Program-made: the position numbers and the translations under genes
Source: Chloroflexota bacterium
Lineage (GTDB): Bacteria > Chloroflexota > Dehalococcoidia > Lucifugimonadales > UBA3495
Direction of reading: 5' to 3'
DNA: 64,000 bases
NCBI GenBank assembly: GCA_009840135.1
Contig: VXOH01000036.1
Coordinates: forward strand, 1,720 to 65,719
Shown: one piece after another, positions 1 to 64,000 of the stretch
How positions within the stretch are numbered: the stretch's first letter is position 1
Layout: the number at the start of each line of letters is the position of its first letter
The notes under the pieces: generated by a model
Told to the model about the DNA's origin: nothing
The model's input: the letters and a program-made list of their open reading frames with translations, nothing else
The model's database searches: none

Positions 1-1143
1 CCCGTGTTCGACTCCAGGGATTGGCGAACTTACCAGCAGGTCAACCGCAAGTTTGCCGATCTTGTGCTGGATGAAGTGGGAGACAGGCCGGCCGTAGTGC
101 TTACCCAGGATTATCACCTGGCCCTGCTTCCCCAGTACCTCAGGGAAGCCGATGCTCCCATAATCACCGGGCAGTTCTGGCACATCCCCTGGCCCCACGC
201 CGAGATCTTCCGCATTTGTCCCTGGCAGTCGGAGCTGGTAGAAGGTCTCCTGGGGAACAATCTCCTGGGGTTCCACATCGGTGACCATTGCAGCAATTTC
301 ATGGATACCGCTTCCAGGACCCTCCCGGTGCGCGTGGACCAGGAATATAACCGCATAGATTACCGGGACGATACTACCCTGGTCCGGCCCTTTCCCATAA
401 GCATAGACTTTGACGATATTTGCCAGTTCTCGGAAAGCCCGGAAGTAACGGAGGAAATGGTAAGAATCCAGGATGAATGGGGTCTGGGCGGACAGATTAT
501 AGGCCTGGGAATTGACCGGGTGGACTACACAAAAGGCATTCCTCACCGCTTCCGCGCCATTGGCAGGTTCTTCGAGAAATACCCGCAATACCTGGGCAAG
601 GTTGTATTCGTTCAGGCCGGAGTCTTGAGCAGGAGCGACATTGAGGCGTACCAGCAACTGGGCGGTCAAATAGACCATCTGGTGGACGAGATTAACGGCC
701 GTTTTGGCCGGGCTGGTTGGCAGCCAATCGTGTACAAGCCCGACGACCTGCCGGCGGTTACTTTGATGGCCCTGCGCCGGCTGTCCCGCTTCTGCATTGT
801 CAGTTCACTGCACGACGGGATGAACCTGGTTGCCAAGGAATTCGTGGCCAGCCGTTTCGATGACGACGGCGTGCTTATTCTCAGCCCCTTTGCCGGAGCT
901 GCTCTTGAGCTGACCCAGTCCCTCATCGTCAACCCCTATGCTACCGAGGAAATGGCCGAAGCCATCCGCGACGCCGTGACCATGCCCCAGACTGAACGTC
1001 GTTACCGGATGCAGCAGATGAGGGGCACAGTCAGGGAGAACAACATTTACAAGTGGGCCGCTCGCCTGCTGGTCGAGCTGATGCAATGTGCCCGCGGCTC
1101 CAAGGTTGGCCGCTCCCTCTATGCGTCCGCTGGAATGCGGTAG
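1..1143 (+). CDS. otsA: Trehalose-6-phosphate synthase (GT20), C-terminal ~380 aa; 5' end lies outside the window
   Basis: Frame 1 is open from the window edge to TAG 1141-1143. Translation shows OtsA blocks (QDYHLALLP, FWHIPWP..EIF, LLGFHIGDH, GIDRVDYTKGI, MNLVAKEF). Confidence 0.9.
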   Translation, partial: PVFDSRDWRTYQQVNRKFADLVLDEVGDRPAVVLTQDYHLALLPQYLREADAPIITGQFWHIPWPHAEIFRICPWQSELVEGLLGNNLLGFHIGDHCSNFMDTASRTLPVRVDQEYNRIDYRDDTTLVRPFPISIDFDDICQFSESPEVTEEMVRIQDEWGLGGQIIGLGIDRVDYTKGIPHRFRAIGRFFEKYPQYLGKVVFVQAGVLSRSDIEAYQQLGGQIDHLVDEINGRFGRAGWQPIVYKPDDLPAVTLMALRRLSRFCIVSSLHDGMNLVAKEFVASRFDDDGVLILSPFAGAALELTQSLIVNPYATEEMAEAIRDAVTMPQTERRYRMQQMRGTVRENNIYKWAARLLVELMQCARGSKVGRSLYASAGMR

Positions 1144-1187
1144 CTGACCGTTAATCCACTCTTTAATGGTCGCCCGCATCTGATATC

Positions 1188-1970
1188 ATGCCCCACTTGC
1201 TGAATGTCTGGCCCAGCGTTCACCGCCGCATAGCCGGGGCAACACACCTGCTGCTTCTGTCTGACTACGACGGTACGCTGGCTCCCATCGCAGCCAGGCC
1301 CGATCTGGCTGTCCTTCCTCACCGCACACGGCTGGCGCTTCACACAATTAACCAGGCGTCCGGTGTTTCCGTGGGAGTAGTGAGTGGGAGAAGTCTTGCA
1401 GATGTTTCGAGCATGGTTGGTCTGCCAGGCTTGATCTACGCGGGAAACCATGGCCTGGAGATTCAGGGCAACGGTCTGGATTTTATTCACCCTGGGGCCG
1501 AAGCCTTGAAGCCTCAGCTGGACAATATTCTGCGCGAATTGGGTGAGAGGGTCGCCGGGATTGAGGGCGCGCTGGTCGAGGGGAAGGGGTTGACGTTGAG
1601 TGTTCACTTTCGACTGACTGCCGAGGACCAGAAACCACGAGTCCACGCCGAGTTTGAAGAAGCAACAAGGGCCTGGCTGCAAGCCGGTGAAGTCCGGGTT
1701 ACCGCAGGGAAAGAAGTCCTGGAAGTTAGGCCAAATATTCCCTGGGACAAGGGCAAGGCCATAGCCAGAATCGCGTCGGAATGTCCGCATGAGGCCCTGG
1801 TAATGTATTTAGGGGATGACCTCACGGACGAAGATGGATTCGCGGTTGTCAACGATCTTAACGGATTGTCAGTTTTTGTGGGTCCGGCCCGGCAGCCTAC
1901 GAGGGCGCTCTACCGGGTGGACTCTCCCTCAGAAGTGGCGACGACTCTGGATCTGATTGCGGCCATCTGA
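1188..1970 (+). CDS. otsB: Trehalose-6-phosphate phosphatase (HAD superfamily)
   Basis: 260 aa, 45 nt downstream of otsA. HAD nucleophile motif LLLSDYDGTLAP, GKEVLEVRP and C-terminal YLGDDLTDEDGF. Ends with TGA. Confidence 0.85.
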   Translation: MPHLLNVWPSVHRRIAGATHLLLLSDYDGTLAPIAARPDLAVLPHRTRLALHTINQASGVSVGVVSGRSLADVSSMVGLPGLIYAGNHGLEIQGNGLDFIHPGAEALKPQLDNILRELGERVAGIEGALVEGKGLTLSVHFRLTAEDQKPRVHAEFEEATRAWLQAGEVRVTAGKEVLEVRPNIPWDKGKAIARIASECPHEALVMYLGDDLTDEDGFAVVNDLNGLSVFVGPARQPTRALYRVDSPSEVATTLDLIAAI

Positions 1971-2055
1971 ACTAAGGACTGTTCCGATGAGCCCCGGTTG
2001 GCGAGCACGGTCAAGCTTGCTGCCCCTCAACTTCTTTCTTTGGCGATGGGCCACC

Positions 2056-2505
2056 CTAACCCTCCGACTCCACCTTTATCAGCTTGTCCAGCCGACGTTG
2101 AAAACGGGGCTCGGGTATGAAGTTTGCCGCCAGGAAAGCGCTGACTATTTCCTTGGATAGGTCCAACCCTATTATGCGCGCCCCCAGGCATATTACGTTC
2201 ATATCGTCGTGTTCGACTCCCTGGTGGCCGCTGTAGGTGTCGTGGCAGATTCCGGCCCGGACGCCGGCCAGTTTGTTGGCCGTAATGCTTGCCCCTATGC
2301 CGCTGCCGCAGCAAATGATCCCCCTTTCGGCCTGCCCTGATTGCACTGAACGGCCCACCGCGGCGGCAAAATCCGGGTAATCATCATCCGGGTCCAGTTG
2401 GTGGGCTCCGAGATCAATTACCTGGTGCCCGGCAGACTCCAGCCAGGGCCTCAATAGCTCCTTCAAGGGTAATCCGGCGTGGTCGGCGCCAATGGCTATC
2501 TGCAT
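2056..2505 (-). CDS. rpiB: Ribose-5-phosphate isomerase B (RpiB/LacAB family)
   Basis: 149 aa with IAIGADHAG, IICCGSGIGASITANK and GICHD, typical of RpiB. Confidence 0.9.
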   Translation of the reverse strand: MQIAIGADHAGLPLKELLRPWLESAGHQVIDLGAHQLDPDDDYPDFAAAVGRSVQSGQAERGIICCGSGIGASITANKLAGVRAGICHDTYSGHQGVEHDDMNVICLGARIIGLDLSKEIVSAFLAANFIPEPRFQRRLDKLIKVESEG

Positions 2506-2622
2506 TTTCGTTTCTCCAGAATTGGGGAATCAAGGGCTGGTAAATATTTACTGAAAACAGGACCAGGTTCAAACCGTGGCTATATCAGCCAGCAAGTTGG
2601 GTCAACCTGATTTGTTACGTAT

Positions 2623-2651
2623 TTCACAAGATTGGGGGGCTATGCTAGAAT
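2623..2651 (+). promoter_or_regulatory. Candidate sigma70-type promoter for the HAD gene
   Basis: TTCACA (2623-2628), 17-nt spacer, TAGAAT (2646-2651) preceded by TGc (extended -10). The same ATGCTAGAAT string recurs at the minus-strand promoter at 27749-27758. Confidence 0.45.
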
Positions 2652-2754
2652 GCGCTATCAGATGCTGCTCCCGCCAAATAATTCTTGCCCTATTGCATTA
2701 AAGATGTCAATATTGGGCCAACTCAAGGGCTCTTCCGGGAGAGAAGCGGGCTAG

Positions 2755-3531
2755 ATGATCAAGGCAATCTTCTTTGACTTTTATAATACCCTGGTAAGGT
2801 TCTGGCCTCCCCTTGCCCAGATTCAGCAAGCTTCGTGCCAGGAGTTTGGCTTTCACCTGGACCAGGAGTCGTTGAGTTACGGATACTCGGTCGCCGACAT
2901 TTATTTTAATCGCCAGAATGAAATCAAGCCTCTGGCCCTTCGCAGCGAGGAGGAGCGGCTGGATTTCTTTTCCCGTTACGAACAAATTCTTCTTGAGAAC
3001 GCCGGTCTGCCGGTATCGCTGGATTTGGCCCGCCAGGTCTGGCAAGTGGCCATAAGCGTGCCCAAAGACTTCGTCACCTTTGACGACACGCTGGAGTCGC
3101 TGGAACGCCTCAAGGGCAAGGGATACTCATTGGGAGTGATTTCCAACCTGAGGCGCGATATGAACCAGCTTTGTGACAATCTGGGAATGGCTCCCTACCT
3201 GGATTTCTGCCTTACGTCGGCAGAAATAGGTGTGGAAAAGCCTGATCCGGCGATCTTTGTGGCCGCTTTGAAACGGGCGGGGGTCAAGCCATCAGAAGCC
3301 CTGCATGTGGGTGATCAGCCCAGGTCGGATATGGTGGGAGCCCGGGGCGCTGGACTTCACGCCATCTTGCTGGACCGGGGCGGGTGGCACACTGAAATCG
3401 AGAATTGCGTCCAGATCTCCCGTCTGGACGAACTGGACGAACTGCTGGCCCATGCGCCCGAATCCCTGCTGTTGCACAAGAGTGAGCCGGGTGTCAGCGG
3501 CTATTACCCCGACGAGCAGGCTGCCGGCTAG
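2755..3531 (+). CDS. HAD-superfamily hydrolase, subfamily IA (haloacid-dehalogenase-type DxYxT nucleophile motif)
   Basis: 258 aa. N-terminal IFFDFYNTL (Tyr instead of the second Asp, as in L-2-haloacid dehalogenase-type members), VISN and HVGDQPRSD motif IV. Confidence 0.75.
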   Translation: MIKAIFFDFYNTLVRFWPPLAQIQQASCQEFGFHLDQESLSYGYSVADIYFNRQNEIKPLALRSEEERLDFFSRYEQILLENAGLPVSLDLARQVWQVAISVPKDFVTFDDTLESLERLKGKGYSLGVISNLRRDMNQLCDNLGMAPYLDFCLTSAEIGVEKPDPAIFVAALKRAGVKPSEALHVGDQPRSDMVGARGAGLHAILLDRGGWHTEIENCVQISRLDELDELLAHAPESLLLHKSEPGVSGYYPDEQAAG

Positions 3532-3633
3532 TCTCTTTATTACGCGCGGCGCCCTGAATCTTTTCCCTGCCTGTCCATCCCTTAAACGCCGGTGGGCAGT
3601 TGACTCCCGAAGTCCCAGGATTGGAGGCTCATT

Positions 3634-4269
3634 ATGGTGGAGAATGCTCAACCGCAGGCCAATGGGGCAGACCCGGTTCGGGTGATTGTCTGGTACGACT
3701 ATATTTGACCCTGGTGCTACGTCGGCCTGGAGAGGGTTGACAAGTTGGGCCAGGATTACAACATTGCGGTGGAGGGTCGGGCGTATCTGCTGCGCCCCGA
3801 TACCCCGAAGGATGGGCTGCTGCGTCAGCCCCGTTCCGGTGAGACGGAGGATGAGCTCAGCGAGCCCATCCGGTCCCAGATTCGGGAAGCAAACCTGATA
3901 ATGAAGCCGCCCCAGGTGACACCCAACACCGTCTATGCCCTGGAGGCTACTGAGTACGCCCAGCAGCATGGCAAGTTCATGGAGTTCCACCATGCAGCAT
4001 ATAAGGCGTACTGGGAAGACCGGAAAGACCTGGGAAAGATCGAGGTACTGGCGGAGATAGCGAAGTCTGTTTCCCTGGATGCCGATGAAATGGTTCAATG
4101 CCTTGAAACTCGCGAACTTACGAACCTGGTAATGGGGCAATACCAGGAAGCACTACAGCAGGGAATCCGCGGCATCCCCACCTTTGTAGTTGGGAATCTG
4201 CTCTTTACCGGCGCTCACCCTTATGAAATTTTCAAGTCGGCCATGAACCAGTACCTGGAATCCGGTTAA
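3634..4269 (+). CDS. FrnE/DsbA-like thiol:disulfide oxidoreductase with predicted selenocysteine (UPWC redox motif; TGA at 3706-3708)
   Basis: The ORF track calls only 3745-4269 (TTG start), which lacks the N-terminal strand and active site. The same frame extends upstream to ATG 3634, preceded by GGAGG 3623-3627. It reads MVENAQPQANGADPVRVIVWYDYI[TGA]PWCYVGLERVDKLGQDYN..., matching the DsbA/FrnE W.DY.CP.CY.G motif with TGA at the first Cys. The C-terminus has GIRGIPTFVV and the restored length is 211 aa. Confidence 0.72.
3724..3751 (+). promoter_or_regulatory. Candidate bacterial SECIS-like hairpin for the TGA at 3706
   Basis: GGCCUGG (3724-3730) can pair with UUGGGCC (3745-3751): 4 G-C plus 3 G-U pairs. 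The 14-nt loop contains GGGUUG. The stem starts 16 nt after the UGA. Paired by eye only, not thermodynamically folded. Confidence 0.35.
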
Positions 4270-4295
4270 AATTGTTGGTAGGTGGCAAGCTAGAT

Positions 4296-4323
4296 GGGGC
4301 GACCAAAGAGGTCGCCCCTTTTT
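4296..4323 (+). terminator. Rho-independent terminator after the FrnE-like gene
   Basis: GGGGCGACC (4296-4304), loop AAAGA, GGTCGCCCC (4310-4318), followed by TTTTT (4319-4323). Confidence 0.8.
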
Positions 4324-4369
4324 CTGTGCAATGAAAAGCGAGGTAGCGAAGCGTTGCCGCCATTTCCGG

Positions 4370-4399
4370 TTGAACCCTTATTGGGCCGTGTGTTAATAT
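4370..4399 (+). promoter_or_regulatory. Candidate promoter for the nuoEFG-like cluster
   Basis: TTGAAC (4370-4375), 18-nt spacer, TAATAT (4394-4399) preceded by TGt. Confidence 0.4.
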
Positions 4400-4489
4400 C
4401 CAAATGCAATTTGTTACAGAATTCACGAACTTTTCCTCCGCCGGAATCCTCTCTGACTTGAGGTGGATGGGGCCAAGGAGCCCAAGGTG

Positions 4490-4993
4490 ATGGATGGGCT
4501 GAAAGAAAGAATCAGAAGGGCCGTCCACAATCAACCTCAACCCACAGTTACCATCCTCTCGTCCCTGTTGTCAGTTGAGGACGAGCTTGGCTACATTCCC
4601 AGAGAAGCCGTCGAAGAGGTTGCCGGTTATAACCGGGTAACGGTAAACGACGTATGGGCAGTAGTCTCCTTCTATCCCAATTTCAGGACCGTGCCCCCCT
4701 GTGAGCATCGTATCGAAGTTTGCTGGGGACCCTCCTGCCACCTGGTCGGAGCAATGCCGGTAATCGAATCAGTGCTTGAGGCTGCGGGACTGGCAGAAGA
4801 GGGAGACACGCCCGACGGGAAGTTGACGGTTCGCTATAACACGTGCCTGGGCGCCTGTGCCCTGGCGCCCGTAATGTCCATTGATCATCACCTGGTGGGG
4901 CGTGCGGACCCGAAAAAGGGCAGGGAACTGGTCGGCCGGGCTCTGGATAACAACAGCGGCGACCCACACGAAGGGGCGGGTTTCCGCGGTTAG
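4490..4993 (+). CDS. nuoE: NuoE-like [2Fe-2S] thioredoxin-fold subunit (24-kDa type)
   Basis: Motifs ILSSLL.VEDELGYIP, FYPNF, CWGPSCHLVG and CLGACALAPV (the 4 Cys of the 2Fe-2S site). The maximal ORF starts at GTG 4463. AAGGAG (4475-4480) favours GTG 4487 or ATG 4490 as the start. Confidence 0.85.
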   Translation: MDGLKERIRRAVHNQPQPTVTILSSLLSVEDELGYIPREAVEEVAGYNRVTVNDVWAVVSFYPNFRTVPPCEHRIEVCWGPSCHLVGAMPVIESVLEAAGLAEEGDTPDGKLTVRYNTCLGACALAPVMSIDHHLVGRADPKKGRELVGRALDNNSGDPHEGAGFRG

Positions 4994-5031
4994 GCGGCTG
5001 CCTCAGTGGCCGACACTCGCATGCAGCGACG

Positions 5032-6756
5032 ATGACAGTGACCTTTAACGATATCAAGGAAAAAGCCGACGCCAGATGGAACGAATTGAACTCTGTCCGT
5101 CCGTGGATACGGATAGGTACGGCTCTTTGCGGCCAGGCGGCGGGCGCCGAGGAAGTTGCCGATGCCTTCGACTCAGAACTTGAGGCGCGGGGCTTTGACG
5201 CCACGGTAAGCCGTGTCGGATGCCTGGGCCTCTGCTATGCCGAGCCCCTGGTGGACATTCTCGTACCCGGCCGGGGACGGGTAGTTTACGGCAACGTAGA
5301 TGTTGACATGGTCTCGGACCTGGTTGAGGATCACCTAAAGACAGGCCAGCCTGTTACGGACAATGTTATGGGCTGTCGCGCCCTGGGCTATGTCGGAGAG
5401 GAAATTGATGGGGAACTGGAGTCCCTGGACCAGCACCCCATGCGGGCCAGGGAGCAAAGAATCGCCCTGCGGAACGCCGGTCACATTGACCCCCTGGACA
5501 TTTATCAATATGTCGCCAACGGCGGCTATCATGCGCTGAATCGCGCTCTTACCGAGATCACCGCGGCAGATGTGCTGGAAGAGGTGAATGTTTCGGGATT
5601 GCGAGGGCGAGGCGGCGCCGCTTTTCCTGCCGGTACCAAGTGGCGGTTTCTGGCGGGCTCCAACGCTCCCGACAAGTACATTCTATGCAACTGCGAGGAA
5701 GGTGATCCTGGCGCCTTCAACGACAAGGGGATTCTGGAAAGCGACCCGCATACAGTGGTCGAGGGAATCATCCTGGCGGGGTACGCCACCGGGGCAAACC
5801 ACGGCTACATTTTTATCAGGCATGGTCACGACGGACCCATAGACCGTACCAAGGCAGCCATTGCCCAGGCTTATGAACTGGGATTGCTGGGGGAAAACAT
5901 CCTGGGGTCGGATTTTACCTTTGACCTGGAAGTGGCACTGACGGGAGATTCCTACGTTTCCGGCGAAGAGACCGCCCTTATGGAGGCAATAGAAGGCAGC
6001 CGCGCCATGCCCAGATACCGGCCTCCTTTTCCGGCCCAGGTTGGTGTTTTCGGAAAGCCCACCAACATCAACAACGTCAAAACCATGGCTTACGTACCCG
6101 AGATTGTTGCCAGGGGTGGCGAGTGGTTCGCCGGCATTGGCCACGACAAGAGCACCGGAACCGCCATTCTCTGCCTATCGGGCAACCTGAAATATACGGG
6201 CATGGTGGAAATTCCCATGGGCGTGAATCTTAACGAGGTCCTGTATGAAGTGGCCGGAGGAGTGCCGGGGGGAAAGCAATTGAGCTTCCTTCAGACCGGT
6301 GGCCCGTTGGGCGGCGTGCTGAGCGCCGACGCCACTGACCTGGTGCTGGACTTTGACATTTTTCGCACCGCCGGGGCAATACTGGGTTCCGGAGGCGTTA
6401 TTGCGGCTGATGAAGACACCTGTGTAGTTGACCTGACCAGGGTGTTGATCGCTTTCTGCCAGTATGAGTCATGTGGCAAGTGTTTTCCCTGCCGTATGGG
6501 CATGAGCCACATGCTGGAGGTCCTGGAACGAATCTGCCGGCTGGAAGGCACTTCGGATGACCTGGCGCTGATGAGCAGTATCGGGGAGAATATGCAGGCG
6601 GGATCGCTTTGCGGTCACGGTCAGCTGGGGTTCAATCCGGTAGCTTCTGCCCTTCGTTATTTCCCGGACCAGTTCCAGACGCACATTGTAGAGAAACGGT
6701 GCCCCACCGGGCGTTGCCAAGCGCCCCGCTTTGCTCCCAGTCTCAGTCGCAGATAG
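5032..6756 (+). CDS. nuoF: NuoF-like NADH-binding FMN/[4Fe-4S] subunit with an N-terminal thioredoxin-like 2Fe-2S extension (HoxF/FdsB/HydB-type architecture)
   Basis: 574 aa. GLRGRGGAAFPAGTKW (NADH/FMN site), CNCEEGDPGAF, ESCGKCFPCRMG and SLCGHGQ. The extra N-terminal domain carries CGQAAGA...VGCLGLC. Confidence 0.88.
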   Translation: MTVTFNDIKEKADARWNELNSVRPWIRIGTALCGQAAGAEEVADAFDSELEARGFDATVSRVGCLGLCYAEPLVDILVPGRGRVVYGNVDVDMVSDLVEDHLKTGQPVTDNVMGCRALGYVGEEIDGELESLDQHPMRAREQRIALRNAGHIDPLDIYQYVANGGYHALNRALTEITAADVLEEVNVSGLRGRGGAAFPAGTKWRFLAGSNAPDKYILCNCEEGDPGAFNDKGILESDPHTVVEGIILAGYATGANHGYIFIRHGHDGPIDRTKAAIAQAYELGLLGENILGSDFTFDLEVALTGDSYVSGEETALMEAIEGSRAMPRYRPPFPAQVGVFGKPTNINNVKTMAYVPEIVARGGEWFAGIGHDKSTGTAILCLSGNLKYTGMVEIPMGVNLNEVLYEVAGGVPGGKQLSFLQTGGPLGGVLSADATDLVLDFDIFRTAGAILGSGGVIAADEDTCVVDLTRVLIAFCQYESCGKCFPCRMGMSHMLEVLERICRLEGTSDDLALMSSIGENMQAGSLCGHGQLGFNPVASALRYFPDQFQTHIVEKRCPTGRCQAPRFAPSLSRR

Positions 6757-6799
6757 CTTACCGGCCCTTCAGGCTCAGCCTGAATTGTGAGAAGTATAG

Positions 6800-9637
6800 A
6801 TGCCCGATAACATTACCATTTCCATTGACGGGGTGGAGATAAAGACCCAACCGGGGAAAATGGTGCTGGAAGCGGCTATCGAAGCGGGAATATACATCCC
6901 TTATCTGTGCTACCACCCGGGCATGGACCCCTTTGCCGCCTGCAGGATGTGCGTAGTCTCCGTGGAAGGAGGCAGGGGGTTTCCTGCGGCTTGTACCCTT
7001 CCCGCAGCCGACGGAATGCGCATCCGAAGCGACTCCGAGGACGTGGATGAACTGCGCAGGTCGGTGATGCAGATGCTCATTGCCGAGCATCCTAATGGCT
7101 GTCTTACATGTCACCGTGTGGACATCTGTGGCCCCAGCGATGTTTGCCTAAGGCACGTTTCTGTGAACGACCGTTGTGTCACTTGCCCCAAGAACGAGCG
7201 CTGTGAGTTCAAGGACACGGTTCGCTACCTGGGAATGGAGCTGGAATCCCCTCTGAATTACAAATACAAGCAGGTGCCGCTGGAGGTCTCAGATCCCTTT
7301 TACGACAGGGATTACAACCTGTGCATTGCCTGCGGGCGTTGCGTGCGGGCGTGCGAAGAAATACGTGGCGACGACGCCATTTGTTTCACCGAACGTTCCG
7401 GCAAGGCCCTGATTGGGACGTCGTTTGGCTCTTCCCTGCTGGAGTCGGGCTGCGAATTTTGCGGCGCCTGCATTGATGTGTGCCCGGTGGGCGCGCTGGT
7501 GGAGCGGGACCACAAATGGGAGAAGCCCCGCAGCGTGGAGCAGACCATCTGTCCCCATTGCCCGGTGGGTTGCCAACTTAACCTGGAGCTAGGAGATTCC
7601 GGAGAACTTGTCCGGGTGGTCCCCGAAATTAACGCTCCCTCAAACAGGGGACAGGCTTGCTTTAAGGGGAAATTCGGTCTTGAGTTTCTTAACAGCGGGG
7701 AACGACTGGACAAGCCGCTGATTCGAAAGAACGGGGAGTTGGTGGAATCAAACTGGGATGATGCGCTGGACCTGGTGGCCTCGCGACTGCAGGAATACAA
7801 GGGCGAAGCATTTGCCCTGTTAACGGCCCCTGATTCCACCAACGAAGAGATGTACCTGGCCCAGAAGTTCGCCAGGGTTGCCATGGGCACCAACAGCGTG
7901 GACGTCACTTCGAACCTTTATCCCGAGCTTACCCAGGGGTTGCTTCGAGCTCTGGGCCACGGCGGGGCGACAAATCCCATTTGGGACCTGGAGAAGGCCG
8001 GCAGCGTTCTGGTTTTCAACTCGAACCTGACCGAGGACAACAATGTCCTAGCGCTGCCCATCAAGCGTGCGGCCAAGAACGGGGCCTCCCTCATAATCAT
8101 TGACTCGCGGGAGGTTGAACTCACTCGCCATGCCGATATGTGGCTCCGACCGAGGCCCGGAACCGAGTTGTTGCTTCTCGGCGGTATCCTGCGGGAGGTG
8201 CTCGACCAGGGATTGGTGAAGGAACAATGGGTGGAAGAAAACTGTGAAGATCCCGCTACCCTCTTCTATTACCTGCACAATCTGGACCTGGACGAGGTAG
8301 CCGCGACAACCCAGGTGAGCAGGAACTCCATGGCTCTGGCTGCCGGACAATTCGGTGGCGCGGAATCGAGCGCGGTGTGCTACGGCCTTAACAATGTACC
8401 GTCAGAATTGCAGCGGGATTGCGTAAGCGCCTTGTTGGACCTGGTCCTTTTAACCGGCAACGTGGGCAGGGCCGGGGCTGGCCTTTACCCGGTAAGGCAG
8501 GGAGCCAACGAGCAGGGCTCCTGGGACGTTGGCTGCATTCCCGGCCGGCTGCCCGGTGGCGCTTCTCCGAGAGATGAACGGCGCCGTTCCGAACTTGAAG
8601 AGTTGCTCAATTGTTCCCTTCCCCAGAATCGCGGCTTTGGTGTAACCAATTTTGCCGAGGCCGCCAGGGACGGCATTTTGAAGGCCTTGTTCCTGGTAGG
8701 CGACAGTCCTAACCTTACCAATGGCAACCTGGGCGACGCGGTGACCGCGCTGCAGGAGTTGGACTTCCTGGTGGTCATGGATGCGTTTCTGTCGCCGGCT
8801 GCCCGGGTCGCCGATGTGGTGCTGCCTCGCCGGACCTTCGTGGAAAAGGATGGCACTTTCACGAACCTTGAACGGAGGATTCAACGGCTGAAGCCCGTCC
8901 GGGAATGTGAAGACCAGGGACCGGAAACCGAAAGTGCGGTGTTTGGGCGGCTGGCCCAAAAAATGGGCGCCATGGGGTTTGACTTTCCGTCGGCTGGCGC
9001 AGTTATGGATGAGATTGCTCGGGTGGCGCCATCCTACGCCGGCGTTTCCTATGATCGCCTGGAATCGGAATCCAGGGTCGTGCTGAGGACCGGGTTGGAA
9101 AGCCCCAAGCCTACCCAGATGCTGTACGCCGGACGGGAATACCGCGGTTTACAGTGGCCCGTCTCCGAAGATACAGGGTCTGATACGCCCGTGCTGTACC
9201 AGGAGAGCTTTCCCCTGGGCAAGGCCAATTTAATCGCACCTGAGTTCAGAGTTCCGGAAGACCTGACTGATCCGGACTACCCCCTGTGGTTGGTTCCAGG
9301 CAGGGTGCTCTTGCAGCGGGACCGGGAAACCCGCGTCGAGTTGGAGCAAAGTTCCCGGCGGAACCGTATAGTTCGGGAAGAATTGGTAGAGCTCAGCGGT
9401 ATTGATGCCTCCGCCCAGTCCATACTGGATGGTGACTCGGTTCGTCTGGAGACACCAAGGGGTAGCCTGGCCGGTGTGGCTCGAGTCAGCGATGAGTTGC
9501 CATCGGGAATGGTGGCAATAACTGGCCTGTTCGGACAATTGGCGGTGGATCTTCAGGAATCTGATCATCCCGACCCCATGTCCCAGGCTCCAGGGTTGCA
9601 CGTGACCCCGGCCAGGCTGTTTAAAGTCGCAGAATAG
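6800..9637 (+). CDS. nuoG: NuoG-like Fe-S subunit with a degenerate molybdopterin-oxidoreductase domain (no Cys/Sec Mo ligand)
   Basis: 945 aa. N-terminal 2Fe-2S (YLCYHPGMDPFAACRMCVV), CIACGRCVRACEE, CEFCGACIDVCPVGAL and ICPHCPVGCQLNL. Where formate dehydrogenases carry C-A-R-x-C/U-H, this protein has VTSNLYPE, so it is not a catalytic FDH. No internal TGA. Confidence 0.8.
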   Translation: MPDNITISIDGVEIKTQPGKMVLEAAIEAGIYIPYLCYHPGMDPFAACRMCVVSVEGGRGFPAACTLPAADGMRIRSDSEDVDELRRSVMQMLIAEHPNGCLTCHRVDICGPSDVCLRHVSVNDRCVTCPKNERCEFKDTVRYLGMELESPLNYKYKQVPLEVSDPFYDRDYNLCIACGRCVRACEEIRGDDAICFTERSGKALIGTSFGSSLLESGCEFCGACIDVCPVGALVERDHKWEKPRSVEQTICPHCPVGCQLNLELGDSGELVRVVPEINAPSNRGQACFKGKFGLEFLNSGERLDKPLIRKNGELVESNWDDALDLVASRLQEYKGEAFALLTAPDSTNEEMYLAQKFARVAMGTNSVDVTSNLYPELTQGLLRALGHGGATNPIWDLEKAGSVLVFNSNLTEDNNVLALPIKRAAKNGASLIIIDSREVELTRHADMWLRPRPGTELLLLGGILREVLDQGLVKEQWVEENCEDPATLFYYLHNLDLDEVAATTQVSRNSMALAAGQFGGAESSAVCYGLNNVPSELQRDCVSALLDLVLLTGNVGRAGAGLYPVRQGANEQGSWDVGCIPGRLPGGASPRDERRRSELEELLNCSLPQNRGFGVTNFAEAARDGILKALFLVGDSPNLTNGNLGDAVTALQELDFLVVMDAFLSPAARVADVVLPRRTFVEKDGTFTNLERRIQRLKPVRECEDQGPETESAVFGRLAQKMGAMGFDFPSAGAVMDEIARVAPSYAGVSYDRLESESRVVLRTGLESPKPTQMLYAGREYRGLQWPVSEDTGSDTPVLYQESFPLGKANLIAPEFRVPEDLTDPDYPLWLVPGRVLLQRDRETRVELEQSSRRNRIVREELVELSGIDASAQSILDGDSVRLETPRGSLAGVARVSDELPSGMVAITGLFGQLAVDLQESDHPDPMSQAPGLHVTPARLFKVAE

Positions 9638-9752
9638 CAACAAGGAAATTCAAACCGGCAGTTGCTACAATTAAAGGGTCAGTGAGCGCCGGCTGGAACA
9701 ACACCTGCAGAATGCAGTTGAAGAATTAACTCCCAACACTCAGAGGTGAAGG

Positions 9753-10532
9753 ATGACCATTGGGGAAAACACCGTTGTGGCCGGTGAGGGCGACGATTCT
9801 CGCCCTGCTTACCGTACCGACAGCTTGCCGCAAGCCAACCTGGTCTATCGCAGGGATATAACTGAAGACTTGATGGTTATCAAGCTTGAGCCCCTGGACG
9901 GGCCCTTTTCCTTTAAGCCCGGCCAGTATTGCACCCTGGGAAAGGAAGGCGTAGAACGGGCTTACTCCATAGTCTCGGCTCCCCATGAACCGCAACTGGA
10001 GATTTTTGTCGAGCTGGTGCCCGACGGTGAACTGACGCCTAAGATGTGGCGGCTTCAACCCGGGGAGAACATGTCCCTCAGGCCCCGCCCCAAGGGGATA
10101 TTTACCCTCAACGAGAAGGTTCACCACCACCTGATGGTGGCCACGGTTACCGGTGTTGGACCCTATTTGAGCATCATACGCGAGTACCTGCACCAGGGTG
10201 GCGAGGGCCATCACTTCTATGTGCTTTTGGGGGCCAGCTACCAGGACGAGCTTACCTACGACACTGAGTTGGTCAGGCTGGCCGAGGAACACCCGGAATG
10301 CGTAAAGTTTGTGGCAACTGTCAGCCGGCCCCAGGAAGAGCGTAACGTGGACTGGGAGGGTGAAAAGGGAAGGGTCAACAATATCGTCCTGAAATACCTG
10401 GAAGAGTTCAACCTGCCGAAGGACGACACCATGGTTTATACCTGCGGCCACCCGGGCATGATTGAGGACGTAAGGGAGCAGGTGACACCGCTGGGCTGGC
10501 AGTTCAAGGAAGAGCGATTCTGGAAAGAGTAG
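9753..10532 (+). CDS. fpr: Ferredoxin/flavodoxin-NADP(+) reductase (FNR family)
   Basis: 259 aa. RAYSIVS (FAD RxYS motif), MVATVTGVGPYLS (NADP GxGxxP) and YTCGHPGM. RBS GAGGTGAAGG lies upstream of the ATG. Confidence 0.8.
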   Translation: MTIGENTVVAGEGDDSRPAYRTDSLPQANLVYRRDITEDLMVIKLEPLDGPFSFKPGQYCTLGKEGVERAYSIVSAPHEPQLEIFVELVPDGELTPKMWRLQPGENMSLRPRPKGIFTLNEKVHHHLMVATVTGVGPYLSIIREYLHQGGEGHHFYVLLGASYQDELTYDTELVRLAEEHPECVKFVATVSRPQEERNVDWEGEKGRVNNIVLKYLEEFNLPKDDTMVYTCGHPGMIEDVREQVTPLGWQFKEERFWKE

Positions 10533-10737
10533 ATACCAGGTTTGGGACGCGTTCCCTGTAGGTACGAACGCTTCCGGATTGCCAGGTCTCCACAGGCCTT
10601 TCTTCACGGCACAAATCCGAGCATTCAGGCGGTACTCGCAGTCCCGCCTTTAATTTTTACTAAATTGGACCTCTGCTTCGGTGGTTCGCTGGAGTCTGCC
10701 CAGCGCAATGGCCCTCATCCTTGGTGGGAACGGCCTT

Positions 10738-10766
10738 TTGTTGAAAGCCCCTCTCTGGGGTAAAAT
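10738..10766 (+). promoter_or_regulatory. Candidate promoter upstream of mutS
   Basis: TTGTTG (10738-10743), 17-nt spacer, TAAAAT (10761-10766). Confidence 0.3.
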
Positions 10767-10790
10767 GCTGCAATAGAACAACATTCAACC

Positions 10791-13469
10791 GTGGCGGTTT
10801 TGGGCCGTTCACGGCACAGCAGTATTTCATTGACTCCCGTTCGCCGCCAATATCTCAAGATTAAAAATGCCCATCCGGACGCGGTGGTGTTGTTCCGGCT
10901 GGGCGACTTTTACGAGACCTTTGACGATGACGCGAAACTGGCATCCCGGGAACTGGAGATTACCCTCACTTCTCGCACCATGGGAAAGAACCTGAAGGTA
11001 CCGATGGCCGGCGTTCCCGCTCATTCTCTGGAACCCTACTTGGCCAGGCTCATCAAGAAGGGGCATAAAGTCGCCATTTGCGAGCAGTTGACCGATCCTG
11101 CCAAATCAAAGGGGTTGGTTGAGCGGGATGTGGTTCGGGTGGTTACACCCGGAACCGTTCTGGAGTCTTCGTTGCTGGAACAGGATGCCAACAATTACCT
11201 GGCATCGGTGGTAGAAGACGGAGAGCAGGTCGGCCTGGCTTACGTGGACATCAGCACCGGCGAATTCTCCGCTACCCAGTTGGGTGTAAGCCGAGTTAAG
11301 GCGGAGTTGCTGCGGATTTCTCCGGCCGAAGTACTTATCCCCGCTTCCGATGAACTTCCCGGCTGGATGGCGAATGAGGCCGTCACGGAGGGCGTTAATA
11401 ACGACGGGTTGGAGGGAGGCCTATCCTTCCGAATCTCCCATACCAACTTGGCCGCCTTTGACTTCGACCTGGCTGCCAGCGCCCTGCTGGACTACTACGA
11501 CATTCGTACCCTTGAGTCCTTTGGTTGCGATGAACTTCCCCTGGCCACCCGGGCCGCCGGAGCTATTGTAGACTACCTTTCCCAGAACTATCGCGGAGCC
11601 GCCCCCCGCCTGTCCGCCCTGGCAGTCTATTCCTCCGAATCCTTCATGGAGCTGGATGCCCAGACCCGCCGCAACCTGGAACTCTTTCAGGCGGGGCGGT
11701 GGGATAATCGCCAGCTGTCCCTGTTTTCCTCCCTGGATATGTCGCGGACGCCAATGGGCGGCCGGTTGCTGCGACGTTGGCTTGGGCAGCCACTGCTGGA
11801 AATAGAGCCTTTGCGGCAACGGCTGGACGCGGTCGAGTATTTCTTCACCGGGTCCCTTTGCCGTTCCAGGGTCAGGGACCTTCTTGCCGGCATGGCTGAT
11901 ATGGAGCGGATCCTGGGACATATCCGCACCGAAACCGTGGCGCCAAGGGAGTTGCTGGCGCTGAAATCAGCCGTTGAAGCAGCCGGCAATCTGCAAGCCG
12001 AGTTGGAATCCGATGTTTCTACCGGGGTGGAATGGCTGCATAGTCAACTGTCCCCGGTGGCGGAGGTTTCCAGCCTGATTGAACAGGCCATCAACCCTGA
12101 ACTCTCGGGCGTCCTGGGCGAGGGCAACGTAATCCGGACGGGATTTTCGCCCCAACTGGACGAATTGAAACTGGCCTCCAGCGACGCACGGTCATTTATC
12201 GCCGGCCTGGAGCAAAGGGAAAGGGACCGGACGGGCATCCGAAATCTCAAAGTGGGGTACAACCAGGTTTTCGGCTACTACCTGGAAGTTAGCAAAGCTA
12301 ACCTGGCCCAGGTGCCAGAAGATTACGTTCGGCGCCAGACCCTTACCAACGGTGAGCGGTATATAGTTCCGGAACTGAAGGAGTACGAAGCCCTGGTCCT
12401 GAACGCCAGGGAACGAGTTGAAGAGCTGGAGCGAAGTCTTTACCGGCAGGTCTGCGCCCAGATCGGAAACTATGCCGAATCCATAATCAGATTGGCATCT
12501 GCGGTGGCATGCGTTGATGTCTTTTCCTCCCTGGCGGAGGTGGCGACCCAGCAGGGTTACGTTCGTCCGCAGCTGGATATGGGCGATGCTCTTTACATAA
12601 AGAATGGACGCCATCCGGTGGTGGAACGCCACCTGGGAGCCGGTAGTTTTGTCCCTAATGACCTGGCTCTGTCCAACGAGGACACCCGTCTCGTGGTCCT
12701 GACCGGTCCCAACATGGCCGGCAAATCAACTTACATTCGTCAGGCCGGTATCATAGTGCTGATGGCGCAAATTGGCAGCTATGTTCCGGCGGATGAGGCG
12801 AGAATAGGAGTGGTGGACCGCATATTCACCAGGGTCGGCCTGCAGGACGATTTGGCCACCGGGCAGTCCACCTTCATGGTGGAGATGGTGGAAACGGCGG
12901 CCATACTCAATCAGGCCACACCCCGTTCACTGGTAATTCTTGACGAGGTGGGCAGGGGCACCAGTACCTACGATGGCATGTCAATTGCCCGTTCGGTAAT
13001 TGAGCACCTGCACAATGACCCCAAGCTGGGCTGCAAGTCCCTTTTTGCCACCCACTACCATGAGCTGACCGAGCTGGCGAATACGCTGCCAAGGGTAAGG
13101 AACTTCAGCGTTGCAGTGAAGGAGGAGGAAGGCAGGGTGGTCTTCCTGCACCGTATTACGCCCGGAGGAGCAGACCGAAGCTATGGCGTGCATGTCGCCC
13201 AGCTGGCGGGACTGCCCCGCGCGGTGGTCAACCGGGCCCGCGAGGTGCTGGAAGAAATGGAATCAAGCGGCCGCAAAGACAAGGGCCGTTCCAGGTCCAG
13301 AAGAAGGGAACCCGTTGTGCAAATGTCATTCTTCGGTACGGACCAACCCCTGACCGACGCCGTGCTTTCCTTGGATGTTGCCAACCTTACTCCCCTGGAA
13401 GCTATCAACAAGCTGTACGAACTACAGGAAAGAGCCAGAAACGACTCAGGACAAGCGCCGGAGCATTGA
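10791..13469 (+). CDS. mutS: DNA mismatch repair protein MutS
   Basis: 892 aa. TPVRRQYLKIK..HPDAVVLFRLGDFYETF, Walker A GPNMAGKST, STFMVEM and DEVGRGTSTYDG. Confidence 0.95.
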   Translation: MAVLGRSRHSSISLTPVRRQYLKIKNAHPDAVVLFRLGDFYETFDDDAKLASRELEITLTSRTMGKNLKVPMAGVPAHSLEPYLARLIKKGHKVAICEQLTDPAKSKGLVERDVVRVVTPGTVLESSLLEQDANNYLASVVEDGEQVGLAYVDISTGEFSATQLGVSRVKAELLRISPAEVLIPASDELPGWMANEAVTEGVNNDGLEGGLSFRISHTNLAAFDFDLAASALLDYYDIRTLESFGCDELPLATRAAGAIVDYLSQNYRGAAPRLSALAVYSSESFMELDAQTRRNLELFQAGRWDNRQLSLFSSLDMSRTPMGGRLLRRWLGQPLLEIEPLRQRLDAVEYFFTGSLCRSRVRDLLAGMADMERILGHIRTETVAPRELLALKSAVEAAGNLQAELESDVSTGVEWLHSQLSPVAEVSSLIEQAINPELSGVLGEGNVIRTGFSPQLDELKLASSDARSFIAGLEQRERDRTGIRNLKVGYNQVFGYYLEVSKANLAQVPEDYVRRQTLTNGERYIVPELKEYEALVLNARERVEELERSLYRQVCAQIGNYAESIIRLASAVACVDVFSSLAEVATQQGYVRPQLDMGDALYIKNGRHPVVERHLGAGSFVPNDLALSNEDTRLVVLTGPNMAGKSTYIRQAGIIVLMAQIGSYVPADEARIGVVDRIFTRVGLQDDLATGQSTFMVEMVETAAILNQATPRSLVILDEVGRGTSTYDGMSIARSVIEHLHNDPKLGCKSLFATHYHELTELANTLPRVRNFSVAVKEEEGRVVFLHRITPGGADRSYGVHVAQLAGLPRAVVNRAREVLEEMESSGRKDKGRSRSRRREPVVQMSFFGTDQPLTDAVLSLDVANLTPLEAINKLYELQERARNDSGQAPEH

Positions 13470-13661
13470 TCAGGCAGCCGCGAGGATGTTTGTTTTACGG
13501 GACAACCGGAATCATTGCCTTGCATTTCAAAAAGAGCCCGGCTTCAGTAATCCGGTGCAGGCGGATTCCGCGATTTCGAATCTCTGGAATCGGCCCGCCG
13601 GATTCTCGATAGTTCACCCCGGATTGCAGGGGCAGGGACAACCCAATGATTTGGAGGACTT

Positions 13662-14018
13662 ATGAGCTCAGCCGTGTTTTACTGGTGGCCGCGTTGATCA
13701 TCCTGTCGGAAAGCGAGAGAGTTGCTCTTGCAGAAAGGACTGGAACTGGAGGAACGGGACTACTTTAAAGACCCCCTTAACGAAACGGAACTCATGGATC
13801 TGGCTTCGATGGCGTCTCTTTCTGACCTGTTCGCGTGGCGCAGTCCCAGTTTCAAAAAATTGGGCCTGCCCAGCCAGGACATTTCCGAGCAGCAGATGGT
13901 CAAGTTGATCCTGGATGAGCCCAGGTTGCTGCGCCGGCCGATCACCAGGCTGGCAGACAGACTGATCATCGGGTCGAGCCCAAAGCAGATGGAGCAGGAA
14001 CTGGCCAACCTGCCGTAA
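13662..14018 (+). CDS. ArsC/Spx/YffB-family small redox protein with predicted selenocysteine (USSC motif; TGA at 13695-13697)
   Basis: The ORF track calls only 13722-14018 (TTG). The same frame extends to ATG 13662, preceded by GGAGGA 13653-13658. It reads MSSAVFYWWPR[TGA]SSCRKARELLLQKGLELEERDYFKDPL..., matching the family motif (I)YG.K.C..CRKA..WL...G.....D. with TGA at the first Cys. Restored length is 118 aa. Confidence 0.72.
13713..13731 (+). promoter_or_regulatory. Candidate SECIS-like hairpin for the TGA at 13695
   Basis: GCGAGAG (13713-13719) pairs with CUCUUGC (13725-13731): 7 bp including one G-U. The loop is AGUUG. The stem starts 16 nt after the UGA. Confidence 0.45.
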
Positions 14019-14416
14019 ACTTGGTCAGGCGAAGTGAATTCGGTCGGCAATTCGATGCTCGTACAGCATCCGTAACCTGCCGGCTTGGAGGCCGGCAAGG
14101 CCCCCCCGCTCGTATAGGGTGGGTCGCGGCGCCAAAAGTTAAATGTGCCGTGCCGTGGGCGGAATGCCGTGTTTTTCGTAGGCAAGGGAAACCCAGGTTC
14201 GTTGGCATTGGGATTTTCCCTTACCTGCTTGAATGACAGGTATTGGGGCACTGGCGCCCGCAGCTACCGGGCTCGTTTGTATTTCACCGGAGCCTGTCGT
14301 AGACTGTTGCCTGTTGCCTGATGTGCCACCAAATATTTGATTTAATTGTTGTTTTTTTATCAACTCCTGTGATAATCTCTGTCATACCTTAAACTGCGGG
14401 GGACAAACGTCGGACC

Positions 14417-14854
14417 ATGAAGATTTTCTTCGATGTTGACTACACCATTCTTGGCTTGGATGACACCCTTCGCCCCGGAACCAAGGAGACTTTTCAGAAG
14501 TTGTTGGATGACGATCACGAGATCTTTATCTGGTCCGGCATGGGAGAGCGCTGGGAAGTTATAGAGAAACACAAGCTGAACCCATACATCAGCGGGGTAT
14601 ATGAAAAGCCCACGCACCATTTTCACGAACGGCTGGAGGAGCTGAAGATTCCCTTTGAGCCTGAGTTTGTGATTGACGATTATCCCGAAGTTGTTGCGGC
14701 TTTCGGCGGCGCCTGGGTCCCTCCCTATTTCTTTGCCCGCAATGTGGACCAGCAGATGGACCGGGTGTACCAGATCGTTTGCGATTTTGCCAAGGATGGC
14801 ACGTCCGAAGACAAGCAATATCGCGCCAAGGGAACTGTGCTGCCACTCTTCTAG
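14417..14854 (+). CDS. Small cap-less HAD-like hydrolase
   Basis: 145 aa. IFFDVDYTILG (DxDxT nucleophile motif), IFIWSG and VIDDYPE. Confidence 0.6.
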   Translation: MKIFFDVDYTILGLDDTLRPGTKETFQKLLDDDHEIFIWSGMGERWEVIEKHKLNPYISGVYEKPTHHFHERLEELKIPFEPEFVIDDYPEVVAAFGGAWVPPYFFARNVDQQMDRVYQIVCDFAKDGTSEDKQYRAKGTVLPLF

Positions 14855-14942
14855 ACTTATTCAATGACTCGGCTCTTGTGAAGCGGTCCCGTCAATAGGC
14901 GCCTCCCTTCGCAGACCCAAGATGCCCTGAGGACGGGCCACC

Positions 14943-16709
14943 ATGTCTGTACGGATTCTCCCCCCGGAATTGGCCTCGCAGATCGCCGCTGGCGAAGTAG
15001 TGGAACGACCGGTTTCCGTGGTCAAGGAACTGTTGGAAAACTCTCTGGATGCCAACGCATCCCGCATTTCGGTGGAAATTAAGGGTGGCGGCGTCGAGAG
15101 CATACGCATCGTTGATAACGGTTACGGAATACCTTCCAACGAGGTGGTATTGGCTTTTCAGCGCCATGCCACCAGCAAGGTCGAGTCCCGAAATTCCCTT
15201 GATGCCATTGCAACCCTGGGTTTCCGGGGTGAAGCCCTCCCCAGCATAGCCGCGGTTTCCCGAATGTCCATGGTCACGCGTTTCCGTGACTGTGAGTCAG
15301 GGTTTGGGGCCGATTTCCTTTGGGGTGGCCTGGTGAAAGAGGGGGCCCAGGGCTGTCCCCCAGGAACAGTAGTCCAGGTTTCCGACCTTTTCGGAAACTT
15401 GCCCGCCCGCCGCCGGTTTCTCAAGTCCGCCACCGCCGAGACAGGACGAATTCACGACCTTCTGGCCAGATACGCCCTGGCTTACCCGGAAGTAGCGTTT
15501 CAGCTTCGCGTAGGGGACCGCCAGTCCCTTTCGACTCCCGGGAACGGCATTTCTGCAGACGCGGTGCTGGCGGTTTACGGGTCGGAAGTTAGTTCTAACT
15601 TGCTGGAAATTACCGGCGAAGGGCCGGAGTCGGCCTACTCTGTAGATGGCTTCATCGGAAACCCCGGGTTGAATCGGGCCAACCGCACCTATATGACATT
15701 TTTCGTCAACCGCCGTTGGATTCAGAGCCGGATGCTGACCTTCGCCCTGGAAGAGGCCTATCACGGACTGCTGCCCGAAAGACGCTATCCCCTGGCCATC
15801 GTCAATATTTCCGTGCCATTTGAAGATGTGGACGTGAACTCCCATCCTGCCAAGCGGGAGGTCAGATTTCACCAGGATGGCAGAGTTTATTCGGCGCTGC
15901 AAAGGGCGGTGAGAGAGTCCCTGGTGGCATCATCGCCGGTGCGTGCGATGCGGGCTCCCGGCGCACGTTCCTATCAGGAACCTCCGCAATCAGACACTTC
16001 GCCGCGATTCTTCACCAGTCCTTTTGACTCCAGGTCACTTGTGTCGGGGGCGGCTCCGGCCTTCGGCAGTGAAAGCAGGGAAGGAGCTCCGATCCAGGGA
16101 AGCGGGCCTGCAGATGCGGCCTTGACTCCCCGGCAAGCCTTGCCTTCGCTGAGAGTCGTAGGACAGGTGAGGTTGACTTATATAGTGGCAGAAAGCCCGG
16201 ATGGGATGTACCTGGTGGACCAGCACGCAGCTCATGAGAGGGTCCTATTTGACCGAATAATCCGGAAGGGTGTCAACAGCGGCAGCCAATCGCAATCACT
16301 CCTGGCTCCCGTGTCCGTTGATTTGTCGCCCAGCCAGATAGCCACTCTGACGAGCAACCGGGATTTCCTGGTGGAATACGGCTTCAAACTGGAGGAGTTT
16401 GGCGGCAACAGTTATCTTGTTCGGGCAGTCCCTTCCTTCTTAACGAGAGGCAACCCCGCCAAATCGCTGGTAGATATTCTTGACATGGTTGCCTTCGAGG
16501 GCGCCATAGACGATCAGGAACAGGCCGTGGCGGCCTCCCTGGCCTGCCACGCTGCCATCCGGGCCGGCCAGTCTATGACTGAGACTGAGATGAGAGCCTT
16601 GCTGGAGCAGCTGGAGGTCACCGACAGCCCCCACACCTGTCCTCACGGGCGGCCAACAGTCATCCACTTCAGCTCCTATCACATGGAACGAGAGTTCGGC
16701 AGGCGGTAA
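14943..16709 (+). CDS. mutL: DNA mismatch repair protein MutL
   Basis: 588 aa. IAAGEVVERPVSVVKELLENSLDA, DNGYGI, LGFRGEAL and C-terminal CPHGRPT. Confidence 0.95.
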   Translation: MSVRILPPELASQIAAGEVVERPVSVVKELLENSLDANASRISVEIKGGGVESIRIVDNGYGIPSNEVVLAFQRHATSKVESRNSLDAIATLGFRGEALPSIAAVSRMSMVTRFRDCESGFGADFLWGGLVKEGAQGCPPGTVVQVSDLFGNLPARRRFLKSATAETGRIHDLLARYALAYPEVAFQLRVGDRQSLSTPGNGISADAVLAVYGSEVSSNLLEITGEGPESAYSVDGFIGNPGLNRANRTYMTFFVNRRWIQSRMLTFALEEAYHGLLPERRYPLAIVNISVPFEDVDVNSHPAKREVRFHQDGRVYSALQRAVRESLVASSPVRAMRAPGARSYQEPPQSDTSPRFFTSPFDSRSLVSGAAPAFGSESREGAPIQGSGPADAALTPRQALPSLRVVGQVRLTYIVAESPDGMYLVDQHAAHERVLFDRIIRKGVNSGSQSQSLLAPVSVDLSPSQIATLTSNRDFLVEYGFKLEEFGGNSYLVRAVPSFLTRGNPAKSLVDILDMVAFEGAIDDQEQAVAASLACHAAIRAGQSMTETEMRALLEQLEVTDSPHTCPHGRPTVIHFSSYHMEREFGRR

Positions 16710-16830
16710 GTTGGGGCTTCCCCATCCGCGCCTCTGCCTGTACTTTCCTTTTCTCTTAGCTTCACTCTACCGGCGCGTCAAGCGCGGTTCCCTGGCGCCA
16801 TTGCGGATTGTGCTGCCCATGTTGACCAGC

Positions 16831-16879
16831 AGGAATAAGAAAGAGGTTCCTGTCCTACAGGAACCTCTTTCTTATTCCT
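16831..16879. terminator. 23-bp perfect palindrome (bidirectional terminator candidate) between convergent mutL and the small TAT-signal ORF
   Basis: AGGAATAAGAAAGAGGTTCCTGT (16831-16853), 3-nt loop CCT, ACAGGAACCTCTTTCTTATTCCT (16857-16879). Every one of the 23 positions pairs. No flanking T-tract. Confidence 0.5.
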
Positions 16880-16922
16880 CATCAATCAGCCCAGGTTAAC
16901 TCTTGCCCAGGTTCAGCCGCTT

Positions 16923-17138
16923 CTATGCCCCTCTTCGCGGGTCCGTACGAGGATCGCTGGCTGGGTGGAAAATGGATCCGGAACCCGGGAATTCTTCGGA
17001 TGTAGTACTGGGCTTTCCGCCGAAACGGAAAAGGCCAGCTGAAACTCCCGCCATGGCGGCTACTCCGATTCCCAGCTTTGCCAGGAAATTGCGGCGGCTT
17101 TCGCCCTTCTTAACTTCCAGTTCTTCGCCCTTAACCAC
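16923..17138 (-). CDS. 71-aa protein consisting essentially of a twin-arginine (Tat) signal peptide plus a short Pro/Ser-rich tail
   Basis: GTG start with GGTGGGAG 8 nt upstream. SRRNFLAKLGIGVAAMAGVSAG fits the S-R-R-x-F-L-K Tat consensus plus h-region. Ends with TAG. Confidence 0.5.
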   Translation of the reverse strand: MVKGEELEVKKGESRRNFLAKLGIGVAAMAGVSAGLFRFGGKPSTTSEEFPGSGSIFHPASDPRTDPRRGA

Positions 17139-17434
17139 TGGTTACTCCCACCTCATCAGAATACATTGGCCACAGGCCGGCAAGCCCACGGTCTATTGAC
17201 TGATCACTGAGGACACATTATAGCAGTACCGGCCCAGCAATGCATACAAACCGTTTTAGTCAGCCCACCATCGCAACTTGAACGAATAGCTAAATGAATG
17301 GAGTCGAAGCCTTGAGGCTCCAACTCGAAAATTCACCACAACTCCTACTACTGGCTACTGGCCTTTGGGCGGGGTCTCCACGTTTTTGCGGGCCATGACA
17401 CTCACCCAACAGCGCAGTGCCAAATGTGACTCCG

Positions 17435-18781
17435 TTAGGTTGATCCTTGTAATCCGTCCTTCGACGCAAGGTCCTCTAGCAGCATTCCGGCAACCTGGCG
17501 CCCCATCCTCACCGAGTAATTGGTGCCCCGGTCTTCAGGATAGATCTGAGTCGTATTGGCGAGGTAGAGATTCTTGATTGGCGTTCGGTGATCGGGTATT
17601 TGCCGGCCATAGTTCGTTCCGATTATGGGCTGAGCGCCGTCAACCTTATGGTGGAAATACCCCCTGATCCAGGAACGGTCAAAGGCGGGATTCAGCTTTT
17701 GAAGATGGGGTATAAATTGGTCCACCAATTCCTCGGGGCTCTTCGAATATAGTTCACTGTCGCGGGAAGTATAGTTGGTCAAATAAACAATATGGTTTCC
17801 ACCATACAGTGCCGGGTCAATCATGTTGGTATGCTCGATGACGCCGACAAAGGGCAGGCTGCGGTCCGCGACGTTCAACCAGTACTTGGACGTCAAGGGC
17901 CGGTCCAGCGCCAGAATCAACAAGACAGCAGAAAGATATTCCACTCCTTCAAGTTTCGAGCTGTAAATTTCGGGCAGTGGGGGAACCAGCCGGGTAAAAA
18001 TGTAAGAAGGTGTGGTGGCCACCACAGCGTCATAGCTCCGGACCTCCGGGGCGCCTCCAGGTAGCTGGACCTCCAGCCCGGTAGCTCTCTGGTCTTCAAC
18101 AGCTACACGACTTACCCTCGCCGATATATGGACCGCCCCGCCCTGCACGCATATCTGCTCTTCCAAGCGGTCAAAGACCTCGCCGAAACTGCCCATGGGA
18201 TAGCCCAGGCGCTCCTTTTGCAGCGCCTTGCCGCGGGAAGCAACTCTAAGATAAATCTTTCCCCAAAGCCATGTCATGCTGATCTGGTCGTAGTAATCGC
18301 CAAACTTGCCCCGCAGCATGGGCTCCCATATTGCCTCGTAAATGTCCTTTCCCAGGTTTCCGGTCAACCAGTCCTGGGCAGTCACGCCTTCAAATTTCTG
18401 CCAATTGCGGGTCTTCTGGAGAACGAAGGTAATCAGGCCCAGCCGCAATCTCTGAACCAGGCTGAGGGGCTTAAACCGGAGCAAATCCAGGGGGGTAGCG
18501 AAGTCCCAGATTTTGCCGCTGTGATAGACCCCCACCTTGGATTCCAGCCAGGCCAGACTGTCTCCCAGACCCAATTCGTGAATCAGGTCCGTCATGTCGG
18601 TGTCGCTGACAAACAGGTGGTGGTAGCCGCGTTCGAGCCGGCCTCCTCCGACATCGAAGGTCGAGGCCTGGCCGCCCAGAAAAGGCGCGACTTCAAAGAC
18701 TTCGGCAAAGTGCCCGCCTTTCGTGAGCTCGTAGGCTGCTGCCAAACCGGCCGCGCCGCCCCCGATAATCCCGACCTTCAT
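17435..18781 (-). CDS. NAD(P)/FAD-dependent oxidoreductase (amine-oxidase / phytoene-desaturase-like fold)
   Basis: 448 aa. N-terminal dinucleotide motif KVGIIGGGAAGLAAAYEL..EVFE....GG. Its ATG overlaps the upstream stop (TGATGA at 18778-18783). No signal peptide seen. Confidence 0.8.
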   Translation of the reverse strand: MKVGIIGGGAAGLAAAYELTKGGHFAEVFEVAPFLGGQASTFDVGGGRLERGYHHLFVSDTDMTDLIHELGLGDSLAWLESKVGVYHSGKIWDFATPLDLLRFKPLSLVQRLRLGLITFVLQKTRNWQKFEGVTAQDWLTGNLGKDIYEAIWEPMLRGKFGDYYDQISMTWLWGKIYLRVASRGKALQKERLGYPMGSFGEVFDRLEEQICVQGGAVHISARVSRVAVEDQRATGLEVQLPGGAPEVRSYDAVVATTPSYIFTRLVPPLPEIYSSKLEGVEYLSAVLLILALDRPLTSKYWLNVADRSLPFVGVIEHTNMIDPALYGGNHIVYLTNYTSRDSELYSKSPEELVDQFIPHLQKLNPAFDRSWIRGYFHHKVDGAQPIIGTNYGRQIPDHRTPIKNLYLANTTQIYPEDRGTNYSVRMGRQVAGMLLEDLASKDGLQGST

Positions 18782-19863
18782 CAGGTTCCTTCCCCTCCGG
18801 CTGTTGTTACCCGTTGGGAATCATCGGCCGCTTCCCGATTTACCGCCAACTGCTTCAGGGACAGGTTTTCCTTCCACATCAGTACGAAGCCGGCCACATT
18901 TACCGGGAGCCACAACGCCACCAGGTGTACTACCAGGGCGTAGCTGGCCGCCACCGCCCAATCGACACCCATTACGGCCAGCGTTTGTTGCGCTATCAGC
19001 TCAAAGGGACCGATTCCCCCTATGGAAACGGGAAAGGCGGTGGAAAGGTTGGAAGTTGCGGTTACCAGAACAATGGCCAGTGCAAATGCCCAGAGAGAAG
19101 TGAAGTAATCATTGATTCCGAAGGAGTAGGCAACCGTCATATAGACTAAAATCTCTCCAGCCCACACGGGCAGGGACAGGAGCATCATCATGCCGTGTTG
19201 CCTGGGAGAGCTGAGGATGCTCAGCCCCTCCACGAAATTCAAAGCCAGGTCTTTGAGGCGTGGGCCAAATCTGTTGGGAAGCCTCCTGGATATGCGGTCA
19301 ATTACAATCGCCGTGCCAGGATTGACCGCTATGAAGGTTATGACTGACAGGGCCGCCAGCAGTCCCAAGCCGGCTACCCCCGCCAGTATGAAGGCCGCGT
19401 TCTGGTAAACCAGACCCAGTTCGCCAAAAACACCAGCCAGCAACAGAAGCAGCGCGGCCAGTACACTAAGCAGGAAAAGGGTCAAACCGTCGTAGATGCG
19501 TTCAACGCCTATCGTGGCCAGGGCTGTGCTGCCGCTGAACTGTTCCCGTTGAGCCATATAATATGCCCGAACGAACTCACCCGCGCGGGCTGGCAGCACG
19601 TTGTTGGCTGCATATCCGATGACGACCACAGGGTACAGCCGCATCACTGAGATCTTGCGTAGCGGCGAGAGAATGTATCGCCACCTGAAGGCTCGAAAAT
19701 ATATGCCGATGAAATATATGACCACGGCCGGCACAATATACAGGTAATTGGCGCCTGCCAGGGCCGTTGCCATATCTTCCAGGTCAATAGTCCAGATCAG
19801 GAACAGCAGGAAAATCCCGCTCACCCCGACCCCCAGCCAAAGCCTCCAGTTTGTGATTCCCAA
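18781..19863 (-). CDS. Flippase-like / UPF0104 (lysyl-PG synthase TM-domain family) membrane protein
   Basis: 360 aa, polytopic. FRAFRWRYIL and NNVLPARAGEFVRAYY...GVERIYDG, typical of the family. Confidence 0.75.
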   Translation of the reverse strand: MGITNWRLWLGVGVSGIFLLFLIWTIDLEDMATALAGANYLYIVPAVVIYFIGIYFRAFRWRYILSPLRKISVMRLYPVVVIGYAANNVLPARAGEFVRAYYMAQREQFSGSTALATIGVERIYDGLTLFLLSVLAALLLLLAGVFGELGLVYQNAAFILAGVAGLGLLAALSVITFIAVNPGTAIVIDRISRRLPNRFGPRLKDLALNFVEGLSILSSPRQHGMMMLLSLPVWAGEILVYMTVAYSFGINDYFTSLWAFALAIVLVTATSNLSTAFPVSIGGIGPFELIAQQTLAVMGVDWAVAASYALVVHLVALWLPVNVAGFVLMWKENLSLKQLAVNREAADDSQRVTTAGGEGT

Positions 19864-19901
19864 GTAGTCCGTCCTGTCGGGAGCTGTACGCTCCCGGGGT
19901 C

Positions 19902-22721
19902 CTAGTTCACGGGGCTTGTTGGTCCCGCGTCGTTGCGTTGGTAGGTATAGTATTCCGAGTTGAACCAGTCTGCATCCAGCCGTCGCAGAACCACGTAACT
20001 GAGCACATCATGCCAGTTTTTCGCCGTTGTAGCAGCTTCGCGGAAGTATGCGAGGTCCTGGGTGATTTCTTCCGCCGGGTTTTCTTCCTGGCGATGTTCG
20101 CCCGGTCTTCGGTAGTTTTCAGGGAACCACAGAAGATTGCGTCGCGGTCCCGATTGAGTGTAACCCATCATGGAGCCTGGGTCGGACGGGTTGTTGTGGG
20201 CTGCCACCAGAATCACTGGATCCCCAACGTCGCCTGTCAGGGCGCTGCATCCTCCTGCCCCCCCTTCGTCCTTAAAGCACCCAAAGGTGAGGCTTCCTTC
20301 CCTTTCCTGGTGGCGCGTGTACCACTGGAAAGGATACCAGATGTCGTAGTCAACCCTGGGCGGCAGCGACGACTCCGAATCTATCCGGCGGTCGAAGTAG
20401 TTTTCGTCCAGTTCTTGATGGCTGTACAGCAAGTCCTTGCTTCCCTGGGCATAGACGAGGATCTCCCGGCGGGAGTCATCAAAGGTGTATGATGCCTGGA
20501 ATGCAGTCCAGGCGGTAAAAGCCAGCAACAGCGAAGCAATTCCCAGGCCAATCAGGGGAGGGCTGTCGGATATGCCCGTCTTTCTCGCCAGCCATGCCGT
20601 TGCCAGGGCCGACACGATGGCGACTACTGCAGCAGCAAGACCAATGTACATTTTCCAATGGCCGTCTCCGGTCAGGAGCAGGGCTGCTGTCACACCGAAA
20701 ATTATGGTCACCTGCGGCCCAATCAGCAGAGCCGTTGTCACCGGCCAGGTTGGGCGTACCAACAACCGGCGCCAGGGGATTCTGTCAAACCACTCCCCCA
20801 GCAACTTGCCGGCCAGGAATATGAAGGGCACGGTGATGTTGACCAGCAGCCAGGGCATCTTTTCGCTGGCTACCGTATAGGCAAGCAGATTTACCAGGGC
20901 CCAGAAGGCCAGAGCCATACCCAGTCGGTCCCTTCGCTTTATGAATACGACGGCACCCAAAATGCCGAATATGGTGGGCAGGAATTCGTACACCGACATG
21001 CCCACAAAATAGTAATACCAGGGTTGGTTGCCGCGGGCGACCTCCTGCTGGGCTATCCAGTAACCCATACCCTGCCAGGCGCCGCTGAAAATTCCCGCCG
21101 GATTGGTGAAAAAGGTGGTAAACAGGGTTGCCCAAACGGTGTAAAAGATGCCGGCACAGGCCAACCAGACTCCTCCTCGCCAAAGTATGCCAACCAGCAG
21201 AGAAACGGTTGCAGCAGCCAGGATAACGGCCGACGCCACCAGGTAATTCAGCGGCAAAGCGTTTCCGTTACTCTCCACATGGATGCCCTCGGGCAACAGT
21301 CCGGCAAGAAGGGAATCCACCTGGATTGTCGGCAAGAACAGAACGGAGAATACCAGCGATCCCAGCAAAGGCAGGAAAATGAGCGGCAAGCTATGCCTCC
21401 AGGGGAAACGGGCATAGATGAACCATCCCAGGGCTACCGCGACCAGGCATAATGCGCCAAGATAGTCCAGCCAGTTTCCTTGTGGCGCCACCATAGCGAG
21501 GAAAATGGCCGCGGCGGCGGCGACCGGCGGCACAACCCCCAATATGCGTCGTCCCTCTACTGCGCCCAACCACCGTCCGTACCAGACGTAAGCCGCCAGC
21601 ATCATCAGGGCCATGCCACCCACTACCCACGCGGGGAACGCATACAGTGGCAGTTCAATGAAAGGTTCACCCCATAGGGGGGCTCCAACAATGCCCTGGC
21701 TCACTCCGTCCCTTCCTACCAGGTCCAGCCCGATGGACTCACCCAGATTTGTAACCGCAGCATCGTCCAGCGCCAGTCCGGCCACCTTGACGCCCAATTC
21801 CCGAATTAGTTCAACGCCGGCGGACCACTGGGGCAGGGTGAGGGTAACCAGCAACAGGAGGAAACCTGCGGCCGGCGTCACCCAGATCGCTCTCAGCAGG
21901 CCCCAGGCCCTCTTTGGAGGGCTTTCAACCTTGTAACCATGGTCAACGTCCGGTTCAGACGGTAATCCCTGCGTGGGCGAGCCGCCGTTGCCCTCGATCC
22001 CCGCGCCTCCGCTGTCAGCAGCGTCAGGTTCCCTGGCAGCTTTTTCCCTGGAGAAAGGAATGGCCAGGAGAAGGGCCAAAGCCCCGAAAATGGCGGCAAT
22101 TATGTAGGCCGTCTCCTTGCTGGCAAATGCGATGGCCAGGAGTGAGGAAGAGATGTAAAGGAATCTGTTCCTGGGGTTATGGCAATAGTGCCACAAGAGC
22201 ATAAAAAGGGAGACGGTCAGGACCGCCATGATGATGTCGTTGCGGCCAAATCGGCTGAAATATAACAACGACGGTGACACAGCCAGCATCAGACCTGTAA
22301 TGAATGCGCCGGCTCGGCCCAATTGGCTGCGCAAAAAGCAAGGAAGGATAACCAGAACGGTACCGAAAATCACATAGGCGAGGCGCGCAACAAAGTCGGA
22401 GTCACCCAGCAGGCGAAGGAAGGCCGCTACCAGTTCAATCTGAAACGGCCCATGCATCCAGGGGGAATGAACGAACCCTTCGAAATTGGACAGCCGCCAG
22501 GAATAGTAGAGATGAATTGCCTCGTCGTAGTGCATGGTGCGCCCGCTGAGATCCCAGAGGCGCATAACCAGGGCGGCAAGGCCGAGGCCCAGGAACGCCG
22601 CCACGTATCTTCCCTGGCTGGCGCCAACAAGGAAGAGGACTGCCCTCCCCGCCCAGGATTGGCGGAGGGGGACGCCGGATGAGTTCGTGCCTTGTTGGGT
22701 GCTATTGTCGTGGGCCGCCAT
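19902..22721 (-). CDS. GT-C-fold membrane glycosyltransferase-like protein (TIGR03663 / PMT_2-like)
   Basis: 939 aa, highly polytopic. N-terminal RLWDLSGRTMHYDEAIH (acidic DE motif in the first loop). Sits 14 nt downstream of the YYY-domain gene. Confidence 0.7.
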   Translation of the reverse strand: MAAHDNSTQQGTNSSGVPLRQSWAGRAVLFLVGASQGRYVAAFLGLGLAALVMRLWDLSGRTMHYDEAIHLYYSWRLSNFEGFVHSPWMHGPFQIELVAAFLRLLGDSDFVARLAYVIFGTVLVILPCFLRSQLGRAGAFITGLMLAVSPSLLYFSRFGRNDIIMAVLTVSLFMLLWHYCHNPRNRFLYISSSLLAIAFASKETAYIIAAIFGALALLLAIPFSREKAAREPDAADSGGAGIEGNGGSPTQGLPSEPDVDHGYKVESPPKRAWGLLRAIWVTPAAGFLLLLVTLTLPQWSAGVELIRELGVKVAGLALDDAAVTNLGESIGLDLVGRDGVSQGIVGAPLWGEPFIELPLYAFPAWVVGGMALMMLAAYVWYGRWLGAVEGRRILGVVPPVAAAAAIFLAMVAPQGNWLDYLGALCLVAVALGWFIYARFPWRHSLPLIFLPLLGSLVFSVLFLPTIQVDSLLAGLLPEGIHVESNGNALPLNYLVASAVILAAATVSLLVGILWRGGVWLACAGIFYTVWATLFTTFFTNPAGIFSGAWQGMGYWIAQQEVARGNQPWYYYFVGMSVYEFLPTIFGILGAVVFIKRRDRLGMALAFWALVNLLAYTVASEKMPWLLVNITVPFIFLAGKLLGEWFDRIPWRRLLVRPTWPVTTALLIGPQVTIIFGVTAALLLTGDGHWKMYIGLAAAVVAIVSALATAWLARKTGISDSPPLIGLGIASLLLAFTAWTAFQASYTFDDSRREILVYAQGSKDLLYSHQELDENYFDRRIDSESSLPPRVDYDIWYPFQWYTRHQEREGSLTFGCFKDEGGAGGCSALTGDVGDPVILVAAHNNPSDPGSMMGYTQSGPRRNLLWFPENYRRPGEHRQEENPAEEITQDLAYFREAATTAKNWHDVLSYVVLRRLDADWFNSEYYTYQRNDAGPTSPVN

Positions 22722-22735
22722 GGCGCTTCATTCTA

Positions 22736-25204
22736 TCATTTGAAGGGTGAGTAGGAGATCTTTTCATAGATGACTACGCTGTCGCGCTTGAACGCGGTTT
22801 CGAAAACGCCGTCCAGCGCCGCGGGTTGGCTGACCCCGTACTTGGCCCTCTCTCGGTGGCCCATGTAAACGTAGCGAACATCATAGAAGGAGAGTAGTCG
22901 GTAAACGACCAGGGGGTCGTCGCTCTGATAAATTCGGGCTATGTCCTCCTCCCTGCCCTGAAAGGTCTCGGCTGTTCCCCTCCACTGGTGTTCATGTCCC
23001 TTCCAGCCCAATATGGTTGGCCTTCCCGTGGCCGCCGAAACCCGGCTGAATTCTGAGTAATCTTCACCAACGGCCTCGACAATTCTGCCGGGCGCGGCTT
23101 CGTCCCGGAGCCAGGTAATGGCAGCATACTCGCCCGGATGGCTGTTCTTGATGAATTGCAACCCGTCCAGGGTATTTGAACTGAAATCGTGGTGTTCACC
23201 CAGGACTCCCGTTCGGTCAAGGGTTGCTCCCACGGGATAGTAGAGCGCACCAATCAGCAGCAAACAAGCTGCTCCGCCCAGGGCCAATTGGGCCCCCCGA
23301 CCGAGGACTTGCAGCTGCTTGAAGCGCGAGACGCAGTAGTAGATTCCGAATGCCCCGACAATGCCGAGCAGGAGCCAAGCCTGGTAATAGACCTTGAATA
23401 CCGTATTCATCCGGTTTCCAAAGAAGTCAGCCAGGTGGAACAATTCGGCCCCACTCAGCAGGTAGGCTGCGGCGGCCAATAACAAGAGTGGAAAAATCGT
23501 CCCGCTGCTTTTCCCTCTTAGAGCCAGGCTCAATGCCGCATATCCGGACAAGGCAGCCACCGCCAGTCCGGGCACCACGGTAACTGTCCTGATAACCAGC
23601 AACCCCGTCAGTGAATCAGTCTCCCGAGTCAGCGCCCCCCAGGTAGCTGCCAAAACCAGCCAAAGGAGCCAGGGAAGAACAGCCACCATTACCGCCATCA
23701 CGATGAGCGATGCTTCTTGCTTTGCTGGCCTGGGCCAGTCCTGGAGTCGACGCCATAGAAATAGAAGTCCCAGGAAGGCAGGGCCCCCCATTACCAGCAC
23801 AAAGTGAATCGGTCTTGTGCCAGGCCCGAGGTAGGGAAGGATACCCGATACCTGGGAGCTGAGGGTAACGTAGAAAGGCAGGTACAACAGAACCGAAAGC
23901 ACCAGCAACGGGACCACAAGGCTCGCCGAGGCAGCGACTGAACCCATCAACTTGCGCGTCCCGAAGTCGTCCCCGCTTTCGTTTGCATCGCCGGTTGACT
24001 CACGCGACAGTAGCGCTTTCGCCAGGATAACTGCGCCCACTATTCCGCCATAGACCGGAAAGTCCCAGGAATTTACAAAGGCCAAAGCTCCCAGGGCCAG
24101 GGCCAATAATCCGAAGTGCCAGGAGTTTCTTAGTATCCAGACGCGGCCTATTGGTTCCGGCAGAAAAAGGACATTCAAGGCCAGCGCCAGGACCAACAGC
24201 AGGAAGGGCAGGTTTAATACGTGGGAATGCAGGTCTCCCAGCAGGAAACTGAAAAACGGGAACTCGGTTATGGTGTAGTCCAGGCTGACTCCGCCCCGCA
24301 GGGTGTCTATTACCCGGGTCGCTCGCCACCACCACCAGTTGCTGTCCGGGAAAAAGCCGCCGCCGGTGGTCCCTTCCAAGCCCTTGATACCCGCCCATTG
24401 CCAGAATTCAAGAGGAGCCCAACCCCGTACCTGGACCAGTTCCAGCACTCCTTCCAGGTTTCCGGCCACCGCTATTAGGGTTGGAGCGAAGAGACCGAAG
24501 AGTATTCCAGAGCGAAAACCTCCTCCGGACAGTCGTATCAGGTTATAGGTCAGGCCAAATGAACCCGCGACCACCAGGGCGGGAATGGTAGCCATGGCCA
24601 GATTGTAGCCCGCGTTGGAAGTTATGCCAGCCAGCTTCATGGGCAACGCCATCATGAAGTGACCGAAGTAGTAGTAGCTAATGGAATAGCCGGAGAGCCA
24701 GGGGTCTTCGGGAGGAAACGATGGGCTTTGCAGTATGCTGGTCAGAAAGGCAAAGTCCATAGGTTTTTCTGTGTGGTTTATCGCCGGAACTTCGGAGATT
24801 ACAAAGACCCAGGCCGTAAAGGTTGCCAGGAACAAACCTTCCACGATGAGTATGTACCGCCATTGCTCCCTCAGATACTCCTCAATTTCCGGCCAGCGCC
24901 GGTAATACAACCAGGCGAATACGACCCCACCGACCAGCAGGATTGCGGCGATGGTAGCTGGAGAATTGGGCAATACGCCGGTCAGCCCAAGTACCCACAA
25001 GGTGTAGCCGGCGAGCAACAATGCCAGAACTTTGGCCAGGGAATAGCCCCGGTCGGGCAGAGCTTTGAACAGGAAGATGGCCATAGGGGTGGCCAGCAGT
25101 CCCATTAGTTGGATGGTGAGGAACCAGGCCAGGTGATCAGACACGGGCGCCAACCCCGTAAGGGAGTTTCGTCCAAATATGCTGGGAAGAAACCCCGTGG
25201 GCAA
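22736..25204 (-). CDS. YYY-domain (DUF2298 / chlor_Arch_YYY-type) polytopic membrane protein
   Basis: 822 aa with the signature GYSISYYYFGH. The C-terminal soluble part is homologous to the C-terminus of the 1553-aa protein at 59061-63722. Confidence 0.75.
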   Translation of the reverse strand: MPTGFLPSIFGRNSLTGLAPVSDHLAWFLTIQLMGLLATPMAIFLFKALPDRGYSLAKVLALLLAGYTLWVLGLTGVLPNSPATIAAILLVGGVVFAWLYYRRWPEIEEYLREQWRYILIVEGLFLATFTAWVFVISEVPAINHTEKPMDFAFLTSILQSPSFPPEDPWLSGYSISYYYFGHFMMALPMKLAGITSNAGYNLAMATIPALVVAGSFGLTYNLIRLSGGGFRSGILFGLFAPTLIAVAGNLEGVLELVQVRGWAPLEFWQWAGIKGLEGTTGGGFFPDSNWWWWRATRVIDTLRGGVSLDYTITEFPFFSFLLGDLHSHVLNLPFLLLVLALALNVLFLPEPIGRVWILRNSWHFGLLALALGALAFVNSWDFPVYGGIVGAVILAKALLSRESTGDANESGDDFGTRKLMGSVAASASLVVPLLVLSVLLYLPFYVTLSSQVSGILPYLGPGTRPIHFVLVMGGPAFLGLLFLWRRLQDWPRPAKQEASLIVMAVMVAVLPWLLWLVLAATWGALTRETDSLTGLLVIRTVTVVPGLAVAALSGYAALSLALRGKSSGTIFPLLLLAAAAYLLSGAELFHLADFFGNRMNTVFKVYYQAWLLLGIVGAFGIYYCVSRFKQLQVLGRGAQLALGGAACLLLIGALYYPVGATLDRTGVLGEHHDFSSNTLDGLQFIKNSHPGEYAAITWLRDEAAPGRIVEAVGEDYSEFSRVSAATGRPTILGWKGHEHQWRGTAETFQGREEDIARIYQSDDPLVVYRLLSFYDVRYVYMGHRERAKYGVSQPAALDGVFETAFKRDSVVIYEKISYSPFK

Positions 25205-25265
25205 TCAGGAGGTAGTGGGATAAAGTCATAGCCCGCACCGGCGGATGAATGGTTGCCCTGCCTGG

Positions 25266-26222
25266 TCAGGGTACCGGGGCAAGTAGAGAATCCACGAATT
25301 GGGTGGCGTCAAAGGGAGCGATGTCCTCCAGGGACTCACCGGTGCCAATGAAGAGAATCGGCACATTCAGTTCATGCTTGATAGCCAGCGCGATTCCTCC
25401 CCGCGCTGTGCCGTCCAGCTTAGCCAGGAATATTCCGGTACATCCAACCGCCTGGGTGAATGCCTGGGCCTGGGCCAGACCATTCAGACCGGTTGTTGCG
25501 TCCAGGGTCAGGATGACCTGCTGCGGCGCCGAGGAATCAAGCCGGTTCAATACGCGGTGGACTTTTTTCAACTCCTCCATCAAATTGGTACGGGTGTGCA
25601 GCCTGCCGGCAGTGTCAACAATCAATACGTCGGCGCCGCGGGCCCGGCTGGCCTGGTAAGCATCATAGGCGACGGCCCCTGGGTCGGCACCGGGCTGGTG
25701 GCTGATTACTTCTACGCCCACCCGGTCTCCGAGGATTTCCAACTGCTCTTCTGCAGCGGCCCGGAAGGTGTCTGCGGCCCCCAGCACCACCTTTTTTCCT
25801 TCGCGGGTGAAATGGTGGGCCAGCTTGGCTATGCTGGTGGTCTTTCCCACCCCATTCACTCCGACGACAAGAATCACGTAGGGCGAAGACACTGAGGAAA
25901 AATCCTGCCACGCGTCCGAGCCGTCATCAGCCTGAAGGTCTTGAACCAGGGATGCCTTGAGCCGGTCAAATGCAGTGTCGGCGTCGGAAATGCCCTCGTC
26001 TTGAACGTGCGTTTTCAGATCCTCGATTATTCGCAGGGAGGCTTCTACACCTACATCGGCGGAAATCAGGATTTCTTCGAGCTCTTCCCAAACCGCTTCA
26101 TCCAGGTCAGAGGACCTGAGAACATCGAGGATGCGGCCGAACCACCGTTCCCTGCTTCGCTTGACGCCTTGTTCGGTCCTGGCCTGGTTGTCTTCCCTGT
26201 TTCGCTGGAAGAATGAGAGCAT
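25266..26222 (-). CDS. ftsY: Signal recognition particle receptor FtsY
   Basis: 318 aa. [31 protein letters not shown] and [11 protein letters not shown]. The N-terminus MLSFFQR...FGRILDVL resembles short FtsY starts. Confidence 0.9.
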
Positions 26223-27067
26223 GGCTTTTCCCGAGTGCTGGTTGCAGAGTTGGTACTGTCTGAATCAGGATTTTCCAGGAATGCTTCGGCGGTATCCGCA
26301 AGGTGCCCGCCGGATTGCGCCGGCGCAATTGGCTCCCCCGCTGCCATGGACTGAGGGAAATCGGCGACCTCGCATTGGTCCAGTGCTACCTCGGCGGCGG
26401 CTCGTTCAGCATCGGTTTTCTTGCTGCCCTTGCCCAGTCCCAGAACCCGTTCATCTACCAGTACTTCCACCGTGAAAACAGGTTGGTGGTCGGGTCCCTC
26501 GGTGGAAACCAGCCTGTAATGAGGTGTGGAGAGCCCCATCCCCTGTACCATTTCCTGTAACCGGGACTTGGGATTCTCGATTCGACCCCGGCGCCGTCCG
26601 ATATCTTCTATCTCCGGTCCGAGAGCCCTGAGCGCGAATCCCCGTGCGGCCTCGTATCCCTGGTCCAGGTAGATAGCGGCTACCACCGACTCAAAGGCTT
26701 CTTCGAGTATGGATTCCTTGTCCTGGCCGCCTGACTCCAATTCTCCCTTTCCCAGGGAAAGGTGCTTTCCCATGGACAAGCGGCGTGCCGCTCGGGCCAG
26801 GGATGGACGGCAAACGACAAAAGAGCGACCCTTGGTTAGTTCGCCCTCGGTAATCCCGGGGAGTTTGTGATAAAGCTCGGTGGAAACTATGAGCTCAAGA
26901 ACCGCGTCCCCCAGAAACTCCATGCGCTCATAGGAATCCAGGGGTGACCCGCCGTGCTCATTGAGGTAGGAACGATGGACCAGGGCCTGCTTTAGCAAAC
27001 CCTGGTCCTTAAAGGTCAGGCCGAGATTGGATTCCAGGTCTTCTATTGCCAAATCGCTACCGGGCAA
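26066..27067 (-). CDS. rnc: Ribonuclease III with a ~95-aa low-complexity C-terminal tail
   Basis: 333 aa, TTG start. HRSY, ERMEFLGDAVLE catalytic signature and a dsRBD (PKSRLQE...GSKKTDAERAAAEVAL). The tail overlaps the 5' 157 nt of ftsY in another frame. Confidence 0.85.
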   Translation of the reverse strand: MPGSDLAIEDLESNLGLTFKDQGLLKQALVHRSYLNEHGGSPLDSYERMEFLGDAVLELIVSTELYHKLPGITEGELTKGRSFVVCRPSLARAARRLSMGKHLSLGKGELESGGQDKESILEEAFESVVAAIYLDQGYEAARGFALRALGPEIEDIGRRRGRIENPKSRLQEMVQGMGLSTPHYRLVSTEGPDHQPVFTVEVLVDERVLGLGKGSKKTDAERAAAEVALDQCEVADFPQSMAAGEPIAPAQSGGHLADTAEAFLENPDSDSTNSATSTREKPCSHSSSETGKTTRPGPNKASSEAGNGGSAASSMFSGPLTWMKRFGKSSKKS

Positions 27068-27088
27068 TTTCGGTCCCTGGAGCCAACC

Positions 27089-27721
27089 CTAGATCAGGCC
27101 GTGGGGCCAGGGCGGAGATGGACGCTTTACTTCTCCAACGTGCTGGGCATCGGTGATCACCCGAGTCAGGGACTCGTAGATCTCGCCGGACTGCTCCGCC
27201 GGTGGAATGTGCATCTTCACGAAAGCGACACCGCCATTCGGAGCCACGTAAGTAGGCACACCAAAAGCGCCGTACTCTTCAACGGCCTCCGTGTGGCTTT
27301 CACCAATTTCCCTGAGCAGGTCAGGGTCGGCGAGGTCCTCGCGGAACCGGGCCATGTCTATGCCCGAATTCTTGACCGCTTCCTCCATGACTTCCATCTC
27401 GGTGAGGCTCCGGCGTTCTTCATGCCTGAGCTTCAACAAAGCAAGGAAGAAAGACTCGAAAGCGTCCTTGCCCTGCCGCTTGGCCGCCAAGCCGGCACGA
27501 TGGGCCAGCAGGGTATTGTCGGAGCCGTCAAGAGCGCCGGGCTGTTCCCAATACTTGAACTCGTCCCCTTTGTCGCTGTTTACCTGCTCCAGGGAGAAGG
27601 GCTTCCAGTCAATATTTACCTCTTGTCCAGTGGTTTCCCGTACCTGCGCCAGCCACATGGCAGCGTTGTACACGAAGGGTCAACGGAAGTCGTAAAACGT
27701 CTTGAAATCCGCTTCGGCCAT
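27089..27721 (-). CDS. DsbA-family (single-Cys CPxA/V-type) protein with predicted selenocysteine (UPFV; TGA at 27682-27680)
   Basis: The ORF track calls 27089-27673 (GTG). The same frame extends to ATG 27721-27719, with AGGAGG (complement of 27729-27734) 7 nt upstream. It reads MAEADFKTFYDFR[TGA]PFVYNAAMWLAQVRE...IDWKPFSLEQVN, matching F.D..CP..Y....W plus the F/MSL..LN block of this DsbA subfamily, with TGA at the Cys. Restored length is 210 aa. Confidence 0.68.
27647..27662 (-). promoter_or_regulatory. Candidate SECIS-like hairpin for the TGA at 27682-27680
   Basis: On the minus strand, UGCCA (27662-27658) pairs with UGGCG (27651-27647): 5 bp including one G-U. The loop is UGUGGC. The stem starts 18 nt after the UGA. 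It is short and needs folding. Confidence 0.3.
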
Positions 27722-27748
27722 AACGACACCTCCTGTCTGATTGGCACG

Positions 27749-27777
27749 ATTCTAGCATATTGACACGGCGTAGCCAA
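27749..27777 (-). promoter_or_regulatory. Candidate promoter for the Sec-DsbA-like gene
   Basis: Minus strand: TTGGCT (complement of 27772-27777), 17-nt spacer, TAGAAT (complement of 27749-27754) preceded by TGc. Same ATGCTAGAAT string as at 2642-2651. Confidence 0.45.
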
Positions 27778-27829
27778 CCTCATGGGCCTTTCCCCGAAGC
27801 TGTCATCAGTCCGCCGCCGAAACTCCCTG

Positions 27830-27838
27830 TGGTATAAT
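27830..27838 (+). promoter_or_regulatory. Extended -10 element (TGgTATAAT) only 10 nt upstream of the cca ATG
   Basis: TG at 27830-27831 and TATAAT at 27833-27838, with the ATG at 27849. This implies a leaderless or near-leaderless transcript, or else a downstream start (GTG 27861). Confidence 0.45.
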
Positions 27839-27848
27839 TTCTCCCACC

Positions 27849-29168
27849 ATGAACCCTCCCGTGGATTCCCCCCAGTCACTCCTTGACTCCGCTCCGCCTA
27901 TAGAGGAATACCTGGGTGGCGCGTTTCAGCCGTTGGTACGAACCCTCACCGGTCTGGCCGAATCTCACAATGTCACCGTTTGCCTGGTTGGCGGACCGGT
28001 GCGTGATTGGCTCCTGGGCCTGCCGGCCAAAGACCTGGATTTCGTTGTAGAGGGAAATGCGCCTGAACTGGCCCGGGAATTGGCTTACCAAACCCGTGGT
28101 GAAGCGGTGGTACATGGGCGATTTGGAACGGCTACCGTATCCAGTGGAAATCTTCGGGTGGACCTGGCAACCGCCCGGAGAGAGAGCTACACGGCGCCAG
28201 GGGCATTGCCTCGGGTTGAGCCATCAACCATTTCAGACGACCTGGCGCGCCGGGACTTTTCCATTAACGCTATGGCCGTGCCGCTGTTCGGAGCTGACAA
28301 GACCCTGCTGGATCCGCAGGGCGGTCTGGAAGACCTGGCCAGAAAATCAATAAGGATACTGCACTCCCAGAGTTTTGAGGACGATCCTACCCGGTTGTTT
28401 CGGGCGGTTCGATACGAGCAACGCCTGGGGTTTGTCCTGGAAAAGACTACCGAATCCCGCCTGGTGGATGCGGTGAAAGGCGGTTGCCTGACCTCAGTGA
28501 GCGGCGACCGGATACGCCATGAACTGCAGAAGATGTTCGAGGAGCTACAACCATCCAATGCTCTGTGCCGGGCCATTGATTTGGGTGTATTGAGCTTCTT
28601 GAATCCAACTGAGTCCTTCAGAAACTCGCTTTATAGCTGGGAAACAAAGGGGCCCATAGTTGACCCGGAGGGAGAGGCCGGGGTCCTCAGTTGGCTGGCC
28701 GCCCTATGCTATCCAATTTCGGAGGCCGATGGAGACCTTCTGGCCCGCCGCCTTAATATGCCTTCTGCCTGGAAAAGTGTGCTGAGCGAGTCCGTTGCCA
28801 TCAAGAAAACTGTTGGGAGGCTGGACAACCCAGACCTGCTTCCCTCCGAGTTGGCCGAATTACTTGAGCATAGGTCCCTGGATGCGCTGTTTGTTGCCGC
28901 CGCAATAGTGGAAAGGCCCATTGCGGTAAGCAACATACTGCGTTATTTGAGAGAATTGAGGCATATCAGTCCATCTCTCACGGGGCACGATCTCATACAG
29001 TTGGGGATTCCGGGCGGCGTAGCCGTAGGTCAAGCTCTTGCCAGGCTGCGCAGGGCGCGGTTGGACCGGCAGGTGAATACCGAAGAAGAAGAGCGGCTTT
29101 GGGTCAAGAACCTGATAGCAATGGAATCGCTTGATTCAAAGAAGGAAAGGACCGGCTTCCGGCGTTAA
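27849..29168 (+). CDS. cca: CCA-adding tRNA nucleotidyltransferase / poly(A) polymerase family
   Basis: 439 aa. LVGGPVRDWLLG...KDLDFVV head-domain motif and RRDFSINAMA. Confidence 0.85.
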   Translation: MNPPVDSPQSLLDSAPPIEEYLGGAFQPLVRTLTGLAESHNVTVCLVGGPVRDWLLGLPAKDLDFVVEGNAPELARELAYQTRGEAVVHGRFGTATVSSGNLRVDLATARRESYTAPGALPRVEPSTISDDLARRDFSINAMAVPLFGADKTLLDPQGGLEDLARKSIRILHSQSFEDDPTRLFRAVRYEQRLGFVLEKTTESRLVDAVKGGCLTSVSGDRIRHELQKMFEELQPSNALCRAIDLGVLSFLNPTESFRNSLYSWETKGPIVDPEGEAGVLSWLAALCYPISEADGDLLARRLNMPSAWKSVLSESVAIKKTVGRLDNPDLLPSELAELLEHRSLDALFVAAAIVERPIAVSNILRYLRELRHISPSLTGHDLIQLGIPGGVAVGQALARLRRARLDRQVNTEEEERLWVKNLIAMESLDSKKERTGFRR

Positions 29169-29218
29169 CCGGCAGCAATACGGAGCCGGCATTTCGCCGG
29201 CGGGGGACAAGCAGCACT

Positions 29219-29431
29219 ATGCTCGATGACATGGACCTGGAGTCCTGCGTGATATGTGACGGGCCCTTGGACGGAGTACACCAGACCTCATGTCAAATGT
29301 GCGGCGGCAAATTTCACCAGCCCTGGACCAAAGACAGCGACATTCCCCAGTGCGGACGAATATCCAGCCACGAAGAGGCGCTGGCCATAGTATATGTCTG
29401 CAATGATTGCTTCGAAGGGCGTCGCCCGTGA
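29219..29431 (+). CDS. Small Cys-rich (zinc-ribbon-like) protein of unknown function
   Basis: 70 aa with CVIC...CQMC...C...CNDC (three CxxC pairs plus one extra Cys). Confidence 0.4.
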   Translation: MLDDMDLESCVICDGPLDGVHQTSCQMCGGKFHQPWTKDSDIPQCGRISSHEEALAIVYVCNDCFEGRRP

Positions 29432-29523
29432 CCGTTCAGGTCTTTCGCCGGTTTCAAGAAGTATCCATTGGCGCGAAGATAGGCCACCAACAAATTAGCT
29501 GATTTGGGTGGAGTAATAGACCT

Positions 29524-30561
29524 ATGAAAGCTGTCTATATCGAGGCTCACGGCGAAGCCGAAGCCCTGGTTTATGGGGAGCGCCCCGAACCGGAAGCGGG
29601 AAGTGACGACGTAAAGGTGAGGGTTCGCGCCAGCGCCCTGAATCGCCTCGACCTGTACACCAGGGCCGGCGGCAGGGGGCTGCGGCGCGAGTTTCCGCCG
29701 CCCCTGATCCTGGGGGGAGACTGCGCCGGCGATGTGGTGGAAGCTGGCTCCAACGTGCAAACTCTGAAAGCGGGCGACCGGGTGGTCGTGAATCCGCGAA
29801 TCAGCTGCAACCAGTGCGACGCGTGCAAGTCTGGCAGAGACGATCTTTGTCCCCGTGCCAGGTTCATGGGTAGCGCCAGCGACGGCAGCTATGCCGAGTA
29901 TGTGGTTGCCCCGGCCGTTAACGCCCACAAGATTGCCGACTCGGTCAGTTATGAAGAGGCCGCCGCGGTACCTACCACCTTCCTCCCGGTATGGAACATG
30001 ATGGTCCGCCGGGCCCGGCTGGAGCCGTGGGAAACGGTTCTGGTCCTTTCGGCCTCCGCCGGCGTGGGGACAGCGGCAATCCAGGTGGCGAAGAACGTGG
30101 TCGGCGCCAGGGTGATCGCGACCACCAGCACGGAGGAGAAGGCTGCCAAGGCAAGAGAACTGGGCGCGGACGAAGTGATCAACTACAAGGAAGAGGACAT
30201 TGCAGAGAGAGTCAAGGCGCTGACCGGAGGGACCGGCGTGGATGTGCTTGTGGACCACGTGGGCGCCGAGTTTTTTGCCAGCGCCTTTAATTCCCTGCGT
30301 CATGGAGGGCGTTACACCATCTGCGGGGCGACGACCGGACTCAGGGCCGAACTGCACCTGGGGTTGCTTTTTACTCGCCAGATAGAGATATACGGCACCT
30401 TCATGGGAAGCAAGGAAGACATGCGGCAGATTGTGGAAATGTTGAATCGCGGCGTTATTCGTCCGGCGATACACCAGGTCTTCCCCTTGTCCGAAGCGGC
30501 AAGCGCGCACCGAACAATGGAGGAGACCAATTTCTTCGGCAAACTGTTGCTGCGGCCCTGA
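29524..30561 (+). CDS. Zinc-type alcohol dehydrogenase / quinone oxidoreductase (MDR superfamily)
   Basis: 345 aa. Structural-zinc pattern CNQCDACKSGRDDLC and Rossmann motif SASAGVGTAAIQ. Confidence 0.85.
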   Translation: MKAVYIEAHGEAEALVYGERPEPEAGSDDVKVRVRASALNRLDLYTRAGGRGLRREFPPPLILGGDCAGDVVEAGSNVQTLKAGDRVVVNPRISCNQCDACKSGRDDLCPRARFMGSASDGSYAEYVVAPAVNAHKIADSVSYEEAAAVPTTFLPVWNMMVRRARLEPWETVLVLSASAGVGTAAIQVAKNVVGARVIATTSTEEKAAKARELGADEVINYKEEDIAERVKALTGGTGVDVLVDHVGAEFFASAFNSLRHGGRYTICGATTGLRAELHLGLLFTRQIEIYGTFMGSKEDMRQIVEMLNRGVIRPAIHQVFPLSEAASAHRTMEETNFFGKLLLRP

Positions 30562-30599
30562 GGAGCAGTGACGCCGTCCCAAACCGGTAGCTGCAGGTG

Positions 30600-31505
30600 T
30601 TACCCGCCTTCCGCTTCAGTCTGACCGGTTGAGTCGCCTTTGCTCGTCCTCTTCTGCAAACGTCTTCCGTGGAACAGGTACTGCTGGGCATAGCCTGCGT
30701 AGCGCCCAAAATAGGACTGGGCCCAACCCAACAATTCCCGGTCCGGGGGTGGCTTCTGCCCCGGAAAATACCATTCTCCCAGGGCTCTGCGGACCCAAAC
30801 GTCAATTGGGAAAGCCTCCAGTTTCTCCAGGGAGAAAACGGCTATGCAGTCGGCAATTTTGCTGCCGATCCCATAGCACTCCATCAGCCTTTCTTTGGCG
30901 GGCATATAGGGCATCCTGACCAGCGCGTTCAGGTCCAGGGAGCCCTCCACTACTTCCCGCGTTGCCCGGTCCACGTAGGGAGCCCGGAAGCCCAGCCCCA
31001 GGCGGCGCAGTTCCGTTTCCCCCGCTTCCACCAGCAGGGATGGCGACGGAAAGGAGTACCTGACCTGCCCATCCAGCTCTATGGGACTGCCCAGGGACCC
31101 GGCGATATTCTCAAGGACCTGGTGAATTCGCTGGATGTTGGAATTCGCTGAACAAATGTAGGCCACCAGGCACTCCCAGGGTTCTTGCCGCAGTACCCGC
31201 AGACCGGGATATTGCCGAACCATGGCGGCAACCCGCCAGTCGTGGCTGATTTCCTCCTGAATCAGGGTGAGGTCGTCATCCAGTCGGAGGTAGTGCTGCA
31301 AAACCGGAACTACCGATGCCTCGGGCCAGGGAGCGGCGTGGAACTCTGCGCGGTGGGGATCTATCTGCCTGATCCTGATAAAGTTGCCCTTCACTACTCC
31401 CGAGAACCAGGGCTCTTCCTCGGAGCCCTCCATTCTCCAGCGGTGGGCCTGACCTCCAACGAGACTGGCTTCCAGGTCCAGCTCCCCCTTAACGACCAGT
31501 TCCAC
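30600..31505 (-). CDS. ogg: 8-oxoguanine DNA glycosylase / AP lyase (HhH-GPD, OGG/AlkA-like)
   Basis: 301 aa. HhH-GPD region LMECYGIGSKIADCIAVFSL....FPIDVWVRR. Overlaps the upstream dinG stop by 17 nt. Confidence 0.75.
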   Translation of the reverse strand: MELVVKGELDLEASLVGGQAHRWRMEGSEEEPWFSGVVKGNFIRIRQIDPHRAEFHAAPWPEASVVPVLQHYLRLDDDLTLIQEEISHDWRVAAMVRQYPGLRVLRQEPWECLVAYICSANSNIQRIHQVLENIAGSLGSPIELDGQVRYSFPSPSLLVEAGETELRRLGLGFRAPYVDRATREVVEGSLDLNALVRMPYMPAKERLMECYGIGSKIADCIAVFSLEKLEAFPIDVWVRRALGEWYFPGQKPPPDRELLGWAQSYFGRYAGYAQQYLFHGRRLQKRTSKGDSTGQTEAEGG

Positions 31506-34428
31506 GGTCCGCCTCTTCTATCCATTGGGCAGCCAGGCTTCCCAGGTTGGAAAGGTTGCTGGGTTTCAAAGTGCAAGGTGGAATGGATTGCAGGAAGGCC
31601 TGTCCGTAGTTCCTGCCGGTGATTCGCTTGTCCAGCACAACTATGGCGCCACTGTCTCCCTTGTTTCTGATCAGTCGGCCCATGCCCTGGCGGAAGCGCA
31701 ACACCGCCTGGGGGATGGAATACTCATTGAAGGCGTTGTTGTATTGGTCTGACCGGGCCTTTATCACGGGGTCGGTAGGAACGTGAAAAGGCAATCGGGT
31801 TATGACCAGGGCTCTCATCACGCCGCTGGGAAAATCCACTCCTTCCCAAAAGCTGCTGGTTCCCAGCAGAATCGAGCGGGGGTTGTCTATGAAACGCCGA
31901 CTGATCTGGGGTGGAGAGCCATCCACACCCTGGGCCAGCACGTTTATTCCCTGGGTTTCCAACCGGTTGCGCAGGCGGGTATTAACGTTGCGAAGCGCCG
32001 AGTAGGAAGTAAAAAGGGCCATGGTTCGCCCGGACAAGTGGCTGCCCAGATCAATCAGGGCCCGGGCAATGGCGTCAATGTATCCTTCGGTTTGCGGCTG
32101 GGGCATATCTTCCGGAATCATTAACAGCGCTGCCTTGCGGTAGTCAAAGGGGGAACCCACCAGCAGTTCGTCGCAATCCTCGGGCAGCGCCAGCCTTCGG
32201 CGAGCGTAGTCAAAATTTGCCTGGGAACTCATGGTGGCGCTGGTCAGGACGACACTGTCCTTGGTCTCAAAGAGGTTTTCCCTGAGCGTCGGACCCACTT
32301 CCAGCGGAGCCGAGTTCAGGCTCAGCTCATCCCTGACCTGGTCCTGGTGCAGCCAGTGAATCCGGTTGGCATCGTCCCGGCCCACTATGGACGTCAGATT
32401 GTCCCGGATGCCTTCAACGTTCCCCTGAAGGTTATTGGATTCGGATACCAGGGATGACAGATCCGACCTTGTTATACCGGACGCCTCTTCTCCGGCAGGC
32501 TCCAGCGAATCGGTTTCCTGCAAAAAGGCATGCAGCCGTCCCAGAGATTGCCCCAGGTTGCTCAAACCCACATCCACGTTTTCCCAGGCCGTTTCCAGGT
32601 CCGACCAACTGCGGTGGCTACGGGCCCTTGAGGTTATCAGCAGGTCTTCTCCGTCCCTTCCCTGGGCGGTGAAGAACCGCTGGGCAGCCGACCACATATC
32701 GCTCCAGTTCTGCCTGAGCCGGGGGCTGAGTTGCTCAATTTCCCCTGCCATGCGTTCGCCGTTTTGCCTGATCAATGGGGGAGTCTCGAGGGATGCCAGC
32801 GCCAACCGAGTTTCCCGCACCAGCCGGCTGACGAGATCCGTTTCTTCCGTCAACTGATCCGGAGACAGCTGAAAGCCGAATTGCCTAGTGGCTTCGTCCT
32901 CCAGGTTGTGGGCCTCGTCAATGATCAGGTACTGGTAGTCGGGAATGATTCCCCCGCCATAGGCCAGGTCGGACAACAACAGGGCGTGGTTAACCACTAC
33001 TATGTGGGCCTGGTCGGCCTTCTCCCGCGCGCTTCTGAGGAAACAAGCCCCGCTCCCCCCTCTGAGGGCGGGACAACCCCCCTTTTCTCCGGCGGACATC
33101 TTGCTCCAGGCCAGAGAGTCTCTGCCCGACAGGTTTATCTCGGTCCGGTCGCCAGCTTCAGTGTCCTGGAGCCATACTGCCGTTTTGCTCAACAGGCGGC
33201 TCTCATCCGCCGAGAGATTCTCGGTATGGGCCAGGTAATTCCAGCGTCGCAGGCAAAGATAATTGGTGCGTCCCTTAAGCAAGGTGGCCTTGATAAGGCC
33301 CTCCTCAACCAGTCCCGATCCCTCCAGGACCTTGATCAAAGCCGGAATGTCCTTCCTGATCAACTGCTCCTGAAGGTTGATGGTGTTGGTCGATATGATC
33401 ACGCGCAGGCCACGGGCAGCGGCAAACAGAGCGGACGGAAGCAGGTACGCCATGGATTTGCCCACCCCGGTACCGCCTTCTACCACCAGCTTGCGGCCCT
33501 CAAATATGGCCTGGCTCACCTTCCTGAGCATATCAACCTGTTCCTGCCGGAACTCAAACCCCTCGAATGCCTTGGAAAAGGCGCCGTCGGGCTCCATGAG
33601 GCTGGCGATGTTTTCGATGGACCAGTGGTTCAGTTCATCGTCGTAGCGCCGTCTTTCAGCCCGACCCAGGCGAGCGGCCATGCTGCCGAGATTGAGGCCC
33701 GAAAGGTTAAACATCGAGCTGCCCGGTTCGGTTTCTGACTCGCTCTCGATGCCGGACAACAGGTTGGCTACATTCCAGTTTCCCCGTGTCGCCAACGTAT
33801 TAACATAATCCAGCAGGTCCGGGTCCAGTTCGCCGGCCTGCCGGAGCAGTGTTACGAAAAGCTGCTGGGTAGCTATAGCGTCATCAATGGCCTGGTGAGC
33901 GCGGTCGTGGTCCAGGCCAAACTTGCGGGCCAGTGCCCCCAGGGAGTATTCGGCAGTCCTGGGCAGGAGGAAAGAGGCCAATTCCCAGGTATCATAGTGG
34001 GGGTTATCCAGGTAAAGGCCGTGGGTTTCCAGGAAGCGCAGGTCAAAGTTCACGTTGTGCCCAACGACCGGATGGTCCTGAAGGAAGTGCTCAAGTTTCT
34101 GGCTGATGGAGGAGAAGAAAGGGGCGCGGGCGACCTGGTCGGGCCTGATGCCCGTCAATCTCTGGACGAATTCCGGTATGGGCCGGCCCGGATTAACGAA
34201 CGTATCGAAACGGTCCAAGATTTGGTCGCCCCGAAACTTGACAGCGCCCACCTGAATTATCTTTTCGAGGTCAGGCTTCAGGCCCGTCGTTTCCAGGTCC
34301 AAGGCAACAAAGGTCTGTTCCAGGGCAGGAACGGTCACGGAGGGATGGCCCAAGGACATTTCGGAAGTCCTTTCTGTGAGAGAGATAACGAAACGCCGGC
34401 CCAGAACCGGGTCATACCGCGCCAGCAA
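31489..34428 (-). CDS. dinG: DnaQ-like 3'-5' exonuclease fused to a DinG/Rad3-family helicase
   Basis: 979 aa. N-terminal FVALDLETTGL (Exo I) and HNVNFD. Helicase motifs EGGTGVGKS and IIDEAHNLED, with a C-terminal GRLIR. Confidence 0.85.
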   Translation of the reverse strand: MLARYDPVLGRRFVISLTERTSEMSLGHPSVTVPALEQTFVALDLETTGLKPDLEKIIQVGAVKFRGDQILDRFDTFVNPGRPIPEFVQRLTGIRPDQVARAPFFSSISQKLEHFLQDHPVVGHNVNFDLRFLETHGLYLDNPHYDTWELASFLLPRTAEYSLGALARKFGLDHDRAHQAIDDAIATQQLFVTLLRQAGELDPDLLDYVNTLATRGNWNVANLLSGIESESETEPGSSMFNLSGLNLGSMAARLGRAERRRYDDELNHWSIENIASLMEPDGAFSKAFEGFEFRQEQVDMLRKVSQAIFEGRKLVVEGGTGVGKSMAYLLPSALFAAARGLRVIISTNTINLQEQLIRKDIPALIKVLEGSGLVEEGLIKATLLKGRTNYLCLRRWNYLAHTENLSADESRLLSKTAVWLQDTEAGDRTEINLSGRDSLAWSKMSAGEKGGCPALRGGSGACFLRSAREKADQAHIVVVNHALLLSDLAYGGGIIPDYQYLIIDEAHNLEDEATRQFGFQLSPDQLTEETDLVSRLVRETRLALASLETPPLIRQNGERMAGEIEQLSPRLRQNWSDMWSAAQRFFTAQGRDGEDLLITSRARSHRSWSDLETAWENVDVGLSNLGQSLGRLHAFLQETDSLEPAGEEASGITRSDLSSLVSESNNLQGNVEGIRDNLTSIVGRDDANRIHWLHQDQVRDELSLNSAPLEVGPTLRENLFETKDSVVLTSATMSSQANFDYARRRLALPEDCDELLVGSPFDYRKAALLMIPEDMPQPQTEGYIDAIARALIDLGSHLSGRTMALFTSYSALRNVNTRLRNRLETQGINVLAQGVDGSPPQISRRFIDNPRSILLGTSSFWEGVDFPSGVMRALVITRLPFHVPTDPVIKARSDQYNNAFNEYSIPQAVLRFRQGMGRLIRNKGDSGAIVVLDKRITGRNYGQAFLQSIPPCTLKPSNLSNLGSLAAQWIEEADRGTGR

Positions 34429-34472
34429 GGGGTGTGCATCGGCAGGAAGAGCTATTTACCGGACCACGGAAA

Positions 34473-35171
34473 TCAACCGCTATAGGGCCGCAATTGCCCG
34501 GAGCGGAGCCCAACCGCGGGGAAGAACTTTCCCGAGCGCAATGCCGTCAAGAACTCCGCTTCGCTCTGAATCTCATCGGCAAAGGCCGTCACAAAACGGC
34601 CCAGACCATGGGTACTGTGGGCGTCGCTGCCCCCGGTAACCGGCATTTTCAGCAGGTTGGCCACCTCCATGGCGAAGCCGTTCTCCTCGTCTGAGGTACC
34701 TCCGTTGACCACTTCGATGGCGTTGGCGAGTTTGAAGACCGGATGGTCAAGGGCTTCCGCAGGTACTGTGGGAAGCGGTTCGTCGGGCATGGAACGGTAC
34801 AGGTAGGGACGCCCGGGCATTGGCCTCCCAAGCACGCCCCGGAAAGGATGAGCGCTGACCACAAAACCGCCTTCAGCCCGGGCTGCCCGGCAAAGCACCT
34901 CCGCCTTGTTGAAACCCGACTGGTAGGTGTCCATGCCAAAGGCCAGTATGTGGCCCATGTCAGTATCCGCCTCCATTGCTCTTACCAGCACTACATTGTG
35001 AAGGCTGGCGAATCTCTCGAATTCGTGCCTATCCCAGGGACCGCTGTGTTCGGTAATGCAAAGCCCCCGGAGACCCAGCCTTTCCGCTTCCAGGATAAGG
35101 TCTTCGGGAGTAAGGCTGCTGTCGGCGCTTCCCTTGGTTGTATGGATATGAAGATCAAAAATGCGAGCCAT
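34473..35171 (-). CDS. PHP-domain metal-dependent phosphoesterase
   Basis: 232 aa. IFDLHIHTTKGS, ITEH and GGSDAHS. Confidence 0.75.
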   Translation of the reverse strand: MARIFDLHIHTTKGSADSSLTPEDLILEAERLGLRGLCITEHSGPWDRHEFERFASLHNVVLVRAMEADTDMGHILAFGMDTYQSGFNKAEVLCRAARAEGGFVVSAHPFRGVLGRPMPGRPYLYRSMPDEPLPTVPAEALDHPVFKLANAIEVVNGGTSDEENGFAMEVANLLKMPVTGGSDAHSTHGLGRFVTAFADEIQSEAEFLTALRSGKFFPAVGLRSGQLRPYSG

Positions 35172-35487
35172 ATAGCCCGATTGTATCCATGTCGGGGTTG
35201 CCAGTCAATGAGAGTTTGTCAGTAAAGAGTGTTGGGGTCGAGAGAAGAGGGGAATGTTATGCTGAAAGTTCCTGCCAGAGTTCCCGTCGACATGATACCT
35301 TCGACATCATAGTGTAAGGGGAAGCATTTAATAATCTAGGCTGCCAGCCGGCAAAGTTAACGTTTGGCCTGTATTCAGGAGTCCTGGATTCCGTGCTCCC
35401 TTGAGAAGAGGAGTGGATTGACTCCCATTTCGGGCGCCATGGGCCGCTGGTTTATACTTCAATTGGGCAAATGGCCGGGCCAAGGTA

Positions 35488-35516
35488 TTGATTGCAGCGG
35501 GAAATAAATATAAAAT
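35488..35516 (+). promoter_or_regulatory. Candidate promoter for speH-speE
   Basis: TTGATT (35488-35493), 17-nt spacer, TAAAAT (35511-35516). A second consensus TATAAT lies at 35532-35537. Confidence 0.4.
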
Positions 35517-35579
35517 CTGTATTCCGTTGACTATAATTCAGGGGGTATTTCCCCCGATAATGAAGAGGAGGGCAGGTGA

Positions 35580-35948
35580 TTGAATGTACTAGGTCTGCAC
35601 CTTTTGTTGGAACTCAAGGAGTGTAACCCTCAGCTCCTTGATAACTTGGACTATGTCCGTAATGCGCTGTTTGGAGCCGCCGAGGGCGTGGGGGCGCATG
35701 TAATCGGCGAATCTTTCCATCAGTTCACTCCTCAAGGGGTCACCGGCATTTTATCCATCGCCGAATCCCACATTTCCATCCACACCTGGCCGGAGTATAG
35801 TTACGCCGCCGCCGACATATTTACGTGTGGTTCCTCTTTTCAGCCAAGGGATGCTGCCTCGGTCTTGATAGACCAGTTTGAATCCAAGAGTCCTGAGATT
35901 ACTGAAGTCCGGCGAGGCCTGCTTTCCGTGCCGGCCGGCGTACAGTAA
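35580..35948 (+). CDS. speH: S-adenosylmethionine decarboxylase proenzyme (small bacterial SpeH type)
   Basis: 122 aa, TTG start 7 nt after GAGGAGGG. Self-cleavage/pyruvoyl region LSIAESHISIHTWPE and DIFTCG. Confidence 0.85.
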   Translation: MNVLGLHLLLELKECNPQLLDNLDYVRNALFGAAEGVGAHVIGESFHQFTPQGVTGILSIAESHISIHTWPEYSYAAADIFTCGSSFQPRDAASVLIDQFESKSPEITEVRRGLLSVPAGVQ

Positions 35949-35968
35949 CCACGGTCCCCCCGCTCCTC

Positions 35969-36883
35969 ATGGAAGAAATTACCGGTAAGTGGCTGCTGGA
36001 AACGGTTTACCCGGACTTGGCCGTAATGCTGAGAATTCAGCAGGTCTTGTATTCCGGCAAAACGGAATATCAACAGGTTGAGGTTGTTGAGTCCAACCTG
36101 TACGGACGCAGCCTGGTGCTCGATGGCAAGACCCAGTCAACCGAACGGGACGAGCACATTTACCATCAGGCCCTTGTCCACCCCTCTATGATTTCTCACC
36201 CCAACCCGGTCAGCGTCTTCATTGGCGGCGGCGGGGAAGGCGGAACACTCCGGGAAGTGCTTTCTCACCCCTCGGTGCAGCGGGCGGTTATGCTGGACTT
36301 GGACGAGCAGGTCGTTGAACTCTGCCGTCAACATTTGCCCAACCATCACCGGGGAAGTTTTGACGACCCCCGAGTCCAGCTCCTGCACCAGGATGCCCGG
36401 GAGTATCTGAACTCGCCTGGAGAGGGATTTGACGTAATGGTAATGGACCTGGTGGATCCCCTGGAGGGTGGACCCGCATACCTGCTTTACACACGGGAGT
36501 ATTACGAGATTGCCAGGTCCCGGCTGAAGGAAGGGGGGATTCTGGTGACCCAGTCGGGTCCGGCAGGATTGCTTAGCCACGAGGAGTGCTTCACCACCAT
36601 CAACCGCACCCTTTCGGCCACCTTTGCCCACTGCGTCTGCTATCAGGTCCACGTTCCAGCATTCCAGACCTTGTGGGGATTTAATATCGCTTCAGATTCA
36701 CCGATTCCCTCGCTCGGCGCCGAATCTGTGGATGAATTGCTGGCCCAGCGGCTGGGACGCGAGCTGGAATTCTACGACGGCGAAACCCACCTGAGTATGT
36801 TCAATCTGCCCAAATTCCTGCGCAACGGCATAGCCGCCGAGACTCGCGTCAATTTGGACGAGTCTCCGGTCTTCATGGTCTAG
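35969..36883 (+). CDS. speE: Spermidine synthase
   Basis: 304 aa. YQQVEVVES..YGRSLVLDG..Q, IGGGGEGGTLRE and VMVMDLVDP. Confidence 0.9.
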   Translation: MEEITGKWLLETVYPDLAVMLRIQQVLYSGKTEYQQVEVVESNLYGRSLVLDGKTQSTERDEHIYHQALVHPSMISHPNPVSVFIGGGGEGGTLREVLSHPSVQRAVMLDLDEQVVELCRQHLPNHHRGSFDDPRVQLLHQDAREYLNSPGEGFDVMVMDLVDPLEGGPAYLLYTREYYEIARSRLKEGGILVTQSGPAGLLSHEECFTTINRTLSATFAHCVCYQVHVPAFQTLWGFNIASDSPIPSLGAESVDELLAQRLGRELEFYDGETHLSMFNLPKFLRNGIAAETRVNLDESPVFMV

Positions 36884-37404
36884 GTCAACCTATCCCCTGC
36901 TTTCTCACTGTTGCCTGCCGCCTCAGCCAGTTCAGGAAAGCTCTCTAAACTCAATACTTCACCGGTTTCTTCCAGATGGTTAACCAGGGAGCGGATGGCG
37001 TCCGGGACTGGGCGTGTAGTACCGGTGTCTGCGTGGAATCCTACGTAAACCGCCTCCATGGTAGTCAACAACCGGTCCTCTTTCTCAGGGTAAATTTCCA
37101 CTTTCAGGGTCATGCTGGTGTTGCCTATTCTGGATACCCGCGCAAAAAGTTCCAGCACCTCATCAACCCTGGCGGGAGACTTGAACTCGAGGTCCGCCTT
37201 AACCACTGCGCTGTCGAAGTAATCATTCTGCGCGATTTTATAGATGGAAAAGCCCAGATTGCGGAAATACTCCGCCTGGGCAATTTCCAGATATCCCATG
37301 TAAGCCCCGTTGAACACGATGCCCTGGGCGTCGCACTCCATCCAGCGTACCCGTACCGTAGTGGAAAAATTGAACTCGTTCTTTGGCATTGTCCCCCTAA
37401 CCAT
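36880..37404 (-). CDS. Acyl-CoA thioesterase (4HBT/YbgC hotdog fold)
   Basis: 174 aa. VRVRWMECDAQGIVFNGAYMGYLE. Convergent 4-nt overlap with speE. Confidence 0.75.
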   Translation of the reverse strand: MVRGTMPKNEFNFSTTVRVRWMECDAQGIVFNGAYMGYLEIAQAEYFRNLGFSIYKIAQNDYFDSAVVKADLEFKSPARVDEVLELFARVSRIGNTSMTLKVEIYPEKEDRLLTTMEAVYVGFHADTGTTRPVPDAIRSLVNHLEETGEVLSLESFPELAEAAGNSEKAGDRLT

Positions 37405-37427
37405 GTACCTGGATGGGTCTGGGCAAC

Positions 37428-38213
37428 CTAAGCGGTAGGGTTTGAACCTGATTCAATACCGCCATCGTCAACCGAGTATCCCAGGCCTGCCAGGAACTTC
37501 TCGTCGTCAGCCGACAGCTCCGCCCTTGCCAGCAAGTCGGGCCGGCTCCGGAGGGTGCGACGCAGGGATTCCTCCCTCCGCCAGCGCTCAATATTCGCAT
37601 GATGGCCGGACAGGAGTATTTCGGGGACCCCGATTCCCCGAAAATCGGCGGGGCGGGTGTAAAGGGGATGTTGCAACAGTCCTGAGGTAATGGAGTCTTC
37701 CTGAACATTCTCCGCTGATCCCACCACCCCCGGCGTAAACCGGGAAACTGCATCAACCAGCACCATTGCCGCCAATTCCCCGCCGGTCAGAACGTAATCG
37801 CCTATGCTCACGTCGTGGGTCGCGAGATGGGTCCGCACCCGCTCGTCAACGCCGGCATAGTGCCCGCACAATATAACCAGACCCGGGGCGGCGGCCAATT
37901 CCAGCACCAGCTCCTGGTCCAGTTTCCTGCCTTGGGGCGACAACAACACTATGGGGAACTCGGTACTTCGCCCCTTCCCATACGGTAAGAGCGTGTCCGC
38001 AACGGCATCAAAGATGGGCTCGGGCTTCAATACCATGCCATGCCCGCCGCCGAACTGATAGTCGTCTGCGGTGCCGTGAGCGTCCGTAGTGTAAGAGCGA
38101 ATGTCGGTGATCTGGACGGAAAGCAGACCGCGCTGGATGGCCCGCCCCAGCATGCTGTGCCGCACGGGTCCTTCAAAGGCTTCGGGAAACAGGGTAAGTA
38201 TGTGAAACCTCAT
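37428..38213 (-). CDS. trmD: tRNA (guanine37-N1)-methyltransferase
   Basis: MRFHILTLFPEAF, DDYQFGGGHGMVLKPEP, CGHYAGVDERV and LTGGE. The maximal ORF starts 3 codons upstream (TTG 38222). ATG 38213 gives the canonical N-terminus. Confidence 0.9.
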   Translation of the reverse strand: MRFHILTLFPEAFEGPVRHSMLGRAIQRGLLSVQITDIRSYTTDAHGTADDYQFGGGHGMVLKPEPIFDAVADTLLPYGKGRSTEFPIVLLSPQGRKLDQELVLELAAAPGLVILCGHYAGVDERVRTHLATHDVSIGDYVLTGGELAAMVLVDAVSRFTPGVVGSAENVQEDSITSGLLQHPLYTRPADFRGIGVPEILLSGHHANIERWRREESLRRTLRSRPDLLARAELSADDEKFLAGLGYSVDDGGIESGSNPTA

Positions 38214-38292
38214 AGCTGCCAAACAACTGCGGGCCGGCCCTACCAGGGACCGACCCGCCTAATGCTCTCAGGGTGTAAAGGGGGGTAACTTC

Positions 38293-39543
38293 CTATGCGA
38301 CCGACTGAGGTTCCCTTACGGGCAAATTGTCCACCGCCAATTCTCCACCCTTCATGACCATTTTCATGCTTTCCGGGCGGCGCAGCGCTTCAATGTCCTT
38401 AAGGGGGTCACCGTCAATCACCAGCAGGTCGGCGAACTTTCCCTTGGTTATGGTACCTATGTCCTTGTCAAGTCCAACGCATTCGGCGGCCCATCCCGTG
38501 CAGGCCTGGATGGCCTGCATATTGGACATCCCCTTCTCCACCAGGATCTGCACCTCACGGGCATTATCGCCGTGGACATAGCCGCCGGCATCAGTCCCGG
38601 CCACCACCTTAACTCCGGCGGCCAGCGCCTGGTGCATGGTGTCCCGGTGAATGTCCATCAGGGCCCGGGAGCGGGCCTGCATGTGGGGAGCGCTGAGGGT
38701 TGCGTGGAATTCATAAATCTCAAAGGTAGGCACCAGGAAGGTACCTTTATCGGCCATCATCTTGAGCAGGTCCGGGTCTTCGGCCAGATAGCAGCCGTGC
38801 TCCACGGAATTTGCCCCTGCCTCCACGCACATGCGCAGGCCCGGGCCTCCCACGGCGTGGCACATGGTGCGCCGGCCAAGGGCTCGGGATTCCTCAACCA
38901 ATGCCCGTACTTCCGTGGGCCCGAATGCAATGTCCAGCGGGCCATGCCCGGGCCGGGAACTGGCCCCCCCGGTGGTGGCGAATTTGATGACGTCGGCTCC
39001 CACACGGCACATTTCCCGCACTTTGGCGCGAACCGGGTCGTCCCCGTCGGCTACCCCGGAGGGAATCATGGGATCGTCGTGGGGAAAACACTGTCCGGAG
39101 GGGGTAACCTTGTCCGCCAATCCTCCCGTGGGGGAGATTATGGCCACGGATACCACCAGCCTGGGGCCTGGGTACATACCCATCTCAACGGCCTGCTTGA
39201 ATCCGGCATCCAGCCCCCCTCCGTCTCTGACGCAGGTGTAGCCGGCCTGCAGAGTCTGTTCCAGGACCTTGGCGGTCCGCAAATGCTGGAGGGAGAGCGG
39301 TGCGTCAAAGCCCATGCGGCTCGCCAGCCCATAGTCCTTGGAAGCCAGGTGGTCGTGACAGTCAATCATTCCCGGCATTACCGTCATGCCGGAAACGTCA
39401 ACCACCTCGGTGCGAGGCGGCAGCTCCACGGCGAGGCGGTGACCCGTCTCAACTATTCGCTCCCCGTCTATCAACACAGTGGCATCGTTAAGGACCGGCC
39501 CACCCGTGCCGTCAATCAAGTTCGCTCCAACAAGGGCCTTCAT
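38293..39543 (-). CDS. Amidohydrolase-family metallohydrolase (Xaa-Pro dipeptidase / imidazolonepropionase-like)
   Basis: MKALVGANLIDGTG, PGMIDCHDHL, CHAVG and GTDAG. GGGGGAGG lies 7 nt upstream of ATG 39543; the longer ORF back to 39705 has no SD. Confidence 0.8.
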   Translation of the reverse strand: MKALVGANLIDGTGGPVLNDATVLIDGERIVETGHRLAVELPPRTEVVDVSGMTVMPGMIDCHDHLASKDYGLASRMGFDAPLSLQHLRTAKVLEQTLQAGYTCVRDGGGLDAGFKQAVEMGMYPGPRLVVSVAIISPTGGLADKVTPSGQCFPHDDPMIPSGVADGDDPVRAKVREMCRVGADVIKFATTGGASSRPGHGPLDIAFGPTEVRALVEESRALGRRTMCHAVGGPGLRMCVEAGANSVEHGCYLAEDPDLLKMMADKGTFLVPTFEIYEFHATLSAPHMQARSRALMDIHRDTMHQALAAGVKVVAGTDAGGYVHGDNAREVQILVEKGMSNMQAIQACTGWAAECVGLDKDIGTITKGKFADLLVIDGDPLKDIEALRRPESMKMVMKGGELAVDNLPVREPQSVA

Positions 39544-39620
39544 TGTGGTACCTCCCCCGCAGGTTAAATCTAGGGCCATCCGAGGGTTAAATTCCAGCAG
39601 ATTGAGAGCAACCGGCGCCA

Positions 39621-39647
39621 GTGTGTTCAAGCTAGTGTGTTCAACAC
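39621..39647. promoter_or_regulatory. Tandem direct repeat GTGTGTTCAA x2 (the second copy is part of the palindrome GTGTTCAACAC): candidate operator
   Basis: Copies at 39621-39630 and 39635-39644 (14-nt periodicity). The palindrome at 39637-39647 lies ~80-100 nt upstream of the amidohydrolase start on the minus strand. Confidence 0.3.
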
Positions 39648-39958
39648 GGTGTTTCCAAGGTTGAGAGCGCCGTCTGGTTTCTGTTGGCCGGCATGTCCGC
39701 TTCAAGTTGCTGTTAGGCTAATTAACCCCTATTCCCTTGTCAAGGCTACCCGGTGCTCGGACGTTTTTCTCCGTGGGGCACGAAGTTCTATTGGGCGGTC
39801 GGTCGCTACATAAGACGCCGGGAGCAGGAATCTGGCCGGAAAATGCAGGCGTTCAAATAGGTTGTCCGGGTATCAGTTCTTGTAAGCTGTTATTATCGGC
39901 TCCGTATTCGGCGGCTCAGTTCAGGACCGCCAGATAAGAACAGGGTGTTGGGGGGTGT

Positions 39959-41011
39959 ATGAAGGGAATGTTCCAGCATTTCGATGGCGTCAGCCTTCGC
40001 TATTTGGTGGTGGCCGCCTCAATTTTCGCTCTGATCTCCGGTTGTTCGTTCCTGCCCGGGAGCGACAGTGGAATAGTGTATGTTTCCGACACGGATGGAG
40101 ACCAGGAAATCTATATTCTCGACCCGGAAACCGGTGAGTCATCACGCCTGACCAACAACGGCAGCGCCGACGAAGACCCCAGGTGGTCCCACGACGGGCA
40201 GCAAATTGCCTACGTTTCCAGGGAGACAGGCGACAAGGAGATTAACGTAATTGACAAGGAAGGGAACCAGTTCAGCCGCCTGACCAATAACCCGGGCCTG
40301 GACGCCTCGCCCCGTTGGTCGCCGACAGAGCAAAAACTGGCTTTCGTTTCTGAGGTCGAGGAAGACGGCAAAGACCGCACCGAAATTTATTCCGTTGCCA
40401 TCGAAGACCGGGAGGTCAGCCAAGTAACCTTCGAAGGCTCCGTCGAGGAACTGGGAGACTGGTCACCGGACGGCGAGTGGGTAGTTTTCTATAACCAGGC
40501 GCCGGAAGAAGACCAGGGCCTTTGGCTGAGAAATCCGGAGGGCGTAAACCTGGTGCGGCTTACCGAGGGCGACGATATGAACCCCTGCTGGGCGCCCGAC
40601 GGCAATTCCATTGCCTTCGTTCGCCAGCAGGAAGATGCCCAGGCGATTTACCTGGCGCGCAGAATCAAGGGCGGGTCCTGGGAAGACGGTGTGGACGAAA
40701 CCCGGCTGACTCACGGCGGTTTTGATAACTTCTCCCCGGCGTGGCATCCCAACAGTAAAACCATTGCCTTCGTTTCAAACCGGGACGGCAATTCCGAGAT
40801 CTACACCATGCAGGCGGATGGGGCGAATCAACAACGCCTTACCAGCAACAAGGCCGGAGATTCATCCCCGGTATGGTCGCCCAGTGGCAAACAACTGGCC
40901 TTTGTTACGGACCTTTACGGTTCCGCAGACATTCTGGTAATGAACTCCGACGGCAGCCAGCAGCGCCGGCTGACCAAGAACGGGGGGGACGACATAACCC
41001 CTGACTGGTAA
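39959..41011 (+). CDS. TolB-like beta-propeller (PD40 repeat) lipoprotein
   Basis: 350 aa. Lipobox ALISGC after a hydrophobic N-terminus. Repeated D..P.WSPDG..IAFVS PD40 units. Confidence 0.75.
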   Translation: MKGMFQHFDGVSLRYLVVAASIFALISGCSFLPGSDSGIVYVSDTDGDQEIYILDPETGESSRLTNNGSADEDPRWSHDGQQIAYVSRETGDKEINVIDKEGNQFSRLTNNPGLDASPRWSPTEQKLAFVSEVEEDGKDRTEIYSVAIEDREVSQVTFEGSVEELGDWSPDGEWVVFYNQAPEEDQGLWLRNPEGVNLVRLTEGDDMNPCWAPDGNSIAFVRQQEDAQAIYLARRIKGGSWEDGVDETRLTHGGFDNFSPAWHPNSKTIAFVSNRDGNSEIYTMQADGANQQRLTSNKAGDSSPVWSPSGKQLAFVTDLYGSADILVMNSDGSQQRRLTKNGGDDITPDW

Positions 41012-41157
41012 ACGCCACTTGTTCAGAACGGGAGTATTGACCGAAGTAGGGAGGAGCTGGCCGATTACGGATTTAGGCAAAAGCGCGCGATCTTCATAGA
41101 CCTGGAACTAACGAACTCTTCCTAACCTGAGGACGGTTCTGCATAACAACTCCGGTA

Positions 41158-41188
41158 GGGGCAGCCACAAGGGCTGCCCCGTTTCGTT
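41158..41188 (+). terminator. Rho-independent-type terminator downstream of the TolB-like gene
   Basis: GGGGCAGCC (41158-41166), loop ACAAG, GGCTGCCCC (41172-41180), then GTTTCGTT. Confidence 0.55.
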
Positions 41189-41326
41189 AGGGATATCCTC
41201 TGGGGAATTAGCGCGACGACGGCAGAGGTTTTTCGACAAGCAGTTTCAGCGGTGCTAGACTGCTGATGAGGGGTTTCCCCGCGCCTTCCCCGCGCCTTAA
41301 ATCCCATCAGGCACAGGCCAAACGAT

Positions 41327-41923
41327 ATGGATCCTGCCCAAATAGCGCCGATAATGGGACGCCTTTGGTCTCCCCTGGCTGCCGTCACCAGCCATCATGA
41401 CGGTAAGTTCAACGCCCAGATTGCAGTAGCTATCTCGGCAGCCTCCATAGTGCCTGACCGCCCCCGGGTAGTGGTGCAGATTTACAAAGGGAACTATAGC
41501 CACGGCCTCATCTGGGCAAACGGTTCCTTTGCCCTGAATTTCTTGACTGCCCACCAGCTGAACTTCATCAAGGAGTTTGGGCTGGCCTCCGGCGCCGACC
41601 GGAACAAGCTTGAAGGGTTCGCGTGGCAAATGGGGGAACTGGGCAACCCGATATTCAAGGAATGTGCCGGTCACCTGGAATGCCAGGTTATCAACGCCAT
41701 GGATGGCGGGGACATGACCTGCTTTCTGGCAAATGTAGTTGATGGGGCCGCTTTTGCTGACAAAATGCCCCTGACCTGGCGGGAGGCGCGTCGTCTGATT
41801 CCCAAAGAGTGGAACGATGCTTGGGAAAGCCGCATAGGCGCCGAAATAGAGGTTTCTAGAAAGAAGATGGATCAGGTGGACGCCGCCGCCTGGCACAATC
41901 CCGGCAATCGGGCAGGAAACTGA
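41327..41923 (+). CDS. Flavin reductase-like (FMN-binding split-barrel) protein
   Basis: 198 aa. PLAAVTSHHDGKFNAQIAV..SAASIVP and NFL. Ends with TGA. Confidence 0.7.
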   Translation: MDPAQIAPIMGRLWSPLAAVTSHHDGKFNAQIAVAISAASIVPDRPRVVVQIYKGNYSHGLIWANGSFALNFLTAHQLNFIKEFGLASGADRNKLEGFAWQMGELGNPIFKECAGHLECQVINAMDGGDMTCFLANVVDGAAFADKMPLTWREARRLIPKEWNDAWESRIGAEIEVSRKKMDQVDAAAWHNPGNRAGN

Positions 41924-41932
41924 AGTGAGCAG

Positions 41933-43081
41933 ATGGATTCGAACATAGAACGCGTAATCACCCAGATGCACGATACGCCCCACAAGTCCGTGCTGGTTGT
42001 AGCGGGAGCCGGCAGCAGCGCTATGTCCTGGTTGTTGGGTGTCTCCGGAGCGTCCCGCACGATTCTCGAGACCCTGGTACCCTACGGTCGCCTGTCTATG
42101 ATTGACCTGGTTGGAGAGGAACCGTCTCAGTATGTGTCCGAACAGAATGCCAGGGCTATGGCCTACGCGGCCTATTGCAGAGGGATGGATTTGCGGGAGG
42201 ACGACTCCCCGGTGGTTGGCGTGGCATGTACGGCCACTATCGCTACCGACCGGCCCAAGCGGGGCGACCACCGCGCCTGCATCGCCACCTGGGACGAGAG
42301 GCGAACATTTGGCTGCAACCTGGTCATTGACAAGGGAAAGCGCGACAGAACCGGCGAGGAGGAGCTGGTCAGCCGCCTGCTGATACAGGCCATGGCCAGG
42401 TCTTTTGGCGTGGAATCCGAATTTGAGATCGGTTTTACGGCGGCTGAGAGTCCGGAAGTAACCTCTGCCAACCACGACAGCCCGGTCCAAAGACTCCTAC
42501 GGGGGGAGGTTGATCTGGTTAAAGCCGGGCTGGAAGGTAAATTGTCTGCGGTTGAGTCGGGAAAACACGAGCCAGCGGCGGTGCTTCCCGGCTCTTTCAA
42601 TCCCCTGCATGAAGGCCATATGCGCCTGGCAGCCGTGGCCCGGGCAATGACCGGCATGGACCTGGTTTACGAACTGGCTGTATTAAACGTTGACAAGCCT
42701 CCTTTAGAAGAGGAAGAAGTCCTGCGGCGTATCGCCGGCATTGGGGGAGGCGCTCCCGTAGCTCTGACCAGGACGCCAACTTTCCGCCTCAAGGCGCGGA
42801 TATTCCCTGGAAGCGTGTTCGTAATAGGTTGGGACACGATGGTTCGCCTGATTGATCCAAAATATTACGGCGGGTCGGAGGCGGACATGCTGACGGCGCT
42901 GGCGGAAATCTGGGCGCAGGGCTGCCGATTCCTGGTGGCGGGGAGGGAGAACCAGGGTTCGTTCAGGACGCTGGACGAGGTGGCTGTCCCGCAAGGATTT
43001 CAACCCCTGTTCCAGGCTATACCCGAGGACAAATTTCGGGCCGATATCTCTTCGACTGAGTTGAGGAATAGGGGCAGGTAG
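41933..43081 (+). CDS. Two-domain protein: CinA/PncC-like N-terminal domain fused to an HxGH nucleotidyltransferase (NMN/NaMN adenylyltransferase-like) domain
   Basis: 382 aa. The N-terminal half resembles the CinA C-terminal domain (VAGAGSSAMSWLLGVSGASRT...VSEQNARAMA...GVACTATIATD). The C-terminal half carries GSFNPLHEGH. Confidence 0.55.
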   Translation: MDSNIERVITQMHDTPHKSVLVVAGAGSSAMSWLLGVSGASRTILETLVPYGRLSMIDLVGEEPSQYVSEQNARAMAYAAYCRGMDLREDDSPVVGVACTATIATDRPKRGDHRACIATWDERRTFGCNLVIDKGKRDRTGEEELVSRLLIQAMARSFGVESEFEIGFTAAESPEVTSANHDSPVQRLLRGEVDLVKAGLEGKLSAVESGKHEPAAVLPGSFNPLHEGHMRLAAVARAMTGMDLVYELAVLNVDKPPLEEEEVLRRIAGIGGGAPVALTRTPTFRLKARIFPGSVFVIGWDTMVRLIDPKYYGGSEADMLTALAEIWAQGCRFLVAGRENQGSFRTLDEVAVPQGFQPLFQAIPEDKFRADISSTELRNRGR

Positions 43082-43190
43082 TCAAGTCTGGTGCGCCAGT
43101 GTGGTGGCTCGTGCAAGTGTTGGAGCCTGGCCCCGGGTTTTTCCCGACGCGGGCGTGGGGTCGAGTCTTGAGCTTCGATAAATTCCTAAA

Positions 43191-43219
43191 TTGACACCCT
43201 AGATACCCGGTGCTATCAT
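43191..43219 (+). promoter_or_regulatory. Candidate promoter of the nuo operon
   Basis: TTGACA (43191-43196), 17-nt spacer, TATCAT (43214-43219) preceded by TGc. Confidence 0.55.
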
Positions 43220-43258
43220 TTTTCCGCTGTTCCCAAAGGGGCCATCCAACTTTAGCTG

Positions 43259-43660
43259 GTGGTTTTAGTGCCTTTCGACCCCAACATTTATGCTGCCAAC
43301 TGGACAATGGTGACCCTATCCGCCATTGTTGCCGTCGTTGCCATCGGGGGAATGTTCCTGGCAAGCCGCATCCTCTCCTCGCGGCGCCCCTCAGCAACCA
43401 AGCTAACCACCTACGAGTGTGGAATTGAACCGGCCCGCTATTCCTGGTCCAACATCAACCTTCGCTTCTACATCTTTGCCATCCTCTTCCTTATATTTGA
43501 CGTGGAAGCGGTATTCCTCTTTCCCTGGGCGGTAATTTTCCTGGAGCAGCGGGACCTGGGCAATTCCATTCCCTTCTACGCCATGGTGCTTTTCCTCGGC
43601 GTCCTCTTCTTTGCGATCATTTACGGCTGGAAGAAAGGGGTCCTTGAATGGCAGAAATAA
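43259..43660 (+). CDS. nuoA: NADH-quinone oxidoreductase subunit A
   Basis: 133 aa, 3 TM. YECGIEP and [14 protein letters not shown]. Confidence 0.9.
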
Positions 43661-44178
43661 TTTTGGGTCCCGGCAACACTCCTGCTCCCAGCCTCCTGAC
43701 CCAGGCGACGGCGGGCAAGGTGCCTGGCGTTGTGACCACGACGTCGGAGCAGCTGTTCGGAATGGCCCGCAAGTCATCCCTGTGGATGTTGAGCTTCGGG
43801 CTGGCCTGTTGCGCCATCGAAATGATTTCCACTTACATGGCCCATCACGATTTCGACCGTTTCGGCGTTGTGACCTGGCCTTCTCCGCGCCAGTCGGACG
43901 TGATGATTGTGGCCGGTACGGTGGTAAAGAAGATGGCTGAACCCATCCGGCTGCTCTACGAACAGATGCCCGACCCCAAGTGGGTCATCGCCATGGGCAG
44001 CTGCGCCACCAACGGTGGACCCTATTACCGGTCTTATTCAGTGGTCATGGGGGTTGACCACATTATTCCGGTGGACGTGTATGTGCCCGGTTGCCCTCCG
44101 CGTCCGGAGGCTTTGCTGTTCGGGATCCTGAAATTGCAGGAAAAAATCATGCAGGACGCGAAGAACAGTGGCCGCTAA
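43648..44178 (+). CDS. nuoB: NADH-quinone oxidoreductase subunit B
   Basis: 176 aa. [18 protein letters not shown] and GCPPRPE. Overlaps nuoA by 13 nt. Confidence 0.95.
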
Positions 44179-44698
44179 TCGCCACTCCGGTCATCACGGC
44201 GAGACCGAAGCTGAACAGCCCGATTATTCCGTGCTGTCCGAGGGCAGTTTGGAAACGCTGGAGACAGCGGAGAAACTGTTCAGTGAATTTAATCCCCATC
44301 GGGGCCTCCTCAAAGACCTTCCCCAGTTGACCCTGGAAGCTTCGGCAATTGACCAGGCCTGCCAGATCGCCAAGAATGATCCCTCCCTTTCCTTGAAGAT
44401 GCTGTTGTGCATGTCCTGCGTGGATTACGAAGAGCGGCTTCAGATGGTCTATTTCCTGCACTCCCTGGAGAAAGAGAGGACGCTGGTGATTAAGGCGGAC
44501 CTCCCCCTCGAGGAACCGGTTATTCCATCCGTTTCCCACGTATGGGCCGCGGCAGAGTGGTACGAGAGGGAGGCCAGGGACCTGTTTGGCGTAGCTTTCC
44601 AGGGTAATCCTGATGATGCTCCCCTGCTTTTGTATGAGGGATTTGGCGACCATCCTGGCCGCAAGAGCTATCCCTTCTATGAATACCGGGAGTTTTAG
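44168..44698 (+). CDS. nuoC: NADH-quinone oxidoreductase subunit C
   Basis: 176 aa. [19 protein letters not shown]...LL. Confidence 0.9.
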
Positions 44699-44700
44699 GC

Positions 44701-44946
44701 ATGGAAACCACCGTCTTGACCGCAAGGGTGGCTTGGCAGGACGGTCGGTATGTGGCAGTGATTGAGGGCCTGGACCTGGAGGCCGCCGGCGAGACTGTCG
44801 AGGACGCCCAAAACGAGTTAATCCAGTTGATGAGAAACTGGATTGAAATTCAGGATGGCAGGAGTCTGCTGGAAGAGACCCTGGCAATGGCGGGATTCCC
44901 GGGCGTGCAAGAGGACACGGAACTGCAACTGGAGTTCGTTGACTGA
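44701..44946 (+). CDS. HicB-fold (UPF0150-like) small protein, paralog 1, embedded in the nuo operon
   Basis: 81 aa. The ATG is 2 nt after the nuoC TAG. DGRYVAVIEGLDLEAAGETVEDAQNELIQLMRNWIE matches the HicB-like N-terminal pattern (G.Y.A..P.L....G.T.EEA......A....). Confidence 0.65.
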   Translation: METTVLTARVAWQDGRYVAVIEGLDLEAAGETVEDAQNELIQLMRNWIEIQDGRSLLEETLAMAGFPGVQEDTELQLEFVD

Positions 44947-45012
44947 GGCGGGTTTATATCGAGGCTGTTGCCTGATTTTGAAAACGGGCAGTTTACTTGA
45001 AGCAGGACGTAC

Positions 45013-45282
45013 TTGGACAAAATCGTTTACCAGGTTGAGGAATCGCGAGAGGGCAGGTATTTTCTGGCTTATTGCCCCGAGCTGGTGATAACCGGATTCG
45101 GCGATACAGCGGACGAAGCGAAGACTTCCTTACGGAAGGAGATTTCCACTTACCTGGAGGATTGCGAATCCATGGGCATACTGGACGAGGTCCTGATTGA
45201 TGCCGGCTTTTACGACAACGACGAAGTCTGGATGAGCAGTCTTGTAACCCCACCGAGAGAGCCAAAGATAGAGTTTCTGTAG
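45013..45282 (+). CDS. HicB-fold (UPF0150-like) small protein, paralog 2
   Basis: 89 aa, TTG start 5 nt after AGGA. EGRYFLAYCPELVITGFGDTADEAKTSLRKEISTYLED. Shares GRY, G.T..(D/E)A, LL/ILDE.L..AGF and a terminal .EF. with paralog 1. Confidence 0.7.
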   Translation: MDKIVYQVEESREGRYFLAYCPELVITGFGDTADEAKTSLRKEISTYLEDCESMGILDEVLIDAGFYDNDEVWMSSLVTPPREPKIEFL

Positions 45283-45360
45283 GTTCGGGATTTTCCTGAT
45301 CCCTTGTTCAGTTCATTAACGGCAGGGTGCCAGAGGTACGAAACCGGGTGAACATCTGAA

Positions 45361-46503
45361 ATGGTTGAAAGCCAAACCAATTTGACAGCCGCGGCGCCGC
45401 CCAATGCGGAGCCGGTGGAAATGCTCCTCAACATGGGGCCCCAGCATCCTTCAACCCACGGGGTGTTCCGGATGGTCCTATGGGTTGATGGCGAAAAAAT
45501 TGTGGACGTTGAGCCCCATATTGGTTACCTGCACCGGGGTTCGGAGAAACTTTGTGAAGGAGAGCAATACCACCAGGTCATTACTCTCTTTGACCGACTC
45601 GACTATGTAGCCAACTTCAACAATGAGCTGGTCTATTGCCAGGCCGTCGAAAAGCTGATGGGTCTGGATGTGCCCGAACGGGCCGAATACATTCGCGTCA
45701 TCCTGTGCGAACTCAACCGAATTGCCAGCCACCTCCTGTATGTCGGCACCATCGGCCTGGATGCCGGCGCCATGACCCCCACCATGTTCGCTTTTCGGGG
45801 ACGTGAGCGCATACAGGCCCTCTTTGAAGCAGTTTCGGGCGCCCGCATGATGCACAACTATTTTCGAATCGGGGGCGTCAAGGAAGACCTGCCCGGAAAC
45901 TTCGAACAAATGATGGGCGAGCTGCTGCCGTTGTTGCGGGAGGATGTGGAAGAGAGTGACCGCATCCTTACCTTTAACGAGATTTTTCTCTCCCGCCTCA
46001 AGGATGTTGGGACAATCTCCGCCGAAGACGCGGTGGATTTCGGGTTTACCGGTCCGTGCTTGCGGGGCTGCGGCATCGAGTACGATGTACGCCGGGCCCA
46101 GCCTTACTCCATTTATGACCGGTTTGACTTTGATATTCCGGTGGGCCTGGACGGGGATTGCTGGGACCGCCATTGGGTTCGCGTCCAGGAGATGTACGAG
46201 TCACTGAAGATTGTTGACCAGGCCCTGGAACAGATGCCTGCCGGAGAGGTAGTGTCGTCCCTGGGGCGTCGCCTGATTCGGCCTCCCGCCGGAGAAGTTT
46301 ACGTGCGGGCGGAGAACCCCAGGGGTGAGATTGGGGTACATCTGATCAGTAACGGCACAGACCGACCCTACCGACTCAAGATCCGTCCTCCTTCCTTTTG
46401 CAATCTCTCTGCCATCAAGCACCTGTTAAGAAATTCATGGATCGCAGACTCAGTGGTGATTCTGGGCTCCCTTGATATAGTCCTTGGGGAGGTGGACCGC
46501 TGA
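45361..46503 (+). CDS. nuoD: NADH-quinone oxidoreductase subunit D
   Basis: 380 aa. NMGPQHPSTHGV.R, IGYLHRG.EKL and DIVLGEVDR. Confidence 0.95.
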   Translation: MVESQTNLTAAAPPNAEPVEMLLNMGPQHPSTHGVFRMVLWVDGEKIVDVEPHIGYLHRGSEKLCEGEQYHQVITLFDRLDYVANFNNELVYCQAVEKLMGLDVPERAEYIRVILCELNRIASHLLYVGTIGLDAGAMTPTMFAFRGRERIQALFEAVSGARMMHNYFRIGGVKEDLPGNFEQMMGELLPLLREDVEESDRILTFNEIFLSRLKDVGTISAEDAVDFGFTGPCLRGCGIEYDVRRAQPYSIYDRFDFDIPVGLDGDCWDRHWVRVQEMYESLKIVDQALEQMPAGEVVSSLGRRLIRPPAGEVYVRAENPRGEIGVHLISNGTDRPYRLKIRPPSFCNLSAIKHLLRNSWIADSVVILGSLDIVLGEVDR

Positions 46504-47702
46504 TGGTCGTTTCCCTTCCCCTGATGAGTGTTACTGTTCTGCAGGTTCTGTGGATGGTGGTGGCGTTACTTTTGATGTTCACCGGGCTGTCGGTGGTGGT
46601 CCTGTCGCTGGTTTGGCTGGAGCGCAAAGCGCTGGGCAGGCTGCAGTTGAGGCTGGGCCCCACCCGCACCGGTCCCATGGGTCTGATGCAACCCATAGCG
46701 GATGCGGTAAAGCTCATCCTCAAAGAGGACATCATCCCCAACTCCTCGGACCGAGCCATTTTTTGGGCCGCTCCGGTTATAGTCGTTCTTTCTGCATTCA
46801 TGATCTGGGTGACAATCCCGGCTTCCGAGGGTCTCGTTCTGCGAAACCTGGAGTTGGGGCTTCTTTACATCACGGCCTTTGCCGTCATGGGAATTCTTGG
46901 CCTGGTGCTGGCCGGTTGGGGCTCGGCCAACAAGTATGGTGTTTTGGGTGGCCTCAGGTCGGCAGCCCAGTTAATCAGCTATGAAATACCCGTAATCATG
47001 GTTGTCGTTGCGGCGGGAATGCTGGCCGGGTCGCTGGATTTGCGGGTTATCGTTGCCAGCCAGGACCAGATACCCTATGCGTTGATTCTTCCCCTGGGGA
47101 TGGTGGTATTTTTCATCGCCGGGCTGGCCGAAGTGGGCCGGACCCCCTTTGACATTTACCATGCCGAGTCGGAAGTTGTGGGTGGGCCTTTCGTGGAGTA
47201 CAGCGGGGCTCACTGGTCGGTTTTCTTTCTTGCGGAGTACATTAACACCTTTGCCATCGCTGCCCTGGTAGCTCTCTTGTTCCTGGGCGGCTGGTCTTGG
47301 CCCTGGGACACGGTGGCCCTGGCCTGGCTGCCTTCCTTGCCGGCGTGGCCCTGGTTGGGACCGCTGTTGAGCGTTGTCTGGTTCCTGTTCAAGGTCTATG
47401 CGGTGATTCTGGTGGTATTCTGGATTCGCGGCACTTTCCCCAGGTTGCGCATTGATCAGTTGATGGCGTTCGCCTGGAAGGCCATGGTTCCCCTGTCTTT
47501 CTACTCAATAGTGATTACGGCGGTTTACCTGTATTACGATTGGCCAGGCTGGACCCTCACCCTGATGTCTCTGGCTGGTCTCGGGATTGTGGGTTACATT
47601 GTTTATCGAAGGATGACGGCTCCGGCGCGCCGGGTGGCCGAAGTCAAGGCCCGGCAGGCGGCTCAGTTGGCTGAGCGGCGCGCCTCTAGCCAGGCCGGTT
47701 AG
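46503..47702 (+). CDS. nuoH: NADH-quinone oxidoreductase subunit H
   Basis: 399 aa. TGATG overlap with nuoD. ERKALGRLQLRLGP...GP.GL.QP.AD..KL and PFD..EAESE. Confidence 0.95.
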   Translation: MVVSLPLMSVTVLQVLWMVVALLLMFTGLSVVVLSLVWLERKALGRLQLRLGPTRTGPMGLMQPIADAVKLILKEDIIPNSSDRAIFWAAPVIVVLSAFMIWVTIPASEGLVLRNLELGLLYITAFAVMGILGLVLAGWGSANKYGVLGGLRSAAQLISYEIPVIMVVVAAGMLAGSLDLRVIVASQDQIPYALILPLGMVVFFIAGLAEVGRTPFDIYHAESEVVGGPFVEYSGAHWSVFFLAEYINTFAIAALVALLFLGGWSWPWDTVALAWLPSLPAWPWLGPLLSVVWFLFKVYAVILVVFWIRGTFPRLRIDQLMAFAWKAMVPLSFYSIVITAVYLYYDWPGWTLTLMSLAGLGIVGYIVYRRMTAPARRVAEVKARQAAQLAERRASSQAG

Positions 47703-47725
47703 CCGGTACCGGGGGAAAATGAGCG

Positions 47726-48298
47726 ATGCTGAACAGCGTTAAGGGGATGATGTTAACCCTGGCTTCCACGTTTACGGGACTGCGGAAGCCCGTTACCCGG
47801 CAGTATCCGACCGTGCCCACGCCGGTACAGCCCAGGTTTATGGGTTTTCCGGCCCTGACCTGGGACGATGGCGTGGGTGAGCCCTACTGCACCGGTTGCA
47901 TGGTATGCATCCGCAATTGCCCCACCCAATGCATGTCCGCCAGCATGATGGACAACCCTCTTAACGAGGAGGGCAAGAGTTCACGCCGCAAGATAGTGGA
48001 CTACTTCGAAATTAACCTTAATAGGTGTATACTCTGCGGGATTTGCGTGGAGGTGTGCAATTTCGACGCCATCGTGATGAGCCACGAGCATGAAATGAGC
48101 ACTTATCAGCGCAACGGCGACCGGGTGGACTTGCCGGCCCTATTGGACATCGGTAAGAAGTACCAGGTCAACACGGCATGGATTCCGCCCACGGTTTTGG
48201 CCAAGGCCAAGAAGGAGGCGGAAGACGCAGCCAAAGCCGCCGCCGCGGCCGAAGCATCCTCGGGTGAAACGGCGGCAGCCGGCCAGGAAGCTACCTGA
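47726..48298 (+). CDS. nuoI: NADH-quinone oxidoreductase subunit I (2x[4Fe-4S]) with an Ala/Glu-rich C-terminal tail
   Basis: 190 aa. CTGCMVCIRNCP and CILCGICVEVCNFDAI. Ends with TGA. Confidence 0.9.
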   Translation: MLNSVKGMMLTLASTFTGLRKPVTRQYPTVPTPVQPRFMGFPALTWDDGVGEPYCTGCMVCIRNCPTQCMSASMMDNPLNEEGKSSRRKIVDYFEINLNRCILCGICVEVCNFDAIVMSHEHEMSTYQRNGDRVDLPALLDIGKKYQVNTAWIPPTVLAKAKKEAEDAAKAAAAAEASSGETAAAGQEAT

Positions 48299-48670
48299 GG
48301 GCTGGAATCCAGCCGGAATTCTCATCAAGTTGGAACGAAACGAACCCAGGGGATTCCACCATTCCCAAGAGAGAAGACGAACGTAATTTAAGACTTTCCG
48401 GCAAACATCCGGCATATTGCACCTGCCAGAATTGCACTGACACTTTTCTGAAGAAGCGAAAGATCAAACCAGGCCGAAGGAGTTCATCCACATCCGCCGG
48501 CACCCCTGAAAGGGTGAAGGTCCATCCGTCCAATTGCCAGTGCGCTACCTGCAAGCTATTGGCATCGGTAGGAGATCTTCCTCCCTTGCCCAGGGGGAAG
48601 CCCGGATGGTTATTCGGGAAGGGGTCCAAATAGGTCATTAACATTGGTTTGACGGTTGATTCGGAAGTCC

Positions 48671-48742
48671 GTTCGTGGTGAGCTTGTCGAACCATGAATC
48701 GTCCGCCTCAGGCGGATTCGACAAGCTCAGGGTGAGCGGAAC
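48671..48742. repeat. Nested palindromic REP/MITE-like element inside the nuoI-nuoJ spacer
   Basis: A perfect 12-bp inverted repeat, GAGCTTGTCGAA (48680-48691) / TTCGACAAGCTC (48717-48728), encloses the inner hairpin TCCGCC-TCA-GGCGGA (48702-48716). It is flanked by GGTGAGC direct repeats (48677-48683 and 48731-48737). Confidence 0.6.
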
Positions 48743-48910
48743 ATAACCCTACACTTTAACGTTGCTGGACTACCGGGCTAAATCGGAGAAGGGCGTTATA
48801 AGCGCATCTATGCAAAGCTATTATTGTTGGTCAGGTTTTTCATGCCGTGCCTTGGCGGTCCGCCTGGCACATAAGGCGCTTTCGGAAACCCCTGAAGAGG
48901 TTTACCGATA

Positions 48911-49399
48911 GTGTCCTGGTTCCTGTTCATAGTCCTTTCCATTCTCACCCTGGGTGGTGGACTGGGAGTGGTGGTTACCCGGAACGTGGTACATGCCGCT
49001 CTCTTTCTCCTGGTTTCCCTCGTTGCAGTAGCTGGTCTGTACTTGATACTTTTCGCCGAGTTTCTGGCGCTGGTCCAGGTGCTGATCTATGGCGGCGCCA
49101 TCATCATAGTGCTACTGTTCGCCATAATGCTGACCCGCAGCGCCGAATATCCCCGGATTTCTGACAACAGGCAATGGCCCCTGGCAGCGGTGGCGGCGGC
49201 AGCGGTGGGTGTCGTTTTGGGCGCGGCCTTCCTGGATAACAGCTTGCCCCAGACCGAGCCCAACAGCCCCACCTTTGGCGACCTGGCCAATTCCCTGTTC
49301 ACGACCTGGGCCATTCCATTTGAAGTAGCCTCTCTGGTTCTGCTGGTAGCGCTCATCGGGGCCATAATCATCGCCCGCACCGGGGAGGACAACCGCTGA
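48911..49399 (+). CDS. nuoJ: NADH-quinone oxidoreductase subunit J
   Basis: 162 aa, GTG start. VVTRNVVHAALFLL and VQVLIYGGAI. Confidence 0.9.
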   Translation: MSWFLFIVLSILTLGGGLGVVVTRNVVHAALFLLVSLVAVAGLYLILFAEFLALVQVLIYGGAIIIVLLFAIMLTRSAEYPRISDNRQWPLAAVAAAAVGVVLGAAFLDNSLPQTEPNSPTFGDLANSLFTTWAIPFEVASLVLLVALIGAIIIARTGEDNR

Positions 49400-49401
49400 T
49401 C

Positions 49402-49722
49402 ATGGTTCCCTTGGAAGCATTCCAGGTGCTGAGCGCCGTGCTCTTCGCGATTGGCTTGTACGGAGTCATGGCCCGTCGCAGCGCTGTTCTTATCGTTATG
49501 TCCATCGAGTTGATGTTGAACGCCGTCAATATTAATTTGATTGCCGCGGCTTCCCACCTGGATGGCATGGGGAATTGGGCGAACTTCGATGGCCAGATAA
49601 TTGCGATTTTCATCATTACCGTGGCGGCGGCGGAGGTGGGGCTGGCCATGGCAATAATTCTGCGCATGTACCGCAATCGCGCCACCGTCAACGTGGACGA
49701 AATCAACCTGATGAAATGGTGA
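49402..49722 (+). CDS. nuoK: NADH-quinone oxidoreductase subunit K
   Basis: 106 aa. MSIELMLNAVN and AAAEVGLAMAI. Confidence 0.92.
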   Translation: MVPLEAFQVLSAVLFAIGLYGVMARRSAVLIVMSIELMLNAVNINLIAAASHLDGMGNWANFDGQIIAIFIITVAAAEVGLAMAIILRMYRNRATVNVDEINLMKW

Positions 49723-49797
49723 GGATCGAGGGCGTGATAGCACTTATCATCCTTATATTTTTGACGATGACCACCGGAACAGGAGGCCGTCCTTAGC

Positions 49798-51741
49798 ATG
49801 GAGTGGGCCTGGCTTATTCCGGTACTCAGCTTTGCGGCTGTTCCTGTCATCATTGTTCTGGGAAGATTCCTTACAGGAAAGGTGTCACACCGGTCGGCTG
49901 CCGCCCTGGCGATTGCCGCCATCCTGGGCGGATTTATTGTCTTCTGGTTCGTATTTGCGGGCTTCCTTGCGGCCGATACCGACACCCCGGGGTGCGAAAC
50001 CGGTGTAGGCACCGAGGCGCTGACCTGCAATTACAAGCTGACCTGGTTTGAAGCCGGTATTCCGGACGCTCTAACTGACAGTTTCGACCGTATCCACCTG
50101 GAATGGGGAATCCTCGTTGACCCCCTGACCATCGCCATGCTTGGCCTGGCAACTTTTGTGGCCTTGATGGTGCAGATCTACTCCCTTGGATACATGCATG
50201 GAGACCCGCGGCTGGACTGGTACTACGCCTTTCACGCTCTTTTCATTGCCTCCATGCTTACCCTGGTACTGGCCGATAACTTCCTGCTCCTTTACATTGC
50301 CTGGGAACTGGTGGGCCTATGCTCTTACCTGCTCATCGGATTCTGGCACGAACGTCCCGAACCCCGGGAAGCGGCCAAGAAGGCCTTTATTGTGACTCGA
50401 ATCGGGGATGTGGGCCTGCTCGTCGGCATTCTGCTTTTGTGGAGCCACGTGGGCAGCTTCAGTATGCTGGAAACCTTTGCAGCAATTGAAGCTGGGGAGT
50501 TGAGCGAAGGGGTGGTGACAATCTCAGCCTTGCTCCTGTTCCTGGGGGCCATGGGAAAGTCGGCCCAGTTCCCCTTTCACGTTTGGCTGCCCGACGCCAT
50601 GGAAGGGCCAACCCCGGTAAGCGCCCTGATTCACGCCGCCACCATGGTGGCCGCCGGCGTTTACCTGGTGGCGCGGGCCTTCCCGATTTTCAGCGAATCG
50701 CAGACTGCACTGTACATAGTTGCCAGTATCGGCCTTATTACTGCGCTGGGCGCCGCCACTATTGCCCTGGTAGCGACGGACCTTAAACGGATACTGGCCT
50801 ATTCCACCATCAGCCACCTGGGCCTCATGATGCTGTCCCTGGGGGCCCTGGGCTATACCGCCGCTATTTTCCACCTGTTAGCCCATGGATTCGCCAAGGC
50901 GCTCCTGTTCCTTGGAGCGGGCAGCGTGATGCACAGCACCGAAGAGTTGGACGTTCGGAAAATGGGCGGCCTGCGCAAGGTTATGCCCATCACTGCCATC
51001 CTGTTTTCCATTGGAGCTTTGTCCCTGGGCGGTATTCCCATTCTGGCGGGGTTCTGGAGCAAGGACGAGATTCTCATTGCGGTCAACAAGGAACTGCCGC
51101 TGATTTTCATTGTCTTGACTTTGTTGACGGCCCTGCTCAGCGCCCTGTACATGGCCAGGGCTATGTTTGTGGTGTTTTACGGAAAGTTTGCCGAGCAATT
51201 CGAGCACGTTCACGATGCCCCGAAGACCATGTCCATCACCATGGGACTGCTGGCCATTTTTGCCATAGTGTTCGGCCTGGTGGCCCTGGATCTGCCCGGC
51301 CCCTTCAAGGGCATCGGCTATTTCATTTTCTATCACGAGGGCCACGGTCTCGAGTTTGTTATCTGGCTCGCGGCCTTGTCCATTGTGCTGGCTATCGCTG
51401 CATTCATTTACGGCTACATGGCCTACGCCCGTAAGAGCGTGAACCTGGAGGGAGCGCGCCAGAGGTTTGCCTTGCCTCTCAAGGTAGCCGAGGGCAAGTA
51501 CTACATTGATGAGCTTTACCAGTGGAGTATTGACCGGGTGGTGCTGTCCTTCTCCCGGTTTATTGCCTGGATTGACCGGGCGCTGGTAAACGACGTGGGA
51601 ATTAATGGTCCGGCGGACGTTACCCGACTCCTTGGGCACGGCCTTCGCCGGCACGTTACGGGGTATGTGTACAGCTATGCGCTGGCCATGGCCCTTGGTC
51701 TAATTGGATTGGCAATCTTGTGGTGGATAGTCTCCACCTGA
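49798..51741 (+). CDS. nuoL: NADH-quinone oxidoreductase subunit L
   Basis: 647 aa. WELVGLCSYLLIGFW, GKSAQFPFHVWLPDAMEGPTPVSALIHAATMV. Confidence 0.95.
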   Translation: MEWAWLIPVLSFAAVPVIIVLGRFLTGKVSHRSAAALAIAAILGGFIVFWFVFAGFLAADTDTPGCETGVGTEALTCNYKLTWFEAGIPDALTDSFDRIHLEWGILVDPLTIAMLGLATFVALMVQIYSLGYMHGDPRLDWYYAFHALFIASMLTLVLADNFLLLYIAWELVGLCSYLLIGFWHERPEPREAAKKAFIVTRIGDVGLLVGILLLWSHVGSFSMLETFAAIEAGELSEGVVTISALLLFLGAMGKSAQFPFHVWLPDAMEGPTPVSALIHAATMVAAGVYLVARAFPIFSESQTALYIVASIGLITALGAATIALVATDLKRILAYSTISHLGLMMLSLGALGYTAAIFHLLAHGFAKALLFLGAGSVMHSTEELDVRKMGGLRKVMPITAILFSIGALSLGGIPILAGFWSKDEILIAVNKELPLIFIVLTLLTALLSALYMARAMFVVFYGKFAEQFEHVHDAPKTMSITMGLLAIFAIVFGLVALDLPGPFKGIGYFIFYHEGHGLEFVIWLAALSIVLAIAAFIYGYMAYARKSVNLEGARQRFALPLKVAEGKYYIDELYQWSIDRVVLSFSRFIAWIDRALVNDVGINGPADVTRLLGHGLRRHVTGYVYSYALAMALGLIGLAILWWIVST

Positions 51742-51761
51742 ACGGAATCTTAGTTTAGTTA

Positions 51762-53357
51762 ATGAGTAATCTGGACCAAGTCGCATTGTTGCTGATAATC
51801 CTGGTGCCACTGGCTGGCGCCGGGTTGTCCATGCTGCTCCCCAGGAACAGGCCGGAAGACGCCTGGTACTTTGCCATATTCGTCTCCGCCATAACCCTGG
51901 TCCTCTCGGTGCTGCTTTTCGTCCGGTACGATTTCGAAGCTGGCGGCTACCAGTTCGTCCGGGTCTATGAGTGGCTGGACGCCCCCTTGAACATAGACCT
52001 CTACCTGGCGATGGACGGAATCGCCGCCCCGCTGGTCTTGCTCAACGGCATCGTTCTTTTCGGCGCCGTCCTGATTTCACAGACCATAAAGCACCGGTCC
52101 AGGGACTTCTTTGTCCTCTTGCTGGCGCTGGGTTCCGGCGTGTTCGGCGTCTTCGTGGTACAGGACCTCTTTTTCCTCTTCTTTTTCTACGAACTGGCGG
52201 TGCTGCCCATGTACCTGCTTATCGGAGTCTGGGGAAGCAGCACCTACTTCGATAGCGACCGGCAGAGACTGTGGGGGCTGCCCATCCGGTTTGACCTGGG
52301 CTCCTACAACCGCCTCAAAGAATACGGGGCCATGAAATTGATGCTGGTGCTGGTGGCCGGCAGCGTGCTGATCTGGGTCGGCATTCTTGCCATGTACGTT
52401 GCCTCCGGGCAGGTGGCCGAAGCCACCTTCTCCCTGGTGGATCTGGGGGCTCTTTCCAGCGCAGGGGAATTCAGTCCCGCTTTCCAGACATGGGTATTCC
52501 CCCTGTTTATGATCGGATTCGGCGTGTTGGCCGGTCTCTGGCCCTTCCATACCTGGTCGCCGGACGGCCACGTGGCGGCGCCCACCGGCGTAAGTATGCT
52601 TCACGCCGGCGTGCTGATGAAACTGGGCGCTTTCGGCATCATCCGGGTGGGTATGGTACTTTTGCCGGAGGGGGCGCAGGACCCGCTGTTCTACGCCGGT
52701 GATTTCGGCGTCAGCTGGATGGCGATCCTGATTATTATGGGAACCGTCAACGTGGTTTACGGCGCCATTTCAGCCATGTCCCAGCGGGACCTGAAGTACA
52801 TAATCGGCTATTCCAGCGTCAGCCACATGGGCTACGTGATTATGGGAATCGCTACCCTGCACCCGGTGGGCTTGACCGGAGCGGTCCTTCAGATGTTCTC
52901 CCACGGCATAATGACCGCCCTCATGTTCGCCATGGTGGGCGCCATTTACGAACGCACTCACATCCGTGACATAACGGTTTTGAACGGCCTTATGAAGCGA
53001 ATGGGCTTTGCCAGTTTCTTCTTCGCCATTGCCGGCCTGGCCTCCCTGGGTTTGCCGGGTCTCAGCGGCTTCGTGGCCGAGTTTATGGTGTTTACCGGGG
53101 CTTTCAAGACTTACCTGCCGCTGGCCGTGCTGGCGGTGGTTGGGGCAGCCCTGACGGCAATATACATTTTGCGACTGCTGGCCCGCACCTTCTTCGGAGA
53201 AGCGGACCCGCGCTGGGAACACTTGACCGATGCCAGCCCCGTAGAGAAGACGGTAGGTGGCGCCTTCGTGCTTATCCTGCTCTTCGTGGGCGTCTGGCCG
53301 GCGCCCTTTACCCGCGTGATTAACGTGGGCGTCGAATCGGTGCTGCAACTATTCTAG
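51762..53357 (+). CDS. nuoM: NADH-quinone oxidoreductase subunit M
   Basis: 531 aa. FFFYELAVLPMYLLIG.WG, WPFHTWSPDGHVAAPT and YSSVSHMG. Confidence 0.95.
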   Translation: MSNLDQVALLLIILVPLAGAGLSMLLPRNRPEDAWYFAIFVSAITLVLSVLLFVRYDFEAGGYQFVRVYEWLDAPLNIDLYLAMDGIAAPLVLLNGIVLFGAVLISQTIKHRSRDFFVLLLALGSGVFGVFVVQDLFFLFFFYELAVLPMYLLIGVWGSSTYFDSDRQRLWGLPIRFDLGSYNRLKEYGAMKLMLVLVAGSVLIWVGILAMYVASGQVAEATFSLVDLGALSSAGEFSPAFQTWVFPLFMIGFGVLAGLWPFHTWSPDGHVAAPTGVSMLHAGVLMKLGAFGIIRVGMVLLPEGAQDPLFYAGDFGVSWMAILIIMGTVNVVYGAISAMSQRDLKYIIGYSSVSHMGYVIMGIATLHPVGLTGAVLQMFSHGIMTALMFAMVGAIYERTHIRDITVLNGLMKRMGFASFFFAIAGLASLGLPGLSGFVAEFMVFTGAFKTYLPLAVLAVVGAALTAIYILRLLARTFFGEADPRWEHLTDASPVEKTVGGAFVLILLFVGVWPAPFTRVINVGVESVLQLF

Positions 53358-53374
53358 GTTAACGACTGAACACA

Positions 53375-54994
53375 GTGACTTCTGCCAACCTGACAGCAAA
53401 CCTACACCTGCTTACGCCGGAATTTGCCCTGGCGGCATTTGCCCTGGCGATTTTTGCCATTGACCTGTTCCTCCCCAACCAGCGCAAGGAACTATTGGGT
53501 TGGCTCTCGGCGCTGGGGCTGGTCGTCCTGGCTGTCGTGTCGGTGTTGATGCTGGCCGGCGAGAAGGAATCTCTCTACGACGGCCTGCTGGCGGTTGACC
53601 GTTTCTCCCTGTTCTTCAAGGTCTTTTTCATGGGAATAGGGGTATTCATAATCCTCAGTTCCATAGATTTCGTCCGGCAACACCTGGACCACCCCGGGGA
53701 ATTCTATGGACTCCTGCTGTTTTCCGTACTGGGCATGAACTTGATGGCCATGTCCAGGGAACTTCTGACCGCATACATTTCCCTGGAGTTGTTGAGTTTC
53801 AGCCTGTACGTAATGGTTGCCTATGCATTGGGCAATGCCAAGTCCAATGAGGGTAGCCTGAAATACATCATAATCGGCGCGCTTTCCTCGGCTATCTTGC
53901 TGTATGGGCTCAGCATGATTTACAGCACCCTGGGCGTCACAAAATTTGACGCCATCAGGATTGCATTGAGCGATCTGAATGGCGCGAGCCCGGCGCTGTG
54001 GGCCGGATTGGCGTTGCTAATTGCCGGATTGGGTTTCAAGCTGGCGGCTGTGCCCTTCCACATGTGGGCGCCGGATGCCTACGAGGGCGCGCCACTTCCC
54101 GTAACCGCCTATCTGGCCATTGCTTCCAAGGCGGCGGCTTTCGCGCTGGTGCTGCGGCTGGTGGCCGAGGCCTTCGTGCCGGTTACCGACCGATGGGACC
54201 AGTGGCAGGTGATAATTGTGATTCTGGCGGCCGTCTCCATGGTTGTGGGCAACCTGGTGGCCCTGGCCCAGAGCAACCTCAAGCGGCTGATGGCTTATTC
54301 CAGCATTGGACACGTCGGTTACATTCTGGCGGGAATCGCCGTGCTTGCGCCGGACTCCCTGCTTGGGGCAAACGGGGTAATCTTTTACCTGGTGGGGTAC
54401 TCCGTAACCAGCATGGTGGTGTTTGCCGCGCTGATAGCCTTCTTCAACGCCACGGGACAGGAGGAAATACCTGACCTGGCCGGCTTGGCCGACCGGCAGC
54501 CTTTCCTGGCTATGGCCGTTGCCGTGGGGCTGTTTTCGCTGAGCGGCCTTCCCATATTTGTAGGGTTTACCATCAAGTTTTACCTGTTCACCGCAGTGGC
54601 CAACGAAGGGTATCTGTGGCTGGCCGGGCTGGCCATCCTGACGAGCCTGATTTCCCTCTATTACTACCTGCAGGTAATCCGGCAAATGTACATCCAGCCT
54701 GCCCCGGCAGCAGCGTCCGAAGGTGCGGAAGATTCATCGGAAGGAGCCGCTGATTCTCCGTCCGACCACAGTCAGCCGAATGCGGATTCCACGCCGGAAT
54801 TTGACGATGAGCATACCCATACTCCCGCGCACCACGAGCCCGCGACCGATTTTGTGGCCCTGACCCGCCCCTCCGTTGCCCTTATTGCCGTGGTGTTTGT
54901 TGGGCTGGTGGCGACGGTGGCCCTGGGAGTTTATCCCGCTCCCCTCCTGGAACTGGTTGAGGGAGCGAGCGCGGCAATCCTGCCCGGAGGTTAG
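53375..54994 (+). CDS. nuoN: NADH-quinone oxidoreductase subunit N with a ~60-aa acidic/His-rich insertion before the last TM helix
   Basis: 539 aa. GFKLAAVPFHMWAPDAYEGAP and AYSSIGHVGY. Insertion AAASEGAEDSSEGAADSPSDHSQPNADSTPEFDDEHTHTPAHHE at about 54700-54850. Confidence 0.9.
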   Translation: MTSANLTANLHLLTPEFALAAFALAIFAIDLFLPNQRKELLGWLSALGLVVLAVVSVLMLAGEKESLYDGLLAVDRFSLFFKVFFMGIGVFIILSSIDFVRQHLDHPGEFYGLLLFSVLGMNLMAMSRELLTAYISLELLSFSLYVMVAYALGNAKSNEGSLKYIIIGALSSAILLYGLSMIYSTLGVTKFDAIRIALSDLNGASPALWAGLALLIAGLGFKLAAVPFHMWAPDAYEGAPLPVTAYLAIASKAAAFALVLRLVAEAFVPVTDRWDQWQVIIVILAAVSMVVGNLVALAQSNLKRLMAYSSIGHVGYILAGIAVLAPDSLLGANGVIFYLVGYSVTSMVVFAALIAFFNATGQEEIPDLAGLADRQPFLAMAVAVGLFSLSGLPIFVGFTIKFYLFTAVANEGYLWLAGLAILTSLISLYYYLQVIRQMYIQPAPAAASEGAEDSSEGAADSPSDHSQPNADSTPEFDDEHTHTPAHHEPATDFVALTRPSVALIAVVFVGLVATVALGVYPAPLLELVEGASAAILPGG

Positions 54995-55004
54995 CTACTA
55001 GCCC

Positions 55005-55490
55005 ATGGACCCGGAAACACGACATCAGAAACTGCGGGCCTACGAGCAGGCCTTCGAGCAACTTGTAGCGGGACTGAAGGAATTTCCCAGGGAAATGTGG
55101 GAGTTCCGGGATGAACACGGATGCTGGAGCATTCATGAGCACCTGGTCCATATTTCCGACAGCGAGGCCAACAGCTACATACGGTGCCGGCGGCTGATCG
55201 CCGAACCCGGCCAGGATTTGATGGCCTATGACGAGAACCGTTGGGGCCGGGAGCTGGATTACCACTCCATAGGAACTGAGGGATCCCTGGAGTTGTTCCG
55301 GGTTTTACGGCAACAGACGGTTGAATTGCTGAGCAACCTGCCCGAGGAAGCGTGGTCCAATACTTGCTACCACCCTGAAAACGGCGATATGACCCTGGAC
55401 GACTGGCTGGACGTATACGCCAGGCACGTCGAAGAGCACCTGGAGTATATGAGCGAAAACCACAGGGCATGGTTGGCCGCCAACCCTTAG
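55005..55490 (+). CDS. DinB-family (four-helix-bundle metalloenzyme-like) protein
   Basis: 161 aa. WSIHEHLVHISDSE...Y.R and DWLDVYARHVEEH. Confidence 0.7.
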   Translation: MDPETRHQKLRAYEQAFEQLVAGLKEFPREMWEFRDEHGCWSIHEHLVHISDSEANSYIRCRRLIAEPGQDLMAYDENRWGRELDYHSIGTEGSLELFRVLRQQTVELLSNLPEEAWSNTCYHPENGDMTLDDWLDVYARHVEEHLEYMSENHRAWLAANP

Positions 55491-55529
55491 TCTTGTTCCC
55501 TGCGAGGGACGTAAAGAGTAAGAGAAATT

Positions 55530-56009
55530 ATGATAATTTCCGTAATCGGCAGCAGTACCGCCAAGCCCGAACACGCCGCTCTTGCCGAGGAGGTTGGCCG
55601 AGAATTGGCGCGCAGGGGCATTACCCTGGCCTGCGGCGGCATGACCGGGGTTATGGAGGCAGCCTGCCGTGGCTCCAAGGCCGAGGGAGGCACCACCATA
55701 GGCATTCTTCCGGGGCGCCGGGGGTCTCCCTTCAATTCCTACGTTGATATCCCCATATTTACCACCCTGGGCTATGCCCGGAACATTATCGTGGTACATT
55801 CGGGGGAAGCCTGTATAGCCATTGGTGGGGCATTTGGAACCCTCTCGGAGATCGCATACGCCCTTGATGCCAAGATTCCGGTGGTAGGGTTGAGCAGCTG
55901 GCCATTGACCATTAAAGGCGACGGAGACCCGATAGTGGATGGAGTGATACCCGCTTCAAGTCCGGTGGATGCCGTGGAAAAGGCCGTCGCTGCCGCGAAG
56001 GGTGTCTAA
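55530..56009 (+). CDS. TIGR00725-family (LOG/DprA-like Rossmann) protein
   Basis: 159 aa. ISVIGSS, LACGGMTGVMEAACRG and GGAFGTLSEIAYAL. Confidence 0.7.
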   Translation: MIISVIGSSTAKPEHAALAEEVGRELARRGITLACGGMTGVMEAACRGSKAEGGTTIGILPGRRGSPFNSYVDIPIFTTLGYARNIIVVHSGEACIAIGGAFGTLSEIAYALDAKIPVVGLSSWPLTIKGDGDPIVDGVIPASSPVDAVEKAVAAAKGV

Positions 56010-56266
56010 AACCTGTTTCAAGAATCCGGCTGTGAAGAATTCTCTTGCGGAAGGGGCATGAATCTTTCCGGATTCACCCGCACCCTTGCCTTCCCCCATC
56101 CAGGGGGATGAAAATTGAAAAGACTTCCAATTCAATATCCCTGCCGTTAAGCACCCTGCCGGGCCATGATTCCATAAGAGTTGCGGCCCCATGACGGTGG
56201 TGAGCCTGATTCAAGGCAGGAAAGTACCCTTTTGTTCCCACCCGATACTCAAAGAGAGAAATATCT

Positions 56267-57589
56267 ATGTCCTCGCATGAAACCAACGCCGCCATAACCA
56301 GCGTCATAGCCCGTGAGGTGCTGGACTCCCGGGGAAACCCCACGGTGGAAGCCGAAGTGCGCCTCTCGACAGGGGTAAAGGCTCATGCGGCGGTACCTTC
56401 AGGGGCGAGCACGGGCAGTTACGAAGCCCTTGAACTGCGTGACGGTGACAAATCCAGATTCGGCGGCGCCGGAGTACGCCAGGCCGTCGCCAATGTGAAC
56501 GAAATCATTGGGCCGGATTTGGTAGGGAGATCGCCTGTTGATCAGTCCTCTATTGACCAGGCCATGCTCGACCTGGATGGCACCCCCACCAAGAGCAGGG
56601 TTGGGGCAAACGCAATACTGGCCGTCTCCATGGCCGTGGCCAAGGCAGGGGCCCTGGCTTCTCCCGACACCGAAGGCGAGCTGTGGAGATTCCTAGCGGG
56701 TGGAAGCAAGGTCAGTCTTCCGGCGCCCATGTTCAACATCCTTAATGGCGGCCGCCACGCATCAAACTCGGCTGACATCCAGGAGTTCATGGTCTCGCCG
56801 GCCGGGGTTCCGACTTTTTCGGAAGCTGTCCGAGCCGGTGCGGAAATATATCAGTCTCTTAAGAGCATCCTGCGGGAAGGGGGGCACAATCTGAACGTGG
56901 GCGATGAGGGTGGCTTTGCTCCCTCCCTGGCCTCCAACATGGATGCCATAGAAGTTGTGCTGCGCGCCGTTGAGGCCGCCGGTTATGCACCGGGCCGGGA
57001 TGTTTTTCTTACGCTGGACGTGGCGGCCTCAGAGTTATACGACAGGCACAGCGGCAATTACGTCCTTGAGCGGGACGGGACTTCGTTGGATTCGGGACAG
57101 ATGGTTGACCTTTACGCCGAGTGGAAACAGGCCTACCCCATAGTCAGCATAGAGGATGGGCTGGACGAAGACGACTGGGAAGGCTGGGCGGAGCTGACGC
57201 GCCGCCTTGGTTCTACGGTCCAGCTGGTCGGTGATGACCTGTTCGTAACAAACATTTCCCGCATTCAACGGGGCATGGACCACGTTGCCGGAAACTCGGT
57301 ATTGCTAAAACCCAACCAGATTGGTACGCTTACTGAAACCCTCCAGGCTTTGCAGATGACACGGGAGGCCAACTGGGGCGCAGTCATGAGCCACCGTTCC
57401 GGCGAGACTGAGGACACGACCATTGCCGATCTGGCAGTGGCTTGGGACGTGGGCCAAATAAAGACGGGCGCTCCGGCCAGGTCTGAACGCGTAGCCAAGT
57501 ACAACCGTTTGCTTCGTATAGAAGCGGAACTTGGAGCGGAGGCCGTTTATGCCGGAAACAGAGCCTACGCCGGTTACGGAGCCCTCTAA
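56267..57589 (+). CDS. eno: Enolase
   Basis: 440 aa. [41 protein letters not shown] and [10 protein letters not shown]. Confidence 0.97.
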
Positions 57590-57785
57590 TTCCTACGTCG
57601 CCTGGCGAATATCTCGATATCTGGCTATCCAGGGAATCAAAGGCCTGGTGCGCGTCTCCTGGTGGCTGATAGTTCAGATGTGGCGGGTGATAGTCGGCTT
57701 GGGACGCGTGATGTCCTCACCCACTCCCCACTACGTTAACCGCGCCAGAATGAGCATGTACGGCTGGTTTCTGTGGCGGCGCTAA
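57549..57785 (+). CDS. Possible small single-TM protein overlapping the enolase 3' end (uncertain)
   Basis: 78 aa from ATG 57549, with a Trp/Arg-rich hydrophobic stretch [19 protein letters not shown]. No SD and no recognisable family. The position after eno is where some bacteria carry a small septation gene, but there is no coiled coil here. Confidence 0.25.
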
Positions 57786-57908
57786 GATAATTGGCATTTT
57801 AAAGATCGGCGTTATTGGATGGGCAGCCTGGCTTGATTAGAGGGGCTGTTTTGATTTTTTCCTAGCCATGGCAAGAGAACCGGTAATTGAAGGTTGGAGT
57901 GACAAACA

Positions 57909-58922
57909 ATGACAACGCGCGTTGGAATAAACGGATTCGGAAGAATAGGCCGGCTCGTAACCCGGGCCACCATGGAGCGTTACCCCGACAAGATCGAAGT
58001 AGCTGCGGTGAACGACCTCACAGACGACAAGACCAACGCCCACCTGTTCAAGTACGATACCAGCTATGGGGTTTACGACGGTCAGGTCGAAGCCAGCAAC
58101 GGCGACCTTGTGATTGACGGCCGGAACATCAAAGTGTTCTCCGAGCGTGATCCGTCCAACATTCCCTGGTCAGAGATGGGTGTTGACCTGGTGGTGGAGT
58201 CAACCGGAATCTTTACGGACGGGCAGCAGGCAGCCGGTCATCTGCAAGGAGGCGCCAGCAAGGTCATAATTTCCGCCCCGGCCAGCAACGTGGATCTGAC
58301 CATGGTGCTGGGGGTAAACGACGACCAGTACGACAAGGAAAAGCACAACATAGTCTCCAACGCTTCCTGCACTACCAACTGTTTCGCGCCCATGGTCAAG
58401 GTGCTTCACGAGGCCTTTGGCATTGAGCACGGCTTGATGTCCACCATTCACTCTTATACCAACGACCAGGCCATCCTCGACCAGCGTCACTCCGACCTGC
58501 GGCGGGCAAGAGCCGCGGCCATGAACATAATTCCCACCAGCACCGGCGCGGCTCGAGCGGTGGGACTGGTGCTGCCTGAACTCAACGGCAAGTTGCACGG
58601 CATTGCATTCCGCGTTCCGACGGCTACCGGTTCAGTGACCGACTTCGTGGTGGACCTGGGCCGAGGGGTAACTGTTGACGAGGTAAACGAGGCGTTCAAG
58701 GCTGCCGCCCAGGGTTCACTCAGGGGTATTCTGGAGTACACTGAGGATCCCATCGTCAGCAGCGACGTGCGTGGCAATCCCCACAGTTGCATATTTGATG
58801 CCCTTTCGACCATTGTCATGCAGGACAATATGGTCAAGATAATGGGCTGGTACGACAACGAGTGGGGTTATTCCTGCCGAACCGCCGACCTCTGCTCGTT
58901 CATGAGCGACCAGGGAATCTAG
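57909..58922 (+). CDS. gap: Glyceraldehyde-3-phosphate dehydrogenase, type I
   Basis: 337 aa. [19 protein letters not shown] and WYDNEWGYS. Confidence 0.97.
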
Positions 58923-58961
58923 CCCTGGCGCTGTCCCCCTTCACAATTTGAACTGCCAGAT

Positions 58962-58999
58962 GGGGAGGAACGTTATACTTATGGATTTCGTTCCTCCCC
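58962..58999 (+). terminator. Stem-loop terminator candidate after gap
   Basis: GGGGAGGAACG (58962-58972) pairs with CGTTCCTCCCC (58989-58999), with a 16-nt loop. No clean T-tract. Confidence 0.45.
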
Positions 59000-59060
59000 A
59001 GTCGATTCTTTGGCAGTACAGATCAGATTTCAAATCCGCTATTAGTTCCCGTGCCGCGTT

Positions 59061-62000
59061 ATGCCGAACGACCGGAGGAAGGCGTTGCGCCTGCTGACCT
59101 TCCTTACCTCCAGGCGAATTGCGAAAGAACATCTGCTTCTGGTCCTAATTGTCGTTGTTGCCCTCGCCCTGAGGCTCAACGGCCTTAACTGGGATTCCGG
59201 ATACGGGTTCCATCCGGACGAACGCTCCCTGTACATGCGCGCCGGATGCATGTATGACCTGCTGACGGAGAGTCCTGGCTACGAAAACTGCCTGGGTGAA
59301 CATCCTCAGATAGAGCCTGGTATCCCTGGAATACGCACTTTCCTGGACTTTGACCGCAGCCCTCTGAACCCCCACTGGTTCCCTCTTGGCAGCGCATTGA
59401 TTTACATCTTGGTGCTGACCCGTTCCGTCATCGAGGCATGCACCGACATCGGCGCCCTGGACATGCGGTACGTGGGAAGGACGCTTTCGGCTCTGGCAGA
59501 CGTCGGGACGGTTGTTCTCGTATATGTCCTGGGCCGGCGAGTTTACCGGGACCGTTACGGACCCTGGGTCGGTGTAATGGCTGCCGCGCTGACGGCATTT
59601 GCGGTCATCCACGTGCAGCACAGCCACTTCTATCGCCCGGAAACCTTTACAGCCTTGCTGGTGCTGGCTGTTTTCTGGGCTATACTGCGGCTGCTGGAGA
59701 AACGCAGGCTGGGGGATTCTGTGCTTCTGGGGCTGCTGGTCGGTCTGGCCTTTGCGCCCAAGGTAAGCATTTTGTCCCTGGCCCTCCCCCTGGCCCTGAC
59801 CTACTACCTTCGCCTGGTCGACTCGGGAAGTGGAAAGCTCACGGGATTGCCCAGGGGTGCACTGGAGCAGACCTTTCTCCACTGTCTCGCTGCTTTGGCG
59901 GTGGCCCTGGCGGTATTTTTTCTATCCTCGCCCTATGCCCTGCTTAACATCTCCAACTTTCTTGGCGAACAGGCGGCCCAGGCGGAGATGGCCGGTACCG
60001 CCGGCCTGTGGCCCTTCACGATTCAGTACGTCGGTACGCCGGCTTTCCTCTATCAGTTCAAGCAGACCGCCGTCTGGGGGCTGGGTCCGCCGCTGGGTAT
60101 CGTCGCCTGGGCCGCAATACCCTTTACGGTGTTTTTGCTATGGCGGGGCAGCTCTGCGTGGCGAGGCGACCTCCTGATTCTGGCCTGGCTTATACCGAGC
60201 ATCATTTTCCTGGAGACCTTTGAGGTACGGTTTCAGCGGTATTATTTCGCGCTTATTCCCTTCATGATCTTGCTTGGAAGCCGGATGCTGCTTTGGGCCC
60301 CCTTTCTTCTGAGGGCATGGGACATTGGCGGAACCAAGGTTGAACAGATCCGGACCGACCGGAAGGGCCCGCCCGGCGCCGAAAGAGTTCGCCAATTCTG
60401 GTTGCATTTCGTTGGGCACCCTGCGACGCGGTTATCCGGTCTATGGGCAGCATGGAGCCTGGTGTTTCTCGTCCTGGCAGCCACCGTACTCCTTTCCCTG
60501 GCGTTTCAAAGGATATATTCCTCCCCTCATTCTGCGGTAGCCGCTTCCAGTTGGTTGAATCAAACGGTACCTCCTGGCACCAGGATTATCAGTGATAACC
60601 ACTGGGACGAGTTCATCCCTGAGCTGCATGGCTACCGGGTGTGGCAGTTCCCCGCCTACGAACCTGACAGTGTAGGCAAGATGGCTGAGTTGGGCCAGCG
60701 GCTTTCGGATTCGGATTACCTGGTCTTCTATAGTCACAGGCCCTATGTCAGTGTGGCCAGCGACCCTGAGCGTTTTCCATTGAGCGGCGAATACTATCGC
60801 CGGCTGTTCGCCGGGGACCTGGGGTATGTGCTGGAACGAGAGTTTGCTTCCAGTCCGGGCTTGCTGGGAATAGAGATAAGGGATGACCCCTTTGCGCGAA
60901 CCACCTTCAGACGGCCTGTACCCGAATCCTTCGCTGACTCGAATGGCGTTGTCCTGGATTGGGGCTATGCCGACGACAACGTGGTGGGCTATGACCACCC
61001 GACTGTGCTGATTTTCCGCAACCACGAGAACCTCCCTCCACAAAAAATTATCGGCCTGTTGCTGCATGAAACGGGTGAAGGGCCCGCCGGCCTCAAGTTC
61101 TCCGACGAGGAGAGGGCCATTCAGCAGGCCGGCGGCACCTGGACCGAGATGTTTGACCGGGAAGGACTTGCCAATCAGGTCCCTGTGTTGGCGTGGTTAC
61201 TGGTGGTTGAGCTGATTTACCTGGCCGCGCTTCCCTTCTGCCTGTTCTTGTTCAGGCCCCTGGCGGACCGTGGTCTGGCGTTGGCGCGTGTTGTGGGTTT
61301 GTCAGGGGCCGCTTATGTGACGTGGTTGGTGGTCAGCCTGGGCTGGATGGAATTCTCCGGGTTATCGCTTTGGCTGGGTGCGCTTGTCATGGGCGCTATT
61401 TCCGGCCTGGCGCTGGCGACCCACTTTAAGCAGATGGTGGACTTCTTCAAGCAGAAGTGGCGGCTGTTCCTCACTGTAGAGGCTATCTTCCTGGTGGCCT
61501 TCCTGGCATTTGTTGCCATCAGGGCCATGAACCCTGACCTGTGGCATCCCTATCGGGGTGGGGAGAAGCCCATGGAGTTGGCCTATTTCAATGCCGTTCT
61601 GCGCTCCACGCTGATGCCTCCCTATGATCCCTGGTTCGCGGGTGGCTATCTGAACTACTACTATTGGGGTTACTTTATCCTGGCAGTCCCGGTGCGGCTG
61701 TCGGGAGTCATTCCCACCACGGCATTCAACCTGGCGGTCCCTCTACTTTTTGCCATGACGGTAACCGGGGCTTTCTCGGTCGTGTATAACCTGGCGGCAG
61801 GAGTTCGAAATTCTCAGAGGCATGTGAGGATGGGTGAACCGGCTGCGGTTGGGCGGCCGCCGGAAACAGAAAAGGAAACCCTTCCCGATCCGGGGGCCAG
61901 AAAGGGCAATACCGGATTCGAAGTCGCTATCAAGAGTCCCATAGCGGCGGGGTTGACCGGCGCCCTTTTCGTGGCGGTGATTGGGAACCTGGATGGGGCT

Positions 62001-63722
62001 ATTCAGCTGGCCCAGCGATTTTGGGATAGGTTAGGCGGCGGCGCAGTCTCACTGTTGCCCCTGGACTTCTGGCGTAGCAGCAGGATGCTGCCCACCCTGG
62101 AAAATGTCGAAGCGGGGTTCCTCACTTTCTGGCTGTGGGGGAAAACCGACGGCCCACCAGACGTATCCTGGCACATTACCGAATTTCCTTTTTTCAGCTT
62201 TCTCTTTGCAGACCTGCATGCCCACATGATGGCTATACCCATAACAGTCCTGGTGATTGCGCTGGGGTTGAACCTGTTGCTGGGTCTCAGAAGGCAAGGA
62301 TTCTTATGGGACATTGCCTCGTTGCTTACGGCAGGGATCGCGGTAGGCTCACTCTGGGCCATAAACAGCTGGGATTATCCGTCCTTGCTGCTGCTTCTGT
62401 TTGCTCTGGTCTCCCTGGCCGCCGGTCTTGCGTGGCAGCGAAATAAGGACAGATTGGCTGCTGCCCTGGCCCTTTCAATTGGACTGGCGGTGGTCAGCAT
62501 TCTGTCGTTCCTGCCCTTCCACCTGGCAGTGGAAACCTTTGATACCGGTTTGGAGGTATCCAAGTGGAAGACCCCGCTGGTCAATTTTCTGGGCATTCAT
62601 GGCTTGTTCCTGGTTATTGTTGGGGCGTTCCTCCTGTGGCAGGCACGCCGGCCTCTCGCCGTAGTGGCCGGAAGAAACCCGGGGCTCGGTTACTCTGTTA
62701 AACCCTTTCAGACTGAATATCTGCTCCAGGGCTACCAAGGTTGGCTGCGGTGCATTGCCTTAGCTGGAATGGTCTTGTTTGCCTTTTTTGCGCTGGCCGG
62801 CTACTGGACGGTGGCAGTGCTGTTGGTTTTCCTGGTACTTTCCGGCCTGGTTGTGTGGGACGGGCTGATGTCCGGAGAACGGGGGAAGAAATATAACCTG
62901 TTCGCCCTGGTGCTGACCATGTTGGGCCTGGGGCTGGCAATTGGCGTGGACCTTGTAAGGGTGGAGGGCGACATAGGCCGCATGAACACCCTTTTCAAAT
63001 ATTATCTGGAGGTTTGGATTCTGTTGGCCCTGGCTGCCGCGTTCTTCCTTTGGCGCATGGGGTACGACAATTGGCTCGGAACAACCCGTTTCCGCTGGCT
63101 GAATATTACGTGGCTGGCGGTCGTGGCCATGTTGGTCGGGTGCAGCCTGGTGTACACCATCCTGGGGACGCATGCCCGTGTGGGTGACCGGTTCCAGGCC
63201 CTCCGCCCAACTCTTGATGGCGTTGCCTACATGGAGCATGCCGTACATTGGGAAAAGGAGCAGGTTATCGAGCTGAAATGGGATGCTGAAGCGATAAGGT
63301 GGCTGCAGGACAACGTTAAGGGATCCCCGGTAATTCTGGAGGCGCATACCGAGCAGTACCGGTGGGGAGGCCGCATGGCTAACTACACGGGCCTGCCGAC
63401 GGTCCTCGGCTGGCCTTGGCACCAGATTCAGCAGCGCGGCCCTTATTCTGGGGAAGTTCGTGACCGCGCCGAGGATATTCGGACTATGTACGATACGGAA
63501 GATGTGGCGCTGTTGGTTGAGCTGATGGCCAAGTACGAAGTGAAGTATGTAGCGGTGGGAGAGCTTGAAAGAATACTCTATTCACCTGAGAAGTTGGGCA
63601 AGTTTGATATAATGGCCCAGAACGGGACCCTGGGGAAGGCCTTTGACAATGGCCGCACGGCAATTTACAAGCTACGTGGGCCTTCGAGTTTGAATCGGCG
63701 AGGAATCGAGGAGGGCGGGTAA
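59061..63722 (+). CDS. Fusion protein: N-terminal GT-C (ArnT/PMT_2-like) glycosyltransferase-like domain plus C-terminal YYY (DUF2298) domain
   Basis: 1553 aa, highly polytopic. N-terminal LRLNGLNWDSGYGFHPDERS. From about residue 700 it is collinear with the 822-aa YYY protein (GGEKPMELAYFNAV, GGYLNYYYWGY, ITEFPFFSFLFADLHAHM, C-terminal TLDGVAYM...LGWPWHQ). Confidence 0.8.
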   Translation: MPNDRRKALRLLTFLTSRRIAKEHLLLVLIVVVALALRLNGLNWDSGYGFHPDERSLYMRAGCMYDLLTESPGYENCLGEHPQIEPGIPGIRTFLDFDRSPLNPHWFPLGSALIYILVLTRSVIEACTDIGALDMRYVGRTLSALADVGTVVLVYVLGRRVYRDRYGPWVGVMAAALTAFAVIHVQHSHFYRPETFTALLVLAVFWAILRLLEKRRLGDSVLLGLLVGLAFAPKVSILSLALPLALTYYLRLVDSGSGKLTGLPRGALEQTFLHCLAALAVALAVFFLSSPYALLNISNFLGEQAAQAEMAGTAGLWPFTIQYVGTPAFLYQFKQTAVWGLGPPLGIVAWAAIPFTVFLLWRGSSAWRGDLLILAWLIPSIIFLETFEVRFQRYYFALIPFMILLGSRMLLWAPFLLRAWDIGGTKVEQIRTDRKGPPGAERVRQFWLHFVGHPATRLSGLWAAWSLVFLVLAATVLLSLAFQRIYSSPHSAVAASSWLNQTVPPGTRIISDNHWDEFIPELHGYRVWQFPAYEPDSVGKMAELGQRLSDSDYLVFYSHRPYVSVASDPERFPLSGEYYRRLFAGDLGYVLEREFASSPGLLGIEIRDDPFARTTFRRPVPESFADSNGVVLDWGYADDNVVGYDHPTVLIFRNHENLPPQKIIGLLLHETGEGPAGLKFSDEERAIQQAGGTWTEMFDREGLANQVPVLAWLLVVELIYLAALPFCLFLFRPLADRGLALARVVGLSGAAYVTWLVVSLGWMEFSGLSLWLGALVMGAISGLALATHFKQMVDFFKQKWRLFLTVEAIFLVAFLAFVAIRAMNPDLWHPYRGGEKPMELAYFNAVLRSTLMPPYDPWFAGGYLNYYYWGYFILAVPVRLSGVIPTTAFNLAVPLLFAMTVTGAFSVVYNLAAGVRNSQRHVRMGEPAAVGRPPETEKETLPDPGARKGNTGFEVAIKSPIAAGLTGALFVAVIGNLDGAIQLAQRFWDRLGGGAVSLLPLDFWRSSRMLPTLENVEAGFLTFWLWGKTDGPPDVSWHITEFPFFSFLFADLHAHMMAIPITVLVIALGLNLLLGLRRQGFLWDIASLLTAGIAVGSLWAINSWDYPSLLLLLFALVSLAAGLAWQRNKDRLAAALALSIGLAVVSILSFLPFHLAVETFDTGLEVSKWKTPLVNFLGIHGLFLVIVGAFLLWQARRPLAVVAGRNPGLGYSVKPFQTEYLLQGYQGWLRCIALAGMVLFAFFALAGYWTVAVLLVFLVLSGLVVWDGLMSGERGKKYNLFALVLTMLGLGLAIGVDLVRVEGDIGRMNTLFKYYLEVWILLALAAAFFLWRMGYDNWLGTTRFRWLNITWLAVVAMLVGCSLVYTILGTHARVGDRFQALRPTLDGVAYMEHAVHWEKEQVIELKWDAEAIRWLQDNVKGSPVILEAHTEQYRWGGRMANYTGLPTVLGWPWHQIQQRGPYSGEVRDRAEDIRTMYDTEDVALLVELMAKYEVKYVAVGELERILYSPEKLGKFDIMAQNGTLGKAFDNGRTAIYKLRGPSSLNRRGIEEGG

Positions 63723-63728
63723 AGCAGG

Positions 63729-64000
63729 ATGGACGAAAGCACACTGGTAATTGTCTCTTTCATCAAGGACTTGATGATTATACTTTCACTGGCCATCCTG
63801 ATAGTCGTCCTGATAGCCTTGGCCGTGGCCTCCATAAAGCTGATAGGGCCGATAAAGTCCTTGAAGAGGACCGCCCAGAATCTGGAAGATGCCTCGGGCA
63901 CAATCCTGGCCTCCACCAGGGATGTCTCCAGGACACTGAGCTTTTTCGGCTCATTTAATACCGCCCTGGACAGGGTCAGGGCCCGCTTCAAAAGGAATGA
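63729..64000 (+). CDS. Partial ORF (runs off the window): N-terminal TM helix plus helical region, DUF948-like small membrane protein
   Basis: ATG 63729, 6 nt after the upstream stop. MDESTLVIVSFIKDLMIILSLAILIVVLIALAVASIKLIGPIKSLKRTAQNLEDASG... is open to the window end. It is absent from the ORF track because there is no stop codon. Confidence 0.5.
   Translation, partial: MDESTLVIVSFIKDLMIILSLAILIVVLIALAVASIKLIGPIKSLKRTAQNLEDASGTILASTRDVSRTLSFFGSFNTALDRVRARFKRN

What the first reader, a model, noticed from the sequence alone, without database searches (positions are those of the whole stretch)
27089..27721. Third recoded gene (minus strand): single-Sec DsbA-like protein with a U-P-F-V motif
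**What the sequence shows.**
- The ORF track starts at GTG 27673 (MYNAAMWLAQ...).
- On the minus strand the same frame continues upstream: AGGAGG, a 7-nt spacer, ATG (27721-27719), then MAEADFKTFYDFR-TGA(27682-27680)-PFVYNAAMWL.
- DsbA-like proteins of the single-cysteine subfamily read F.D..C-P-(W/F)-(A/V)-(W/Y)....W, followed by a (F/M)SL..(L/V)N block. That block is present here as KPFSLEQVN.
- The TGA therefore sits at the only catalytic Cys. Unlike the other two genes, the resolving Cys is absent (Val).
- A short hairpin (27662-27647, loop UGUGGC) begins 18 nt after the UGA.
- The gene has its own promoter-like element, TTGGCT-17-TGcTAGAAT.
Basis: partly seen in the sequence, partly recalled or inferred. 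Interest (0 to 1): 0.72.

Follow-up and report, generated by a model that had tools for sequence, protein, structure and literature searches.

The report
Miscalled single-selenocysteine DsbA-like gene
This is a real selenoprotein gene, a cytoplasmic DsbA-like redox protein whose only active-site cysteine is replaced by UGA-encoded selenocysteine; databases truncate it, but it belongs to a known class.

Summary
The observation and its interpretation hold. On the minus strand, AGGAGG, a 7-nt spacer and ATG 27721 open a 210-codon frame with one in-frame TGA (27682-27680). That codon sits at the active-site position of a DSBA-like thioredoxin domain.

- Full-length homologs, including a syntenic ortholog, read FYDFR-C-PFVYNA there.
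- The 80 best of 393 relatives found in species-representative Dehalococcoidia/SAR202 genomes all keep the TGA, the 13 upstream codons (with normal third-position wobble), the start codon and the ribosome-binding site.
- Three more divergent relatives keep the TGA too.
- A 7-bp hairpin (27665-27647, loop AUGU, 21 nt after the UGA) is preserved by compensatory changes at two pairs and by register shifts.
- It is weaker or absent in Cys forms, and hairpins after true stop-TGAs in the window are weaker.
- Two other genes in the window (FrnE-like U-PW-C, ArsC-like U-SS-C) show the same arrangement.

Sec machinery is not in the window; support is at class level, from the literature.

The protein belongs to a large one-Cys DsbA-like clade (closest structure: Deinococcus DR2335, function unknown). 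DsbA-like selenoproteins, including a catalogued DxxUP form, are already known. This is a new member of a known kind.

The parts
27089..27721 (-). Complete coding sequence of the DsbA-like selenoprotein: 210 codons including Sec14, stop TAG 27091-27089.
   Evidence: Translation. Pfam DSBA PF01323, 8.8e-18, residues 8-164. Full-length Cys homologs are 66-68% identical over 100% of the length.
27680..27682 (-). In-frame TGA read as selenocysteine, at the position of the only active-site Cys (U-P-F-V).
   Evidence: Cys (TGC/TGT) at this codon in 6 Cys-form loci, one of them syntenic. TGA in all 80 species-representative genomes examined and in 4 further loci.
27719..27721 (-). ATG start codon.
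   Evidence: ATG or GTG lies exactly 13 codons before the TGA in 77 of 82 sequences. Codon-position wobble begins here and is absent upstream.
27729..27734 (-). Ribosome-binding site AGGAGG, 7 nt before the ATG.
   Evidence: at least 5 of 6 matches in 82 of 82 sequences, with a 6-7 nt spacer in 73 of 82.
27749..27777 (-). Promoter-like TTGGCT-17-(TGc)TAGAAT.
   Evidence: The only hit of the consensus scan, against 0.2 expected. Conserved among close relatives within otherwise variable intergenic DNA. Function is inferred.
27647..27665 (-). Conserved SECIS-like hairpin core CGCUGCC-AUGU-GGC-U-GGCG: 7 bp, bulged U at 27651, apical loop 27658-27655, loop 21 nt after the UGA.
   Evidence: All 26 distinct Sec variants fold it at -8.6 to -11.4 kcal/mol, against -4.7 to -7.0 for Cys forms. 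Two pairs are fully compensated, UA37/CG31 and GC54/AU14. GC3 bias is excluded. The same architecture, with new pair types, occurs in divergent L089.
27636..27675 (-). Extended lower stem around the core hairpin in the window sequence (-16.4 kcal/mol). It is not conserved across species.
   Evidence: The alignment shows that the outer pairs vary without compensation.
27251..27262 (-). Codons for G154-V155-P156-T157, the thioredoxin-fold cis-proline loop that faces the active site.
   Evidence: Invariant in the alignments. In the model of the Cys ortholog it precedes strand 157-159. The cis conformation is inferred from what is known of the family.

Best explanation
The gene at 27721-27089 (minus strand) encodes a 210-residue cytoplasmic DsbA-like thioredoxin-fold protein.

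Shown or strongly supported:
- Translation starts at ATG 27721.
- UGA 27682-27680 is decoded as selenocysteine.
- Decoding is directed by a short hairpin that lies inside the coding sequence, 14 nt downstream of the UGA.
- Sec14 occupies the nucleophilic position at the N-terminus of helix 1 (motif U-P-F-V), opposite the GVPT cis-proline loop.
- There is no second (resolving) Cys.

Inferred mechanism:
- The selenolate attacks a disulfide, a mixed disulfide or an oxidised sulfur on a substrate.
- This forms a selenenyl-sulfide intermediate.
- That intermediate must be resolved by an external thiol (a low-molecular-weight thiol or a partner protein), as in monothiol glutaredoxin, mycoredoxin or bacilliredoxin chemistry.
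- The protein would therefore not act as a dithiol oxidase like periplasmic DsbA.

More speculative: coenzyme A may be that thiol. This rests only on CoaE fusions of the same domain in three sequence clusters.
For: Reading frame and family:
- Frame, start codon and RBS.
- The Pfam DSBA match spans the TGA position.

Sec/Cys pairing:
- 210-aa homologs have Cys at residue 14.
- One of them, L083, has the same gene order: PolyA_pol | DsbA-like | RNase III | FtsY | DUF2298.

Conservation of the TGA:
- TGA is kept in 80 of 80 species representatives, 62-93% identical.
- It is also kept in divergent lineages: L088, L089/L090 and L091.
- A database 'W' at this position is in fact TGA.

The upstream codons are coding:
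- Entropy by codon position is 0.42/0.38/1.08, against 0.49/0.33/1.01 downstream.
- It is flat at about 1.7 upstream of the ATG.

Hairpin:
- Every distinct Sec variant forms it.
- 89.7% of cells are paired, against 83.9% in shuffles (0 of 500 reach it) and at most 65% when the partners are slid.
- Pairs 24-42 and 28-37 are fully compensated.
- Normalised mutual information is 1.0 only between predicted partners, and GC3 runs in the opposite direction.

Within the window:
- Three Sec-UGAs have hairpins of -15.5 to -22.5 kcal/mol with loops 20-22 nt downstream.
- Eleven true stop-UGAs score 0 to -10.5.
- TGA is an ordinary stop for MutS, OtsB, FtsY, RNase III and others.

Fold:
- AF2 model of the Cys ortholog has pLDDT 88 and DsbA topology.
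- The best structural match is DR2335, TM 0.77, with sequence E = 1e-21.

One-Cys clade:
- The motif is CP[FYW][VAST] in nearly all full-length representatives.

CoA lead:
- CoaE fusions.

Class-level Sec use:
- PMC13326102 Table 2; PMC5029168 supplement.
Against: - No tRNA-Sec, selA, selB or selD is in the window or in about 1 Mb of related loci. Sec decoding in this genome is therefore inferred, not shown.
- The window's apical loop is AUGU. This has no G in the first two loop positions, as the published bSECIS model requires. Relatives with GUGU or GUCU loops do meet that requirement.
- The loop and much of the stem are built from conserved Ala-Met/Val-Trp-Leu codons, so part of the structure comes for free.
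- Cys forms still fold a weaker, different hairpin, and only 6 Cys-form DNAs were available.
- No experiment exists for any member of the one-Cys clade (PMC8945050), so the catalytic cycle is inference.
- coaE is not adjacent to the unfused genes.
Confidence: 0.88

Rival explanations
1. The TGA is a true stop. The functional product is the 194-aa protein that starts at GTG 27673, as annotated in GenBank, and the upstream 13 codons are a remnant or a leader peptide.
For: GenBank and most metagenome gene callers annotate the gene this way (P0001 and many 189-194-aa entries).
Against: - The truncated product would lack strand 1 and the whole active-site motif.
- The 13 upstream codons show coding-type wobble, and a conserved start and RBS sit at a fixed distance in 82 sequences.
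- Cys orthologs are full length.
- A remnant would not keep the TGA in 80 species while synonymous sites vary.
Confidence: 0.03
2. The UGA is read as a standard amino acid (Trp, Gly or Cys) through code reassignment or near-cognate readthrough, not as selenocysteine.
For: One public gene call translates the codon as W (P0020). Sec machinery was not seen in the window.
Against: - TGA ends about a third of the confidently identified genes in the window, including MutS, OtsB, FtsY and RNase III.
- The codon aligns with the nucleophilic Cys of a redox motif in all three recoded genes.
- Each has a hairpin at the spacing typical of SelB-dependent decoding, which true stops lack.
- The class is documented as selenoprotein-rich (PMC13326102).
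Confidence: 0.03
3. Sec is inserted, but the 27665-27647 hairpin is only a by-product of the conserved A-(M/V)-W-L codons. The real recoding signal would then be something else.
For: - The loop and inner stem are fixed by Met/Val-Trp codons.
- RNAalifold on the ungapped alignment found almost nothing.
- The single-sequence fold is not significant.
- The window's loop lacks a G in positions 1-2.
- Cys forms also make a small hairpin.
Against: - Synonymous third positions 24 and 42 covary perfectly (31 C-G, 37 U-A, none unpaired). This holds within the Ala, Thr and Ser codon contexts and runs against GC3.
- Ala to Asn (GCC to AAC) is accompanied by a synonymous CUG to UUG change.
- L089 has a different peptide (AAVWLA) yet the same architecture and spacing, at -14.7 kcal/mol.
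- Cys forms replace the 3' stem codon with GAG, or lose the hairpin.
Confidence: 0.08

Closest known systems
DR2335 of Deinococcus radiodurans (PDB 7DK9, and 7DKA for the C24S mutant): a one-Cys DsbA-like protein
   Same: - Same clade by sequence (profile E = 1e-21, aligned over residues 7-203).
- Same clade by fold (Foldseek E = 3e-12, TM 0.77-0.78).
- Single nucleophilic residue in F-D-F-x-C-P-Y-A.
- Shared FSLxQxN, RHED and GxFGxPT blocks.
- Cytoplasmic, with no signal peptide.
   Different: DR2335 has Cys, the window protein has Sec. They are only about 30% identical. DR2335 has no reported function (PMC8945050), so it offers no mechanism to borrow.
DsbA-like selenoprotein form 1 (UxxC; Sargasso Sea 2005, PMC1088965) and FrnE
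   Same: PF01323 domain, with Sec at the first position of the active-site motif and a bacterial in-ORF SECIS. The window itself holds such a gene at 3634-4269 (U-PW-C).
   Different: Form 1 keeps the resolving Cys and can cycle through an internal selenenyl-sulfide. Here the fourth position is Val, so no internal partner exists.
DsbA-like selenoprotein form 2, motif DxxUP (review PMC13188914, citing Peng et al. 2016)
   Same: PF01323, one Sec, and the window reads D-F-R-U-P.
   Different: [quoted passage not shown] No crotonase domain was seen in this clade; the fusions found are with CoaE. Whether the two are the same is therefore unproven.
Rv2466c (mycoredoxin-2), DsbM, GST-kappa and HCCA isomerase: cytosolic DsbA-fold enzymes that work with a small thiol
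   Same: Same fold (TM 0.6-0.7), and a Pfam Rv2466c-like match of 37.9 bits. All are cytosolic and depend on an external thiol, as proposed here.
   Different: Rv2466c and DsbM have CPWC-type dithiol motifs. GST-kappa and HCCA isomerase use Ser. Sequence identity is 16-20%.
E. coli fdhF-type bacterial SECIS and the consensus bSECIS model
   Same: A stem-loop inside the ORF just after the UGA: 7-bp stem, 4-nt loop containing GU, a bulged U, loop 21 nt from the UGA, MFE below -7.5 kcal/mol.
   Different: The window's loop, AUGU, has its G in position 3 rather than position 1 or 2. The bulge is on the 3' side. No Rfam family matches it.

Membership tests
Bacterial selenoprotein gene (SelB/SECIS-dependent UGA recoding) | In-frame UGA aligned with Cys in homologs (a Sec/Cys pair) | tested here: met
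   Cys (TGC/TGT) at the same codon in 210-aa homologs, including the syntenic L083.
Bacterial selenoprotein gene (SelB/SECIS-dependent UGA recoding) | Coding conservation on both sides of the UGA | tested here: met
   Third-position wobble is the same upstream and downstream. Start codon and RBS are conserved in 82 sequences. TGA is kept in 80 of 80 species.
Bacterial selenoprotein gene (SelB/SECIS-dependent UGA recoding) | bSECIS model: 3-9 nt apical loop, 4-16 bp upper stem, MFE <= -7.5 kcal/mol, 16-37 nt from UGA to loop | tested here: met
   4-nt loop, 7-bp stem, -9.2 kcal/mol for the core (-16.4 extended), 21 nt spacing. Criteria taken from PMC13188914.
Bacterial selenoprotein gene (SelB/SECIS-dependent UGA recoding) | bSECIS model: G in one of the first two apical-loop positions | tested here: inconclusive
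   The window and about half of the relatives have AUGU (G in position 3). The others have GUGU or GUCU, which meet the criterion.
Bacterial selenoprotein gene (SelB/SECIS-dependent UGA recoding) | Structure supported by covariation | tested here: met
   Two fully compensated pairs, 0 of 500 shuffles reach the observed score, slid controls are lower, and GC3 is excluded.
Bacterial selenoprotein gene (SelB/SECIS-dependent UGA recoding) | tRNA-Sec, SelA, SelB and SelD in the same genome | not testable with these tools
   Absent from the 64-kb window and the related loci. The rest of the genome could not be reached. Only class-level support is available (PMC13326102, PMC5029168).
Bacterial selenoprotein gene (SelB/SECIS-dependent UGA recoding) | Selenium in the protein | not testable with these tools
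   Needs 75Se labelling or mass spectrometry.
DSBA-like thioredoxin domain (Pfam PF01323) | Profile score above the curated cut-off, and the DsbA fold (thioredoxin core with a helical insert) | tested here: met
   65.2 bits against a cut-off of 25.6. The model of the Cys ortholog has the order b-a-b, helical insert, b-b-a. The top PDB matches are all DsbA-fold.
Classical DsbA/FrnE dithiol oxidoreductase | CxxC (or UxxC) active site with a resolving Cys | tested here: not met
   The motif is U-P-F-V. The fourth position is V, A, S or T across the clade.
Classical periplasmic DsbA | Signal peptide and export | tested here: not met
   The N-terminus, MAEADFKTFYDFR, runs straight into strand 1 with no hydrophobic leader. 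This is by inspection only; no predictor was run.
One-Cys DsbA-like clade (DR2335 type) | Significant similarity to DR2335 and a single conserved nucleophile in [FY]D[YF]xCP[FYW][VAST] | tested here: met
   E = 1e-21 to 7DK9, TM 0.77, and the motif table.
DsbA-like selenoprotein form 2 (DxxUP) | PF01323 with a single Sec in D-x-x-U-P | tested here: met
   D11-F-R-U14-P15. Motif taken from the review table.
DsbA-like selenoprotein form 2 (DxxUP) | Homology to the catalogued representative MDP6049977.1 (crotonase/enoyl-CoA hydratase label) | not testable with these tools
   The accession could not be fetched. No crotonase domain was found in the clade; the fusions are with CoaE.
Rv2466c-like mycothiol-dependent reductase (PF22234) | Profile match plus a CPWC dithiol motif | tested here: not met
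   The profile scores 37.9 bits against a cut-off of 27, but the second Cys is absent and identity to Rv2466c is about 17%.

The most novel reading that the evidence does not exclude
The one-Cys/one-Sec DsbA-like clade may be a coenzyme-A-dependent redoxin. It would remove CoA from CoAlated proteins, or use CoA-SH to resolve its Se-S intermediate, and SAR202 bacteria would have upgraded it to selenocysteine. The only evidence is the recurrent fusion of this domain to dephospho-CoA kinase (CoaE) in three sequence clusters. The literature held here names only the thioredoxin-like YtpP and TrxA of Bacillus subtilis as deCoAlating enzymes (PMC10136147).
Probability: 0.1. Interest if true: 0.65.

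Novelty: new member of a known kind. Interest (0 to 1): 0.35.

Why it matters
Annotation: the gene is truncated in GenBank (hypothetical protein F4X65_03475, 194 aa). Most of the best-scoring homologs listed in public protein sets are truncated in the same way, and no NCBIfam model covers the family. A conserved SAR202/Dehalococcoidia selenoprotein is therefore largely invisible to standard pipelines.

Biology:
- Among the loci examined, this abundant marine and sponge-associated lineage uses Sec far more often than Cys at the single catalytic residue of a one-Cys DsbA-fold enzyme whose function is unknown in any organism.
- A single-selenol active site with no resolving thiol restricts the possible chemistry to partner-thiol-dependent mechanisms.
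- The CoaE fusions give a testable candidate partner.

The short, well-defined hairpin, with natural compensatory variants, is also a convenient minimal SECIS for studying SelB recognition in Chloroflexota.

None of this overturns current understanding. It extends a known catalogue.

Tried and rejected
- Single-sequence folding of 27690-27620 was not significant (z = -0.52).
- RNAalifold on the ungapped 74-sequence set gave almost no structure (-0.16), because three pairing registers coexist. The structure became clear only from per-sequence folds and explicit pair counts.
- Rfam at gathering thresholds found nothing in the window.
- ARAGORN found no tRNA, and hence no tRNA-Sec, in the window or in 60 related loci.
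- NCBIfam gave no hit for the U-to-C protein.
- The metagenome scan seeded on Cys-form peptides returned a single locus, so Cys-form DNA had to be fetched one protein at a time.
The syntenic Cys ortholog P0032 was modelled instead.
- A candidate readthrough at 19938-21452 translated to junk and was dropped.
- The 41327-43081 pair, joined by one TGA, looks like two adjacent genes.
- GC3 bias as an explanation for the C-G/U-A covariation was tested and rejected.
- I expected the ~415-aa relatives to be crotonase fusions, matching the review's 'form 2' label. They are CoaE fusions.
- coaE was not found next to the unfused genes.
- A text search for the PDB code 7DK9 found no paper describing that structure.

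Full report
**1. Observation**

- An in-frame TAG (27754-27752) closes the frame upstream.
- AGGAGG (27734-27729) is followed by a 7-nt spacer and ATG 27721-27719.
- The frame then reads MAEADFKTFYDFR, TGA (27682-27680), PFVYNAAMWLAQ..., and runs to TAG 27091-27089.
- The mechanical ORF list begins at GTG 27673, which is also the start annotated in GenBank (P0001, 'hypothetical protein F4X65_03475', 194 aa).
- The promoter-like TTGGCT-17-TGcTAGAAT is the only consensus hit in 26950-27900 (0.2 expected by chance). It is conserved among close relatives, although the surrounding intergenic DNA varies.

**2. Is the upstream piece part of the protein?**

With U replaced by C, the 210-residue protein matches Pfam DSBA (PF01323) at 8.8e-18. 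The match covers residues 8-164, so it runs across residue 14.

A database search found two kinds of homolog.
- A minority are 210 aa long, cover 100% of the query at 65-68% identity, and read MADSDFTIFYDFR-C-PFVYNA.
- Most of the best hits listed are 189-194 aa long and begin at the Val or Met just after the motif.

One entry shows W at the position (P0020), but its DNA has TGA there (L081).

One Cys form (P0032, locus L083) has the same gene order as the window: a divergent PolyA_pol/CCA-adding enzyme, then DsbA-like, RNase III, FtsY, DUF2298 and PMT_2 (window genes). It is therefore a positional ortholog, not a paralog.

**3. How conserved is the TGA?**

A scan of one genome per species found 393 relatives. 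The best 80 are all Dehalococcoidia, SAR202 or Chloroflexota MAGs, 62-93% identical. Every one has TGA at this codon and a conserved upstream peptide.

Across 82 sequences:
- The 13 upstream codons have entropy 0.42/0.38/1.08 at codon positions 1/2/3. The downstream codons give 0.49/0.33/1.01, essentially the same.
- The region upstream of the ATG is flat at about 1.7.
- ATG or GTG lies exactly 13 codons before the TGA in 77 of 82.
- An AGGAGG match of at least 5 of 6 is present in all 82, with a 6-7 nt spacer in 73 of them.

A profile of the Cys forms, searched against 1.84 billion cluster representatives, found 252 clusters at E < 1e-10. Many of them start at profile position 17-22. I checked three of these at the DNA level, and all hide a TGA at the same codon: L088 FYDYT-U-PFVY; L089/L090 DVYCDYT-U-PYVH, with synteny kept; and L091 DYI-U-PFAY.

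**4. The RNA signal**

Folding the window sequence alone is uninformative (z = -0.52). RNAalifold on the ungapped set also failed. Per-sequence folds explain why.
- All 26 distinct Sec variants make a 7-bp hairpin at -8.6 to -11.4 kcal/mol, but in three pairing registers.
- The six Cys-form DNAs give only a different 5-bp hairpin with a 3-nt loop, or none (-4.7 to -7.0 kcal/mol).

In the window the structure is CGCUGCC-AUGU-GGC-U-GGCG (27665-27647).

Pair counts on 68 distinct sequences (alignment A3) gave:
- 89.7% of cells paired, against 83.9% in shuffles (0 of 500 shuffles reach the observed value) and at most 65% in slid controls.
- The closing pair fully compensated: U-A 37, C-G 31, none unpaired.
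- An inner pair fully compensated: G-C 54, A-U 14.
- All 'unpaired' cells belong to the register-shifted variants. In GCA...CUG-[AU]CG the bulged U pairs instead. In GCC-AAC...UUG-GCA, Ala to Asn is accompanied by a synonymous CUG to UUG change.

The closing pair joins two synonymous third positions. It holds within the Ala, Thr and Ser codon contexts.

GC3 bias cannot explain it. Normalised mutual information is 1.0 only between the predicted partners, and GC3 elsewhere runs the opposite way.

The divergent L089 encodes a different peptide (AAVWLA). It still has the same architecture and spacing, with new pair types (GGCGGCC-GUCU-GGC-U-CGCC, -14.7 kcal/mol).

Against the published bSECIS criteria (PMC13188914):
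- Loop size, stem length, MFE and the 21-nt spacing are all met.
- 'G in loop position 1 or 2' is met by the GUGU and GUCU variants but not by the window's AUGU.

**5. Is the organism a Sec user?**

The window has no tRNA genes (so no tRNA-Sec), no Rfam hit, and no SelA, SelB or SelD. The direct test could not be run. Indirect evidence is as follows.
- Two more genes in the window have TGA at a catalytic Cys position. One is a FrnE/DsbA-like gene at 3634-4269(+), WYDYI-U-PWC (Pfam DSBA 9e-31). The other is an ArsC/Spx-like gene at 13662-14018(+), FYWWPR-U-SSC-RKA (Pfam ArsC 7e-18).
- All three Sec-UGAs have their best hairpin with the loop 20-22 nt downstream, at -15.5 to -22.5 kcal/mol. Eleven genuine stop-UGAs of Pfam-verified genes score 0 to -10.5 on the same measure.
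- TGA, TAG and TAA are all used as ordinary stops, which excludes a reassigned genetic code.
- BSepDB defines Sec users by SelA/SelB/SelD. It lists two Dehalococcoidia MAGs, with 49 and 46 selenoprotein genes, among the ten richest bacteria (PMC13326102). Other Chloroflexi are known Sec users (PMC5029168 supplement).

**6. What the protein is**

The AF2 model of the syntenic Cys ortholog (pLDDT 88) has DsbA topology. The nucleophile sits at the start of helix 15-31. The invariant GVPT loop (window 27262-27251) precedes strand 157-159.

The closest solved structure is DR2335 of Deinococcus radiodurans, 7DK9 and 7DKA (E = 1e-21 by sequence; TM 0.77 by fold). It is a one-Cys DsbA-like protein for which a 2022 review reports no functional data (PMC8945050). 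Next come Rv2466c, YjbH, GST-kappa, HCCA isomerase and DsbM, which are all cytosolic members of the fold.

Across the clade the motif is [FY]D[YF]x-C-P-[FYW]-[VAST], and a second Cys is rare. There is no signal peptide by inspection.

The protein is therefore not a DsbA-type dithiol oxidase. The most likely chemistry is a monothiol-type (here monoselenol) cycle with an external thiol; this step is inferred.

Three clusters fuse this domain to dephospho-CoA kinase (CoaE, e-46 to e-50), which points to CoA as a candidate partner. However, coaE is not adjacent to the unfused genes, so this stays a lead.

**7. Comparison with what is known, and novelty**

- DsbA-like selenoproteins with UxxC have been known since 2005 (PMC1088965).
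- A 2026 review lists a 'form 2' with one Sec in DxxUP (PMC13188914). The window's D-F-R-U-P fits that motif, but the representative accession could not be retrieved and its 'crotonase' label was not reproduced here.
- No NCBIfam model covers the family.

The finding is a correct detection of a miscalled selenoprotein gene that belongs to a known kind. Three points go beyond the catalogue:
- Sec predominates over Cys among the SAR202 orthologs examined.
- The SECIS is unusually compact and has clear natural covariation.
- The CoaE fusion offers a lead in a clade with no assigned function.

**8. Verdict**

- Confidence that this is a genuine Sec-encoding gene is about 0.9.
- Confidence in the monothiol-type mechanism is moderate.
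- Confidence in CoA as the partner is low (about 0.1).
- Interest is 0.35.

Noticed in passing
window 3634-4269 (+), TGA 3706-3708: A second recoded gene: a FrnE/DsbA-like protein reading VIVWYDYI-U-PWC-YVG (Pfam DSBA 9e-31 with U replaced by C). A strong hairpin has its loop (GGAGA) 20 nt after the UGA (-22.5 kcal/mol). It matches the known 'DsbA-like form 1' UxxC type.
   Followed up: partly
window 13662-14018 (+), TGA 13695-13697: A third recoded gene: an ArsC/Spx-family protein reading FYWWPR-U-SSC-RKA (Pfam ArsC 7e-18). Its hairpin loop (AGUUG) lies 22 nt after the UGA (-15.5 kcal/mol).
   Followed up: partly
P0125, P0131, P0180 (locus L092 for P0125): Fusions of about 415 aa that join dephospho-CoA kinase (CoaE) to a C-terminal one-Cys DsbA-like domain, in three separate 50%-identity clusters. 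This is a possible functional link to coenzyme A.
   Followed up: partly
window 27089-27673 (-); P0001; P0020/L081: Public annotation errors. GenBank calls this gene as a 194-aa hypothetical protein (F4X65_03475) starting after the TGA. One ENA gene call translated the TGA as Trp. Most of the best-scoring homologs listed in the protein search are N-terminally truncated in the same way.
   Followed up: yes
window 22736-29168; L083, L089, L090: The gene order is conserved from sponge and marine SAR202 to a divergent groundwater lineage: a divergent CCA-adding/PolyA_pol gene, then DsbA-like, then RNase III (then FtsY and DUF2298 in SAR202). Only 21 nt separate the DsbA-like stop from the RNase III start, which suggests co-transcription.
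   Followed up: partly
window 41327-43081 (+), TGA 41921: A flavin-reductase-like ORF and a cytidylyltransferase-like ORF lie in the same frame, separated by a single TGA. They are probably just adjacent genes, but this was not tested for readthrough.
   Followed up: no
window 4463-9637 (+): NuoE-like and NuoF-like genes are followed by a 945-aa NuoG/FdhA-like molybdopterin oxidoreductase. This looks like an NAD-linked formate-dehydrogenase-type module. The ORF is uninterrupted, so it would be a non-Sec form in a Sec-using organism.
   Followed up: no
window 19902-25204 (-) and 59061-63722 (+): The window contains two sets of very large PMT_2 / DUF2298 membrane glycosyltransferase-like proteins: two separate genes in one place and a single 1553-aa fusion in the other.
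   Followed up: no
L091 1-60: The metagenome contig begins with a Nextera transposase adapter remnant (AGATGTGTATAAGAGACAG) directly in front of the gene, so its 5' end is an artefact.
   Followed up: no

What the first reader, a model, noticed from the sequence alone, without database searches (positions are those of the whole stretch)
48299..48910. 612-bp non-coding insertion splitting nuoI from nuoJ, carrying a nested palindromic REP/MITE-like element
**What the sequence shows.**
- All other nuo junctions in this operon are 78 nt or less, and mostly 0-25 nt. The nuoI-nuoJ gap is 612 bp and looks AT-richer by eye.
- It contains a conspicuous element at 48671-48742.
- That element has a perfect 12-bp inverted repeat, GAGCTTGTCGAA / TTCGACAAGCTC.
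- The repeat encloses a second hairpin (TCCGCC-TCA-GGCGGA) and is flanked by GGTGAGC direct repeats.
- Its arms translate to VSLSNHE and FDKLRVSG.
- From memory, I recognise these as peptides that recur in spurious 'hypothetical proteins' across many metagenomic bacteria. That would imply a widespread, largely unnamed palindromic repeat family.
- The only long ORF here (minus strand, 134 aa, starting MVRQAHHER) begins inside that hairpin and is probably an artefact.

**Why it matters.** An insertion inside an essential respiratory operon must either be transcribed through, acting as a structured RNA spacer, or supply an internal promoter or processing site.
Basis: partly seen in the sequence, partly recalled or inferred. 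Interest (0 to 1): 0.55.

Follow-up and report, generated by a model that had tools for sequence, protein, structure and literature searches.

The report
Missed small gene plus REP-like hairpin
The 612-bp "non-coding insertion" between nuoI and nuoJ is mostly a conserved small cysteine-rich protein gene that gene callers miss because it starts with ATT. Only about 73 bp of the gap is an inserted palindromic repeat, which belongs to a hairpin family found in at least ten bacterial phyla.

Summary
The gap (48299-48910) and the palindrome (48668-48740) are real. The reading "non-coding insertion" is wrong.

**Small gene.**
- Positions 48361-48633 (+) encode a 90-aa protein with two HPxxCxCxxC motifs.
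- The same gene lies between nuoI and nuoJ in every related Chloroflexota operon fetched. It is intact in nine lineages, frameshifted in L127 and degraded in L259.
- It is under purifying selection: differences by codon position are 103/106/396.
- Homologues that start with ATG all begin MP[KR]REDE. Here, and in nine other lineages, that codon is ATT, preceded by a Shine-Dalgarno-like purine run. This explains why no gene was called.

**Palindrome.**
- It is a doublet of two inverted units from a dispersed repeat family.
- Each unit has an almost invariant 13-mer, TGAGCYTGTCGAA, closed by a covarying 3-4 bp stem and preceded by a lineage-specific 5' tag.
- Exact doublets occur in at least 120 species genomes from about 11 phyla. 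The family has no Rfam model and no hit in the searchable literature.
- Within the close relatives it is present in the window and L127, decayed in L129, absent from seven other lineages, and at a different site in L124-126. It therefore behaves as a dispensable, REP/REPIN-like insertion.
- It has no T-run, so it is not an intrinsic terminator. Its mobilising enzyme is unknown.

The parts
47726..48298 (+). nuoI (190 aa, 2x[4Fe-4S] subunit with an Ala/Lys-rich C-terminal tail). This is the left border of the gap.
   Evidence: Pfam Fer4 families. The identical protein is called on the source contig. There are 1463 homologues, named NADH-quinone oxidoreductase subunit I in Chloroflexota, Dehalococcoidia and SAR202 records.
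48348..48353 (+). Shine-Dalgarno-like AGGGGA, 7 nt upstream of the ATT start codon.
   Evidence: Read directly from the sequence. An equivalent purine-rich run lies at the same distance in every relative.
48361..48633 (+). Small CDS of 90 codons with an ATT start and a TAG stop: (M/I)PKREDERN...GKGSK. It is not called by gene finders.
   Evidence: - Seven homologues with E = 8e-24 to 8e-33, and 11 cluster representatives with E <= 1e-10.
- Between nuoI and nuoJ in L123-L126, L129-L132, L257 and L258; frameshifted in L127 and degraded in L259.
- Differences by codon position are 103/106/396.
- ATG-bearing homologues begin MP[KR]REDE.
- The start codon is ATT in 10 lineages. L124-L126 and L132 have in-frame stops 30-33 nt upstream with no canonical start in between.
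48406..48435 (+). First HPxxCxCxxC motif (HPAYCTCQNC, residues 16-25).
   Evidence: Invariant columns H16 P17 A18 Y19 C20 T21 C22 C25 in alignment A2. It is a direct DNA repeat with the second motif (D2 and D6).
48523..48552 (+). Second HPxxCxCxxC motif (HPSNCQCATC, residues 55-64).
   Evidence: Invariant columns H55 P56 C59 C61 T63 C64 in A2.
48668..48740 (.). REP/REPIN-like doublet of two inverted hairpin units.
- Unit A: tag TCCGTTCG (48668-48675), stem TGG/CCA, 13-mer at 48679-48691.
- Unit B (minus orientation): tag TCCGCTCA (48733-48740), 13-mer at 48717-48729.
- Inner hairpin at 48702-48716.
   Evidence: - Structure.
- Family anatomy.
- Identical in L127, decayed in L129, and absent from L123, L124, L130, L131 and L257-L259.
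- No further copy in the 64-kb window.
48741..48910 (+). Spacer before nuoJ. It contains a 33-codon ATG ORF (48810-48911) whose TAG stop overlaps the GTG start of nuoJ.
   Evidence: - 86% identical to L129, similar to the flanking genes.
- The fold is not unusual (z = -0.8).
- An ATG-started short ORF ends 0-3 nt before the nuoJ start in 10 of 11 lineages, but the peptide is not conserved.
48911..49399 (+). nuoJ (162 aa, GTG start). This is the right border of the gap.
   Evidence: Pfam Oxidored_q3, E = 6e-37. The start GTGTCCTGGTT is conserved in the relatives.

Best explanation
The nuoI-nuoJ interval has three parts.

**1. An ancestral small gene (48361-48633).** Its product is a basic 90-aa protein with two HPxxCxCxxC motifs (6 Cys and 2 His, probably metal-binding). 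Translation most likely starts at a conserved AUU codon behind a Shine-Dalgarno sequence, which would keep output low or IF3-sensitive. That start also hides the gene from annotation pipelines. Because the gene travels with the 11-subunit (NuoEFG-less) complex I operon of Dehalococcoidia-like Chloroflexota, it is most likely an accessory subunit or assembly factor of that enzyme.

**2. A 73-bp insertion 34 nt downstream of the gene's stop codon.** It consists of two inverted units of a dispersed hairpin-repeat family. Each unit has a 5' tag, a covarying 3-4 bp stem and an invariant 13-nt loop, TGAGCYTGTCGAA. The family behaves like REP/REPIN elements. It is extragenic and multi-copy, and it occurs as single units, tandem arrays and inverted doublets. 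It is present or absent between relatives and decays after insertion. The element is transcribed through as part of the nuo mRNA and forms a strong hairpin with no U-tract. At most it modulates mRNA decay or processing between the peripheral-arm and membrane-arm genes. It is not required for the operon.

**3. A leader region for nuoJ.** It carries a short ORF that ends at the nuoJ start codon.

**Shown:** coding status, synteny, the position of the ATT codon, the anatomy and distribution of the family, and presence/absence of the insertion among relatives. **Inferred:** AUU initiation in vivo, metal binding, a role in complex I, mobility through a single-stranded hairpin recognised by an unidentified (possibly HUH/RAYT-like) enzyme, and any effect on the mRNA.
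For: **Gene**
- Homologues with E down to 8e-33, and 11 representatives with E <= 1e-10.
- Always between nuoI and nuoJ.
- Window against L129: 12 synonymous and 1 non-synonymous codon changes in the first 38 codons. Overall differences by codon position are 103/106/396.
- Conservation starts exactly at I/M-P-K/R-R-E-D-E. The 62 nt upstream are the least conserved segment, 73% identical to L129.
- ATG-bearing homologues start MP[KR]REDE.
- The first codon is ATT in all nine intact loci tabulated, while the internal Ile codon varies between ATC and ATA. ATT makes up only 47% of Ile codons in the nuo genes.
- L124 and L132 have in-frame stops upstream with no canonical start in between.

**Element**
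- Structure.
- At least 120 genomes in about 11 phyla, including cultured isolates.
- 13-mer invariant except at position 6.
- The three stem pairs are Watson-Crick in 96/93/89% of units, against about 60/36/31% with shuffled partners.
- 55 extra units in 854 kb of flanks, where about 0.4 would be expected (the expectation is my arithmetic).
- Single units, tandem arrays and doublets all occur.
- Identical in L127, truncated in L129, absent from seven other lineages.
- Another doublet lies upstream of nuoA in L124-126.
- No T-run and no promoter-like site.
Against: - There is no expression, proteomic or ribosome-profiling evidence for the small protein or for AUU initiation.
- In L127 the ORF carries a frameshift, and in L259 it is degraded. 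The gene is therefore dispensable in some lineages, or those assemblies contain errors.
- The structure prediction was uninformative (pLDDT 53), and no known domain matches.
- For the element, no transposase was found. There was no Y1/HUH-like ORF and no recurrent neighbouring gene family in 240 loci.
- No precise empty site or target-site duplication could be defined, because the spacers of relatives that lack the element do not align.
- Only one doublet lies in the 64-kb window, so the copy number in the source genome is unknown.
- Near-identity of the 13-mer across phyla is unlike classical lineage-specific REPs.
Confidence: 0.8

Rival explanations
1. One reading: the whole 612 bp is a non-coding insertion that acts as a structured RNA spacer, internal promoter or processing site.
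For: - No gene is called in the interval on the source contig or in the closest relatives.
- GC is lower than in the flanking genes.
- The interval contains a strong hairpin.
Against: - A conserved, syntenic ORF under purifying selection fills 273 bp.
- Relatives without the hairpin still have I-J intervals of 394-669 bp.
- No sigma-70-like promoter was found.
- There is no Rfam match.
Confidence: 0.04
2. The palindrome is a selected cis-regulatory RNA element of this operon. It would act as a stabiliser, an RNase processing site or an attenuator that sets the ratio of nuoA-I to nuoJ-N expression, as REPs do in the E. coli malE-malF spacer (my knowledge).
For: - It lies 34 nt after a stop codon inside a polycistronic operon, folds at -42 kcal/mol and is 100% identical in L127.
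- Family members favour co-directional and convergent spacers over divergent ones.
- A related hairpin forms part of a sequenced Aggregatibacter sRNA, RF02901.
Against: - It is absent from seven related lineages with the same operon.
- In L129 the right arm has lost 8-9 nt and the inner hairpin has changed without compensation.
- Units show no orientation bias relative to transcription, 26 sense against 18 antisense.
Confidence: 0.15
3. The element is a classical MITE: 13-bp terminal inverted repeats (TGAGCTTGTCGAA) around a short core, mobilised in trans by a DDE transposase of a parent IS.
For: It has perfect 13-bp inverted termini that start with TG. It is short, non-coding and present or absent among relatives.
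Against: - There is no target-site duplication: TGG lies on one side and GGG on the other.
- Single 13-mers with their own stem outnumber doublets in an unbiased sample, with 89 clamped units and only 13 with a partner.
- Head-to-tail tandem arrays exist.
- The bases flanking each 13-mer covary as a stem, which a terminal inverted repeat model does not predict.
- No IS with these ends was seen.
Confidence: 0.07
4. The small ORF in this window is a dead gene: a start-less pseudogene kept only by recent common descent.
For: - There is no ATG, GTG or TTG before residue 52.
- L127 carries a frameshift and L259 is degraded.
- The window copy lacks three C-terminal residues (LKR) that are present in relatives.
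Against: - ATT occupies the same position in 10 lineages that differ at many synonymous sites.
- The ORF is open and constrained in lineages only 57-73% identical in protein sequence.
- A Shine-Dalgarno-like motif is retained.
Confidence: 0.07
5. The hairpin is an intrinsic (rho-independent) terminator that splits the operon into two transcription units.
For: It is a GC-rich stem-loop downstream of a stop codon.
Against: - No T-run follows the stem on either strand.
- The terminator scan did not report it.
- No promoter-like site lies between it and nuoJ.
Confidence: 0.03

Closest known systems
REP / REPIN elements mobilised by RAYT (REP-associated tyrosine transposases) - Bertels & Rainey 2011 (PMC3116915); Bertels et al. 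2017 (PMC5581495); Messing et al. 2012 (PMC3479197)
   Same: - Short extragenic palindromes with many copies per genome.
- Inverted doublets that fold into a long hairpin.
- A short conserved 5' tag outside the stem. A few Sphingomonad copies even carry CCGTAG.
- Located downstream of genes and inside operons.
   Different: - In classical REPs the stem is conserved and the loop is small, and each family is specific to one lineage and inherited vertically.
- Here the stem is short and variable, a 13-nt loop is almost invariant, and the same 13-mer occurs in about 11 phyla.
- No RAYT gene could be linked to the family.
REP as an mRNA stabiliser in the E. coli malE-malF intercistronic region (Newbury et al. 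1987; my knowledge)
   Same: A repeat hairpin without a U-tract, placed between cistrons of one operon, that could protect upstream mRNA from 3' exonucleases.
   Different: No expression data exist here. The element is absent or decayed in close relatives, so any such effect is not conserved.
Rfam RF02901 AaHKsRNA41 (Aggregatibacter sRNA 41)
   Same: Positions 14-89 of the model form a long hairpin whose arms read CUGAgCUUGcCGAAG / UUCGgCAAGcUCAG. This is nearly the same 13-mer doublet.
   Different: The score is 19.8 bits against a gathering score of 97. Only the hairpin matches, the rest of the 187-nt model does not, and the 13-mer differs at one position (C for U).
Hairpin origins and ends recognised by HUH endonucleases, with a conserved loop and a variable stem, such as the nonanucleotide stem-loops of CRESS-DNA and geminivirus origins (my knowledge)
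   Same: The architecture is the same: an invariant sequence presented in the loop of a hairpin whose stem covaries.
   Different: This is purely an analogy. No Rep or HUH gene is associated, the elements are chromosomal and dispersed, and no cleavage site is known.
AUU-initiated genes: infC (IF3) and pcnB of E. coli (my knowledge)
   Same: A conserved AUU codon at the position of Met1, preceded by a Shine-Dalgarno sequence. This implies weak, IF3-discriminated initiation.
   Different: The protein is unrelated. Initiation at AUU is inferred here from comparative data only.
Extra ferredoxin-docking subunits of cyanobacterial NDH-1 (NdhS/V/O), and the open question of the electron donor of 11-subunit complex I-like enzymes (PMC11238625)
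   Same: Small, basic, operon-linked proteins that accompany a complex I lacking NuoEFG. The gene sits immediately after nuoI, whose product lies at the electron-input side.
   Different: There is no sequence or predicted structural similarity and no biochemical evidence. An AUU start suggests sub-stoichiometric expression.

Membership tests
REP / REPIN (RAYT-dependent) | Short imperfect palindrome located in extragenic space | tested here: met
   The 73-nt palindrome lies between a stop codon (48633) and the nuoJ leader. In other genomes, family members flank ordinary genes.
REP / REPIN (RAYT-dependent) | Two REPs in inverted orientation separated by a short spacer, folding into one hairpin (REPIN) | tested here: met
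   Units lie at 48668-48700 and 48701-48740, and the doublet folds into a single long hairpin. In an unbiased sample, however, single units are the commoner form.
REP / REPIN (RAYT-dependent) | High copy number within one genome | tested here: inconclusive
   One doublet lies in the 64-kb window, and the rest of the source genome is not available. In other carriers there are 55 extra units in 854 kb of flanks, and some loci have 7-9 units.
REP / REPIN (RAYT-dependent) | Conserved GTAG (or similar tetranucleotide) at the 5' end of each REP | tested here: not met
   The tags here are CCGTTCG and CCGCTCA. Other lineages use CCTCAT or TGTCA, and only a few Sphingomonad copies have CCGTAG.
REP / REPIN (RAYT-dependent) | A single-copy RAYT gene flanked by the same REPs in the genome | not testable with these tools
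   Whole carrier genomes could not be scanned. No Y1/HUH-like ORF was found in 240 fetched loci, using phmmer with recalled query sequences and a motif regex.
REP / REPIN (RAYT-dependent) | Family sequence specific to a lineage, with vertical inheritance | tested here: not met
   The same 13-mer occurs in about 11 phyla and in viral contigs.
MITE (DDE-transposon derivative) | Terminal inverted repeats with a flanking target-site duplication | tested here: not met
   13-bp inverted termini are present, but the flanks differ (TGG and GGG). Single units and tandem arrays do not fit this model.
Intrinsic terminator | GC-rich hairpin followed directly by a U-tract | tested here: not met
   GGAACATAACCC follows the stem, and the terminator scan does not report it.
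Any Rfam 15 family | Score at or above the family's gathering threshold | tested here: not met
   There are no matches in the window at gathering score. The best sub-threshold match is RF02901, at 19.8 bits against 97.
Any described protein family (small CDS) | Significant match to Pfam, NCBIfam or a solved structure | tested here: not met
   There is no Pfam hit at E <= 0.1, no NCBIfam hit at E <= 1, and the best PDB profile hit has E = 0.41.
Genuine protein-coding gene (small CDS) | Conserved ORF, synteny, and an excess of synonymous change | tested here: met
AUU-initiated gene | AUU at the position homologous to Met1, no usable canonical start upstream, and a Shine-Dalgarno sequence at the proper spacing | tested here: met
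   Comparative evidence only. Initiation itself was not tested.

The most novel reading that the evidence does not exclude
Two linked novelties remain possible.

1. The ATT-started HPxxCxCxxC protein, together with the two small HicB-like ORFs between nuoC and nuoD, could be previously unrecognised subunits or assembly factors. They might form or regulate the missing electron-input side of the 11-subunit complex I of Chloroflexota.
2. The 13-mer-loop hairpin could be the substrate of a single, still unidentified and horizontally spreading enzyme family, for example an HUH or RAYT-like nuclease that reads the loop. That would make it the first REP-type system shared across phyla.
Probability: 0.3. 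Interest if true: 0.75.

Novelty: new variant of a known kind. Interest (0 to 1): 0.5.

Why it matters
**For genome annotation.** A gene that starts with ATT is invisible to standard callers. In at least six lineages fetched here (the window, L127, L129 and L257-L259) it is recorded as a 450-620 bp "intergenic" hole in an essential operon. In L124-126 it was called only from a downstream start, which truncates the conserved N-terminus.

**For bioenergetics.** The electron donor and any extra subunits of complex I-like enzymes that lack NuoEFG are an open question (PMC11238625). An operon-embedded, cysteine-rich, probably metal-binding small protein encoded directly after nuoI is a concrete candidate to test.

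**For mobile-DNA biology.** This repeat family reverses the usual REP logic. Its 13-nt loop is invariant and its stem covaries. It keeps the same sequence from Chloroflexota to Bacteroidota and Proteobacteria. That pattern implies a conserved reader that has not been identified.

**For users of protein databases.** The family also explains a large class of spurious "hypothetical proteins" containing motifs such as ...SLSNHE..., ...FDKLRVSG... and ...RQAHHER....

Tried and rejected
- **Rfam.** A scan at gathering score and a permissive scan gave only a sub-threshold partial match.
- **Literature.** Full-text searches for the 12-mers and for six typical spurious peptides found only unrelated primers or nothing.
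- **Associated gene.** All-against-all BLAST of 2558 ORFs from the 120 genome loci gave no recurrent family; the largest cluster spans 7 loci. phmmer with recalled IS200 and RAYT sequences gave no hits. An HUH...Y motif regex over 240 loci gave none. Two loci where copies bracket a gene turned out to bracket ordinary genes that do not look like transposases (my reading of the translations).
- **Plasmid BLAST.** It gave 10 records (Moraxella and Comamonas), with nothing annotated under the matches.
- **Empty site.** Three further close relatives were fetched (L257-L259). Their spacers do not align with the window's, so no insertion boundaries or duplication could be defined.
- **Structure of the small protein.** AlphaFold2 gave pLDDT 53, so no fold search was run.
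- **Metagenome scan with the protein alignment.** It returned only 5 loci.
- **Spacer 48741-48910 as a structured RNA.** Its fold is not better than shuffles (z = -0.8).
- **G·T against A·C asymmetry in stems as a strand test.** I rejected this as uninformative. The fixed T residues of the tag produce the asymmetry by themselves.
- **Orientation relative to genes.** This used a crude home-made gene caller and showed no clear bias.
Full report
**1. Observation.**
- The window comes from a metagenome scaffold (ENA ERZ23491722, scaffold_346). The closest named NuoI homologues are from Chloroflexota, Dehalococcoidia and SAR202 MAGs.
- The operon is the 11-subunit type and has no nuoEFG. The gene order is nuoA, B, C, two small ORFs, D, H, I, J, K, L, M, N.
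- nuoI ends at 48298 and nuoJ starts at 48911, so the 612-bp gap is real. Every other junction is 78 nt or less, and GC in the gap is 0.52 against 0.57.
It has 13-bp perfect arms at 48679-48691 and 48717-48729, inside 24-nt arms, with an inner hairpin at 48702-48716.
- It folds at -42.3 kcal/mol as RNA (z = -4.2) and at -24 kcal/mol as DNA (z = -5.9).
- It is the only copy in the 64-kb window.

**2. The gap is mostly a gene.**
- One plus-strand frame is open from inside nuoI to 48633. It reads ...IPKREDERNLRLSGKHPAYCTCQNC...KVHPSNCQCATCKLL...GKGSK*.
- A search of 5.8 billion proteins returned seven homologues, with E from 8e-24 to 8e-33 and 57-73% identity.
- Every homologue whose contig I fetched (P0002, P0003, P0004 and P0007) lies between nuoI and nuoJ on the same strand. 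These are L123-L126, L130 and L131.
- The same holds for a GenBank MAG contig, L132, and for further relatives in which no gene had been called: L129, L257 and L258.
- In the first 38 codons, pairwise differences between seven lineages fall 103, 106 and 396 times on codon positions 1, 2 and 3. The window against L129 shows 12 synonymous and 1 non-synonymous codon changes.
- A profile search of 1.84 billion cluster representatives found 25 proteins at E <= 1e-3 and 11 at E <= 1e-10.
- The minus-strand 134-aa ORF is antisense to this gene and is broken by stops in L129.

**3. The start codon.**
- The ORF has no ATG, GTG or TTG before residue 52, which is why gene finders skipped it.
- Homologues with a canonical start all begin M-P-K/R-R-E-D-E.
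- In the window, L127, L129, L123, L124-126, L130, L131, L132, L257 and L258 that codon is ATT. It is GTG in L133 and L134, and ATC only in the degraded copy of L259.
- L124-126 and L132 have an in-frame stop 30-33 nt upstream with no canonical start in between.
- Sequence conservation begins at this codon. The 62 nt before it are the least conserved segment of the region, 73% identical to L129.
- A purine-rich Shine-Dalgarno-like run lies 5-10 nt upstream in every lineage. In the window it is AGGGGA at 48348-48353.
- Ile codons in the window's nuo genes are only 47% ATT, and the internal conserved Ile of the small gene varies between ATC and ATA. The first codon is nevertheless ATT in all nine intact loci tabulated in that comparison.
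- I therefore infer initiation at AUU, as in E. coli infC and pcnB (my knowledge). This has not been tested experimentally.

**4. The protein.**
- It has two copies of H-P-x-x-C-x-C-x-x-C, a basic linker and a C-terminal G-L-L-K-R-L-F-G-K motif.
- Nothing matches in Pfam, NCBIfam or PDB sequences. The AlphaFold2 model is poor, with pLDDT 53.
- The HP(P/A)YCTCxxC module also occurs as an N-terminal module or as a repeat in some longer proteins.
- From its constant place in the operon, I infer an accessory or assembly role for the 11-subunit enzyme. The electron donor and possible extra subunits of that enzyme remain open questions (PMC11238625).
- In L127 the ORF has a frameshift, and in L259 it is degraded. 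It is therefore not indispensable everywhere, or those assemblies contain errors.

**5. The palindrome is a doublet of a dispersed hairpin unit.**
- The hits cover Chloroflexota, Actinomycetota, Pseudomonadota (Alpha-, Beta- and Gammaproteobacteria), a "delta proteobacterium" MAG, Cyanobacteriota, Bacteroidota, Ignavibacterium, Zixibacteria, Acidobacteriota, Calditrichaceae, Elusimicrobia and Treponema. They include cultured isolates and complete genomes.
- Reading the flanks showed that the conserved sequence is not a stem. Each 13-mer, TGAGCYTGTCGAA, is bracketed by 3-4 complementary bases that differ from copy to copy (CCC/GGG, GGC/GCC, TGG/CCA, TCC/GGA and others). It is preceded by a 7-nt tag: CCGTTCG or CCGCTCA in most lineages, CCTCAT in several Alphaproteobacteria and TGTCA in Bacteroidota.
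- Across 271 distinct units, the three closing pairs are Watson-Crick in 96, 93 and 89%. With shuffled partners the figures are about 60, 36 and 31%, and they fall sharply when the register is shifted.
- The 13-mer is invariant except at position 6, which is T or C. Shuffled 13-mers gave 1-4 hits against 257.
- Inside the loop, U1-A13, G2·A12, A3·G11 and G4-C10 could extend the helix with tandem sheared G·A pairs. This is my inference.
- The 8-kb flanks hold 55 units beyond the two per locus required by the search pattern. About 0.4 would be expected by chance, which is my arithmetic. Some loci hold 7-9 units.
- In a sample of viral contigs chosen with a single-unit pattern, 89 of 141 matches have the closing pairs, against about 6% expected by chance. 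Only 13 have an inverted partner, so single units are the basic form.
- Tandem arrays also occur.
- Units sit mainly in co-directional and convergent spacers. They show no clear orientation bias, 26 sense against 18 antisense, although the gene calling was crude.

**6. Behaviour of the element in this lineage.**
- It is 100% identical in L127, whose NuoI is 97% identical.
- In L129 the left 13-mer has one change, the inner hairpin differs, and the right 13-mer has lost its first bases.
- It is absent from L123, L124, L130, L131 and L257-L259, whose spacers between the small gene and nuoJ are 69-187 nt in the four measured (L123, L124, L130 and L131).
- L124-126 carry a different doublet of the same family upstream of nuoA.
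- This pattern of insertion, inheritance and decay fits a dispensable repeat rather than a conserved regulatory part of the operon.
- The element has no T-run and was not reported as a terminator. No promoter-like site was found in the gap.

**7. Comparison with known systems.**
- The closest described kind is REP/REPIN (PMC3116915, PMC5581495, PMC3479197). Extragenic location, the inverted doublet and the 5' tag agree with it.
- Several features disagree. There is no GTAG tag, the logic is reversed (variable stem, conserved large loop), and the same sequence occurs across phyla. An associated RAYT could not be tested, and none lies in the fetched loci.
- A MITE model fails because there is no target-site duplication and because single and tandem units exist.
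- Rfam has no family for it. The best partial match is the hairpin of Aggregatibacter sRNA 41, whose arms carry nearly the same 13-mer.
- Neither the sequence nor its typical spurious peptides appear in the searchable literature. Supplements and subscription journals were not covered.

**8. Verdict.**
- The element is an ordinary kind of object: a repeat hairpin parked in an operon spacer. It belongs, however, to an unusually widespread and apparently undescribed family.
- The more useful result is the hidden ATT-started gene.
- I rate interest at 0.5 and novelty as a new variant of a known kind.

Noticed in passing
window 44701-44946 and 45013-45282 (+): Two small ORFs (81 and 89 aa) lie between nuoC and nuoD. 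They are strongly conserved in L123, L124, L129 and L131 and have no Pfam or NCBIfam match. Their sequences (…YLAYCPELVITGFGDTADEAK…) look HicB/UPF0150-like to me. They may be further lineage-specific partners of complex I.
   Followed up: partly
window 48810-48911 (+): A 33-codon ATG ORF has a TAG stop that overlaps the GTG start of nuoJ. An ATG-started ORF of 19-33 codons ends 0-3 nt before the nuoJ start in 10 of 11 lineages, but the peptides are not conserved. This suggests translational coupling through a leader ORF.
   Followed up: partly
L131 3794-4000 (between nuoI and the small gene): A different insertion of about 200 nt translates to …SPLPLDGGGLGWG… and …FPHQGGRG…. I recognise these from memory as another common source of spurious peptides. 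It may be a second cross-lineage repeat family occupying the same interval.
   Followed up: no
L127 about 4780 and L259 3129-3400: The small gene has a 1-nt frameshift in a C-run in L127. In the GenBank MAG GCA_028875055.1 (L259) it is degraded, with an early stop and loss of the His/Cys motif. This could be real gene loss or assembly error.
   Followed up: partly
window 16831-16879: A perfect 23-bp inverted repeat with a 3-nt loop (AGGAATAAGAAAGAGGTTCCTGT / ACAGGAACCTCTTTCTTATTCCT) is the strongest local palindrome in the window. It is unrelated in sequence to the element studied.
   Followed up: no
window 48190-48298 (3' end of nuoI): NuoI carries an Ala/Lys/Glu-rich, low-complexity C-terminal tail (…AKAKKEAEDAAKAAAAAEASSGETAAAGQEAT). 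Its length and sequence vary between relatives.
   Followed up: no
P0134, P0141, P0146, P0148: The module …(E/D)ER…G.HP(P/A)(Y/A)CTCxxC(T/V)(D/N)R(F/R)L… recurs in other proteins. It appears four times in one 318-aa protein, and at the N-terminus of proteins that have predicted membrane segments. This suggests an independent small metal-binding module that Pfam does not describe.
   Followed up: partly
L072 5300-5830, L004 4450-6600, L096 1-110: Some carrier genomes hold head-to-tail arrays of the 13-mer unit (periods of 22-72 nt) and other tandem repeats in the same spacers.
   Followed up: no
L124 7258-7542 and L130 3626-3763: In some relatives an additional small ORF (94 aa or 45 aa) is called between nuoK and nuoL. 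The window has a 75-nt spacer at that position.
   Followed up: no
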